Positions 1-64,000 of a stretch of 64,000 bases of DNA are shown here, in pieces (positions within the stretch are counted from its first letter, which is position 1; each line of letters starts with the position of its first letter). The DNA is taken from positions 1 through 64,000 of the forward strand of contig MCFE01000098.1 in NCBI GenBank assembly GCA_002104905.1. Direction: 5' to 3'. The translations under genes were made by a program, and so were the position numbers. This DNA comes from Basidiobolus meristosporus CBS 931.73. Lineage: Eukaryota; Fungi; Basidiobolomycota. The notes below the pieces were generated by a model, which saw nothing but the letters and a program-made list of their open reading frames with translations, did no database searches and was not told where the DNA came from.

Positions 1-490
1 TGCTTTCCCTTAAATACTTTTCCTGATTGCCAAGTGATTACCAATGACAAGGTTCTAGAAGATTCTAGGTATCAGTGGAATTCTTGATGACATCACTATG
101 AGCTATAAATATGCCAAGAATGTCCTGGAAGGTTCTAACAGGCACAGCACTCTCAACCAATCAGGAATCAGTAGTCTGAAACCTGTGCAACATAGAAATA
201 CCATATATGGTATTGAAATGGTAGAGATGGTAACACAGACCTAGGTCATGTGTCACGGGTACTGACGCGGGTACTTGCCTTATATAAATACATCTACTGA
301 TCACAAAGCTGAATAACATCTGGGATAACTAATGCTAATAACTAATCAGGGTAAACATCATATGGGGATAATACTGATAATATGGGCAAAAGAAGAATGG
401 GATAATACTGATAAGATAATATATGGATAAGTATATCATAATGACTATATGAATAAACTTGTCTGTGGGAGGTATGTTTACCCTACCACA
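1..490 (-). repeat. LTR-like repeat fragment, cut by the left window edge; inverted copy of 58948-59437
   Basis: The reverse complement of 1-487 aligns end to end with 58951-59437 at high identity by eye (tgctttcccttaaatac vs gtatttaagggaaagca). On the minus strand it begins TGTGGTAGGG at 490. Confidence 0.8.
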
Positions 491-1233
491 CCGTTCTAGT
501 TTCTATCCAAGCCTAGTATATCTAGCACTCCAAAGAACACCAAGCCTAGCCTGCCTAGCAAACAAATATTATTGCCTTTATAGCCAACCCAGCTATATCC
601 AAGACCAATATTAGATCAGAATCTTTCTGCTAATATTTCTGCCACTCTCTGACAATTCTAAGATTCTGCACTTAATTGTCCCTTTGGTTCAGTTAAACCA
701 TTCAAGAGTTTTATTACACTTTCTCTTGGATACAACAACCGGTATCCATTGATAGATGAATCTTTTATGCTTTCCAGCAGCATAACAGTAAATGGCCATC
801 ATGTAAAAGCACATATTATTGTCTGCATTGGAAATACGCCAGCCATCAGCAAGATAGCAGGTTTTTCTGGGTACTTACAAGCAGGCCACTGGTTTCTATC
901 AACATGGATATGCTGCCAGTCTTACATATCAAAGCAGAAATTTGATGATAATCTCACTGATATCTGGACCTAAATCACTGTCTAACTGTTGTATCCAAGA
1001 GAAAGTGTAATAAAATTCTTGAATGAGTTAACTGAACCCAAGTGACAACTAAGTGCAGAATCTTAGAATTGTCAAGAGTGACAGCAATATCAGCATTGAG
1101 GTTCTGGTCTAATATTGGTCTTGTATATAGCTGAGTTGGGCTATAAAGGCAACAGAGTTGGTTTGCTATGCAAGCTAGGCTTGGTGCTCTTGGGAGTGCT
1201 AGATATGCTAGGCTTGGGCAGAAACTAGAACAG
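491..1233. repeat. Long inverted repeat (foldback) with ~247-bp arms at 491-737 and 987-1233 and a 249-bp spacer
   Basis: The arms are reverse complements over their length (gttctagtttct...ttctcttggatacaaca vs tgttgtatccaagagaa...agaaactagaac), with scattered mismatches. Confidence 0.85.
738..986 (+). pseudogene. Tnp2 (Transposase_21, CACTA-like) transposase fragment inside the foldback spacer
   Basis: ORF 749-973 has VKAHIIVCIGNTPAISKIAGFSGY, matching the D.PA..K..GF.GH motif and the relics at 1672-1857 and 63286-63597. Confidence 0.7.
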
Positions 1234-1559
1234 AATTGTTGAATTCTTAATTTTGCTGAGGCACAATCTTAATTTTGTTGAGAAACACACTAAACCAAAA
1301 GGTTCAGTAATTTTTATTTATATTTTTCTGATCAAGTTGAATTAGTAAGTGCCAAGAGACTGGACTAATTGAAATCCGTTGGGGTGTTGATAGGTGCATA
1401 AGATAAATGAAAAGTTGCATCATTATTCAGCTGATGTCTTTGCAACTTCTAAGTGGTTGGATAGATCTCAGATGACTAATCCTTTGGAAAGGCTTAGAAG
1501 ATCAGTTGAGGATGTAATGACCACATGAAAATTGATCAGGTGTGACAGCTAAATATATC

Positions 1560-3400
1560 TTCTGAGAAGTGATAAATTGAACCATAACAGGGATTAGTTA
1601 TGTTTGTGTTATGGAAAATCAGTTAGGGTACTAGATTTTCTAACAGAGTGAAATTGGCTAAGTTTTAAATATTGATGTACAACACCAACCTAGATAATTA
1701 CCTGTATCTATTGCTGAATGAATTTAGTGTGCCATCCAGCTGGATACTAGTAAATGACTATCATGTCAAAGTGCACATTATTATCTGCTTTGGAGATACC
1801 CCAGCTATTGGCAAGATAGCCAGCTTTTCTGGGCATCATGGACAGTATTGCTGTTGAATCTGCAAGATCTAGTGGATTTACTCCATAATCCACATTATTA
1901 TGATCCAGACACCAATACTGAGGGCATCATCTTCTCACAGAGAGGATGTACAGAAGTCAGCATGCAAATACAGCAAAGCTGGCAGGCTGTAATTCATTGG
2001 CCACAATATGGATTTAATCAAAAATTGGTGATACTCAAGATAGTGGAAATCTGTTTGAACAAAAGCTGCACACTGGAAGTAATGCATTTGCACTCCAACA
2101 ATATCTCTACACTAATGACCAAGTGGTACATGGGGCATCTCAACTTAAGTGAGCCCTGTGAGATACTGGAAAATTTTGAAAGAGTTGGCAAGATACTATA
2201 TAACATCCGCTACCCAAAGTATTTCTTACAAGCTCTAATCAATATTCATAAAAATATGCAACAATACAAATGCAAGGACTGGACAAACTAGATATGTATT
2301 TATTCAAGTGGCCTTCTGAAGCCACTTCTACCAAGAGTACAGTGGAAGCATTGGGAGTTATTTGTTGACATTATAGAAGTATTTATTCAGAAGCAGATCA
2401 CCAATGCCAATCTGGTGCATCTACCACTTTTATGCAAGGAGCTTGTGATAGGATTTGAGTGGCTATACAACAAGCATAAAGCTGAATACAAGAATCTCTG
2501 TCACTACTGCATGCATTCTCTGCTCCATCTTGTTTAGTGTGTGGAGAATATTGTGCCTTGCTTCATCTTTTGGGAAATCCCAATGAAGCAGATGTGTGTG
2601 GAGATAGGAAGACAAGTTAAGTTGCAAGTACCACTATATCCCAATCACCTCAAAAATATTACCTTTGAACCCATCAGGGATGTGACAAGTTGGCATATGG
2701 AGGACAGCCAGGAAGAGTTGGAAGATACTGAGGACAGATGGGCACATGGAGACACCTATGCCTTTGGCTTTAAGAAGCTAAGCAGCCTCAATATGTTGGT
2801 AATCAGTCAAGTAATGCAAAGTTGGATTGGACACAACAAGCAACTAACACTTATTGGAACAACTTTACCAATTAAGCCAGGTTTCTCCTGGGTACAAGCC
2901 AATTCCTACACCATGCAATACAGACCTCATACAAACAAGAACTAGAGAGTACCTACAAGGGGGACTAGAGTCCAGTAGGGAGAAGGAATATATTGGCTAT
3001 ATGCCAAAAAGTATTTTGCAGATATTCAGAAGGTATTTATGGCAAAAGTGGTGGCAACCATGCATATGTTTCTAAGATGAATATGTTACCAGCAATACAA
3101 GGTATATAGCAACTTTGCAAGTATCACATGGAAAAGCTGTAAAGCTGAGGTGATAGCAGTGTGTCAATTGCAATATGGTAACATTATACAGTACTAGCTG
3201 TAGGCTGCTGTACTGCTATTATAATGCTAACAGATGTCCACATCAAGGCTCTAGGAATGCTGTCAGGTTTTCTTCCATATATGGCAATTGAATGTACTGG
3301 CTGGTCATGTTTGCTCAAACAAGTGTAGGCAGCAATAAGAACAATAAAATACCATTGAAATCCAATCAAAGCACTGTCAAAACACCATCAATTTTATTTA
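1560..3400 (+). mobile_element. Decayed CACTA/EnSpm-like (Transposase_21/Tnp2) DNA transposon relic; boundaries approximate
   Basis: Broken ORFs include VKVHIIICFGDTPAIGKIASFSGHHGQYCC, VMHLHSNN and FWEIPMKQMCVEIGRQVK. Positions 2281-2480 are homologous to the reverse complement of 62790-62970. Many stops and frameshifts. Confidence 0.75.
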
Positions 3401-3823
3401 CCTATTTAGCAGTAAAATCAGCAAAACACTGTCACAATCCCATAGTAAGATTGTAAAGAGGGTTAGTATTTCCAAGCTGCTGGTATTATGATGGCCTCTT
3501 TGTGGGATCTTGATGGCTGATCTGGACTGGACCCACCCATGTGAATACATTATTTTTAATATGGAGCAGAATATCATGATAACATCAGTAGAATTTTAGC
3601 TTTTCTAAGCTTATTGCTCTCTGGAACTTGGGTTTGTGCTGTTTGGCACACAAGAAGACAAGCTTTTAAGGGGACTAAAAAACTTGGTAAAATGCTACTC
3701 ACTACTTTCACAATAATTTACAATCAAAAATCTGAAGAAAAAATACCTGATGAATGCCAGCCTAAGGCTAGGGAAACAGTAGAGTTCAAGTACATCCTAT
3801 AGACTTGCACATCTCCAGATATC

Positions 3824-4080
3824 TGTTAAGTCATAACTTGGCTACTTTATTTTGAGTTATTGAAATAAATATATCACCACTAGGTGATTGGCATCCCCCC
3901 TAACCCTAATGTGCGCAAAGGTTGGGGGCTTTTGGACATCTCAGAGTATTATCATGTTCTAGTTGTTTGACATTTTGGTGAAAATATCTGTAGTCCTAAC
4001 AAATATAGCAAGGCTCATAAGCAATGTTCAAAGTGACCAAGTCAATAGAATATTTATGTGTAAATACAAGGTTTACAATA
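3824..4080. repeat. Strongly diverged solo LTR related to the copia LTRs at 46-53 kb
   Basis: atgtgcgcaaaggttgggggcttttggaca...tcatgttct...attttggtgaaaatat...tttacaata aligns loosely with the copia LTR core gtgtgcaaagtttggggctgtttggaca...tcatgttct...attttggtgaaaatat...tttacaaca. Confidence 0.5.
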
Positions 4081-4406
4081 TTTCCCTTGTGATCAAATAC
4101 CAAATACACCCTCGAGTAGTATTCTCCCTTAGGTTATTGCCGCTGCTTTGGCTGCACAAAAAGCGTAGATTCCCCATTAAAAAGTGTGCGGCAGTTGGAT
4201 AGCCTTGTTCTTTAATATAGACCGCATTGTCTGTCATCTACAGTTATTACACAACAAGCGTATTCTGGGAAGTTACACTCTTTTTCCCGTGTTTTCACTC
4301 ATCAGTCCATCAACAGATTTTGGTACAATCAACCCCTATGGAGGGTTGATAGGTATGTACAAGGCTGCATCCATGATCATTCAGATTTGAAATCGCTTCT
4401 CTCATC

Positions 4407-5915
4407 TTATCGTCGCTTCATCTTGTAGGTGATGATTGGTTTAAGCTTAGCCACGACCTGTACAAGTCCAAAATGAACCAGATCATGCACAATGTCGTCG
4501 ATTTCCTTGTAAGCATCCTGATGCTCTTCTACCAGCAGATCAGCATCATCACATACAACGGCACTCTGAAATGGTGTGGCCAGCAACAATTCATTCAACG
4601 CAGAAGTAGATGAGCACTTTGCTTGATACTTTTCCCGGATCTTAGAAACCGCCTTTCCTCTTTGGAGCTTGCGACCTGCACCATGCGCTAGGCTATACCC
4701 GCTTTCGAGATGGGTCTCAGGGGATATGGGCAGGACCAAGTACGAATAGGCACCACGAGAGCCAGGTATCACAACCAGACCTTCGTCTGAGGGTGCGGCT
4801 CCTTTCCTGTGGAGCCAGACATTGTCTTGCTCGATTTGAAGGCCCTCCTTCCTACTCACTCGATTATGCCAAACATCTAGAATTTGGGTGCTTTCTTCCA
4901 GAGCAATGCCGATGCTAGTTAGGAATCGACGAGCAATTAGCTTGCGATTTGCATTGGCCCAATCACAGGCATAATCATGATGCTTAAGATAGGCAATCCC
5001 CTGAGCGCTGGAAACATGAACTCCATCCTTTGCATTGTTTTCCTCCTTAAAGGCTTCCAGTACCTTCTGTCCCAGCAAACGAGAGCCGCTATGTACCAGA
5101 AGGAGAGCTTTTTCCGTGTTGAAAGAAGACACGATATCTGCACCATACCATTCCTCGATCATTAGCAACTCGGCGAAATGATTACCGCCACCTATTGTCC
5201 CGATTTGCTTATTGATCTCGTCGTTCTCGGTAAAACGCTTATCAACCTCAGCGAAATGCGGAATGCTTTCACAATAACGTTGCCACGCGTTGTCGTCCGA
5301 TCCTGACTCCCCTTTCCAAACCCCTTCCATTGAGATAAGCCGTTTCTTGACTTTCTCTGGATGGAACGATTGGGATTCGACGGGCAACTGATACAACGAC
5401 ATGCCACACCCTATATCATTTCCAACGAGTGCAGGATAAATAACATCTCCATGGGAGAGAAATGAGACGCCGATCGGGAACTGGTTACCAGGATGGAGAT
5501 CAGGCATACCAACAGCAAGAAAAATATTTTCGAATATTTTTGCGGTATTTTCCATTTGCTTAATGGCGTCTTCGTGAATATAGCTGTCTTTTGCGATCAC
5601 GTTAGTCCTAGAATTGTTCATTTCGGAGGGCCCTTTCGTGATGGTTGTACCGACAAAGTCCTCTCCCCTGGAAATGAAGATTTCCAAACTTTCAACCGGT
5701 GTTTCCAGAAGCGAGCCGAACTCGGTTTCTGTGACTTCAAAAGCGGTGTTTTTTCCTTGGCTGACGAAGTAGCGCTTGGGATTCTTGATTTTCAACTTGT
5801 TCTTTGCTATTCTCCGAATCTCTTCAAGGAGATTTGCCGAAGCATCGATTAGTCCGAGCGTTTTCTGCTTCTGGTTACTATTGGCTGTTAGAGTGATACG
5901 CACTTTAGTTACCAT
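4407..5915 (-). CDS. rtcB: RtcB-family RNA 3'-phosphate/2',3'-cyclic-phosphate ligase, RtcB2 (release-factor-H-coupled) subtype, 502 aa, single exon, with an N-terminal extra domain
   Basis: All RtcB catalytic motifs are intact: GMPDLHPG, YPALVGNDIGCG, GGGNHFAE, HSGSR, WLHRKGA, IPGSRG, SLAHGAGR (nucleophilic His), EE...AYK and LKP. First ATG at 5915 (the track ORF starts at an upstream TTG); TAA at 4407. Confidence 0.93.
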   Translation of the reverse strand: MVTKVRITLTANSNQKQKTLGLIDASANLLEEIRRIAKNKLKIKNPKRYFVSQGKNTAFEVTETEFGSLLETPVESLEIFISRGEDFVGTTITKGPSEMNNSRTNVIAKDSYIHEDAIKQMENTAKIFENIFLAVGMPDLHPGNQFPIGVSFLSHGDVIYPALVGNDIGCGMSLYQLPVESQSFHPEKVKKRLISMEGVWKGESGSDDNAWQRYCESIPHFAEVDKRFTENDEINKQIGTIGGGNHFAELLMIEEWYGADIVSSFNTEKALLLVHSGSRLLGQKVLEAFKEENNAKDGVHVSSAQGIAYLKHHDYACDWANANRKLIARRFLTSIGIALEESTQILDVWHNRVSRKEGLQIEQDNVWLHRKGAAPSDEGLVVIPGSRGAYSYLVLPISPETHLESGYSLAHGAGRKLQRGKAVSKIREKYQAKCSSTSALNELLLATPFQSAVVCDDADLLVEEHQDAYKEIDDIVHDLVHFGLVQVVAKLKPIITYKMKRR

Positions 5916-6271
5916 AGTGACTGACAGCAAAAAGGCGAGGACAGAAAGTCACGAAGGGGATTTTCATGGCTTATATAATTTTGTGGTTGGCTAAATGCAT
6001 GTTGGCTCAGTCAGGGATTCGCTTCAATGCGGAAAAAATGAAACCCGACTACATGAACTAGATTGAGAGAAGAAATCCATATTGCGGTGGCTACGGACGT
6101 TGTGGGGGAAAGCAACCATCACTAGCATTGATTATGATTCGCCGACAATGATACATGTTTCTAGAATAACATATATGTAATGATCGCTTCCAAGCCACCA
6201 TCTCAGGAATTCAGTAGACAAAAGATTCGCGTCTGCTCGTTCAGTAGAAGATTAATCGCTGAGTGTATCAG

Positions 6272-6684
6272 ATATGTCCGATTACTATCCTTCTATCTCT
6301 AAAAGCATCTCCTGGGAAACTCGTGGAGCATATCGGTCATGAAATGAAAACCGTGGTCGCATCTAGTCTGGCAGTTGGGATATTTCTCAGCCCATTGGAG
6401 TTGGTTCAGACCAGGTAATTAGAGGAGCGATCGACGGCTTTTTGTTTCTAACAATCTAAATCGTATGACCATTGATTAGATTGATCGGTCAATCGGCGAA
6501 ACACCAGAAGTATCGTGGTGTCTTTCATGGTTCAAAAACGATTGTTGCCGAAGAGGGGATATGCTCGTTTTATTGGTCAAACGGCCTGCTAGCTACTGTA
6601 CTTGTTCACGGGTTAAGCTGTGTTGATCCACAAGTAGTCCGTTGGTGCAGCTACCGGGACTGGAATAACAGATTGTATCTATAG
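6272..6684 (+). pseudogene. Truncated mitochondrial-carrier (SLC25) fragment most like Ugo1/SLC25A46, with one intron (6415-6479)
   Basis: Spliced reading VVASSLAVGIFLSPLELVQTR|LIGQSAKHQKYRGVFHGSKTIVAEEGICSFY carries the carrier signature P.[DE]..[KR]TR...Q and the Y.G...EEG segment. Intron gtaatt...ttctaac...ttag. Stop at 6684, with no convincing start or remaining repeats. Confidence 0.55.
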
Positions 6685-6875
6685 GATATTGACTGAGGAA
6701 TCAGTGCAAGTTCAATCCAAACAAATGTGTCCATGTGCCAAGTCTATAGGGTCAGGGCTGCTTTTGGCATTTCTGGCTTCGTTTGGGGTTTCACTGGCTG
6801 TCTTCCCGTTTCTAAACCAAAAATGAGAATAAAAAGCACCACCGGGAACTCATAGAGCAAGTATTATTGATAGTA

Positions 6876-9672
6876 CTACAACCAAGTCCTGAAGAACCAA
6901 ATGTAAACTGATTTGATAAGCTGGGTGAGCAGGCAATAGGCAAGCAAGGTGGCAAATAGATAAGGATAATACATCCCTGGCAGAGTCACCATCTCGAGTG
7001 ACTCCTTGAGTGGGGTAAATGGGATGAGAAAGCCAATGGCCATTATAGCCACCGTAGAAAGGAGCAAGGGAAGGGAGGCGCGACTCTGAATGAACGGAAT
7101 TAGCGGAGTCCGGATCATATGGACGATCAAGGTCTGTGTCAGTAAGCCGATCACAAAGCAACCCGTTTGGAACAGGGACTGATCATCGGTGGCGGTGGCA
7201 CCGAAGTAGAACCACATATAAATGTAGGTTGTGATATCAAAGATCGATGAAATTGGCCCGATGAAGAGCATGAACATCAAGACCCCCTTCGCTGACCAGG
7301 ACCGAGGTTTCATCAAGAAGTCTTGGTCCATCCTGTCCCACGGGATGGCAATCTGAGAGACATCGTAAAGCAAGTTCTGCACCAGGATCTGGATTGGCAG
7401 CATAGGAAGGAAGGGAAGCCAGATCGAGGCAACCAGCATACTGAACACATTACCAAAGTTCGAGGACACCGCCATCTTGATGTATTTGATGGTATTGCCG
7501 TAGGTAATCCGTCCCCGAATCACTCCGTCTACCAGCACCATCAAATCCTTCTCTAGCAAGATAATGTCTGCGGACTCCTTGGCGATATCAGTGCCGGTAT
7601 CCACCGATATCCCACAATCACTCTCACGCAAAGCTGGCGCGTCATTGATACCGTCTCCAAGGAATCCCACAACATGTCCCTTGCTTTTCAATGCCCGAAT
7701 CACTTGGGCCTTCTGAAGCGGCGTGAGTTTGGCGAATATGGTGGCCTCCTCGACGATTTCTGTGAACCGCTCATCACTTTCGTTCTCGAGGTCGCTGGTG
7801 GTCACAACGGAGTTGACTGGAAGCTTAATTTCTTGGCACACCTTACGGCAAACTGCCGCTGCATCCCCAGTCAATACCTTGATGGTCACGCCGTATTCAC
7901 GTAGCTCGTTGATTGCTAGCGAGGTGCTTGGCTTGGGAGGGTCAAGGAAGGCAATGTACCCGGCGAACACCATTTGTGTTTCTTGGGCAGCCGTGATATT
8001 TTTGTAGTCTCTGTCCAAAGCACGATAAGCAACAGCTATCACTCGGAGACCATCCTTGTTCAACTCATTGTTCAAGCTCTGCAACCGTTTCCGACAGTCG
8101 TCAGTGAGGTCAATGGTGCCATCGGTAGGTGGAGAGATGCCCCTCGGTGTGGGCCTAGGACTAGGGAGACTGCCGACAAATACCTTGGAGCAAGAGGCCA
8201 ACATCTCGTCGACTGCTCCCTTGGTGATAAGCAGATGATCCATATTGGATCGGTCTCTAATTACCACTGACATTTTGCGCCGGACAAAATCAAACGGGAT
8301 CTCATCTACTTTGAAATACTCACCCAACTCGAGACTAGGGTTGTTGTTGTAGAACTCTATTACGGCAAAGTCTAGCAGGTTCTTTAGGCCGGTTTGGAAG
8401 TAAGAGTTCAGGAACGCTAGCTCCAGAGGGAGGATGCAGGACTCACCACTACTGTTTAGGTGCCTCACAAGGGAAACCTTATCCTCAGTCAGGGTGCCGG
8501 TTTTGTCGGTGCAAAGTACATCGATTGCCCCCAGATTCACGATAGAATCCAGTTTCTTGACGATGCATTTCTTCTTTGAAAGTGCCATTGCTCCCCGAGC
8601 CAGGTTTGCGTTGACAATCATCGGCAGCATTTCCGGGGTCAATCCCACAGCAATCGATGCTGCAAAAAGGGCGGCCTGAAGCCAATCGTGTTTGGTAAAG
8701 CCGGAGAAAACAAAGACCAACGGTAGCATGATAAGCATGATTGCGATAAACAAGTAGCTGATCCTGCGAATCCCTTTTTGGAAGGCGTTGATTGGACGCT
8801 GAGAACTCAGCTGCTTGGCCATAGCGCCAAATAGAGTGTTGGGCCCGATGGCCTTCACAACCCCAGTGGCCGTCCCACTGACCACACTCGTTCCCATGAA
8901 GCACATGTCCACATCTCCATTGGAATTGGATGGGAGGATGAATCCGTGGGCGGACTTCTCAACTGGCATGGCCTCGCCGGTTAGTGAGGCTTGGGAGATG
9001 AAAAGATCCTTCGATAGGATTAGCTGCAAATCGGCAGGGACCAGGTCACCGGCCCTCAATTTGATCCAGTCTCCAGGAACAATCTCTTCGAATGGAACTT
9101 CGTACTCGGCAACATCTCCGCGCTCCACCTTCTGCAAGTCCTCGTGAAGAGGGTCTCTAGTATCAGGGGGAGCGTACTTGCGGATGACGGTGCATTTGTT
9201 ATTGACCAGATCCTTCAAACTCTGCGCGGCGATTTCCGACTTGAACTCCTGCACAGAGCGAAGGGCAACGCTCAGAATGACCATGACGATCATGATGATG
9301 GTCGTTTTGGCTTCGCCGGTTGCGCCGGAGAAGATGGCCAAAACGGTCAGAAGAATATTGAAGGGGTGAATCAGTGCGTTCAGCACAATCCTATACCATT
9401 TGACCGGTTCGCTTCCCACCACGGCATTTTTGCCATGTCTGCTTTGGATATTTTCAATCTCGCCCCACGGAAGCGGGTGGACGGGATGACCGGAGAGCTC
9501 ACCCACCGTGTACTCGGCCATGGAGTAGATCTCGGGGACAAGAATGACGTTTGCCTTAGACTTGGATGGCATTTTTCTCTGCAGGGTAGGTCAATTAGCC
9601 GAAAGTAGTTTCACCAGAACAATTATCGCTTGGTAGAACAGACAATACTTGGGTAGAATATGCTGTTTCCAT
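6876..9672 (-). CDS. mgtA: Magnesium-translocating P-type ATPase (MgtA/MgtB, P3B type), about 900 aa; main exon 9578-6876, probable 8-codon first exon 9672-9649
   Basis: Motifs DKTGTLT (phospho-Asp), LTGEAMP, GLTPEMLPMIV (P3B-typical), KVLTGD, GDGINDAPAL and PMLPIQILVQNLLYD. An in-frame GT..gctaat..CAG intron at 9648-9579 would join METAYSTQ to RKMPSKS; the alternative start is ATG 9572. Confidence 0.92.
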
Positions 9673-10056
9673 TAGAATGAGGCATCACTATCAGCGGCCC
9701 TTCATATTTATACTTTGCGAGGTCAAGCCATTGTTCCGCTCCTTTGTATCCAGCCACAGTTCAGTGAAATTGGCTTTACTTCGAGGCCAATCACATCGAC
9801 TCGAACCTGCAGTGTAGTGGGCTGCTAGAACAGCTTTTCCGTATCTGAACCGTTGATTTGTACAATGCCTTGGTCCATGAGAGCTGGAATGTTGATGTCA
9901 TGGTTGAGTTCCGTTTACTGGATTTGGCAAATGGCCGGCCAGTTAAACCCTCTTCAGACATGAACAATGTACAATAGTGAGCGAGAACCTTCCACGAGTT
10001 GAGGATATGGAAGTGTACAGGTGTTCTTTACTTTCTTTCATCACGACAACGGTATC

Positions 10057-10143
10057 TACATGAAAACTACTGTATCGAGGGCATGTACACGAAAACAACC
10101 GTAGCGAGGGCATGTACATGAAAACAACCATAGCGAGGGTATG
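10057..10143. repeat. Three tandem 29-bp units upstream of the MgtA-like gene
   Basis: tacatgaaaactactgtatcgagggcatg / tacacgaaaacaaccgtagcgagggcatg / tacatgaaaacaaccatagcgagggtatg. Confidence 0.85.
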
Positions 10144-10527
10144 TTTGTATGGTGGTGGTGAGATTGGGAGCGGATCTAGAAATAGAAGTGTAGCCACTCA
10201 GGAACAGCTACGGACGATCTTATCGGACCCGAAAAGGGCGCTCAGTCGGGGATACTTCTATTAATAACAATGAAAATAAACTTCATGACTCATCTTTACA
10301 AGTCTCCCTGATTTAAAGAACAGTCTGGCACGCCTCACTTGATTGGGGCGAAGGACACCGCCCAATGTGATTGGTAACCAAACTTTTTTGAAATTTCGGC
10401 TTTCAACGCATCACAGTAGATAAGGTTTGGGGAAATAGGACTCGGTTTCACGTGTCATCGGAAATATAAACATGGCATGAAAACAGGGAGCGAGGCCAGG
10501 TTTCAAGGACTCCTGCAGACATTAGTT

Positions 10528-10592
10528 TCCGAGGAATCCCATTGCTTAATCATACTCTGGGCATCCGAGGAATCACATTGCTTAATCATACT
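10528..10592. repeat. Two direct 29-bp copies with a 36-bp period
   Basis: tccgaggaatcccattgcttaatcatact (10528-10556) and tccgaggaatcacattgcttaatcatact (10564-10592), one mismatch. Confidence 0.85.
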
Positions 10593-10788
10593 TGTGCCCA
10601 GCAAATACCCAACTGCAGTATACTTGTTCACTTTATTGCAATCATTGACAAACCGTTGAATACTAGAGCAGCGAGAGAAGCTATTTACAATCAGTAAAGC
10701 GGAGGTCGGGTTTAGAGCTGATAGGGACTTATTACATTGTTGGATTTCTCTATGAAGGTTGGTTCAGTAAGCAACTTCGAACCTGGTC

Positions 10789-12353
10789 CTATCGTTTCAG
10801 AAACTCCAAAAGAGTAGCCATCATTTCCACCTGACGTTCTTGTATTTCGATCTTCTTCTCCCTGTGTCGCTCTCTACGCTCCATCTTCTGTTTCAAATAT
10901 TCCATACGGTCTTGATGCTTTCTTCGTAAAAAGTTCAGATACTCTTCGGATTGTTGAAACTGGAAAAATTCACATGCATGTTCTTCGGGGAACTTGCGCT
11001 TTTCCGATCTGAGAGGGGCTGGACTTTCGTGAGGTGACGCGTACGACGCTTCACTCATGTGGGAATCGTTTGGAATGTGCTCCACAGAATCTAGGCTTGG
11101 GTGGGGGTTGGCTTGTGAGCTGGTCACCGATGCTGCCGTAATCCCATGTCCAGTGGTTGGGAATCCACGCGAGTTAACTTCATTGTCGGGAAATGGTGAC
11201 ATGCTCGCGTCACCGTAATTGACCTGAACAGAATGGCTAGGATTCTCAGAAATCCCGCCAACACTTGAAACTGGCGTATTTGGAGTTGGAGTCCCAGTAG
11301 AGACATTTATCCCAGGCGTGCCGTTTGTTGTGTTGAAGTGCACAGCCTGCCCATTACCAAGTATCTGCTGAGAAACCGATGTAGAGGGTTGGCTATATTG
11401 TTGTGGTTGATGTGCTTGCTGTTGTTGCTGCTGCTGTTGTTGTTGCATAGTATGTTGCATATTTTGCTGTTGTACTTGCTGGGCCTGCTGATGAGCGAGC
11501 TGCTGAAGCTGTTGCTGCTGGATCTGGTGCATTTGAGAGGCTGGCGTCTGAGGATGAACTTGCTGAGGCTGACCATTTGCATCAAATGCTACGCTCAATT
11601 GCTCGGTGGGAGTGCAGCTTTGAGATACGGTGGGTGAACCGGCATCATTCTGGAGAGGCATACCGTTGGAGTCAACGGCATGGTTTCTCATAGCAACAGG
11701 AACAGAAGCACGATGCACCCTGATGGCGTTCATATCTTCGAAATAGTCGTCAGTTTTCTTGGAATTCCCTGGCTGGCTGTTATGTTGGAGGATTTCCTAA
11801 AATTTGGTGGAAACCGTGAGCCAACTGTAGAGCATACGATGTGACAAGCACCAGTAGTGCTGTTAGCGTACCTTATATTTACGTTCTAACGTTTTCCATC
11901 GATTTCGACACTGCTCTGCCGAACGATTAAATCCTGCTTCCAGCATTTTTCGATGAAGTCTTTCCCAGACCGAAGCGTTTCTCTTCATGCTTTCGAAATA
12001 TTCGCGGTGCTCGCCATAGAGTTTGATCAAGTGCTTGGTTTCATCATGTCTCCAGTTTTCACTGTATCTGGAAGTGCCCTTTACTGGGGAAGGGCTTTTG
12101 TCTACACAGGGAATGTCAAAGTTCATAAAGTTATATGGATAGCCCAGGCTAATGATGGAAAAAGAAAGTTCGCCTTACCAAAGCCAGGGATGTTGGAAGT
12201 GTTGCTAGCTGGAAGTCCATCGGTAGTGGTATTGATGTTAGGGTGGGTTTGATTCTGGAGGACAAGATTATGGGGAGCTCCCGAAAGAGCGTTGGCTATT
12301 GTACCCGACACATTCGGGATCTGTGTATAAAGAGTGGAGGAAGTAGAACTCAT
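10789..12353 (-). CDS. Trihelix/Myb-SANT-like DNA-binding protein (Myb_DNA-bind_4 type) with a poly-Q region and a C-terminal coiled coil; 3 exons (12353-12179, 12101-11872, 11796-10789)
   Basis: NWRHDETKHLI...VWERLHRKM...RSAEQCRNRWKTLERKYK, spliced to EILQHN...DYFEDM. Canonical GT-AG introns keep the frame. Confidence 0.85.
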
Positions 12354-13535
12354 ACAAAAAATTAGAAAAGAAAAAGGAACGGTCTTCGGAGAAGAATAGA
12401 GTGCGACGGAAACTGAGTGAGTGTATTACGGAAGACTAGAAGAGAGTGAATTTTTCAGTAAAGTTTGTTACGAATCCTAGTACAGAGTGTTCTCGTTTAC
12501 TACAGGCTCCCCTGGCAATCTCTATTCCAATGAAATATCAGCCTCGTGGATATTTGTGACAAATTACTCAACGCGATTTGCCACTGATTTTTCAGCTCCT
12601 CCATAATGATTGGAATTGTCTTCAATTGCCATTGTTTCGCCAAGTTATATGAAATAGAACAGAACGGATGATTGTCCCTATACATAGTCGAATGCAGGCA
12701 GGTCTAAGAGTGATGATGAGGAGCTGAAATCCAAATCAAGCTATTGCACGGAAGCAGGAAAGGAGACTACGAAGCACTGTATTGTAGAAGCAGTATGGCA
12801 CCATTAGATCATTCATGGATACTTTCTCACATGACCATGTAATATTGATGATCACGAATACATCGCCTCGCATCCAGCATAGAAATGAGCTAAATACGAC
12901 CAATACGATCAGCAGCCATAGTATTCGCGATCATATTACTACTGGTATTCCAGTATTCACGATCATTTGATTATACAAATTGGATGAATAGCAAGCAGTC
13001 GAAGAAAACCAAGGGCTGGGTAATGAAGGATGCGTGTGACAGCCTAGAAGATGAAACGACCATAGAATACATTCCGCCTTGGAGATGGACTCTTCACTGA
13101 GTATTAATTTGCTTGTCCAACACAACACGGGTAATTCGCGAGTGGCTGGGTCATGGCAAATTTCGCTGGAATAATGGCTTGGTGACACAGATACACACGG
13201 TTTTGCTTGCTCCTTGATTAAGTGAATCTGGCATTTCAAGTAATTTGTTCCGAATCTATGCTCTAGTTCATTCTTCACTATACCCCAACTCCTCACTCAC
13301 CTCTCATCAGCAGGTTGGGGGCTTCGAATGGTGGTCATCCAATCAGTGATGACGAGTCAGTCTTTGGCCATTGGCTCAATGGAAAAATCACGGGTTAGCG
13401 GACATGGAATGGGTGGCGTCGTACATCGTAGAGTAATCCCTGTCTATTCTTTTTTATAGATTTACGTCAGGTAACCAAGGTCTGAACTTCTACCTGTCAA
13501 AACATCTCTCTTCTATCCGTCTTGTAAACCCTAGG

Positions 13536-14672
13536 ATGTTCTTCCGTAGTGCACTTCGTCATGCTGCTCGCTCAGGTACCACCAATTCAGCAGCGTTGCT
13601 TGTTCGAGGTGCAGAGTACCTATCGTTAACTCCTTTGATTCATAGCCCGTAGCTTTTCTTCCTCCACCACTGCTCGCAGCTACGAAGACACCGTTAAGAA
13701 TATGTTGATCAACAAGAACACACGAGTCATATGCCAAGGCTTCACCGGAAAGCAAGTATGTTTTCGGGACCAACCAATGCTGAGCGGAACCTTGCGATCC
13801 AACATTCTGACGCTAATTCACCCTCATAGGGAACTTTCCATTCTACCCAAGCCATTGAATATGGTACCAACATGGTTGGCGGTGTTTCTCCCAAGAAAGC
13901 CGGCCAGACCCACCTAGGCCTCCCAGTTTATGGCAACGTTGCCGAAGCTGTCCGTGAAGCTAAGCCAGATGCTAGTGTTATCTATGTTCCTCCCCCAGGC
14001 GCTGCTGCTGCCATCCTTGAAGCCATCGAGAATGAAATTCCTTTGGTCGTTGCCATCACCGAAGGTATTCCACAACACGACATGGTCAGAGTTGTCAAGG
14101 CCTTGAAAAGCCAAAGCAAGACCAGACTCATTGGACCTAACTGCCCCGGTATTATCGCACCCGATGCCTGTAAGATCGGTATTATGCCAGGCCACATTCA
14201 CAAGAGAGGCAAGATTGGTGTTGTTTCTCGTTCCGGTACTTTGACCTACGAAGCCGTCAACCAAACCACCCAAGTTGGCCTCGGCCAAACCCTCTGTGTC
14301 GGTATTGGCGGTGATCCCTTCAACGGTACCAATTTCATTGATTGTCTGAAGGTCTTCTTGGACGATCCTGAAACCGAGGGTATCATTCTTATTGGTGAAA
14401 TCGGTGGATCTGCTGAGGAAGAGGCAGCCGAGTATCTGACCCAATACAACTTCAGCAAGCCTGACCCCAAGCCCGTTGTTTCCTTCATTGCCGGTTTGAC
14501 TGCTCCTCCAGGCCGTAGAATGGGCCATGCTGGTGCTATCATTGCCGGTGGCAAGGGCGGTGCCAACGACAAGATCAATGCACTGGAAAAGGCCGGTGTT
14601 GTCGTCTCTAGATCTCCAGCCAAGCTTGGTACTCTCATGAAGGAGGCCATGGTCAAGGCTGGTAAAGCCTAA
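13536..14672 (+). CDS. LSC1: Succinyl-CoA ligase alpha subunit, mitochondrial; 3 exons (13536-13575, 13646-13755, 13830-14672)
   Basis: R/S/A-rich presequence, ICQGFTGKQ|[38 protein letters not shown] and RMGHAGA (phospho-His). Confidence 0.96.
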
Positions 14673-14937
14673 TCTAATTACCTGATCGCAATTGTTCAAG
14701 GCATGGTTAAAGAAACTAAACAACTATATCCCCACACATTCACTTGTATAAATGTTTTCTTGGGTCTTGAGTTCCAATCAAGAGTAATTCGATTTTACAT
14801 AAAAGTTTACCCCGATGGGTATTAGTATATGCATACAATGCAGCTTTTGGATCAGCCATGACATCATCGCCGGACCTAATAAAACCGGTAGTTACACGGC
14901 CATAAAGGGTTCGCCCGTAGGGAATAGAGCAAGCAAC

Positions 14938-17262
14938 ATGGCGCCGAGAAAACGTGCGGCAAAGCCAAAGCCTACTCCGAGCAGTGCATCTGCTTCGAAG
15001 TCAGCAGACATCCAGAATGCTGCACTGCAGCAAAAGATCAGGTGAGCCAACCTATATGTCCATACCAAAGAATGTCTTGTGAGGTGCTAACGAGGCAGTC
15101 TTGAAGAGCGGAGATATTTCCTTCGATAAATCCCTATACGCCTTCCTTCAACATAGCGATCAGACTCTTCTTTATGGTGCGCGCCTTGGCTGCCATCACT
15201 TCTAGTATATCTGACTGTGACGAGACCTTTAACTACTGGGAGCCCACGCATTACTTGCAATATGGCTCAGGTTTGCAAACCTGGGAATATTCGCCCATTT
15301 ACGCTATTCGCTCGTGGGCCTATATCGGTATCCACGCATTTATGGGCAAAGTGTTTGAGTTGGTAATAGCAAAAAAGAAGGTAACTCTTTAATGGGTACT
15401 TCAGAATGAAACGGTTCGCAACGACTCACTTGTTCTACTCCTTTAGATGCAGATATTTTTCTTCATACGAATGTGCTTTGCCATAATTTGTTCTTATTGC
15501 GAAGCTAGATTTTATCGAGCCATTGTCGAGCATGTTAACCCCAGGATTGGAAGATATACTTTAGTGCTTCTTCTGGGTAGTGCTGGGATGTACAGCGCTT
15601 CAGTTGGTATGGGATGCCCCGTATTCTGGCCTATACCCCGAGCGAGCACTAACCATTTGAAACAGCCTATTTACCCTCGACTTTCTCTATGTATACCACT
15701 ATGCTTGCATTCGCTTATGCATTACAGAGTCCCTCGGTATCGTCCGGCTCTCGTACATACAAGGCTGTGTTTTGGTTTGCGTTGGGAGCAATTTTAGGAT
15801 GGCCGTTCAGTGGCGCGGTCGGAATACCTTTTGTGATCGAGGAGTTGTTTGTGAAAGGAAGCGAAATAACCAAGAAGAAGGACCACTGGAGGAGTCGCCG
15901 TATATATCGCTTGGTTACCGCCGGCGTGGTTGGATTATCTCTCTTAGTAAGCGATCGTGATGTTTGGTTAATCCAAACGATTAGATGCTAACGCTTTGAT
16001 TGTTCAGCTCCCTGTAGCGCTCATTGACTATTTCTATTACCAGAAGTGGACCTTTGTACCTTTCAACATCATTGGGTACAATGTGTTCAGTGGCGCAGAG
16101 AGAGGGCCTAATATTTTCGGCACTGAGCCATGGTGGTTTTATCTTGTAAACGGAGTGCTCAACTTCAATATTATTTTTGTTTGCGCGTTGGCCAGCATGC
16201 CTGCTTTGGTGGGTGTTTGCCTCGTTGAGTTTTTCCTCATGTATGCCTAACCAAACAGTGCTACCCTCTAGTTATTCACCTACTGGATGAATCTACCTAA
16301 AGCACAGCCCCAAGATGGCAAAGGGCCGACCTCCCCTTATGTCAAATTCATATTCCGATTGGCGCCCTTCTACGTATGGCTGTTCATCTTCACCATCCAA
16401 CCACACAAAGAGGAGCGGTTTTTGTTCGTGGTGTATCCGTTGATTTGCCTCAACGCCGCAGTGGGGCTGTTTATTGTCAGGGGATGGCTCGAAAACCTAT
16501 ACATTAAGCATCTTGCCAAGAATATGAAATCGGTATGTGGCCAAACAAACGCACTGCGTGAAACGAATCTCACAATATCTACTACAGGACCATTCCTATG
16601 TGGTGACATTTGTCAGTGTTGCTGTGATCTCGGTATTTCTGATCATCTCGATGTCTCGAGTGGTGGGACTATACACCCACTACCATGCACCGTTAGACGT
16701 GTACGGCAAATTCTATGACAACGATTTCCTAAGCCACGCTGCCGAGATGCATAACGGGACCGAGGCCAACGTATGTGTTGGAAAAGAATGGTACCGCTTC
16801 CATAGTCACTACTTTTTGCCAGACAATTATCGACTTCGGTTCGTCCGCTCTTCATTCCGTGGGTTGCTACCCAAATACTTCTACGAAGACAAAGAGCAGA
16901 GCCACCATAGGCCTGGAACCTGGATGGTTCCACATCATATGAACGACTTGAATCACGAAGAGATGGACCGATACGTAGGTGTTTATTAGGCTGGCAATGG
17001 TCAATGGAGCCCGTGCTTAATTTTTATCCAGATTGATGTAGGGCAATGTGACTACATGATCGACGTTGATTATCCCTCTCGTGCGGTCAATCCGGAAGAG
17101 CCACGCTACGCTGCAGATACTCAGCATTGGACTAAATACTACTGCCAGCCCTTTCTGGACCAGGCGAATTCTCCCTCCTTGACTCGCGCTTTTTATATCC
17201 CTTCCCTTGATCAAACCTCAAACCAATGGGGAGAATACTGTCTTCTAGAGAAGTCGAAATAG
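14938..17262 (+). CDS. ALG9: Alpha-1,2-mannosyltransferase (GT22), multi-exon
   Basis: ISDCDETFNYWEPTHYLQYG.GLQTWEYSP.YAIRSW, GWPFS, GTEPWWFY, QPHKEERFLFVVYP, CVGKEWYRFHSHYFLP, F.GLLP and MNDLN.EE across several exons. Confidence 0.95.
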
Positions 17263-17768
17263 TGCTGATGCTCATCTGGTTTATCACTGTGATTCATGTA
17301 GTAAAGCTTCCCATTCACGTGATATAGTTTGACAATTCGTAATATCAGTAATTTCATATTCACCAATCATCACAGGCAACGATATTAGCGGAGCCTAGGT
17401 TACCTCAATGAAAAAGGACGTTTGTTTTGATTGCGAACTATATGACAGGCTATTCAGATTACCCAAGATCATGCATGTAAATTGAAGAGCCCCTTAATGG
17501 GGATTGTACCCTCATACAGTGAATTGAGTTCCACGGATATATTTCAATATGCCAGCAAATCCTCGTCTACTCGACTTGACCTGGCTTGGCTTGTCATCAA
17601 GTATTGAGCCAACACTTTCAAAGCCCCTACAACCAGATTTAGTTTAACTTATATATATTCGTAAAGTAATCTTCAAGGAGAGAAGGTACAGTTTCAAAGT
17701 CTACTCTAGAGAGCTATTCTCATACAGTGTAGTGACCTTGAGAAAAAGTCTTTAGATATTTATTCACC

Positions 17769-20700
17769 ATGGAGGATGATACACAAGGAGTTGCTACTCC
17801 CATCGACTCCCTCTCCCAGCTCTTTGACCCAAGCGTATTCAAGGAATACTTGGAGAAGCTTTTGCCTCTAGTCCTCGCTGCTGATCCCGAGGACATTGAG
17901 AGCTCGCTATTTGCTTACCCGGATTCTCTGGAAAAGTGCCGTCGCTTTGCCAATGATCCACAAAATTCTGTACTCTATGTATTAAAAGAGCGCGAAGCTA
18001 GAAAAGACGACGGTACTTATCACTTCTACAGCCTCGTTGTTACCTTCAGTCAGCTAATCTACTTTAACAGCTGACGACCATTCTAGCTATAGCTACACAT
18101 ATTCCCTTTCCCACGAGATAACTTATTTACCTAATCATGTTGCTTCTCTGGCCTTAATCAAACGTTCGCCAACACTGGACGCACTCCGTCCTCTGCAGAA
18201 CCAACTCCAGCTTATCAACCTTCCTGGACCTGCATCCACCGATAACACCACTGGTGCTGCTACCCCCTACGAGGCTCTTCACGCATACATCCATCATGCC
18301 GTAAGCCCATTCTTCAACGCTTACGTTAGCTCCAAGGAGGCTTCGAGCGAAGGCACTGCCAGCGCAGGTGGAAAGCGCGAGGACAAAGATAGCAAAATGG
18401 GTACTTAACAGCGCTTTGGTATAATCCATCAGTCCTTGATAATAACCAAATCATTCACTACCAAGGCATCCCCATGACCAAAAAGAAGATCGCCGAGCTG
18501 GAGTTGTCCTTGCTCCACTTGCAACAGAACGTCGAGATCCCCGAAATCTCCCTGAACATCCACCCTGCCGTTCAACGGGCTGTGGAGAAGGTAAAGGGCC
18601 GTTTAGCAACTTTCCCAGTGCACTGTGTCTGACATTCTCGACTTTAGTGCCGTGAGCTGCGTCAGCGTATTACCGTCGACGCCGTCGATCCCAGCCTTCT
18701 TTCGGATTCTTCCTTTTTGAACCGTCTGCAAGGCGATGTGAATGGATGGATCAAGGAGATTCAGAAAGTGACCAAGCTTTCCAGAGATCCGGCCAATGGT
18801 ACTGCCTCTCAGGAAATCAATTTCTGGATCAGCATGGAGCGAGCCCTTGAGAAGATCGAAGAGCAGCTTAAAAGCGATCAGATCGGTAGGCCATTGTTGT
18901 GCAGTTGTTGTTGAAGTACACGGGTCGCTAATCAAAGCATCTAGTTTTAACCTTGGAGGTTCTCAAGAACGCCAAGAGATTCCACGCCACGGTTAGTTTC
19001 ATTGCCGACACGGGCTTGAAAGAGGGGACGGAGAAAGTCTTGAAGTACAACCAGCTGATGAAGGACTTCCCCTTGAACGAATTGCTTTCCGCAACTGACG
19101 TGGAAAAAGTCCGGGACTCCCTTGTCCTTATCTTTGGCCATTTAAACAAGAAGCTGAAGCTTTCACCATATCCTATCCGCCGAGCACTCCCTTTCGTCGA
19201 GGCGATCTCCAGAGATCTCAACGACCAGCTGCTCAAAGTCCTCGGAAGCCGTAGGTTGATGTACATGGATTACGAGGACTTCGAGAAGATTACCGACGGT
19301 GCTGACGAGGTGTTCCGCACGTGGGACGATTTGATTAAGGAGTTCACTAATGTCGCCAGAGAGGTGACTCGTAAGCGTGCCGAGAAGTTCATGCCAATCA
19401 AGATCAACCCGGCCCACGCTAAACTGCAAGAACGGGTGAACTTCGTTCGCAACTTCAGAAAGCAGCATGAACAACTACACAACACCATTGTGCGTGTGAT
19501 GAGCGCTTCAACCAACTCCAGGCCCATGGTCGTGAGTGGTAGTGTGATCGAGATGACCCCACAGGAGAGCGTGAGTGTGAGCGACATCAATTCGGTTGAG
19601 GAGGTCAAGCTTGCCTACGAGAGCGTGAAGAACATCGATGTTCTTGACGTTTCCCCTGAGGGAACCGAGATGTGGGTTAGCGCAGAAAACTCCTACAACG
19701 AGCGCGTATCCCGGGTAGAAAACCAAATCATTGCTCGCCTTCGCGACAAACTTGGTACCGCCAAGAACGCCAACGAGATGTTCCGCGTGTTCTCGAAATT
19801 CAACGCACTCTTCGTGCGTCCCAAGATCCGTGGTGCCATCCAAGAATATCAAACGCAGCTCATCGACAGCGTAAAGGAGGATATCAAAAAGCTTCATGAC
19901 AAATTCAAGATGCAATACCGCAACTCCGAAGCGTACCATATGAGCGGGCTCAGAGATCTGCCACCGATTTCCGGTGCCATCATCTGGGCACGCCAGATCG
20001 AGCGCCAACTCTCCACCTACATGAAGCGAGTGGAGGATGTCTTGGGTAAAGGGTGGGAGCTGTACGCCGAAGGTCAGAAGCTTCAAAGCGAAAGCAACAG
20101 TTTCCGAAAGAAGCTGGATACTCGACAAATCTATGATGCTTGGCTATCGGAAATTGCCAAACGTGACTTGTCGGTGTCGGGACGAATCTTCGAGATCTCC
20201 CGTGTCCGTGCCCAAGGAAACATCCTACAGTTGGGGGTGAACTTCGATAGTCAGGTGATCACCCTGTTCAAGGAGGTGCGAAACCTTCTCTGGCAGGGAT
20301 TCCAGGTCCCTCACAGTGTTAGCAACATCGCCAAAGATGCCAAAAGGGTTTATCCGTTTGTTGTCAGTCTGATGGAGACTGTGAGGACTTACCAGCAAAC
20401 CCTCAACAAAATCCATAAGCATCCGGACATCGCCACCTTGGTCGCCGGTTATCGCAATGATGTCCAGGTGATGATCACCAAGGGAATCAACCTTCGCTGG
20501 GATTACTTTGTGAACACCTACGACGCCCACCACCGTCCGCTTACCTATACGGCGGGGGCAGCGCTGGACGCCCGCGAGAACCGTCATGTGATGTTCGTTC
20601 GTGAGTTCGCCAATATAGTTTCCGTGTTCCAAGACAAGGTGGATTCGCTGATCATGGTCAACGATGAGATTGTCCAGGCGATTGAGGAGTTGAAGACCTG

Positions 20701-23700
20701 CTCTTACCAATCGGACAAGTTCGCCGACTGTCTTGAGAAGATGCAGAAGTTAATCGACAGGCTGAACCTCGAATCCTACTCCAACTTGGATGAGTGGGTC
20801 GCTCAGCTTGACTCACGTGTGGAAGGAGTTTTGGCGGTCCGACTACAGCAGGCCATCAAAGAGTGGATCGAAGAGTTCCTCCTCATAGATGAGGAAAGCG
20901 CCAGCTCCTTGAGCAAGCTTGCGACCAAGAAGAACAAGCGCAAGGGCTGGATGGATCTGGACGAGGAGGAAGGGGCCAAGGTGCGCGACGAGAAGACCCG
21001 TCCCAACCTGCGCATCTTGATCCATGAGATCCGAATTCGCAACCAAGTGATGTATCTCGACCCACCTCTTGAGCAGGCCCGCGCTAGCTGGTACACCCAG
21101 CTGCATGACTGGCTTGCGGTGGTCTGTTACTTGAAGAGGATTCAGAGTTCTCGCTACGAGATTGGCCTGCACGTCAAGAGTGAATCATCACTTGATATCA
21201 CTTACACCAATCTTCTTACCAAGCTCACCGAGAACACTCTCGACAAGGCGTACGAGATCATCGAGCAAAAGGTGAAGGAGGTCAACGATTACGTCAACAT
21301 CTGGCTGCAATACCAGTCGCTCTGGGATCTCGAGTCGAGCTATGTGTACTCGAAGCTTGGAGAGGACCTGAACAAGTGGCAGCAGATCCTTCTCGAGATC
21401 AAAAAGGCCCGAAACACATTCGACAACTCGGAGACCGACAAGTCATTTGGCCCACTGATCATTGACTACGAACAGGTCCAGAGCAAGGTCAACGCCAAGT
21501 ACGATTCTTGGCAACGAGAGATCCTCAACAAGTTCGGAAGTATGCTGGGTACAAGCATGCGGGACTTCCATACCGCCGTCTCCAAAGCCAGATATGACTT
21601 GGAGCAGCATTCCATCGACTCGAATACCACCAGCGAGACCGTCACGTTCATTACGTTTATTCAGGATCTGAAGCGTAAGGTCAACAAATGGAACAAAGAT
21701 GTCGAGCTTTACCGCCAAGGCCAGAAAACCCTTGAGCGCCAAAGATACCAGTTCCCAACCGAATGGCTGTACGTGGATCAGATCGAGGGTGAGTGGAGTG
21801 CTTTCAATGAAATCCTCACTCGTAAGAACAACGCTATCCAGGAGCAGATTGCTGGCCTCCAGATGAAGATTGTCGCGGAAGACAAGGTGGTGGAGCAAAA
21901 GATCAAGGACATTGTTGGCGAGTGGGAGAAGAACAAGCCCGTGCAGGGAGATATCAAGCCTGACATTGCCACCAACACGCTTAATATCTTCGAAGGACGG
22001 GTCACCCGAGTGAAGGAGGAGTATGACCAAGTTTGTCGCGCAAAGGAGGCGCTTGATTTGGACCTCACCACTGACGATCGTTTGGACCCAGTTCTTGAAG
22101 AGTTGCGTGACCTCAAGTCCGTTTGGTCCGCCCTTTCCAAGGTCTGGCAGTCGATTTATGAAATCAAGGATACCGTGTGGACCTTGGTTGTTCCCCGTAA
22201 GATTCGCCAACAGTTGGATGCTTTGCTGAACTCCACCAAGGAGATGCCAAACCGTATGCGTCAATACGCCGCCTTTGAATATATCCAGGAAACGCTGAGA
22301 CAATACCTGAAAGTCAATCCGCTTCTTGGGGATCTGAAATCCGAGGCGCTCCGTGAAAGACACTGGAAGCAGCTGTTCAAGCTCCTCCGCGTCGAAGGGC
22401 GTCTTGGCCTTTCGGAGATGACTATCGGGAATCTATGGGATTTGGACCTTCGCAAGAACGAGCAAGTTGTCCGCGAAGTGATTACAGTTGCCCAAGGTGA
22501 GATGGCCCTTGAGGAATTCTTGAAGCAGGTGAGAGAGACCTGGACCAACTATGTCCTGGAGCTGGTCAACTATCAAAACAAGTGTCGTCTCATTAAGGGC
22601 TGGGACGAGCTTTTTGGTAAATGCAGTGAGCACCTGAATTCCCTCACCGCCATGAAGCTGTCCCCTTACTACAAGGTCTTTGAAGAGGAGGCATCCGGCT
22701 GGGAGGAGAAGCTGAACAGAGTTCACGTGCTATTTGATGTTTGGATCGACGTGCAACGTCAATGGGTTTACCTGGAGGGGATCTTCACCGGAAGCGTGGA
22801 CATCAAGCATCTTCTACCCATCGAATCCTCCCGTTTCCAGAACATCAACTCCGAGTTCTTGACCGTGATGAAGAAGGTCTACAAATCTCCGTTTGTCCTC
22901 GATGTCCTGAACATCCAGAACATCCAGAAATCCCTGGAGCGCTTGGCCGATTTGTTGGGCAAGATTCAAAAAGCTCTTGGTGAATACCTTGAGCGGGAGA
23001 GATCTTCGTTCCCTCGTTTCTACTTCGTCGGCGACGAAGATCTCCTGGAGATCATTGGCAACAGCAAGGATGTGCTGCGCATACAGAAGCACTTCAAGAA
23101 GATGTTCGCGGGCATCTCCAACATTATCCTGAACGAAGACACCACCGTGATTCAAGGAATGGCTTCACGTGAAGGGGAGGAGGTTTACTTCAAGAACCCA
23201 GTTTCGATCAAGGACCATCCCAAGATCAACGACTGGCTAACCTTGCTCGAGAAGGAGATGAAGGTCTCGTTGGCACTGTTGCTTTCTGACGCGGTGACCG
23301 AGATGAACGACATCTACTACACCGAAGAGCTTGATCGCACAGCCTTCCTGGATTGGATTGAGAAATACCCAGCCCAGCTTGTGGTTCTTGCCGCCCAAGT
23401 CACCTGGTCTCAGTCCGTTGACAAGGCTTTAAGCACCATCGGGGAGCAGAACAACGGGGACTTTACTCCCATCAATGACTCGCTCGGATTAGTGGAGCGT
23501 AACCTGAACGTTCTCGCCGATGCAGTTCTTTCGGATTTGCAGCCTATCAAGCGTAGGAAGTGTGAACATCTCATCACCGAGTTGGTTCACCAAAGAGATG
23601 TCATTCGTTTGTTGATTTCCAACCGGGTGTGCTCCGCGAAGGACTTCGACTGGCTTTACCAGATGCGGTTCTACTTCAACGGAAGCGTCGAGGACCCGCT

Positions 23701-26700
23701 GCACCGACTCAGCATCCAGATGGCCAACGCATCCTTCTACTATGGCTACGAATATCTAGGCGTGCCTGACCGCCTGGTTCAAACTCCGCTGACCGATCGT
23801 TGCTACCTTACACTCACCCAGGCCTTGGAGGCTCGACTTGGCGGATCGCCGTTCGGACCAGCCGGTACCGGAAAAACCGAATCCGTGAAGGCCCTTGGCG
23901 TGCAGCTGGGCCGATTCGTGTTGGTCTTCTGCTGTGATGAGAACTTCGATTTCCAGGCCATGGGCAGAATCTTCATTGGTCTATGCCAGGTTGGCGCCTG
24001 GGGCTGTTTCGATGAGTTCAATCGTCTGGAGGAGCGCATTCTCAGTGCGGTGTCGCAGCAGGTGCAGACCATCCAGACCGGCCTGAAGGAGGCAATGACC
24101 AATCCAAACCTGGAGATTGACATCGTCGGCCGCAACGTCAAGGTCAACTCGGACACCGGTATCTTCATCACCATGAATCCTGGCTATGCTGGGAGATCCA
24201 ATCTCCCCGACAATTTGAAGAAGCTGTTCCGCAGCATCGCCATGACGAAACCTGATCGGGAGCTTATTGCCCAGGTGATGCTCTACTCGCAGGGCTTCCG
24301 TACGGCGGAATTGCTGGCGTCCAAGGTGGTCCCCTTGTTCAACCTCTGCGCGGAGCAGCTCTCGCCTCAGTCGCATTACGATTTCGGCCTTCGTGCGTTG
24401 AAGAGTGTGTTGGTCAGCGCAGGTAACCTCAAGCGTGATCGACTACAGTCCGTGCGGCTCATCATCCAGGAGCAGGGTGGTGAAGAGACCAATTTCGAGC
24501 AAATCTCCGAGGGCTTGCCCGAGCAGGAGATTTTGATCCAGAGCATCCGTGAGACGATGGTCCCGAAGCTGGTTGCCGATGATATTCCTCTCCTCCGAAG
24601 CTTGCTGGCCGACGTATTCCCCGGCGTCGATTATGTCCCGGTGGACCTGGATCGTCTCAAGGCCGAGATCCAAAAGGTGTGTGCGGAACGCCGTCTGGTG
24701 CCGGGCGAGATGTGGCTCGAGAAGGTTCTGCAGCTCTACCAAATCCAAAACATCCATCACGGCCTGATGATGGTTGGCCCTTCTGGCAGCGGCAAATCCA
24801 TGGCCTGGCAGGTACTCCTCCAAGCGTTAGAGAGAGTGGAGGGCGTCGAGGGGGTGGACTACGTTATTGATCCCAAGGCCATCTCGAAGGACGCTTTGTA
24901 TGGCACCCTCGACGCTACAACTCGTGAATGGACCGATGGTTTGTTCACCCACATCCTCAGAAAGATCGTGGATAACGTCCGTGGCGAAAGCGCCAAGCGC
25001 CACTGGATCATATTCGATGGCGATGTTGACCCGGAGTGGGTTGAGAATCTTAACAGTGTGCTGGATGACAATCGACTCTTGACACTGCCAAACGGCGAAC
25101 GTCTAGGCTTGCCCCCTAACGTCCGTATCATGTTCGAGGTGGAAACCCTGAAGTACGCCACTCTTGCTACGGTGAGTAGATGCGGTATGGTCTGGTTCAG
25201 TGAAGATGTCGTTACTCTTCCCATGCTCTTCTCCAATTACATCGAGACTCTGAAGGAGGTTGCTCTGGATGACACCGAGGAAGAAACGTTCACCAGAAGG
25301 ACCGAATCCGAGGAGAACAACTCTGAGTCCCCGAACATGGTCACTCAAGCCTCTTGCGCCAATATCATGGCCCCCTACTTCAACGAAGATGGCCTGGTCA
25401 CGAAATCCGTCGAGCATGCTGCCACGCTGGAGCACATCATGGATTTCACCCGTATGCGTGTCCTCAACACCTTGTTCTCCCTGTTGAACAAGACCGTCCG
25501 CAACATCCTGGAGTACAACTCGCAGCACCCTGACTTCCCGATGGGCATTGATCATATGGAGAATTACATCTCGAAGCGTATGGTCTACAGTGTGATTTGG
25601 AGTTTCTCTGGCGATGCCAAACTTAACCTTAGAACGGAGCTTGGCGAATTTGTGCGTGGCATCACCACCATCGACCTCCCTGCCCTCGCCCCTGGCATGT
25701 CGATCATTGACTTCGATGTCACCCTCAACACCGGTGACTGGACACCATGGCAATCCAAGGTGCCCGTCATCGAGATCGAGACGCACACTGTTGCCGAGGC
25801 CGATGTGGTGATTCCAACTGTCGACACTGTTCGACATGAGGACGTTTTGTACTCTTGGCTGTCCGAGCACAAGCCGTTGATTTTATGCGGTCCACCCGGT
25901 TCAGGTAAGACCATGACGTTGTTCAGTGCGCTGCGCAAGCTCCCCGACATGGAGGTGGTCGGACTTAACTTCTCCAGCGCCACCACTCCCGAATTGATCC
26001 TGAAGACGTTCGAGCAGCATTGCGAGTACAGGAAGACGCCCAACGGCGTGATCCTGTCGCCGATCTTGATCGGGAAATGGCTGGTCGTCTTCTGCGACGA
26101 GATCAATCTTCCCGCCACCGACAAGTACGGAACCCAGCGAGTGATCTCGTTCATCCGACAACTCATCGAGTACGGCGGCTTCTGGAGAGCTTCTGACAAG
26201 GCGTGGGTCAAACTGGAGCGCATCCAATTCGTCGGCGCCTGTAACCCCCCAACTGACCCTGGTCGTGTGCCAATGACCCACAGATTCCTGAGACACGCAC
26301 CCTTGGTGATGGTCGATTACCCTGGAGAGCTTTCGCTGAATCAGATCTACGGCACCTTCAGCAGAGCAATGCTGAAGGTGGTCCCCAACCTTAGAGCATA
26401 CTCGGAGCCCCTCACGGCCGCGATGGTAGAGTTCTACCTGCTCTCACAAAGCCACTTCACCCCCGACATGCAAGCCCATTACATCTACTCTCCTCGTGAG
26501 TTGACCCGTTGGATGCGTGGTATCTTCGAGGCAATCAAGCCTATGGAGGAGCTGAATGTCGAAGGACTGGTCCGCATCTGGGCCCACGAAGCCCTTCGTC
26601 TCTTCCAGGATCGTTTGGTGACTGAGGAGGAGCGCCAGTGGACCGACGAGAAGATCGATGAGATTGCCATGAAGCATTTCACCAGCATCGATCAGGAGGA

Positions 26701-29700
26701 GGCCTTGAGCCGACCCATCCTTTTCTCCAACTGGCTGTCCAAGCACTACGTCCCCGTGAAGCGGGAGGAACTGCGGGACTACGCCAAGGCTCGACTGAAG
26801 GTATTCTACGAGGAAGAGCTGGACGTGCCATTGGTACTGTTCAACGATGTGCTGGACCATGTTCTTCGGATCGATCGTGTGTTCCGCCAAATGCAAGGCC
26901 ACCTGCTTCTTATCGGTGTGAGCGGTAGTGGTAAAACCACGCTGTCCAGATTTGTCGCCTGGATGAATGGCTTGAGCGTGTTCCAGATCAAGGCGCACAA
27001 CAAGTACACCGGCGCCGATTTCGACGAGGACCTTCGAACGGTGCTACGCCGCGCCGGTTGCAAGGGGGAGAAGATCTGCTTCATCATGGACGAGTCCAAC
27101 GTCCTTGACTCGGGCTTCCTCGAGAGAATGAATACGCTGTTGGCGAACGCAGAGGTTCCTGGCCTCTTCGAAGGCGACGAACACGCCTCCCTGATGACCC
27201 AATGTAAGGAGGGGGCCCAGCGGGAAGGACTCATGCTTGACTCTAGCGATGAGCTCTACAAATGGTTCACCCAACAAGTGATGAAGAACCTTCACGTGGT
27301 GTTCACCATGAATCCACCCGAAGGCGGACTTGCCTCCCGTGCCGCCACCTCGCCTGCCCTCTTCAATCGATGCGTATTGGACTGGTTCGGTGATTGGTCC
27401 GACCAGGCCTTCTTCCAAGTAGGCAAGGAATTCACCCAGAACCTGGATCTGGACGTTCCTTCCTACGCGGCACCCTCCGAGATCCAGATCGCCTATCGTG
27501 ATCTGCCTCTACCTCCTAGCCACCGGGACGCTATCGTCAACGCGTTCGTCTTCGTTCACCTGTCTCTCTACGAGGTCAATGCCAAATTGAGCAAGCGCCA
27601 GGGACGTCACAACTACGTCACCCCCCGACACTACCTCGACTTCATCAACCACTACGTGAAGCTCTTCAACGAGAAGCGGGAAGACCTGGAAGAGCAGCAG
27701 CGCCATTTGAACATCGGTCTCGAGAAGCTCCGTGATACCGTGGTCAAGGTGGACCAGCTTCGTAAGAGCCTCGCCCTCAAGAAAACCGAGCTCGAGGCCA
27801 AGAATGCCCAGGCCAACGAGAAACTCAAGAAGATGGTGGCCGACCAACAAGAGGCGGAGAAGAAGAAGGCCGCCTCCATCGAGATCCAGGCGGCCTTGGC
27901 GGTGCAGAACAAAGAGATCGAGGAGCGTCGCGCCATTGTCATGACCGACCTGGAGAATGCCGAGCCGGCCGTTCTCGAAGCACAGAAGAGTGTCAGCAAC
28001 ATAAAGAAGCAGCATCTGACGGAAGTTCGTTCCATGGGCAATCCCCCCAAGCACGTCAAGATGGCCATGGAGTCGGTCTGCATCCTCCTCGGCCACAAGA
28101 TCGACAGCTGGAAGACCGTGCAGAGCATCATCCGTAGGGACGATTTCATTTCCAGCATTGTCAACTACAATACCGAGAAGCAGCTTACCCGTGCTCTGCG
28201 CGAGAAGATGAAGCGTGAATTCATCGAGAAGGACCCCGACTACAACTTCGAGCGAGTGAACCAAGCCTCGAAGGCCTGTGGACCGTTGGTCAAGTGGGCG
28301 ATCGCCCAAGTCAACTACTCCGGGATCCTGGACAGAGTCGGCCCACTGCGCAACGAGGTGATCGAGCTTGAGAGAAGCGCCGAGGAAACCAAGGAGAAGG
28401 CCTCGTCCATCGAGAAGATGATCGAGGAGCTGGAGAATAGCATCGCCACCTACAAGGAGGAGTATGCCATCCTCATCAGCGAAACCCAGGCGATCAAGAC
28501 CGAGATGGAGAGAGTGAAGTCCAAGGTGGAGCGCTCCCTCACTCTGCTGGACAGTCTCTCGTCGGAGAAAGAGCGTTGGGAACAGGGAAGCCAGACATTC
28601 GAAACCCAGATGGGAACCATCGTCGGAGACGTACTCTTGTCGTCGGCCTTCCTGGCCTATGGCGGTTACTTCGATCAGCAGTATCGTGAGATCCTGTTCC
28701 AGAAGTGGACCAACCATCTGGTCCGTTCCAGCATCCAGTTCAAGCACGACATCTCCTTGACCGAATACCTGTCTACGGCCGACGAGCGTCTGGCCTGGCA
28801 AGCGAACTCGCTCCCTGCGGACGACCTCTGCATCGAGAACGCCATCATGCTCAAGCGGTTCGACCGCTACCCGTTGATCATCGATCCCTCCGGTCAAGCG
28901 ACCAGCTTCTTGATGAACGAGTACAAGGACCGTAAGATCGCCGTGACCAGCTTCTTGGACGACGCCTTCCTCAAGAACCTGGAGAGCGCCCTTCGATTCG
29001 GTAACCCGTTGCTCATCCAGGATGTGGAGAACCTGGACCCCATCCTCAACCCGGTGCTGAACAAAGAGCTTCGTCGCACGGGCGGTCGTGTGCTGATCCG
29101 CTTGGGCGGACAGGATATCGATTTCTCCCCCGCGTTCACCTTGTTCCTGTCGACCCGCGACCCCTCGGTCAATTTCCCTCCCGACGTGTGCAGCAGAGTC
29201 ACCTTTGTCAACTTCACCGTCACCCGGGGAAGTCTGCAGAGCCAGTGCCTGAACAAGGTTCTCAAGGCCGAGAGACCGGATGTCGATCAAAAGAGAACCG
29301 ACCTCGTGAAACTCCAAGGGGAGTTCCGCCTGAAGCTCCGTCACCTCGAGAAGTCCCTACTTCAAGCGCTCAGCGAGTCCAAGGGCAACATCCTGGACGA
29401 CGACAACGTCATCACCACCCTCGAGACCCTCAAGAGAGAGGCGGCCGAGGTCACCCGCAAGGTGGAGGAGACGGACACCATCATGCAAGAGGTGGAGGAT
29501 GTCACCACCGTGTACACCCCGCTCGCCCAAGCGTGCAGCTCGATCTTCTTCGTGATGGAGCAGCTCAACCAACTTCACCACTTCTACCAGTTCTCCCTCG
29601 ATTTCTTCTACGAGATCTTCAACTACGTCCTCTCGGTGAATCCCAACCTCAAGGGGGTGACCGACCACGACCAGAGACTCGAGATCCTGACCAGGGATCT

Positions 29701-32062
29701 GTTCACCATCGCATTCCGTCGCGCCTCACGGGCCCTGCTCCATGAGGATCACATCACCTTCGCCATGCTGATGTCCCAGATCAAGAACCGTGGCACTGCG
29801 AATCAGCTCGATGAAGGGGAGTACGACTTCCTTCTCAGCGGAGGCGACATCGTGCCCGGGGTCAACGTGACCAGCTCCGACCTGGGCATCCCGGAGGGTC
29901 TGTTGGACGACGAGAGAATGATCCGCATCAAGCAGTACGCAACCCTTCCTTGCTTCAAGGCCCTTCTCGCCCACATGGCCAACAACGAGGGCCAGTGGCG
30001 AGAGTTCTTGAACTCGGGCGCACCTGAGAAGGAGGTGCCGGTGGTGTGGGAGTCCGAGGGCGAGAAGGCTCCACCAAGCATCGACCTCTTCCGCAAGATG
30101 TTGCTCGTCAAGTGCCTTCGTCCTGATCGCCTGCTCCCGGCCGCCTCCGCCTACATCGAGTCGGTGTTCGGGCCCGCCTTCCTGGGCCAGACCGATCTGA
30201 ATTTCAAGAGCCTCGTCGTGGAAGAGATCAGCTCCGCCACGCCCATCTCCCTGTGCTCGGTTCCTGGCTACGACGCAAGTTACCGCGTGGACAACCTTGC
30301 CGCCGAGATGAACTCCAAGTGCACCTCCGTGGCCATGGGCTCCCAGGAAGGGTTCAGCCTCGCGGACCAGGCGATCGCCGGCGCCGTCAAGACCGGAAAC
30401 TGGGTTCTGCTCAAGAACGTCCACCTCGCGCCCCAATGGTTGGCCCAGCTCGAGAAGAGGCTGCACAACATGAAGCCCAACAAGAGCTTCCGGTTGTTCC
30501 TAACCATGGAGACGAACCCGAAGGTCCCGGTGAACCTGCTGAGAATGTCCCGAGTGCTGATGTTCGAACCCCCGCCGGGCATCAAGGCCAACCTCCTCGA
30601 GTCCCTTTCGAACATCCCCCCTGCGAGACTGAACAAGGGACCCAACGAGCGGGTCCGACTCTACTTCCTGCTAGCCTGGCTCCACGCCATCGTCCAGGAG
30701 CGGTTGCGCTACGTCCCATTGGGCTGGACGAAGATCTACGAGTTCAACGACTCCGACCAGGACTGCGCGCTGAACACGATCGACCGCTGGCTGGACGTGG
30801 TGGCCCAGGGCCGGTCGAACCTTTCCCCCGAGAAGATCCCCTGGGACGCGATCAAGACCCTGATCACGCAGTCGGTGTACGGCGGTCGGATCGACAACGA
30901 GTTCGACCAACGTCTCCTCGAGTCCTTCGTGGACTCCCTGTTCACCGCCTCCAGCTACGACCTCGACTTCGACCTGGTGGCGGCCAGCAAGGACGGCGGG
31001 GAGAAGCTGGTCATCCCGGAGGGGACCAAGATCGAGCATTTCCTGAACTGGATCAACTCCCTACCCGAACGGGAGCCTCCCTCCTGGCTTGGGCTGCCGA
31101 GCAACGCGGAGCGCGTCCTCATGATCGCCAAGGGGAACTCGTTGCTCACGAAGGTCCGCAAGATGAAGAACCTCTCGGAGGACGACGAGGTGGTGTTCAC
31201 CGGGGAGTCCTCCACCCAGAGCGAGTCGAACGCCCAGCCCGCGTGGATGAGGTCGATCTACCAGTCGGTGCAGAACTGGCTCCAGGCGCTGCCGGAGTCC
31301 CTCTCGAAGATCACCCGCACCCCGGACAGCATCAAGGACCCACTGTTCCGGGTGTTCGAGCGGGAGATCCAGAGCGGGCACAAGCTGCTCCTCAAGGTCC
31401 GACAAGACCTCAAGGACCTCGAGCAGGTCTGCCGAGGGGAGCTCAAGCAGACGAACCACCTGAGAATGCTGCTGAGCTGCCTCACGAAGGGGATGATCCC
31501 CGACCACTGGCGTCGCTACAAGGTCCCCAAGAACATCTCCCTGAACCACTGGATCGCCGACCTCACCGTGCGTCTGAACCAGCTGGAGGAGATCGCGAAC
31601 GCGACCACCTACCGGAACCGGGAGATCTGGATCGGGGGACTGTTCATCCCGGAGGCGTTCATCACCGCCACCCGACAGGCGGTCGCCCAGACGAACTCCT
31701 GGTCGCTCGAGGAGCTGAGCCTCGAGTTGGACATCGGGGTGACCTCGAGCGAGGACCCGAACGCCTTCACCGCCACCGGGCTCAAGCTGGAGGGGGCGGA
31801 GTGGGAGGCGGACGCGGACGCGGAGTCGGAGTCGGAGTCGGGCGGCCTAAGACTGAGCGCCCTCCCCACCACCAAGCTCAACCCCTCCCAGATCCGGTGG
31901 ATCAAGAAGGCCGACGTCCAGTCCCGGGATCACCAGGTCCCCCTCCCCGTGTACCTCAACGGGGACAGAAGCGACCTGCTGTTCACCGCGTACGTCAACG
32001 CGGACGTCGCCCAGTCGAACATCATCTCCCAACGGGGAGTCGCCATCGTCACCACCTTCTAG
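17769..32062 (+). CDS. DYN1: Cytoplasmic dynein 1 heavy chain; exons 17769-18012, 18071-18400, 18466-18590, 18648-18885, 18945-32062
   Basis: 4369-aa open frame with four P-loops ([32 protein letters not shown]), linker [15 protein letters not shown], a stalk coiled coil and a full C-sequence. Four canonical introns near the 5' end. Confidence 0.98.
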
Positions 32063-32207
32063 ACCGGTCGGCGTCTACCGGCGTGGGTGAGGGAGCGGGG
32101 GCGAGTGCGAGTGCGAGTGCGGAAACCAATCCGGATCGTGATACCCATACCCATACCGGTGTCACTGCCGCTGCCGATCTCCTGAAGGTCATGTTAAAAT
32201 CGACCCG

Positions 32208-32220
32208 TTTATTCAATAAA
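32208..32220. terminator. Candidate bidirectional poly(A) signal TTTATT-C-AATAAA between convergent DYN1 and PHO85
   Basis: AATAAA on + at 32215-32220 and on - at 32213-32208, downstream of both stop codons. Confidence 0.5.
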
Positions 32221-32540
32221 TCAATGAAAAAATTCCAAAGTGGTCTGAAGTGGTCTGGATGTTGGGATGGCCGCCATCGGATGAGCGGGGTTGGGATTGG
32301 AGGGGAGGGGAGCGGAAGGAAAACCCAAGAGTATCCCGGTCCCCAAGCGGTGAGAAGGGAGATGGTGCTTGTGCAACGGTCGACGATGGCGCTTGCTTCC
32401 CAACCTCTGACGTGCAGGGTCGGTGGCTTAGATAGGGCTCTTTTGGGGGGGGTGGGGGTGGGGTTCCCACTCCCGAAATTTATGTAATTTTGGTGTGATA
32501 AGAGGGGGATGGGGGATATGGGATATGGGATGGGAAGCTG

Positions 32541-32585
32541 TGGTGGTGGTGGTGGTGGTGGTGGTGGTGGTGGTGATGGTGGTGG
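32541..32585. repeat. (GGT)n microsatellite within a G-rich intergenic tract
   Basis: tggtggtggt... read directly, one interruption (gat). Confidence 0.95.
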
Positions 32586-32632
32586 CCCCTGTACAATGAG
32601 GGAGAAGGTGGTTCTCGGGTATGGGCACGTGT

Positions 32633-33526
32633 CTACATGTGACGGGAACCACCCACGTTCAAATCCTGGAAGTACACGTGTTGCAAGGCATCCTTGGCGG
32701 AGATTCTGAGATGCGGTTGATACTGCAGCATCCTGGAGAGTAGATCGATCCCGTACGGATCGATCATGGGAAGGATCTGACTTAAACTTTGGGGGGAGTA
32801 AAAGGGGAAGTTGTTTCGGTACGCTGGGAACTGGCTGACCCCGGGCCAGGTATGCTCCGAGGGGGTGCCCAAGGTACGGAAGATCTTCAGCAGCTGATCA
32901 TCGTTGGTGGTGCCCGGGAAAAGGGGTCTTCCGGTGTACATCTCCGCCATGATACACCCAGCCGACCAGATATCGATGGTGGTGGTGTAGTTACGTGAGC
33001 CCAGCAATACGTCCGGCGCTCTATACCAGAGGGTGACCACCTCGTTGGAGAAAGTGTTCACCGGAATCCCGAACGCCCTGGCCAACCCGAAATCCCCCAG
33101 CTTTAGCTCGCACCGGGCGTTGATGAGCAAGTTCTGTGGCTTCAGGTCCCGATGGAGAACCCGGTTCTCGTGGCAGAAAGCGATCCCCCGCAGTAGTTGA
33201 AACATGAACGACTTTATCACCAAAGGCTCCAACGCCCCGTTCACCCCGTGGCTATCCATGTACTTTTTCAGGTCCTTCTCCATGAACTCGAAAACAAGCA
33301 TCAGCTTGTTCTCCGTGTGAACCACGTCATGCAGCCGGACGATGTTGGGGTGCTTCAGTTCCTTCATAAGGGAGATCTCTCGGATTGCCGTCGAAGGAGC
33401 CCCCTCCTCTGCGTCAAGGTGGATCTCCTTCAAGGCAACCGTCTCTCCGTTCAACCGATTCTTACCTTTGAATACGGTGGCGTAGGTCCCTTCCCCTAGT
33501 TTTTCCAGTCGATGATATCTATCCAT
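32633..33526 (-). CDS. PHO85: PSTAIRE cyclin-dependent kinase, Pho85 type, 297 aa, intronless
   Basis: [77 protein letters not shown]. Confidence 0.93.
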
Positions 33527-33890
33527 ATGAAAACACTGTTGCGGCTTCCGTGGCGAGTGGCGAGTGTCGAGTCAACGGTAAGGGAGAATTGGCTATGCCT
33601 GGTCACAATAGGGTAAGATGTAAGAGGAAGCAGAATCTTACTTAAAGAGGTAGGCAGGTATGTGGCTGGAGGGCACTCAATCTCATGCCGAGTCACATTG
33701 ATTCCATTTTCTTAGAAAAAACAATCAGTATATTGTTGAGCGTAGTGTAACAATCCCAATGATAGATTCTATGATCAAAATATGAGGATCGCATGGAATC
33801 GGCTACTATTCGCCAGACAGTCAGGTTTTCCGGGTCAGCCAGTCCTTGAAAGCTCTACAAGGCAGCCCATTGTCTAAATTAATCTATGAT

Positions 33891-33914
33891 TGTGTGTGTG
33901 TGTGTTTGTGTGTG
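33891..33914. repeat. (TG)n microsatellite
   Basis: tgtgtgtgtgtgtgtttgtgtgtg. Confidence 0.9.
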
Positions 33915-34072
33915 CTTGTAGTCACGATAATCAAGTTCAATTCAAGATCCCGACTTCCGTTGTCTAAAGCTTCTTGGTAAGCTACTGTTGCTGATGGCAA
34001 TGCTTCGTTTGTGAAGCGGTTGTGTTGATTTATTAGATTGTGGCTGGCATGCTGCAGCCCTTCATTCCTTGC

Positions 34073-36712
34073 TCACACACCTAGCAATGTTTCTACCTGG
34101 CTGGGATTTCGCATGACGACACTGCTGAACAAGCCTGTTTCGTTGCTCTTCATTGCTTCGTAGAACTGTGCGTAGAACTCTAGCAGCCGCTTGATGGCAT
34201 CCTCTCGGATTTTGCTTCGTAGCTGCGAATTATTCAACTTGCCCAGCGGAGAGTATGAGGTATTGAAATCAGAGAGGAACCGGTTGAACTGAGCCATGGC
34301 ATCAGCAACTAGCTGTGGGTCTAGCTCCTCTACCGGAATGGGTGTTGCCTAACGATGGTATCGTCTGTTTAACTTGGCAGCACTTCAACACAAGCCATGT
34401 CCACGCCACTTACTTCATTGTTGGATCCTTCTAGCTGATTCTTGACACTGACTAGGCCAGATTTGTTCAATATCTCGATGTACTACAAATCAAAGGTAAA
34501 TGGATGCATCAGTAAGATGGCGGTTGGAGATCTACTGACGTATTGTTCAGTCAACGCTTTGGAATGTCCCTGGGTCTCTTCATTAAGCAGTTGCATCTGC
34601 TCTTCCGTGCATTGGTAGCGAGACAATGAAACCTGGAACACAATCAAAATCACATCAATGCTGGACCATCCAAACGAATCCCAAGTTCGAACCCAACCTG
34701 TAGGTACTGTATACAATTGATCAAGTAGACTGATCTTGCTATGGGATCCAAGTCTTGCGAGCTGGCTCTGCACATTCTCAAAAGCGGGTCGAGGACACCA
34801 TCCAGAATTCGCGAATAGTCCAAATCTCGCCTGGCCCCAACAAGGGATGTCTCGTACGAGGACATGATTTCTTTCAGCTTGGCTACAGTTGATTTTAGAG
34901 CAGCCGGTGGTGTTAGGTCGGCTCCTGGTGACTACAGATGTCAAATGGTTAGAGATAGGCATGGCTATCTTACAAAACGGCATTCACTTACCTCAGTCTC
35001 GCTGAAGGTTTCGTAGGCATATTCATTCAGAGAGGAGAAGAATACGTCAAATGCCAAATCTTGGATCCTGTGATAAAAGTGGTTCGGATTAATTTGAAGC
35101 CTATATTAGGATAACGCCAGCCTCTTACTGTTGAAGTGTGTCTATTAGATGTGACGCAGTTCCCAGTGTTTTCTTTATCGTGGATGTGTAGAATTGAATG
35201 AGGTTTGATAACCGATGGCGGATGGTGAGCTCAAGGCTTGAATTCAGCACTTGTTCGATTCGCACCTTCAACACAGTGGATTGAACATTTAGTTCAATGC
35301 AAGAAGGAATGCAAAAGTTGGCTCACCGACTTTCAATGGCCGCGCAACACCCTCGACAATTCGGTTTAGATTCTCTACTAGATCGTCATGAGCATCGGTT
35401 GTGTTTGAATGCTCGGTATCTGATACGGCTTATTAATCCCGCGGCTCGCTTAGTAAACAAACAAGCAAACCTTTGCTTTACCTAGCTTTATGTCATACAG
35501 CGCCTCAAGCATTTCTAACTCGCTGGCAACCGTCTGGTGAACCCAGGCAAGCATGTCTCCGACATACCTCATCGGATCATGAGCATAGATCTCTATGGGG
35601 CGTGGCATGCCGCCGGGTCCACCACGTGTCAGTGCATCGATGAAATAGCGAACGATCGTGTTGCGCCTTAATCCTGTCATCTCCTCCATACATGCTCTAC
35701 CGTCAAAATGCCAATGGTTGAGAACAGCTCGATCGTTTTGCCAGTATCTCCGTTCTTACCGGTACAAATCTGGTCGTTGCCTTAGTTCCTTAATGGCCAT
35801 CTTTAGTGTCGGTGTGACATCTGGAGAGTCTCTGCCAAGAATGCGGCATTCAGACTGTGACCATTTGAATAGCTTATCAAACGCCACATCCTGCACCGAA
35901 GTTAGCGAATTCATGATCTCTGTCCTGTTAACCATTACAACATGGGCCCTGTTAAAACTAGGATGCAGTGAGATCGAGATACAACAAGGTCTAACCCTAC
36001 GCTTTGTCTACCAGTGGAGACGAGAGTTTGGCAGTCCTTATGAATTCTCTGTAAATGTGTCAAGGCCGCAAAGAAATTCTCCTCCAGAGGCCCATCAGTA
36101 GAGCCGAGAACCTCAATTTCCTCAGCTGAAAGTGTGAAAGTATCCAAAAATGCCTTGGCAATAATTTCCCTAGCCTCAGCTTTCTTTCTGAGAAATCAAG
36201 GTGTCAGCTACGAAGGCCGCCCTCAAATATTTACGGGACAAGGAATATACACGCTACCTTTCGGACTTCAGAACAGCCGACTTCTCAAGTAGATGGACGG
36301 TTTTGCTTTTGGTGATGTCCACTTCGTTCTGGATTTCGACACAAGAGGCAGTAATTTCCTTTAACTCGGAATCTATTTTCTCTATTTCCTAGAACATGCA
36401 ACAAGAAAGGAGAAAAGCCTCATCAGTTTCAAGCAGCCCACGTTTATTGGAATGCAGCATTGGATGCGCTGGACAAAATTCCACCTTATTGACGTGACCA
36501 AATGCTTCCAGGAACCGCTTATTGATTGACAGCGAACGCTTCTCGATGTCACTGCGCAGGTTCCGACGGGCTTCCAAGGTGTTCTGCTGATAGAATTCCG
36601 ATAATGCCTCCAGAGCCAATTTTTCATTAGGGTCATCCAGATTCGAGGAAAGAACCTTGTTGAGTTTTTGGGAAAGCGGGTTGAACTTGATGCCTAGATT
36701 GTTGCTTTCCAT
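34073..36712 (-). CDS. COG6: Conserved oligomeric Golgi complex subunit 6, multi-exon
   Basis: N-terminal [11 protein letters not shown]...[55 protein letters not shown] and C-terminal [15 protein letters not shown] at 36712. Confidence 0.92.
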
Positions 36713-36819
36713 TTCCGTTTGGCTTCGTGTACAAACAAACCCGACAGTGCTGGGTGGTATAGTCAACTATGCAATAATCAGACGTATTTTATAGAATCCA
36801 ATGTATATTATCGTGTGCG

Positions 36820-36893
36820 TTCATCGTAATACTCATTTCGGAATAGAATATGAGCATTCATCGTAATGCTCACTTCGGAATAGAGTATGAGCA
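36820..36893. repeat. 37-bp tandem duplication in the COG6/UTP5-like divergent promoter
   Basis: ttcatcgtaatactcatttcggaatagaatatgagca followed by ttcatcgtaatgctcacttcggaatagagtatgagca (3 mismatches). Confidence 0.9.
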
Positions 36894-37125
36894 TTTGATC
36901 AACGCCCTCGGGATGATAAGCAAGATTCATAGGAATTCGTCTAACTTGGTTCGGGCTGAGCAATCTGATTTAATGCTAGGCTTCAGTAGTTTGCGCTCGC
37001 TGGTCTGCAAGATGGGAATTTTTTTTTATTCTTTTTTTTCCGTGTGCAATGGCTTTTTCTTCCTGGGGATTGGCCTATGGCTGGAATGGCCAAAGTAAAT
37101 AGTAGATTTCCTCTTTGCATATCTC

Positions 37126-37961
37126 TTGAGTGGACTTCCCGAAAAATTCTCGACGAAAGTAAGCACCTTGCTAGATAAACTCCTAATGGTCTCCACTACA
37201 CAGACGAAATTTGATATGAAGAGTAGCAGCTCGATAGTGTCTAGTTTAGTAAAAGCGCTCCACAGCAACAACATCGAGCTTCTGGAAAGCAATTTGGCCG
37301 AAGCTAGCCCCGAGGTAGTCCTGACTTCGGTTCAGCGTCTCCCACCTACCTATGTGGTGCCCTTTTTGAACACCTTGGTCTCGCGTTTCCAGTCGGCCCC
37401 TAACCGCAGTAGACACAACCTTAAATGGATTAAAACCATCCTACTTGTTCACAATAACTATTTAATGACCGTACGTATGAGTGCTGATGCCCTCCATCCT
37501 GTGCGCCACGTGTTAACCATTTCTCGCTACTCTTAGATCCCCGACGTGGTGAAAAAGATGAGTAATTTGTACAAAAGCGTGGACCAGCACTCGACAAGCT
37601 ACAAGCGTCTTCTGAACCTTTCCGGTCGGTTAGACCTGGTCAACTCCCAAATAGAAGTCAGAAATGGCGATTCAAGCGATTCCGAAGATGAGGATTCCGT
37701 CCCCGTGTTTCCCGAGAGGGCTGATTCAGAGGACAACATCTCTGACGAGGATATGGTGGATCTGGTTGGCGATGCGGACGAGCTTCAGGCAGACGATTTG
37801 GAGGTAATTTGATGGCCCTTTGAGGCGTGTACGTGTCGTGCGATACTGACCCGTTTTCTTAGAGCGAAGATGACATCGACGAGGATGATGAAGAGTCGGA
37901 GTTGAGCGGTGACGAGCCACTCTCCTCAGATGACAGCGATCACTCTGAAGATAGCGATTAA
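37126..37961 (+). CDS. UTP5: Utp12/Dip2-domain protein (Utp5/WDR43 C-terminal domain) with an acidic tail; 5' end uncertain (ATG 37216 possible)
   Basis: SLVKALHSNNIELLE...VQRLP...P.R...WIKTILLVH spliced to ...LLNLSGRLDLVNSQI and a D/E-rich tail. GT-AG introns near 37471-37536 and 37804-37861; TAA at 37959-37961. Confidence 0.7.
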
Positions 37962-38388
37962 TGTGAATAATCTGTTCTCTGTATCAACCGGCCCTCCCAT
38001 GTCACATGTATTTTAAGTGTCGATTGGAAACATAAAGTAATAAACCCACTCAGTATTATAGATGTCCACGAACGGGCCCTTTCGTCATTGCGTTGGATTA
38101 AACGGCCTATAGGTCCGGTCTTTTTATCATAAAATACACTTGGGGGAGGCAGGAAGGAGTGGTGGGTGGCAGGATGCGTTCGAGTGTGAGGAGTGGCGGG
38201 ATGAGGAAGCAAGTGGTAAAAATATGGAGAAGATGGTTGTCAACCAAAAAGATAACAGAGTACAGGACAACGGGGAATAGAAGGTGACAAAATAAATAGA
38301 AAATACGCGCTAGTTGAGAGCATACTGAAGCAAATATGTATTTGGATGTGTATTTTTGGGAGTGTTTTGTGGTGTTTTTGGGCTGGAA

Positions 38389-41096
38389 TCAAGGATGCTC
38401 CGTTTCGGGTGGCTGAGTGGTTGGTGGGCTAGGCTCCGCATCGGGTGGTGGAGGCGGGAGGTAGAACCCGGCAGTTGGCGGTGGCATGGTATACGACTGA
38501 CTAGGCAGTTGGGGTGCTGTGACTATGCATGCTGGAGTGTTAGTGGGACGGCCAGGTGACGTGCGGTGGCTTCTCTTACCAGGGTAGTAGTATGTGGTCA
38601 CTCCTCCTGAGGATGTTTGTGGAGGGGGGACAGCAACAGGGATGTAGGATGGTGGCGGATAGTATCTAAGGAGGCTGGGTTACTGGCTTGCGCGTACGGA
38701 CTCGCACTAATCGTGGCTTACCCATATGGTGCATACTCGGGTTGCATAGGAACCGGATAGGGGTACATCATCTCGGAGTTCATCATCTGCTGCCGAAGGT
38801 CGTATTGGTAATCAGCAGCTGTGTACAAACCATTGGGTCCACGGTTGTGTCGAGGCTTGCTGCCTTTGGCTGAGAAGATTCGCGTCAGTCTGGTGTTAGT
38901 GGGGCTGGATTGAGGCTCAGGAATTACCTGAGAATCGCGGCCCATGGCTTTCTGAGGGCGCGTTGATGGCGGTGGGAATAAAGGGGCTGGGCTGTTGGTA
39001 GTAGATAACATACGGGGCCGGTGCAACAAACGGTGCACTAGTGGCACCTGCTCCAGGGAACGGAGGCACGTTTGGGGAGTAAGGCTGGGAAACTGGGGCA
39101 CCGTTGGGTGGAGGGTGAGGCTGATTGCTGAAGGGACTGGAGCCGTTGGGTGTTTCTGTTGTTTGGAAAGCATAGGTTAGAATGTATCAAGACTGGCATG
39201 CCGTTTGGGCCCATACCATCGTTGGTCGCGGTCTCCGAGTTGGTCGTGGCGCTGGAAAGTCGGCGCTCTGAGAAGGGGGTTAGGACTATGCTCAGTGCTA
39301 GGCATGCTTATGTATGGATCGTTTACCTGTCGGGCCTCCACGGCCAGCTTGACTGTATCCGCCACGAGCAAATCCCCGATTAAAACCGTCTCTTCCCCGG
39401 CGAGGGTACCGGCCTCTTCCGTTGCCGCGGTAGTGCTCATTTCTGTATTGGTTAGGGAAGCCGTCATAAGGAAAAGGTGGATTGGAGGGTCCGGTCATAG
39501 AGCCCGCACGGCGAGAGTGGCGCTGTGGTGCTAAATCTTGCGCCCAGTCGAAGTTTTTCGGCTTGTATCCGTAGCTGGGATCCAGGCTAGGCTCAGCTTT
39601 GTCGGTAGAGTTCGTCTCTGAGACCGTATCAGACTTCACTGTCTGTGGGTTGGGCTCCATCTTGCTGTTCACCATATCGAGCTTTGACTGAGGTTCGGCC
39701 TCTGCCTTTACTGCTTGGTGGCGGGTCTCCTTGACTTTGCTCCTGGTCTCTGATTCCAATTGGGATTTCGAACTATTCTTGGATGCCAAGTGCCCGTTGC
39801 TAGAATCGTGATCCAGGGTTGGCTCCTGGGTGTTCGCCTCCAACGTCGGTTCTGGGTTCTCTCTAACCTTGGATGATGAGAAGGAGCCTGGTGGTTTTGG
39901 GCCTCTTGGTTTGCGCTTGTTTGCCTTGAAGGGCTTGCTACCACTCGCGTCAGACTTTTTCTCATCAAAGAAGTTCGGCTCACGGCTAGAACTCTCCCGT
40001 GTGTTGTGGTAGGATGGGTACGTAGACTTGAAATCATTGCCCTAAGTCAACGTTGGCATATGAGTGAGGTTGCTAAACACCTTGCGACATTCTTCAACTT
40101 ACCCTGGGGTGGCGGGCAAATCTTTCTTTCGAAAAGTCGGAATTTTGCTGAGAGTCTATGGACTTCTTTTCTGTGGCTGCAGCGTTTTCCGGAACTTCAG
40201 TGGCTGCTTCAGGCTTAGGTGGCTTACCGGCGGACGTTTCCGCAGGATCCTCAGGCTTCCATCTTTCTTGATTCCGAAGAGGCTTCGGCTCCCAATTTGT
40301 CCTGGAGTGGGCCAGTGTTAAATAATGCAACAGAAACGCATAGAGATATGGCCATTCATGGCTCGTGGATAAACACGTACTTTCTTGGAACGGAGGGCTG
40401 GAATCTTGAGTTGTCTTCCACTCGACCTCTACCTCTACCTCTTCCACGACCTCTTCCCCTGCCCCTCCCACGCTCTACGTTCCTTGAATCAAAGCGAGCA
40501 TCCCCATTCGACACAATGTTTGAAGCACTGGCTGAAGTAGGCTCTTTGAACCTCTTTGAGGGCTCTTCATTTGAGTAAGGGGGTTGTTCCTTGGACTGGA
40601 AAGGCTTCTTGGGTATAGAATTAAGTGGATTGGACTTTGCTTTATCTGAAGAAGGTAGGACTTGTTTCTCCGCTTCGTCCTCTTCTTTTTTACTTACTTG
40701 AGCATTTGCAGTAAGAGCTTGGTCTTCCGTAATTGGAATTGGTGATTGGGTATTAGAGCGTGGGAAAGGGAATTTACCTCCCCTCTTCCCTCTACCTCTT
40801 CCTCTAAACCCTCCTCTTTTCGGTCCTCTACCTCTATAACCATATTCTTTATCACTCTTATCCAGTTTGAGATCGCTGAGAGCATTTGGTAGCGATTCTT
40901 CCCCGTTCCTCTTCTTATTTTTACTTGATTTCACAGGACGGCTAGGAGGGACAGCCTCTGAAGAAGGATTGGTGTGTTCTGAGCCATCGCTTAAATCTTC
41001 CTCGGAAGATAGAGCGGATATAACATCTGATTCTGAGTCTTCCGAATCTTCCTCACGGTGTCGATGACGTCTAGAATATCTGGTCAAACTTCTCAT
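38389..41096 (-). CDS. Low-complexity protein with an acidic N-terminus, RG/RGG repeats and a Pro/Tyr-rich C-terminus; putative RNA-binding; multi-exon
   Basis: ORFs 40356-41096, 40094-40471, 39298-39843, 38718-39173 and 38389-38601 can be joined by GT-AG introns (e.g. CCCAGG|gtaagt...ttag|GGCAAT). RGRGRGRG tracts are present. Confidence 0.65.
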
Positions 41097-41867
41097 TTAA
41101 CGAAGGGGCAAGTCTATGGGCAAGAAATATGAGGAAGTGTCGTTTTAGTGATTTTCCTTGACTAGAGTCAAGTACAAATTACCGTATAGGGACGGTAAAA
41201 CAAAAAAAAATAACCAGATTAACTGAGGGATACCAGAGTTGAATCCACCCGGAGTAGTGGAAAATTATCGACATTCTGAGGGGGCCGACGAATGAATCCC
41301 CTGGATGGGCTAGTACGCATTTTTTTTACAACCATCTGGGCGAAAATTTCCACCAATTTCATGAATCATTGCCAACTGGAAGATCGACGTGCGGATAAGG
41401 GGAGTAGATACCACAGAGCTCTTGATTTGACAGCTTGATGCATAAATTCTCCGCAGCTATGGCCCAGCAATAGTATTGCATTATGAACAATCAGCAATGG
41501 CCACAATGAACCGCATACATCCTTACAACCCTATTCTCATCCAAGCCCCTGAAATCCCCAAATGCCTACAACTACCACAATATTACTTGGGCTTCTTCGT
41601 CCTTTGCCTTGTATTGTACAAAATCCCTGGTTGACATCGTGATAAATATTCCCCATGATTATCCAGTGTTGTATCATGGCTACTGCTGACAATGTCCCTG
41701 TTGATTGTAACCTCAGTTTCCTCGCGGAACAAAGGTGAGTCAGCAATAACTGTGACTGTAGGGTGCATTATCTAGACTGCGTGCTTAACTGAGCCATATA
41801 CTTGGCTTTGTTGATATGATTGATTAATTGCCCAAGTATCTCTTGATTATCACCTTTGCCAATGCCA

Positions 41868-44800
41868 TGCTATAGGCTGAGTAATTGGCTGAGTTAATGG
41901 GGTCCTGGGTGCTTTTGAATACCTATCGCTAATATAATCTTTGAGTAACAACATGTTGCCCAAATGAAAAATTGTTATTGATACTTTGACATGGTCTTGA
42001 CAAAAAGAATTCACATATGAAATATACTCAGAAAGGTTCCACATACATGTATGCCAAGTCTGGGGCTGCCTGGACAGCTTTGAGAAATCTCATGTTCTGA
42101 GTACCTGATATTTTGGTGAAAACATTCCAAGCAAATCCTAACAAGGAATTTGGTCAGAATTCTATCAGATTTGAAGGTAATGATCTAAGTGACCAAGTTA
42201 GGTGAATATTTAGGTGCATTAACTGACTTTTACAACACTCAACTAAATACTAATAGTAACTAGTCCTAATTGTGGTTCAAGATATGTAAATTTGCCTCTA
42301 GCAAATGGTTTGGTAAATAGGTCCGCAATCATTTTGTCTGTAGGACAGTAAGCTAAGCTAATTAAGTTATTCTCTATAGCTTTGCATATGAAATGATGTT
42401 TAATATCTATATGCTTAGTTTTAGCATGAAAAGTTGGATTTCTACCTAATTCTATACATCCTTGAATATCTTGAAATAGAGTAATAGGCGTTTTTTAACA
42501 TAGGCCTAAATCTGTAAAAAGCTTTCTTAACCACATTGCCTCTTTTGCAGCTTCACAGGCTGCTTTATACTCTGCCTCTGTGGTAGAAAGTGCTATGGTT
42601 GGTTGCTTTGCTGAATTCCATGAAATTGCTGCTTTACAGCAAAGAAAGGTTTATCCTGTGGTGGATCTTCTGTCTTCTAAGTTTTGTCCCCAATCTGCAT
42701 CAGAGTATCCCACAAGATCCTGTTCTGAATACTTATAAGTGTATCTTAAGCAGATATCAGCAGTTCCTTTCAGGTATCTAAAAGTCCACTTAACTGCTGC
42801 AATATGATCAGATCCATATTTCTGATTATGCTGGCTGACAACTCCCACTGAATATGAGATATCTGGACATGTTCCAAGCATGATATACATCATAATTCTG
42901 ATCATAGATTGATAAGGAATGTCAGGGCCTTCAGATGGAACCAAGCTCTCTTGATTTTCTTGAGTTTTGACCAAGTTAAGGCTTGTCTCCATTGGGGTAG
43001 CTGCTGGTTTACACTCTTCCATTTGGTGCTTCTTTAGTATATCTTGAATATACTTGGATTGACTTAGGGGGATAGTCTGGGTACTTCTGTTTATGGAGAA
43101 CCAAATCCCTAAGTAGTAACTGAGTTCTCTTAGATTGGACATCTTGAACTCCTTAAATAGGCTGGATTTAGTCTCTTCTAATGTTTATAGGTTATTGGTG
43201 GCTATAATAAGAACATCCACATATAGAGCTAATAGAGCTGGATTTGCTCTATCTGGCTTATAGTATGTACTATAGTAAGCATTACTCCTTCTGAAACTCA
43301 AAGATTCCAAATAAGAATCTATCTTGCAACTCCAGGCTCTTGGTGATTGTTTGAGACCCTATAGAGACTTTTTAAGCTTGCAGACCAAATGGGGGTTATC
43401 TTGGTCAATTAACCAATCAGGCTAGTCCATGTACACATCATCATCAAGTTCCCCATTCACAAAGGCAGTTTTTACATCCATTCAATGAATGAAAAACCTG
43501 TATTTGGTGCAATAGCAAATATCAATCTGATAGAATTAAACTTGGCTATCAGTGCAAAGGTCTCAATATAGTCAAGTCCTTATGTTTGAGAGTATCCTTT
43601 AGCCACAAGTCTTGCTTTGTATCTTTCAGTTGTACCATCAGCCTTGTATTTTGCCTTGAAGACCAATCTGTATCCAATTGATTTTTGGTTAATTGGTAAT
43701 TTGACTAAGTCCCAAGTTTGATTATCCATCAGGGCCTGACATTCCTCAGTCATTGCAGATCTCCAAAACTTTGTCTGAGGGCTATTTAGGGCCTCTTCTA
43801 CAGTCTGGGGTTCATCAACATGGACTGAATAGGCATAAGCTAAGTTTGTACCCTCATTGTTATAGCAATTTGGGCTATTTCTTGTCCAATTGGATCTCTG
43901 GGCATTTGATACTGGAATGATCACTTCTGGGATATTCCTGAGCACTGATTCTGGCTGAACCATGGTTATAGAGTCCTCTGGAGTGAAAAAACTTTCATTG
44001 TTTTACTCTGATTCAATTCTGACAATTGGTGAACTTGAGATAATATTTTTGTCATCATCTGATGTCATTTTTTGTGAAAATTTTGAATTTTGATCAAACA
44101 ACACATCCTTGGACTTGATTAGCTTCTCTGCTTTAATATTGTATAGTATGTATGCTTTACTTTCATTGCAGTAGCCCAAAAATATGCATTTTACACTTTT
44201 TGCCTCAGATTTTGGCTGATTTCCAGGCAGTCTCTTGGCATATGCTGTACACCCAAATATTCTTAGTTGTTCTGCAATTGGTCTGTATTGCCATCATGCC
44301 TCATATGGAGTAGAGTCACCAAGTATTCAGTTATAACTCCTATGTTTAAGGTATATGGCTGTGGCAACCGATTCCATCTAAAAATCATAGGATACTTTTT
44401 GATCATGGATGGTAGATCTTGCCATATGAATTATTGATCTGTTTGCATGGTCTGCTACTCCACTTTGCTGTAGGGAGTATGGTACAGTAGTTTCTTGCAT
44501 TATCCCATGAATTTTGCAAAAGTGGATGAAGAGTTTTGAGGTATGTTCTCCACCATTGTCAGAGCATATTTTCTTGATTTTTTCACCAGTTTCTGTCTCC
44601 ACCATGGCTTTAAGCTCCCTGTACTTAGACAGAGCTTCTTCACTTCTCTCCATTAAGTAGACTCATGTGAATCTTGTATAATCATCAATAAGAGTAATTT
44701 AATAATTCATCCCACCTAAGGATGAAATTTGTATAGGCCCACAGAGATCTGAGTGAATTAGATCTAGTTTTTTCTTAGTTTTGATATCCATACAGATCTG

Positions 44801-46611
44801 TGTGCATTAGATCTAATCTTTTCTTAGTTCAATTAACACAGAGCTCTTGAATAGTTGTCTGGCTTGTTTCCCATATATGCAGGCTTCACAGTACTGCAAA
44901 CTAGCTGGGGATCAATTTTCACCCTGGAAATTAGCTAATCTTTGATCATTTTGCGCAAATAATCAAAACTGATTTGCCCAAATCTCCTGTGCCAAAGCAC
45001 TGATGTTTCTTCTTTTAAGTTACTTATATTGGCTTCCGGATATGATGGAATATAAGTCAACTTGTATAGATTCTGATCTCTGATACCCAAAGCAATATGG
45101 GCACCATTTTGATCAGTAATCTTGTATCCAGAATTGTCAAAGCTGAAACTGAGTCCTTCTGCAGTGGCCATGCTTACAGATAGTAAGTTCTTGGCTATTT
45201 CTGGTACATAGAGTACTTCTTTGAAGGTCATTGTATGGCTTCCTTCACTGCTACTTAGGTTTACTTGGATAGTTCCTTCTCCCACTGCATCAAGTGTTCT
45301 ATTGTCACCCATGAAAACCTTCTTAATTGGAATTTCTTGATATTGGGTAAAAAGTTCTTTTTGGTGTGTAAAGTGTTGAGATGCTCCACAGTCAATATAC
45401 CATGTCTGAGAATCCTTGTTTGTGGTCATATTTAGTGCAGATATGAATAGTCTATCTTCAGTTGTTGCACCATTTCCATATTCAGGCTTCTTTTGCTGAT
45501 TATCTTTCTTTATGAGATACTGGTCTGATGTGTGTCCTTTCCTTTTGCAGTAGTCACAAAACAGGTTGCTGTGCCTTTATAGGGTTTTGGGTACCTCCTT
45601 TGTTGGTTATCATTGCATATTAAAGCATTTTCTTCTTCCTTCTTATTTGTGCTTGATTTTCTTAATTCTTCATCCAGGAGCCTTCAATATACATAATTTA
45701 AGGCCAAATCTTCAGTTCTGGACTCTGGGACTGATACAAGGCCTTGAAACTTATCTGTCAGGCTATTCAGGATGGTAACTATCACATCCTCATCAGTAGT
45801 TGGTATGCCCCCAGAGTCCGTCTCATCTGCCAGCAGGGTAATTCCGTGATTTAGATTTTTCATTTCTTCTCCTGGCAGCTTCTTTGTAGTAAAGAATTTT
45901 TGTCTCAGATACAATTTCTTAGCAGCTGAATATGACAGGCAGGTCTCTTCTAATGCCTTCCAGGCATTCTTTGCTGATTTTGCTCATGAGCTTTGAATTA
46001 GCAACTTGTCTTTAACGTTAAGGCAAATGCAGTTAAAGGCACTTTGCTCTTTCTTCTGGTACTTCAATGCTTCCTCTCCCATGTTTTTAGGAGGGCATTC
46101 TTCTCCCATGACAATATCCCAAAGCCCTTTTTCTTGTAGCAGCAGCTTCATCTTCACCTTCCTCACTTGGTAGTTATATCCATCCAACTTTTCAGCAGAG
46201 GGAAAGATTTTGGTAATAGCAGTAGTAGACATTGCAGAGAGTGACAGCTTAGGGCTCATAACCTGTTGTAAGAGTCTTGGAGATATTAGAAGTGATTGGG
46301 AGAACAAGTAGATTATGTGGTTTTTGCTTAATGATTTATTGAATGTAAAAGAAGTATTTATACTTTTACCTGGTCTTGCATTACAAACATGTAGAATACG
46401 TTATGGCAGGTCCCAAGAACATGTGTGCAAAGTTTGGGGCTGTTTGGACAACTTTGAGAATTTTCATGTTCTTGGTACCTGGTATTTTGGTGAAAATATT
46501 CTGAGTAAATCCCAACAAGGAATTTGGTCAGTATTCTCTAGGATTTGAAGGTAATGATCTAAGTGACTAAGTTATGTCAATATCTAGGTAGAAATACAAA
46601 TTTTTACAACA
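41868..46611 (-). mobile_element. Ty1/copia LTR retrotransposon copy A, decayed; 5' LTR 46264-46611, diverged 3' LTR about 41868-42237
   Basis: Broken gag-PR-IN-RT-RNaseH ORFs (KLDGYNY, WYIDCGASQHFT, CSDNGGE, YKARLVAKGYSQ, VGYSDADWG). PBS GGTTATGAGCCCT abuts the 5' LTR. Confidence 0.9.
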
Positions 46612-46709
46612 TTTTTACATATGCACAAGTCTTAAAAAAGCTTTCTTCACCAAATTGATTCTTTTGTAGCTTCACTGGCTGCTAAATACCCTGCCACTGT
46701 GGTGGAAAG
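46612..46709 (-). pseudogene. 98-bp sliver of copia RNase H sequence between two LTRs (remnant of an older host copy)
   Basis: aaaaagctttcttcaccaaattgattcttttgtagcttcactggctgc...ctgtggtggaaag aligns to 48723-48800. Confidence 0.7.
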
Positions 46710-48089
46710 TGTTGTAAGAGTCTTGGAGACATTGGAAGTAATTTGGGAGGACAAGAAGAATATGTGTTTCTAACTTAATTATTTATTGAATGTAAAAGCA
46801 GTATTAATACTTTTACATGGTCTTGGCATAACAAGCATGTAGAATAGGTAACAGAATGTCCCAAAAATATGTGTGCTAAGTTTGGGGCTGTTTGGACAAC
46901 TTTGAAAATTTTCATGTTCTGGGTACCTGGTATTTTGGGAAATTATTCTAAGTAGATCCCAACAAGGAATTTGGCCAGTATTCTCTAGGATTTGAAGGTA
47001 ATGATCTAAGTGACTAAGTTAGGTGAATATTTAGGTGGAATTACAAATTCTTCAGCACTCCCACTCAGCTAAATGTTCATACTGACTAGTCCTAATTTTG
47101 ACTTTAGATATTCAAACTTGTCTCTAGCTAATGGTTTGGTAAATATGTCTGCAATCATTTTATATGAAGGACAGTAAACTAAGCTAATTGAGTTATTCTC
47201 TATAGCTTGACATATGAAATGATGTCTAATATCTATGTGCTTAGCTTTAGCATGAAAAGTTGGATATCTACCTAATTCTATACATCCTTGATTATCTTAA
47301 AATAAAGTAATAGGCATTTTTTGACATAGGCCTAAATCGGTAAAAAGCTTTCTTAACCACATTGCTTCTTTTGTTGCCTCACAGGCTGCCATGCACTCTG
47401 CCTCTGTGGTAGAAAGTGCTCTGGTTGGTTGCGTTCTTGAATTCCATGAAATTGCCGCTTGACAGTGAAGTAAGATTTATCTTGTGGTGGATCTTCTGTC
47501 TTCCAAATTTCATCCCCAATCAGCATCAGAGTATACCAGATGATCCTGTTCTGAGTACTTATAAGTGTATATTAAGCAGATATCAGCAGTTCCTTTTGGA
47601 TATCTAAAAATCTGCTTAACTGCTGCAATATGATAAGTTCCATAGCGCTGATTATGTTGGCTGGCAACTCCCACTGAATATGAGATATCTGGACATGTTC
47701 CAAGCCTAATATACATCATACTGCTGACAATAAATTGATAAGTAAAGTCAGGGCTTTCAGATGGCACCAAGCGCTCTCGATTTGGTTGAGTTTAGACTAA
47801 GCTAAGGATTGTCTCCATTGGGGTTGCTGCTGGTTTACAGTCTTCCATTTGCTACTTCTTTAGTGCATCTTAAATATACTTGGATTGGCTTAGGGTGATA
47901 GTCTGGCTACTTCTGTCTATGGAGAACTTAATCCCTAAGTAGTAACTTAGTACTCCTAGATTGGACACCTTGAACTCCTTAGATAGGCTGGATTTAGTCT
48001 GTTACAATATGCTAGAATATTGGTGGCTATAATAAGATCATCCACATATAGAGCTCATAGAGCTGAGCTTGCTCTATCTGGCTTATAGT

Positions 48090-51000
48090 TGTTGTAGGAG
48101 TCTTGGATATATTGGAAGTGATTGGGAGAACAAGTAGATTATGTGGTTTCACTTAATGATTTATTGAATGTAAAAGTAGTATTTATACTTTTACCTGGTC
48201 TTGCATTACAAACACATAGAATAGGTTAAGGAAGGTCCCAAGAGCATGTGTGCAAAGTTTGGGGCTGTTAGGACAACTTTGAGAATTTTCATGTTCTGGG
48301 TACCTGGTATTTTGGTGAAAATATTATAAGTAAATCCCAACAAGGAATTTGGTCAGTATTATCTAGGATTTGAAGGTAATGATCTAAGTGACTAAGTTAG
48401 GTGAATATTTAGGTGGAATTATGAATTTTTTACAACACTCCCACTCAGCTAAATGTTCATACTGACTAGTCCTAATTTTGACTTAAGATATTCAAACTTG
48501 TCTCTAGCTAATGGTTTGGTAAATATGTCGGCGATCATTTCATCTGTAGGACAGTAAACTAAGCTAACTAAGTTATTCTCTATAGCTTGACGTATGAAAT
48601 GATGTCTAATATCTATGTGCTTGGTTCTAGCATGAAAAGTTGGATTTCTACCTAATTCTATACATCCTTGAATATCTTGAAATAAAGTGATAGGCGTTTT
48701 TTGACATAGGCCTAAATTGGTAAAAAGCTTTCTTAACCACATTGCTTCTTTTGTAGCTTCACAGGCTGCCATATACTCTGCCTCTGTAGTAGAAAGTGCT
48801 ATGGTTGGTTGCTTTCTTGAATTCCATGAAATTGCTCCTTTACAGTAAAGAAAGGTGTATCCTGTGGTGGATCTTCTGTCTTCCAAATTTTGTCCCCAAT
48901 CTGCATCAGAGTATCCCACAAGATCTTGTTCTGAGTCCTTATAAGTGTATCTTAAGCAAATATCAGCAGTTCCTTTTAGGTATCTAAAAATCCGCTTAAC
49001 TGCTGCAATATGATCATATCCATAGTTGTGATTATGTTGGCTGACAACTCCCACTGAATATGAGATATCTGGACATGTTCCAAGCATGATATACATCAGA
49101 CTGCCAACCATAGATTGATAAGGAAAGTCAGGGCTTTCAGATGGCATCAAGCTCTCTTGATTTGGTTGAGTTTCAACAAAGTTAAGGTTTGTCTCCATTG
49201 GGGTAGCTGCCGGTTTACAGTCTTCCATTTGGTACTTCTTTAGTATATCTTGAATATACTTGGATTGGCTTAGGGTGATAGTCTGGGTACTTCTGTCTAT
49301 GGAGAACTTAATCCCTAAGTTGTAACTAAGTTCTCCTAAATCAGACATCTTGAACTCCTTAGATAGGCTGGATTTAGTTTCTTCCAAAGTATCTAGGTTA
49401 TTGGTGGCTATAATAAGATCATCCACATATAGAGCTAATAGAACTGGATTTGCTTTATCTGGCTTATAGTATATACTATAGTCAGCATTACTTCTTTTGA
49501 AACTCAAAGATTCCACATAAGAATCTATCATGCAATTCCAGGCTCTCAGTGATTGTTTGAGACCATATAGTGACTTTTTAAGCTTGCAGACCAAATGGGG
49601 GTTATCTTGGTCAACAAACCCATCAGGCTGGTCCATATACACGTCCTCATCAAGTTCTCCATTCAAAAATGCAGTTTTTACATCCATTTGATGAATAAAA
49701 AACTTATATTTGGCTGCAATAGCCATTATTAATCTGATGGAATTAAACTTGGCTACCGGTGCAAAGGTCTCAGTATAGTCAAGTCCTTTTGTTTGAGAGT
49801 ATCTCTTGGCTACAAGTCTTGCTTTGTATCTTTCAGTTGTACCATCAGCCTTGTATTTTGTCTTGAAGACCCATCTGCATCCAATTGATTTTTGGTTGAT
49901 TGGTAATTTGACTAAGTCCCAAGTTTGATTTTCCATCAGTGCCTGATATTCCTCAGTCATTGCAGATCTCCAAAACTTTGTCTGAGGGCTATTTAGGGCC
50001 TCTTTTAAAGTCTGGGGTTCATCAATATGGACTGAATAGGCATAGGCTAAGTTTGTACCCTCATTGATATAGTACTTTGGGATATTTCTTGTCCAATTTG
50101 ATCTCCTGGCATTTGATACTGGAATGATCACTTCTGGGATATTCCTGGGCACTGATTCTGGCTGAACTACAGTTGTAGAGTCCTCTGGAGTGAAAAAATT
50201 TTCATTGTTTTGCACTGATTCAATCCTGACAAGTGGTGGACTTGAGATCAAATTTTTGTCATCATCTGATGTCATTTTTTGCAAAATTTTTGAATTTTCA
50301 TCAAATAACACATCCCTGGACTTGATCAGCTTCTTTGCTTTGGTATTGTAGAGTCTGTATGCCTTACTCTCATTGCAGTAGCCCAAAAATATGCATTTTA
50401 CACTTTTTGGCTCAAATTTTGACTGATTTCTGGCCAGTTTTTTGACATATGCTGTACACCCAAATATTCTTAGATGCTCTGCACTTGGTCTGTATCCATA
50501 CCATGCTTCAAATGGAGTAGAATCATAAAGTATTCTGTTTTAACTCCTATTTTTAAGATATACAGCAGTGGCAACTGATTCCACCCAAAATCATGGGATA
50601 ATTTTTGATCATGGATCATAGATCTAGCCATATCAATTATTGATCTGCTAGCTTGTTCTGCTACTCCATTTTGCTGTGGGGAGTATGGTACAGTAGTCTC
50701 TTGCTTTATACCATGAATTTTGCAGAAGTGGATGAAGAGTTTTGAGGTATATTCTCCACCATTGTCAGAGCGTATTTTCTTGATTTTTTCACCAGTTTCT
50801 CTCTCCACCATGGCTTTAAGCTCCCCAAGCTTAGACAGAGCTTCTTCCTTTCTCTCCATGAAGTAGACCCATGTGTATCTTGTATAATCATCAATAAAAG
50901 TGATTAAATACTTCATCCTGCCTAAGGATAAATTTTGCATAGGTCCACACGGATCTGAGTGAATTAGATCTAATTTTTTCTTAGTTTTGATTAACCCAGA

Positions 51001-52769
51001 GCTTTTGAACGGTTGTCTGGCTTGTTTCCCATATATGCAGACTTCACAGTGCTCCAAATTAGCTGGGGGATCAATTTTCACACCAGAAATTAGCTGATCT
51101 TTGATCATTTTATGCAAATAATCAAAATTGATGTGTCCAAATCTCCTGTGCCAAAGCATTTGTGTTTCTTCATTTAAGTTACTTATATTGGCTTCCAAAT
51201 ATGATGGAATATAAGTCAACTTGTATAGACTCTGATCTCTGATGCCCAAAGCAATATGGGCACCATTTTGATCAGTGATCCTCCATCCAGAATTGTCAAA
51301 ACTGAAACTGAGTCCTTCTGTTGTGGCCTTGCTTACAGAGAGTAGGTTCTTGGCTATTTCTGGTACATAGAGTGCTTCTTTAAAGGTCAGTGTATGGCTT
51401 CCTTCACTGCTTCTAAGGCTTACTTGGATAGTCCTTCTCCCACTGCATCAAGTGTTCTATTGTCACCCATGAAAACCTTCTTAATTGGAATTTCTTGATA
51501 TTGGGTAAAAAGTCTTTTTGGTGTGTAAAGTGTTGAGAAGCTCCAGAGTCAATATACCATGTCTGAGAATCCTTGTTTGTGGTCATGTTTAGTGCAGATA
51601 TGAATAGTCTATCTTCAGTTGTTGCAGCATTTCCATATTCAGGCTTCTTTTGCTGATTATCTTTCTTTTTGAGACACCAGTCTGATATGTGTCCTTTCCT
51701 TTTGCAGTAGTTGCAAAATAGGTTGCTGTTGCCTTTGTAGGGTCTTGGGTACCTCCTTTGTTGGTTATCATTGCTTAATAAAGCATTTTCTTCTTCCTTC
51801 TTATTGGCGCTTGATTTTTGTAACTCTTCATCCAGGAGCCTTCCATATACGTAATTTAATATCAAATCTTCAGTTCTGGACTCTAGGGCTGATACAAGGC
51901 CTTGAAACTTGTCTGTCAGGCTACTCAGGATGGTAACTATCACATCCTCTTCAGTAGTTGGTACACCCACAGATTCCATCTCATCTACCAGCATGGTAAT
52001 TCTGTTAATTAGATTTTTCATTTCTTCTCCTGGCAGCATCTTTGTAGTAAAGAACTTTTGTCTCAGATACATCTTCTTGGCAGCTGAACATGACTGGTAG
52101 GTCTCTTCTAATGCTTTCCAGGCATTCTTTGCCGTTTTTGCTCTTGAGCATTGAATTAGCAATTTGTCCTTGACATTAAGGCAAATGCAGTTAAAGGCAC
52201 TTTGTTCTTTCTTCTGGTACTTTAAGGCTTCCTCTCCCATGCTTTTAGGAGGTCATTCTTCTCCCATGACAATATCCCAAAGGCCTCTTTCTTGTAGCAG
52301 CATCTTCATCTTCACCTTCCACACCTGGTAGTTAGATCCATCCAACTTTTCAGCAGAGGGTAAAAATCCAGTAATAGCAGTGGTAGACATTGCATGGAGT
52401 GACAGCTTGGGGCTCATAACCTGTTGTAGGAGTCTTGGAGATATTGGAAGTGATTGGGAGAACAAGTAGATTATGTGGTTTCACTTAATGATTTATTGAA
52501 TGTAAAAGTAGTATTTATACTTTTACCTGGTCTTGCATTACAAACACGTAGAATAGGTTAAGGAAGGTCCCAAGAGCATGTGTGCAAAGTTTGGGGCTGT
52601 TTGGACAACTTTGAGAATTTTCATGTTCTGGGTACCTGGTATTTTGGTGAAAATATTATAAGTAAATCCCAACAAGGAATTTGGTCAGTATTCTCTAGGA
52701 TTTGAAGGTAATGATCTAAGTGACTAAGTTAGGTGAATATTTAGGTGGAATTATGAATTTTTTACAACA
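48090..52769 (-). mobile_element. Full-length Ty1/copia copy C nested in copy B; 348-bp LTRs at 48090-48437 and 52422-52769
   Basis: LTRs TGTTGTA...TACAACA differ at 4 of 348 positions by eye. TSD ATAGT/ATAAT, PBS GGTTATGAGCCC, PPT GAGTGGGAG. Motifs CNYCKRKGH, WYIDSGAS, LWHRRFGH, IRSDNGGEY, QMDVKTAFLNG, LYVDDL and YSDADWG. One stop and two frameshifts break the frame. Confidence 0.95.
48449..50386 (-). pseudogene. Longest remaining copia pol frame (integrase C-terminus, RT, RNase H), 645 aa
   Basis: [64 protein letters not shown]. Confidence 0.9.
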
Positions 52770-54935
52770 ATAATATATACTATAGTTAGCATTACTCCTG
52801 TTGAAACTCAAAGATTTCAAATAAGAATCTATCTTGCAATTCCTGGCTCTTGGTGATTGTGTGAGACCACATAAAGACTTTTTAGGCTTGCAGACAAAAT
52901 GGGGGTTATCTTGGTCAACAAATCCTTCAGGCTGGTCCATATAAACATTAGCATCAAGCTCTCCATTCAAAAATGCAGTTTTTAAATCCATTTGATGAAT
53001 AAAAAACTTTTATTTGGCTCCAATAGCAAATATTAATCTGATGGATTTAAACTTGGCTACTAGTGCAAAGGTCTCAGTATAGACAAGTCCTTTTGATTGA
53101 GAGTATCCATTGGCCACAAATCTTACTTTGTATCTTTCAATTGTACCATCAGCCTTGTATTTTGTCTTGAAGACCCATCTTGATCATATTGATTTTTGGT
53201 TGATTGGTAATTGGACCAAGTCACAAGTCTGATTTTCCATCAGGGCCTGATATTCCTCAGTCATTGCAGATCTCCAAAACTTTGTCTGAAGGCTATTTAG
53301 GGCCTCTTTTACAGTCCAGGGCTCATTGATAAGGACTGAATAGGCATAGGCCAAGTTTGTACCCCCATTGATATAATAATTGGGCTACTTCAAGTCTGGT
53401 TGGATCTCTGGGCATTTGACACTGAAACAATCACTTCTGGGATATTCCTGGGCACTGATCCAGGCTGAGCCATGGTTGTAGAGTACTTGCAAGTGAAAAA
53501 ACTCTCACTGTTTTGCAATGATTCTCTTCTGACAATTGCTGGACTTGAGATCAGATTTTTGTCATCATCTGATGTCATTTTATGTGAAAACTTTGAATTT
53601 TCATCAAACAGCTCATCCCTGGCTAGATTAGCTTCTTTGCTTTGGTATTGTAGAGTCTGTATGCCTTACTCTCATTGCAATTGCTCAAAAATATGCATTT
53701 TACACTTTTTAGCTCAAATTTTGGCTGATTTCCAGGCAGTTTCTTGGCATATGCTGTACACACAAATATTCTTAGATGCTCTGTACTTGGTCTGCATCCA
53801 TTCCATGCTTCAAATGGAGTAAAATCACTAAGTATTCTGCTATAACTCCTATTCTTAAGGTATACAGCTGTGGCAACTGATTCTGCCCAAAAATCATAGG
53901 GCAATCTTTGATCATAGATCATGGATATTGCCATATCTATTATTGATCTGTTTGCACATTCTGCTACTCCATTTTGCTGTGGGGAGTATGGTACAGTAGT
54001 TTCTTGCTTTATACCTTGAATTTTGCAGAAGTGGATGAAAGGTCTTGAGGTATATTTCTACCATAGTCAGAGCATATCTTCTTGATTTTTCACCTGTTTT
54101 TCTCTCCATCACGGCTTTAAACTCCCTGAGCTTAGACAGAGCTTCTTCCTCTCTCTCCATGAAGTAGGCCCATGTGTATTTTGTATCATCATCAATAAAA
54201 ACAATTTAATAATTTATGCCACTTAAGGATGAATTTTGTATAGGTCAACACAAATCTGAGTAAATTTGATCTAGTTTTTTCTTAGTCTTGGTATCCATAC
54301 AGATCTGTCTACATTAGATCTAATTGTTTCTTATTTCAATCAACCCAGAGCTCTTGAATAGTTGTCTGGCTTGTTTCTCATATATGCAGGCTTTACAGTG
54401 CTGCAAACTAGCTGGGGATCAATTTTCACTCTGGAAATTAGCTGATCTTTGATCATTTTGCACAAATAATCAAAATTGGTGTGCTCAAATCTCCTTTGCC
54501 AAAGCATTGGTGTTTCTTCTTTTAAGTTACTTATATTGGCTTCCAGGTATGATGGAATATAAGCCAACTTGTATAGATTCTGGTCTCTGATACTCAAAGT
54601 AATATGGGCACAATTTTGATCAGTGATCTTGCAGAATTGCCAAGGCTCAAACTTAGTCCTTCTGCAGTGGCCTTGCTTACATATTGTAGGTGCTTGGCTA
54701 CTTCTGGTACATGGAATACTCCTTTAGAGGTCTGTGCATGGCTTTCTTCACTGCTTCTAAGGTTTACTTGGATAGTTCCTTCTCACACTGCATCATGTGT
54801 TCTATTATTACCCATGAAAACCTGATTGATTGGAATTTCTTGATATAGGGTAAAAAGCTCTTTTTGGTGTGTAAAGTGCTGAGATGCTCCAGAGTCAATG
54901 TACCACATCTGAGAATCCTTGTTTGTAATCATATT

Positions 54936-57900
54936 TGTGAGTACTCAATGTAGTACCCACTCTTTGCCCAAGAGTTCTCCCCAGAGTCCTACCTGAAGTC
55001 CCCCAGTATTGTCCCTGTGATTCCCCCATGCATCCTCCCTCCTATTCCTGCTCTTATCTAGTTGGGGCACTTACCATAACAGGAAGGTGCTCACACACCT
55101 ATTTATAACACATTATCTATTATCTAAGCCCTCCAAGTGATATATATATATTGGATTGAACCAAGTGAGAGAACAACAAGATTTGGACCAAATTAACACA
55201 AGTCTTTATTACCTTGCTACCTTTTATTGGAAGCTATTCCAAACCAAATGGTACTGACTTGACCTACAAGCTCTCTCACTCACTGAGTACAGTCAGTCAT
55301 AACACGCATACTTGGTGCTCTCTCTGCAGAAATAAGCATAAGTGGGGTAATGACTACTACAATCAAACTAAAAATGTACAAGGGAAAGTGAGAGTAAGCC
55401 CTTGAGTGGTTTGATACGCTTGAGAGAGTTGCGGTTGATGCAGGATGTAACAACAATAAGAAAGTAAGGGAGTTTGCAAGATACATGGAAGGATCAGCAT
55501 GGCAATGGCATTATGGGTTGGAAGACGCAGTTAAAAATGACTGGCATGCACTAGAAGAAGCCTACAAGACATGGTTTCTATTTGCCAAGGGATACCACTA
55601 CAAAGACCTTCTACTGTTCCCACAGAAGAAAAGCAGTGAGAGCTTTGAAGCCTACACTGAGCTGGCTCTCAAACAAGTTTGATGTCTCCCAAAGCACAAA
55701 ATTGCCAAACAACAGCTCATGATGTATTACATCCTGGGCTAGAATGACAAAGTAAGATGTAGGGCATCCCAAGAATAACAGGGATGTAAAATGTTGCAAG
55801 AGTTGGTCAAGCAACTACAAGGGGTCATCTTGCTATGGGGGCTACCCTATAGTGATATAAGTGATTGAAGGACAGGGATCCCCTGTAAGAAAGAAAAAAT
55901 TACCTCCCCAAAAGACTGTGAGTTAGAGGAATTACAGCAAAAGGTCCAAGAACTCTTGATCAACAATGTGCAAGAAGTTTCCAATGAAGGTGATAAACTC
56001 TGCAATACTGTTGTAGATCTAAAGGCCCAGGTGCAAGCCCTGACCCAACAGATGGAACAACTGGAACAACAGTATCTGTGTTATGTATGTGGAGAAGTAG
56101 GCCACCAGGCCCACAAATGTGAAAAACAATATGGACAAGAACACATACTGGACACAAAATAGAAGAAGGCATAAAAAGACAGAGTCCCTTGCCAGGAGGC
56201 CAACAGGACTCAGTCAATGAAAGCCCTCCAGTCAGAACAGTCAAAGTGCAGAAGAAGAAGCATTAACATGATGCTTCTAGAGAGGAGGCAAAGGAACCTG
56301 TAGTAGAGGTTCTGTCAAAAGGAAAGAATGCAGAATTAGGTGAAGAAGTACAGAATGAGCCTTGGGAAGAAGTGTTAAAGCAAACAAAAAATGCTAGTAC
56401 ATCTTCCCACAGCCTATTCCCCACAATGAAGGTACTAGAGCAAACCAAGGCAACCCTCCCAATAACCAATATACTGGGACTTGCCCCAGCTCAAATCAAG
56501 GAAACAACAGAGGGATTGAAGGAGATAACAACCCTTCATGTCAACCAGACAGACCTACAAAAACCAAATAAAGGTTCATATGTAAAGGTACATATAGAGA
56601 ATAAGTAGATTCTTGCCCTTATTGACACAGGATCCTCTACATTGATCATGTCAGAGTCATTAGTAAAACATCTAAAGTTAGATATAGTCCCCAACAACAC
56701 CATTTGAGTATGGCTGGCAAATGACCAACTGGACACAACAGTAGGAGTGGTGCCTAATTGCCCCATCCAGCTAGGCAACGTGATTGTACACCACTATGTT
56801 GCGGTCCTACCTGTTGCAGCAAATGACTTACTCATTAGCAAGAGTTAGTTTATCCAACATAAGATGGATATACTCTACAGTGCATCTGAACTCTGGTGGG
56901 ATACTGAGAGTATCCCACTGATTCATATCACCAATGAGAGCAAGGCATGTAGCAACAGTGAGACAAATGAAGAGGTGAAACTGTTGCAGTCTCCAATCAT
57001 TACACAAAAGGTGATAAAAACACCACCAGCCAGTGAGATGGTGATCTCATTAGAGACACCAATAGCTTATTTAACAAGTGGAAGAATGATAACCGCAACA
57101 AAAGTTTCTAAGCAACTGGAAGAAATCTTGATCCCTAAAGTATGGATACCACCAAAATTTGAAATGCAAAGTCTGAAGTGCTTAGTGGTTAACAATGGGC
57201 AACATGAGGTGATATTGCCTAGAGGAGTGCCATTGGTAAACCTAGAGGAAGTCAACGGAAACAACCAAGGACTGCCTATAAACAAGGAACCAGCAGAGGA
57301 ACTCCCCAAACTAGATGTAGACCCCAGTCTACTGCCTACACTACAAGACAAGTTCCTAAAAGGAATACACCTGATTGCCTGAGTATTCTCCAAGAATCAA
57401 GTAATTGGCCATATACCTGGGGTATATCAGCAAATCCACCTTGCCAACAAATACCCCATCAAGCAAAAAGCCTATAGGAACTCAAAAATTGACACAGGCT
57501 ACATCAAAGAGACAATTGAAACTCTATTAAAGGACAACATCAATACAGAGAGCCACTCTACATGGGCCTCCCCCATAGTGATAGTCCAAAAGAAAGACGG
57601 AAAGCAAAGTTTTTTGCATTGACTACCAAAAATTGAACACTGTCAACTGGAAGGATGGGTATTCACTACCGCAAATAGACAACCTCCTGGACAGATTAAT
57701 CAGAGCTAAATATTTTAGACCTTTGAATCACTCTCCGGGTATTGGCAAGTAGAAGTAGCCCTTGAAGATCAACCCAACACTGCTTTTATAACATTGTTTG
57801 GATTATACAAATGGAGCCAACTGCCCTTTGGCTTGTGCAATGCTCCTGCTACATTCCAAAGGATGATCAACAAGGTGCTAGGAAATTTATGATGGGAATG

Positions 57901-60900
57901 CGCTCTTGTGTATCTGGATGGCATCACAATATATTCCCCCAATGTAGAAGAACATATACATAATGTGCAATGTATCCTGACAGCCCTCCTCAAGAATCAA
58001 CTCAAACTACATCCCAAGAAGTGCCATTTCCTGTATACAAAATTGTTGTTCCTGGACCACAAGATCTTAGCAGATGGGATATACCCATCTACTTCACGCC
58101 TAAAAGCCGTTCATGAAATACCTGCACCAAAGGATATCAATGCAGTGTTGGGATTCCTAGGATTAGCTGGCTACTATTGCTGCTTTGTCAAGAACTTTGC
58201 AATGATAGCAGCCCCCCTGTACCAATTGACACAAAAAAGCTAGTGTTTTGTGTGGTTGGAGCCCCAAAAGAGAGCATTCAATCAGTTGAAACATTCCCTG
58301 ATGTCCCCACCAGCATTACACTTTCCCAATTGGGATGTGGGATTTCTTATTATCTGTGATGGAAGTCTCACCAGTATAGGTGCTCCACTGGGACAATACC
58401 ACTAATGCGGCAAATTCCACCCAATTGGTTACATGAGCCATTTGCTAAACAATCACAAACATCACTACCCTGTTACCAAGATAGAATGTCTGGCTGTTGT
58501 TTATTCTATTATACAATTCCATACATACCTACATGGTTGCCAATTCACAATAGTACCAAACCACAGTGCACTGGTCTGGCTGATGAAAACTATAGACTTT
58601 ACAAGTTGACTTGCATGCTGGGCCCTCTGACTACAAGAATACAACTTCAAAATAATTAATTGTGCTGGCAAGTAACACCAGGATGCAGACTTCCTCAGTT
58701 GCTATCCTGTTTGCCAAGTACACATCAGCAATGACTACAAGGATGTAATCTGCTTTAAAAGAAGGAGGAAGTACCCCAAGCATATTGTCACAAACAAGCA
58801 GAATAGAGTCTCTCAAAGGAAATGGTCTCAGTACAAAGTCCAAGAAAACCAATTAGGGTTCCTTCAAGGACAGTTCAGAGTCAAGGTACCCTTGGTAACT
58901 GCCTGCAAAGAAATCATACAAGAAAGACATATGTCATTAGGACACTCTAAGGTAGGGTAAGCATACCTCCCACAGAAAAGTTTATTCATATAGTCATTAT
59001 GATATACTTATCCATATTTTATCTTATCAGTATTATCCCATTCTTCTTTTGCCCATATTTTCAGTATTATCCCCATATGATGTTTACCCTGATTAGTTAT
59101 TAGCATTAGTTATCCCAGATGTTATTCAGCTTTGTGATCAGTAGATGTATCTACATAAGGCAAGTACCTGCGTCAGTACCCATGACACATGACCTAGGTC
59201 TGTGTTACCATCCCTACCATTTCAATACCATATGTGATATTTCTATGTTGCACAGGTTTCAGACTACTGATTCCTGAATGGTTGAATGTGCTGTGCCTTT
59301 TAGAACCTTCCAGGACATTCTTGGTATATTTTTAGCTCATAGTGATGTCATCAAGAGTTCCACTGATACCTAGAATCCTCTAGTACCTTGTCATTAGTAA
59401 TCACTTGGCAATCAGGAAAAGTATTTAAGGGAAAGCAATCCCTCATCAATAAATCATCCCTTCTATCAGTAACACTTCTACCTTATTGATTAGCAGTTGA
59501 TCACTGCACCTGCATTCAACAGTACATCTCAGACCTGCCATCAAGGAGCTTTTCAGGGTAGTGCACAAGACACACAGAGGCCTTCGGAGACACTGGAGCA
59601 CCTAGGAAGATAGAGAAGCAGGAGCTTTTACCATAGTGACATATTGACAAAGACGCCAGCAGTTTAGACACAGAGGTTATTGCACCCATCAGGCACCTCA
59701 CACACCTTGAGCTGTGTAGCTTCTCCCAGGAGTACCTCTACACCACCACAATGCTAACCCCCCAACAACATATAAGATGTTAAGAAAGATGTTTTGTTGC
59801 ATAAAAATGATGACCAATGTCACAAATATATTACCAAGATGCTCCACCTGCAAAAGACTTAACCTGAGTATGAAGATAGGGACAACCACACCAATAACAG
59901 TTGACCTACCCTTCCACCAGGTAGGGATTGACTTTGTTAGCACCTTTATGAAATTAAAGAAAGGAGAACAATACAAAATAATTGCTACCAATTATTTCTC
60001 AATGTGGGTAGAAGCCCAAGCCATTCAAAGTAATGATCAGAAGACAACCACCCAATTCATTCTAGAGCATTTCATCTGCCAGCACAGATATCCTCCAATA
60101 CTCCTGTTCAACAATGGTGGTTCCTTCCTGAACAACACCGTGGCCATTTTTGCAAAATGATGGGCATGGAACAGGTCTTCATGGCTGCATATCACCCCCA
60201 CACCAATGGATTAACCAAGAGGACAAACCAGATGTGTTGCCATGTACTAGAGAAGCTTCACAGGGAACTTCCCCAGTCATGGGCCAAGCTGCTCCCACTG
60301 ACACTCCTATCAATGGGTATGATACCAAGTAAAACAACAGTTTCTACCTGTACAAAGTTTTGTATGGACAAAGGCCCAAGTGGCATGAAGAAGCTGGATT
60401 AATGATGATGGTGTCCCCTTGACAACAGATAACAAGTATGTAGAAAGGTTGATACACAATATTGCCCACCTATACATAAAAGTATTTGAAAATGCCAACA
60501 AGCATCTTCCCCCTCCACCCAAAAGTGAGAAACTAACAGAACAAAAGTGGAAACTAGGCAATAAGGTGTGGTAAAACCAAACCATTGCAAGCCTCAAGTT
60601 TTGCCCACAATTTTCACCCCAATGGATTGCCCCTTGGACCGCTATCAGCTTGGACCACACACCCAAGTACACCATCACCCTGAACAATAACAATTAGCAA
60701 CATAGCACCAGCCCATCTGAAACTGTTTCATGATGGTCCACCAATTATCACTGAAACCAAAGTGTGATAAAACAATTATCAGGACAAGGATAGCGGAAGA
60801 CACAGGATACATACAAAGCTTATTAGTGGATATTTTAGTTGATGTGGGTTTAAATGATATGCGCAAGGAAGTTTGCCTAAAAGGGAGTACAAAAGAATGC

Positions 60901-62397
60901 ATATGGAAAGCACCAAAGGAAACAGTTCACCCTAAACTGGCAATACCCCTCCCACCAGCAGGAATCAAGATGATATTGAAAATGAGACCAACCTGCAAGT
61001 GTTGAGAGATATGGTACAAGCATTACAGGTGACAAGAGCCACCTATGAAGAGTTGTTTGCTGGGGCAGTCATCTTGATACAAGACACAATCAGAGAGGGA
61101 CAAGGCAAGTAACCTACACTGATACAAGGTATGGAGATACTACCCAAGAAGACCATGTACCACCTGAGAGGAGGTTCCTTGAGCATTAAGGAGAAGGACA
61201 CCACACTGATTCCTGTATCCATACTGGACACAGTCAGACAGAATATGAAAGGAATCAACTGTTGCACACTCACAAGGCCTTGAGAGCCCTCCTGCTTTAT
61301 TGCATACTTGCCATTAATAGGTACCATGGCTGTTGAGTTACATACAGACCTGGTACAGGCCACAAGAGCACCAGAAGTAGAACTCTCAATCCAAGGACTC
61401 CTCCAAGAAATTTGTAAGCATCTCAAACCGCATTTCCAAGTAGGAACCATCCCAGAGAAGATACTCAAACTGATTAAATACACTGGCCAGTTAACCCATG
61501 CAATTCACCAAGTGCTGTGTTACAACTATTGCAGTGGTTTACCATAGGAAAACTCAGGAACCAGAACAAAGTCCAACTCCAGGAGCCAAAGAAACTACCA
61601 CAGACTCAGTAGAAACCATGAGGCAAGTGCAAAAGCACCTTGATTGCACCACAGTCTTTACAGAAGAACAACAATACATCTTGGAAGAAGCAAAAACTTG
61701 TTATTGCAAGCTGCACCCAACTCTGCTGCCAAATGGTATCAGATACTTGCCCGCAACCACTTTGCAAGTAACAACCAACAATGGTACTATGGTGACTCCC
61801 CATGCTCTGTAAACAAAAACAACCCTGGAGAAGCAAGTTAGTCAAAGAACTTTGAGGACAAAGCTCCCTCTTAACCCATGGGATATGTAAGTACTAAATG
61901 TAGTACTCACTCTTTGCCCAAGAGCTCTCCCCAGAGTCCTACCTGAAGTCCCTAAGTATCCTCCCTATGATTCCCCCATATGTCCTCCCTCCTATTCAAG
62001 CCCTTAACTAGTTGGAGAGATGGACAAGATTGAGTTGGTCTATGGTATTGGTGGCAAGGATAAGATGGTTGGAGGAGAGGAAGATTTTGGGAGGGAGATT
62101 TTACAGACAAGCATGGGGTTGTGGAGATAAAGGAATTCTATGAGGAGGACGTAACTGATGAGGGCGTAAGGTTTGCATTCAAGATCTAAGAGTTCTATAT
62201 TGGAGAGCATGGTTTTGTTGGGGAAGATGTTGCCTAAGATTTTGTTCTGGTAGTTGAGTTGGAGAGCTTTGGGGTAGCAACTATGTAGTGGAAGAGAATA
62301 TTGTTGGAATATAAATCAAGGTAAGAGACAAGATCCACAGATTTGACTTGATCTACAAGCTCTCCCACTCACCAAGTACAGCCAGTAATAACCCACA
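54936..62397 (+). mobile_element. Decayed Ty3/gypsy LTR retrotransposon; LTRs about 54936-55304 and 61886-62397
   Basis: Gag knuckle CYVCGEVGHQAHKC, protease ALIDTGS (about 56595), RT YLDGITIYS and LGFLGLAGYY, integrase C..C, IDFV and AYHPHTNGL, in gypsy order. The LTR ends match each other. No TSD seen. Confidence 0.85.
58948..59767 (+). repeat. About 820-bp solo-LTR-like insertion splitting the gypsy integrase zinc-binding domain
   Basis: The integrase reading ...MSLGHS stops at about 58947 and resumes TYKMLRK...C..C at about 59768. The first 490 bp match window 1-490 inverted, and the insert ends in CA. Confidence 0.65.
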
Positions 62398-62439
62398 GTG
62401 TTTTCTAATAAAAATCAGTTGCTTATTGCACCCAACCCA

Positions 62440-64000
62440 TCTTAGCATTACTTAACAGATTACCCACACATTGGGGCTGCTTAGCTTCCTAATACCCTAG
62501 ACATAAGTGTCTCCATGTGCACATTTGTCCTCAGTATTTTCCAACTCTTCCTGGCTGTCCTCTATGTGTCAACTCATCAAATTCATGATGGACTTGAAGG
62601 TATTATTCTTGATGAGATTGAGATATGGTAGGACCTGGAACTTGACTTCTCCGCCTATATCCCCATATATCTGCTCCATAGGAAACTCCCCAAAGATGAA
62701 GCAAGGTCCAATATTCTCAACATACCAAGCAAGATGGAGTAGCAAATGGCTAAAGTAGTGGCAGAAAGCTACGCATTCAGCTCTATGTTTGTAGTAAAGC
62801 CACCCAAATCCAATCACAAACTCTTTGAACATAAGCTGTAGATGTGTCAAGTTGGCATTGGTGATCTGCTTCTATATAAATATTCTTGCAATGTCCACAT
62901 ATAACTCCCAATGCTTCCAATGTACTCTTGGTAGAAGTGGCCTCAGAAGACCACTTGAATAAACACATATCTAATTCATCTAGTCATTGCACCTGTACTG
63001 CTGCATATACATGTTAATGTGGATTGGAGCCTATGAGAAGTACTTAGGGTAGCAGATACTCTGTAAGTTTCTCCGGTACCTCATAGGGCTCATTTAGCTT
63101 GATATGCTCTATGGACAACTTGATCATCAGTATAGGGATATAGTTGAAAAGCAAATGCATTCCTGCCAGTGGAAAGCTTTTGCTCCAACAGATTCCCTCT
63201 ATCTTTAGTATCTCCAGTTTTCAATTAATTCCATATTCTGGCCAATGGCTTAGAGCTTGCCAACTTTGCTGCAATTGCATGCTTACTAATGTCGTTCTCT
63301 GTGTGGAAGGCTGATGTTCTTAGTGCTGGTGTTTGGGTAATAAAAATGTGTGTGAGTTATGGAGTAAATCCTCTGGATCTCACACACATAACAGCAATAC
63401 CATCCATTGTACCCAGAAAAGCTGGCTATCTTGCTGATGGTTGGTGTATATCCAATGCAGACTGTAATATATGCTTTTACCTGATAGCCATATACTATTA
63501 TCCTGCTCAAAAGCAAACAAAATTTATCCAGTAATGAGCACAGGTTGCTATTCAGGTTGGATGGAGATTTAGGCCCAGATACCAGTGAGACTACCATCAG
63601 ACTTCTGCTCTGATACCATAAGATAAGTGGCAGATTCAGGTTGATGAGAATCAGTGGCCAGCAGGATTTGCGGGTAAGCTACTTGTTTAATGAGAGTCCA
63701 TCAACAGCTAAGGTAAAGGCATGGTTGTACATACCTTCAAAGTAGCCCTTGTTTCTTAGCTGTTTGTAATGCTTGCCATCAAATAAATCTGATATGCTTG
63801 CACTTCATTGATACTGAGAGCACTACTTTATAGCTTCAAAATATTTGTTGGACTGCATGAGCTTCTTTATATGGAGTATTACTGGAATATATCTGGAGTG
63901 TGAACAATGTCTTCATACAATGGTGGCATTTTCTGATGGGAATGTCATGCAACTGTTAGCATATGTTTGAATCAGGACAGTCTCTGGGTCATAGGTTCCC
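62440..64000 (-). mobile_element. Decayed CACTA/EnSpm-like (Transposase_21/Tnp2) transposase relic running off the right edge
   Basis: The minus strand reads ISDLFDGKHYKQL...LAVDG...WPLILINLNLP...SGPKSP...VKAYITVCIGYTPTISKIASFSGYNGWYCCYVC, with stops and frameshifts. Confidence 0.85.

Follow-up and report, generated by a model that had tools for sequence, protein, structure and literature searches.

An RtcB2-type RNA ligase gene in Basidiobolus meristosporus and its conserved N-terminal domain

The RtcB2 gene and its ligase domain

A single uninterrupted reading frame (4407..5930, reverse strand) was found near the beginning of the window, the 64-kb stretch of Basidiobolus meristosporus CBS 931.73 contig MCFE01000098.1 that was analyzed. 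Its first ATG, at position 5915, defines a complete intronless coding sequence (4407..5915, reverse strand) of 502 aa plus stop, in which a doublecortin (DCX)-like domain is followed by an RtcB2-type ligase, as determined from the ORF listing, direct reading of the sequence, Pfam and NCBIfam searches and the alignment of full-length homologues. This start is backed by the homologues of many eukaryotes, which begin alike with M-P-S-[IV]-R-[LI]-T-L. A preliminary description of this DNA had placed an intact single-exon frame of 502 aa at the same coordinates, in exact agreement with the ORF listing. The public gene call (P0001) is 100% identical to this protein at 80% coverage, since it comprises only 404 aa and begins with MNNSRTN at Met99 (5619..5621, reverse strand), with the N-terminal domain missing. 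The public gene model is corrected here, and the expression of the annotated 404-aa protein would amount to assaying a truncated enzyme.

Residues 102–502 (4410..5612, reverse strand) constitute an RtcB2-type 3'-phosphate/5'-hydroxyl RNA ligase domain, an assignment based on the NCBIfam model TIGR03073 (matched at residues 107–493), on Foldseek matches to RtcB structures and on the similarity to Escherichia coli RtcB2. The 502-aa protein scored 208.9 bits with the Pfam RtcB model PF01139 (cut-off 27, E 2e-61) and 334.5 bits with TIGR03073 release_rtcB, the model of the PrfH-coupled RtcB, passing its cut-off of 271.8. With the stricter equivalog model PRK09588 it reached 388.9 bits, slightly below the cut-off of 407; E. 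coli RtcB2, whose gene adjoins prfH, scored 617.5 on TIGR03073 and 642.5 on PRK09588. Direct comparison gave 38% identity over 403 residues with E. coli RtcB2 (244 bits, E 7e-81) and 26% with E. coli RtcB1 (105 bits). The subfamily proposed in the preliminary description was thus upheld and, on sequence grounds, the Basidiobolus protein is an RtcB2-type ligase and not one of the tRNA-splicing type.

The motifs that had been quoted as signatures of this subfamily were all present in the 502-aa protein (GMPDLHPG..PIG, GNDIGCG, HRKGAAP and SLAHGAGR). GNDIGCG (residues 165–171; 5403..5423, reverse strand) aligns with GFDINCG of the solved RtcBs and contains the metal ligands Asp167 and Cys170 in invariant columns, and SLAHGAGR (residues 408–415; 4671..4694, reverse strand), of which S408, H411, G412, A413, G414 and R415 are invariant, aligns with SCHGAGR and carries the predicted guanylylation site, His411. 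D167, C170, H246, H275, H350 and H411, whose metal-binding and guanylylation roles were assigned from published RtcB structures, did not vary in an alignment of 67 eukaryotic and bacterial RtcB2 sequences.

The AlphaFold2 model of the 502-aa protein had a pLDDT of 92.9 and a pTM of 0.85, and Foldseek matched it with the RtcB-GMP/Mn structure 4dwq (E 7.8e-29, TM 0.62–0.65) and with human RTCB (1.5e-28). The fold is the same as that of the canonical RTCB/HSPC117 of archaea and animals (4dwq, 7p3b and 8odp; E about 1e-28), and the metal ligands and the guanylyl-histidine mechanism would be common to both, whereas the identity is 20–23% and the subfamily is another one; no archease, DDX1, FAM98 or CGI-99 partners are evident for the fungal protein. 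With E. coli RtcB2 the fungal protein has every catalytic residue in common, as well as the signatures HRKGA and SLAHGAGR, and the same GTP/Mn2+-dependent sealing of 3'-phosphate to 5'-hydroxyl ends would be expected of it. Nevertheless, it differs from E. coli RtcB2 in an additional N-terminal beta-grasp domain of 95 residues and in being encoded by a single eukaryotic gene with no prfH in the window, in contrast to the two-gene operon of E. coli.

The ligase for tRNA and HAC1 splicing in fungi is Trl1, which also serves as the plant tRNA ligase and joins 2',3'-cyclic-phosphate and 5'-OH ends; its fold is unrelated and, unlike RtcB2, it uses a three-step ATP-dependent healing-and-sealing chemistry. 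In textbooks and recent reviews, the major fungal phyla are said to have given up RtcB for Trl1 (PMC13247085, PMC12699882).

The N-terminal domain

Residues 1–95 (5631..5915, reverse strand) form a basic domain with a beta-grasp fold of the doublecortin/KHA/PB1/CIDE-N type, recognized from its conservation in eukaryotic homologues, the Pfam matches of member proteins, the structural model and fold alignment. This domain was conserved in 49 eukaryotic homologues and absent from every bacterial member sampled, and nearly all of the full-length eukaryotic RtcB2s in the sample carried it; the proteins that share it belong to at least five eukaryotic supergroups. The Basidiobolus domain aligned over its full length with 48 homologues, which a profile search also recovered, and conformed to the motif of the family (85–100 residues approximately), M-x-x-x-R-x-T-L..N..Q ... 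AKNKLRxK ... G.EL ... VS.GE..G. The median pI was 9.3, and R6, K18, K38, K40, K42 and K44 were conserved. The N-terminal domain, overlooked by the preliminary description, is the single feature by which the eukaryotic form of RtcB2 is distinguished.

In the Basidiobolus protein, residues 1–95 reached no Pfam threshold and gave no match to DCX (PF03607), KHA (PF11834) or CIDE-N. Weak matches of the DCX/KHA/CIDE-N type were given by 7–15 of the 49 relatives, depending on the family (PF25510 in 15, best 1e-5; KHA in 13; DCX2_DCDC1 in 12), and the link to the DCX and KHA families rests on the fold and the reverse profile search. The model of this region had a pLDDT of 85.8, and its fold is common to the doublecortin/DCDC1, KHA, PB1 and CIDE-N domains, with VIA-align Z values from 7.5 to 9.7 (9.7 for CIDE-N, 9.7 and 9.2 for PB1 and 7.5 for DCX). 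Furthermore, the sequence profile of the domain retrieved DCDC1-like repeat proteins with E values of 1e-30 to 1e-19; a feature search in which the RtcB clusters were excluded returned no usable match. We know of no domain of these families that is fused to an RNA ligase. The PB1 and CIDE-N folds are typically engaged in protein–protein contacts, and DCX domains bind tubulin.

A published description of this domain in eukaryotic RtcB2s was not found in the literature. The Basidiobolus gene belongs to the eukaryotic RtcB2 set of Tian et al. (2022), in which 98 members, mostly fungal and plant, were counted and repair of 40S subunits was predicted (PMC9304027). The main text of that work is limited to this count and this prediction, and makes no mention of the N-terminal domain common to these proteins, of how cleanly they separate from the bacterial ones or of the introns.

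Ten homologues of 540–744 aa showed no additional Pfam domain. Two long proteins were observed in which the N-terminal domain and RtcB are joined to further domains, an arrestin-like region in P0298 and a histone deacetylase domain in P0340, and these combinations may be merged gene models.

Evolutionary position and genomic neighborhood

In the ligase-domain tree, all 25 bacterial rows formed a single clade (100/99), which was present in 100% of the bootstrap trees. The Basidiobolus protein was placed among the eukaryotes (chytrids, Mortierellomycota, Capsaspora, Naegleria, rotifers, Selaginella and green algae), in the starred clade beside Mortierellomycota, where it grouped with P0003 (100/88). 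Its ligase domain was up to 60% identical to those of its nearest relatives, which are eukaryotic, and 42–46% identical to bacterial RtcB2s. E. coli RtcB1 was a distant outgroup, on a branch of about 6.8, with the Basidiobolus protein lying within the RtcB2 tree. The separation of bacteria and eukaryotes is read as an unrooted split. A rooted tree was rejected because the RtcB1-only outgroup, on that long branch, put the root among long eukaryotic branches, which was treated as long-branch attraction.

The gene is a genuine, long-resident gene of B. meristosporus and a member of an old and widespread eukaryotic branch. The private bacterial transfer from which the preliminary description derived it did not hold: given the eukaryotic nearest relatives, the separate bacterial clade, the N-terminal domain found only in eukaryotes and the introns present in the relatives from Linnemannia and B. 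ranarum, a bacterial origin, if any, lies far back and is common to the eukaryotic members, or else the gene has moved between eukaryotes.

Basidiobolus reputedly acquires bacterial genes. A recent acquisition of this one from bacteria would agree with its lack of introns, with a family that is mostly bacterial and with an adjoining gene, likewise intronless, for a bacterial-type MgtA ATPase. Nevertheless, such a transfer is hardly credible, as the phylogeny and the eukaryote-only domain argue against it, the base composition resembles that of the neighboring genes (GC3 of 0.48 versus 0.46–0.76), and the adjoining MgtA is itself nearer to those of other early-diverging fungi than to bacterial ones (59–60% identity with Glomeromycotina, 55–57% with Mortierellomycota and 51–53% with bacteria). 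The idea that the RtcB2 and MgtA genes form a recent transfer island was rejected on the latter basis.

The RtcB2 gene is flanked by non-coding DNA and by this MgtA-type ATPase gene, whose product is 98% identical to a B. meristosporus CBS 931.73 protein, and a dynein heavy chain gene lies 13 kb from it; these fungal neighbors bear out the initial placement of the gene in a fungus. The earlier remark that no prfH is visible was also borne out, with tblastn using bacterial PrfH giving nothing better than E 2.4 within the 64-kb window. A word search with bacterial PrfH returned only close bacterial relatives among the best 120 matches listed. No neighbor genes were common to the RtcB2 loci of Linnemannia, B. 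ranarum and another fungal contig.

Proposed function

Bacterial ligases of the RtcB2 type mend toxin-cut ribosomes, E. coli RtcB2 acting together with PrfH (Tian et al., 2022, PMC9304027; also PMC9223846, PMC13166195). The E. coli enzyme repaired cleaved 30S subunits, and less than 2% of cleaved tRNAs (PMC9304027). By analogy, and with moderate confidence, we consider that the Basidiobolus protein would be a cytosolic GTP/Mn2+-dependent RNA repair ligase, likely for rRNA breaks on free 40S subunits, with targeting by the N-terminal domain in the place of PrfH. The suggestion of rRNA repair in the preliminary description coincides with the 40S repair that Tian et al. (2022, PMC9304027) had already predicted for eukaryotic RtcB2s and is, to that extent, not novel.

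The catalytic activity that we infer would involve the binding of Mn2+ through Asp167, Cys170, His246, His275 and His350, the transfer of GMP from GTP onto His411 and its passage from there to the 3'-phosphate of an RNA (or to a 2',3'-cyclic phosphate once opened), after which the activated 3' end would be sealed to a 5'-OH end. The enzyme would presumably act in the cytosol, in repair and not in tRNA splicing. Following the E. coli analogy, its likeliest target would be a break in the small-subunit rRNA of free 40S subunits, in which case it would need to act on the 40S and not, as E. coli RtcB2 does, on the 30S. The N-terminal domain might substitute for the operon coupling to PrfH by anchoring the ligase to rRNA, to the subunit or to a partner protein.

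PrfH is reportedly confined to bacteria, and how, in its absence, a damaged 80S ribosome could be recognized is the question raised in the sole published remark on these eukaryotic enzymes (PMC9304027). The N-terminal domain, present on nearly all full-length eukaryotic members and on no bacterial one, offers a concrete handle on this question. The more specific proposal that this doublecortin/PB1-like domain is the eukaryotic replacement of PrfH coupling, docking the ligase on the damaged 40S subunit or on a ribosome-rescue partner, is tentative and rather doubtful, and the domain may be unrelated to ribosomes, given the habits of PB1, CIDE-N and DCX domains.

Among the alternatives, the one that survives best is a general ligase for RNA breaks, not tied to the small subunit in particular, which would mend tRNAs cut by anticodon nucleases or under stress, or mRNAs, or would back up Trl1. 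On balance, this reading is unlikely. Yeast killer toxins are known to cut tRNA, the chemistry of RtcB takes any pair of 3'-phosphate and 5'-OH ends, the catalytic residues are intact, and eukaryotic tRNA ligases mend varied RNA breaks. The preferred reading is also weakened by the PRK09588 score short of its cut-off and by an identity of only 38% to E. coli RtcB2, the one characterized enzyme, so that the substrate specificity may have drifted. In addition, no ribotoxin that cuts the eukaryotic decoding center is known (PMC9304027), and Trl1 and human RTCB are themselves able to close breaks in rRNA in vitro (bioRxiv 10.64898/2026.05.26.727988), so that a dedicated rRNA repair enzyme is not strictly required. 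Against a general ligase stand the grouping of the protein with RtcB2 and not with RtcB1, the poor repair of cleaved tRNAs by the E. coli enzyme and the distribution of the family. The RtcB2 type also occurs in Capsaspora, which expresses canonical RTCB, and in rotifers, and all animals retain RTCB according to published reviews; the retention of RtcB2 by organisms that already possess the canonical enzyme suggests that it has a role of its own, distinct from tRNA splicing.

It is very unlikely that the gene, albeit intact, is unexpressed or decaying, or that its product has turned to a non-ligase role through the protein-interaction domain. The long branch, with only 50–60% identity to the nearest relatives, and the different paralogue shown by B. 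ranarum would fit this reading, but the frame of 502 codons is free of stops and the 53 positions that do not vary within the RtcB2 family were kept without exception.

The decoding center of mitoribosomes is bacterial-like. A mitochondrial enzyme mending their bacterial-type small-subunit rRNA, an idea raised in the preliminary description, would also find a parallel in the eukaryotic RtcB1-type proteins that are mitochondrial (PMC12699882), yet it is highly improbable. The first residues, M-V-T-K-V-R-I-T-L, form strand 1 in a domain whose fold is modeled with confidence and this start is conserved throughout the family, so that there is no room for a presequence. The two non-RTCB1 clades of diplonemids are reported to be nuclear or cytoplasmic (PMC12699882), which would count here if either were the RtcB2 clade.

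If the N-terminal domain were indeed the eukaryotic replacement of PrfH coupling, early-diverging fungi and many protists would possess a dedicated rRNA-repair pathway, and eukaryote-directed ribotoxins of the decoding center would exist and be yet to be found. The repair function, if it holds, would suggest an unrecognized class of attacks on eukaryotic ribosomes.

Additionally, in two loci of myxobacterial type (Hyalangium and a genome labeled Comamonas sp. JC664), an RtcB2-type gene was observed after rsfS and rlmH, identified by Pfam RsfS and SPOUT_MTase, without prfH. These rsfS-rlmH-RtcB2 loci were counted as a ribosome context in support of a ribosomal role.

An intact RtcB2-type ligase gene

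The ligase gene lies in an uninterrupted open frame at 4407-5930 (reverse strand), which from its first ATG at 5915 encodes 502 amino acids followed by a stop codon; the coordinates claimed in the preliminary description were exactly those of the frame from this ATG. The protein matched Pfam RtcB in a profile search (E 2e-61). In an alignment of 67 eukaryotic and bacterial relatives, 53 columns were invariant, and these included D167 and C170 (GNDIGCG), H246 (GGGNHF), H275, H350 and H411 (SLAHGAGR), which line up with the motifs for metal binding and guanylylation in RtcBs of known structure. The AlphaFold2 model of the 502-aa protein (pLDDT 92.9, pTM 0.85) matched both the RtcB-GMP/Mn2+ structure 4dwq (E 7.8e-29) and human RTCB (8odp, E 1.5e-28). 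The open frame, the profiles, the invariant residues and the modeled fold thus upheld the earlier reading of an intact RtcB frame with its catalytic motifs, and the protein is very probably an active RNA ligase.

Comparison sequences were taken from annotated genomes, namely E. coli rtcB (K-12), which encodes RtcB1, and the intact rtcB2-prfH pair of strain RM10466. The ligase showed 38% identity to E. coli RtcB2 across 403 residues (244 bits, E 7e-81) vs 26% (105 bits) to RtcB1, so that its first assignment to the PrfH-coupled RtcB2 subfamily was correct. Its score against TIGR03073 (NCBIfam release_rtcB) was 334.5 bits, above the cut-off of 271.8, and that against the stricter PRK09588 model was 388.9, slightly below the cut-off of 407. 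The intact active site, the RtcB fold and the subfamily of this gene are established, as are its domain architecture and phylogenetic position, described below.

A eukaryotic N-terminal domain

The new element of this protein is a doublecortin/PB1-like N-terminal domain (residues 1-95), which is conserved across eukaryotes and which the public gene model lacks. This 404-aa call (P0001) starts at Met99, leaves out 5619-5915 (reverse strand), and should be replaced by the 502-aa model. Almost every full-length eukaryotic homologue in the sample had the domain conserved from its first methionine onward, and no bacterial homologue in it had the domain; the main text of Tian et al. (2022; PMC9304027) makes no mention of an added domain on eukaryotic RtcB2s. 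Residues 1-95 of the query had no Pfam family match of their own, and matches among 49 such domains were to Ubiquitin_DCDC1 (15/49, best 1e-5), KHA (13/49), DCX2_DCDC1 (12/49) and CIDE-N (7/49).

The domain was predicted, with confidence, to fold as a beta-grasp (pLDDT 85.8). The nearest folds by VIA-align were CIDE-N (Z 9.7 and 9.1), PB1 (9.7, 9.2 and 8.2) and doublecortin (7.5), and Foldseek and the ESM Atlas were consistent with these neighbors. When 1.84 billion representatives were searched with a profile of the domain, 474 proteins were retrieved (E up to 0.001), the best non-RtcB matches being DCDC1-like proteins that carry several doublecortin repeats. With a median pI of 9.3 and conserved R6, K18, K38, K40, K42 and K44, the domain is basic, unlike the acidic ligase domain (pI about 6). 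This basic surface would suit RNA binding and the PB1/CIDE-N-like fold would suit head-to-tail protein contacts, while the doublecortin kinship raises tubulin binding as another option. Since the N-terminus is structured and conserved, we infer that the ligase is cytosolic or nuclear rather than mitochondrial.

Two homologues of about 930 aa carried a further region before the N-terminal domain and RtcB2, an arrestin-like one (weak match) in P0298 and a histone deacetylase domain in P0340; these may be genuine fusions, or else artefacts of merged gene models.

Relatives, origin and genomic setting

The ligase gene is a real fungal chromosomal gene and not contamination; its GC (0.465) and GC3 (0.48) were both inside the range of its neighbors. 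Directly upstream, an intronless 898-aa frame at 6876-9572 (reverse strand) encodes an MgtA-type Mg2+ P-type ATPase (TIGR01524, 1091 bits), 98% identical to a B. meristosporus CBS 931.73 protein; the public model has 861 aa. Its identity was 82% to a B. meristosporus paralogue, 70-74% to B. ranarum, 59-60% to Glomeromycotina, 55-57% to Mortierellomycota and 51-53% to bacteria, so it is an old resident of early-diverging fungi and not a recent transfer. A 4369-aa uninterrupted frame at 18953-32062 (forward strand) encodes a cytoplasmic dynein heavy chain, with a very high GC3 (0.76 vs 0.46-0.63 in its neighbors). The 314-aa frame at 10789-11733 (reverse strand) had no Pfam match, and long AT-rich stretches (GC 0.37-0.39) were observed at 1-4000 and 42000-54000, on either side of the gene-rich part.

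The preliminary description had derived the ligase from a bacterial transfer. In the word search, the best match was P0001, followed, among the matches listed, by metagenome or read-archive (Logan) proteins (48-52% identity) and then by many eukaryotic proteins spanning 99-100% of the query. These came from fungi (Mortierellomycota, many chytrids, Calcarisporiella, B. ranarum and the basidiomycete Phenoliferia), from Nuclearia, Capsaspora, bdelloid rotifers, Selaginella, Bryopsis and Ostreobium, and from Naegleria, Willaertia, Acrasis, Arcella and Aplanochytrium; the listed bacterial RtcB2s (370-395 aa) spanned only about 80%. In trees of the ligase-domain columns alone, where bacterial rows were only the best matches of a eukaryotic query, all 36 such rows of the quick tree lay together on the same side of a branch supported at 100, and all 25 of the careful tree, E. 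coli RtcB2 included, formed one clade (100/99; 100% of bootstrap trees). Rooting by E. coli RtcB1 alone was unreliable because the outgroup branch was about 6.8. The query paired with the relative P0003 (100/88) within a six-member clade in the careful tree, and in the quick trees this clade was sister to one of Mortierellomycota and B. ranarum (support 94-95). The contig of another relative, P0002, carried the eukaryotic genes Syf1, Coq4 and SCO1. The ligase genes of Linnemannia and B. ranarum contain introns, as their tblastn matches were split and their spans were about 250-310 nt longer than the coding sequence. The full-coverage eukaryotic relatives, the separate bacterial clade, the introns and the eukaryotic contig genes together rule out a recent bacterial transfer private to this fungus. 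The distribution is consistent with a single old acquisition and, after it, losses, spread between eukaryotes, or both.

The B. ranarum gene is a different RtcB2 paralogue (at least two introns; contig L007, 8001-9750), 41% identical to the ligase. It fell inside the Mortierellomycota clade, yet the tetranucleotide composition of its contig was Basidiobolus-like, correlating with the window at r 0.80 and with Linnemannia at r 0.43. Among the 120 matches listed, none was an orthologue of the ligase from B. ranarum, whereas the adjacent ATPase has orthologues in that species (70-74%).

Predicted substrate

The ligase is a member of a eukaryotic RtcB2 group noted in print but never characterized; our literature search found no paper linking Basidiobolus with RtcB. 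E. coli RtcB2 mends 16S rRNA cut in the decoding center, on free 30S subunits, and barely repairs cleaved tRNAs; PrfH acts first, releasing the peptide, and the 70S ribosome can then split (PMC9304027). The Discussion of that paper counted 98 eukaryotic RtcB2s, mostly from fungi and plants, and predicted 40S repair; it also stated that PrfH is bacterial only and that no equivalent toxin is known in eukaryotes. The repair of cut rRNA suggested in the preliminary description had thus been published already as a prediction and is not new.

From the chemistry of the family, His411 would be guanylylated from GTP with Mn2+, the GMP would be moved onto an RNA 3'-phosphate, and attack by the 5'-OH end would seal the break. 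By analogy with E. coli RtcB2, this break would lie in small-subunit rRNA; that such rRNA is the main substrate is a tentative reading, which we rate as somewhat short of probable. Two observations hint in its favor. In two myxobacterial-type loci, L001 (Hyalangium; 2945-5146) and L005 (a genome labeled Comamonas sp. JC664; 1910-4158), the RtcB2-type gene comes after rsfS, which encodes a ribosome silencing factor (Pfam RsfS), and an rlmH-like SPOUT methyltransferase gene (Pfam SPOUT_MTase), with no prfH beside it in either; these loci are a second ribosome-linked context for the subfamily. In addition, Capsaspora has both the eukaryotic RtcB2 family and canonical RTCB, and so, according to the published literature, do animals such as rotifers.
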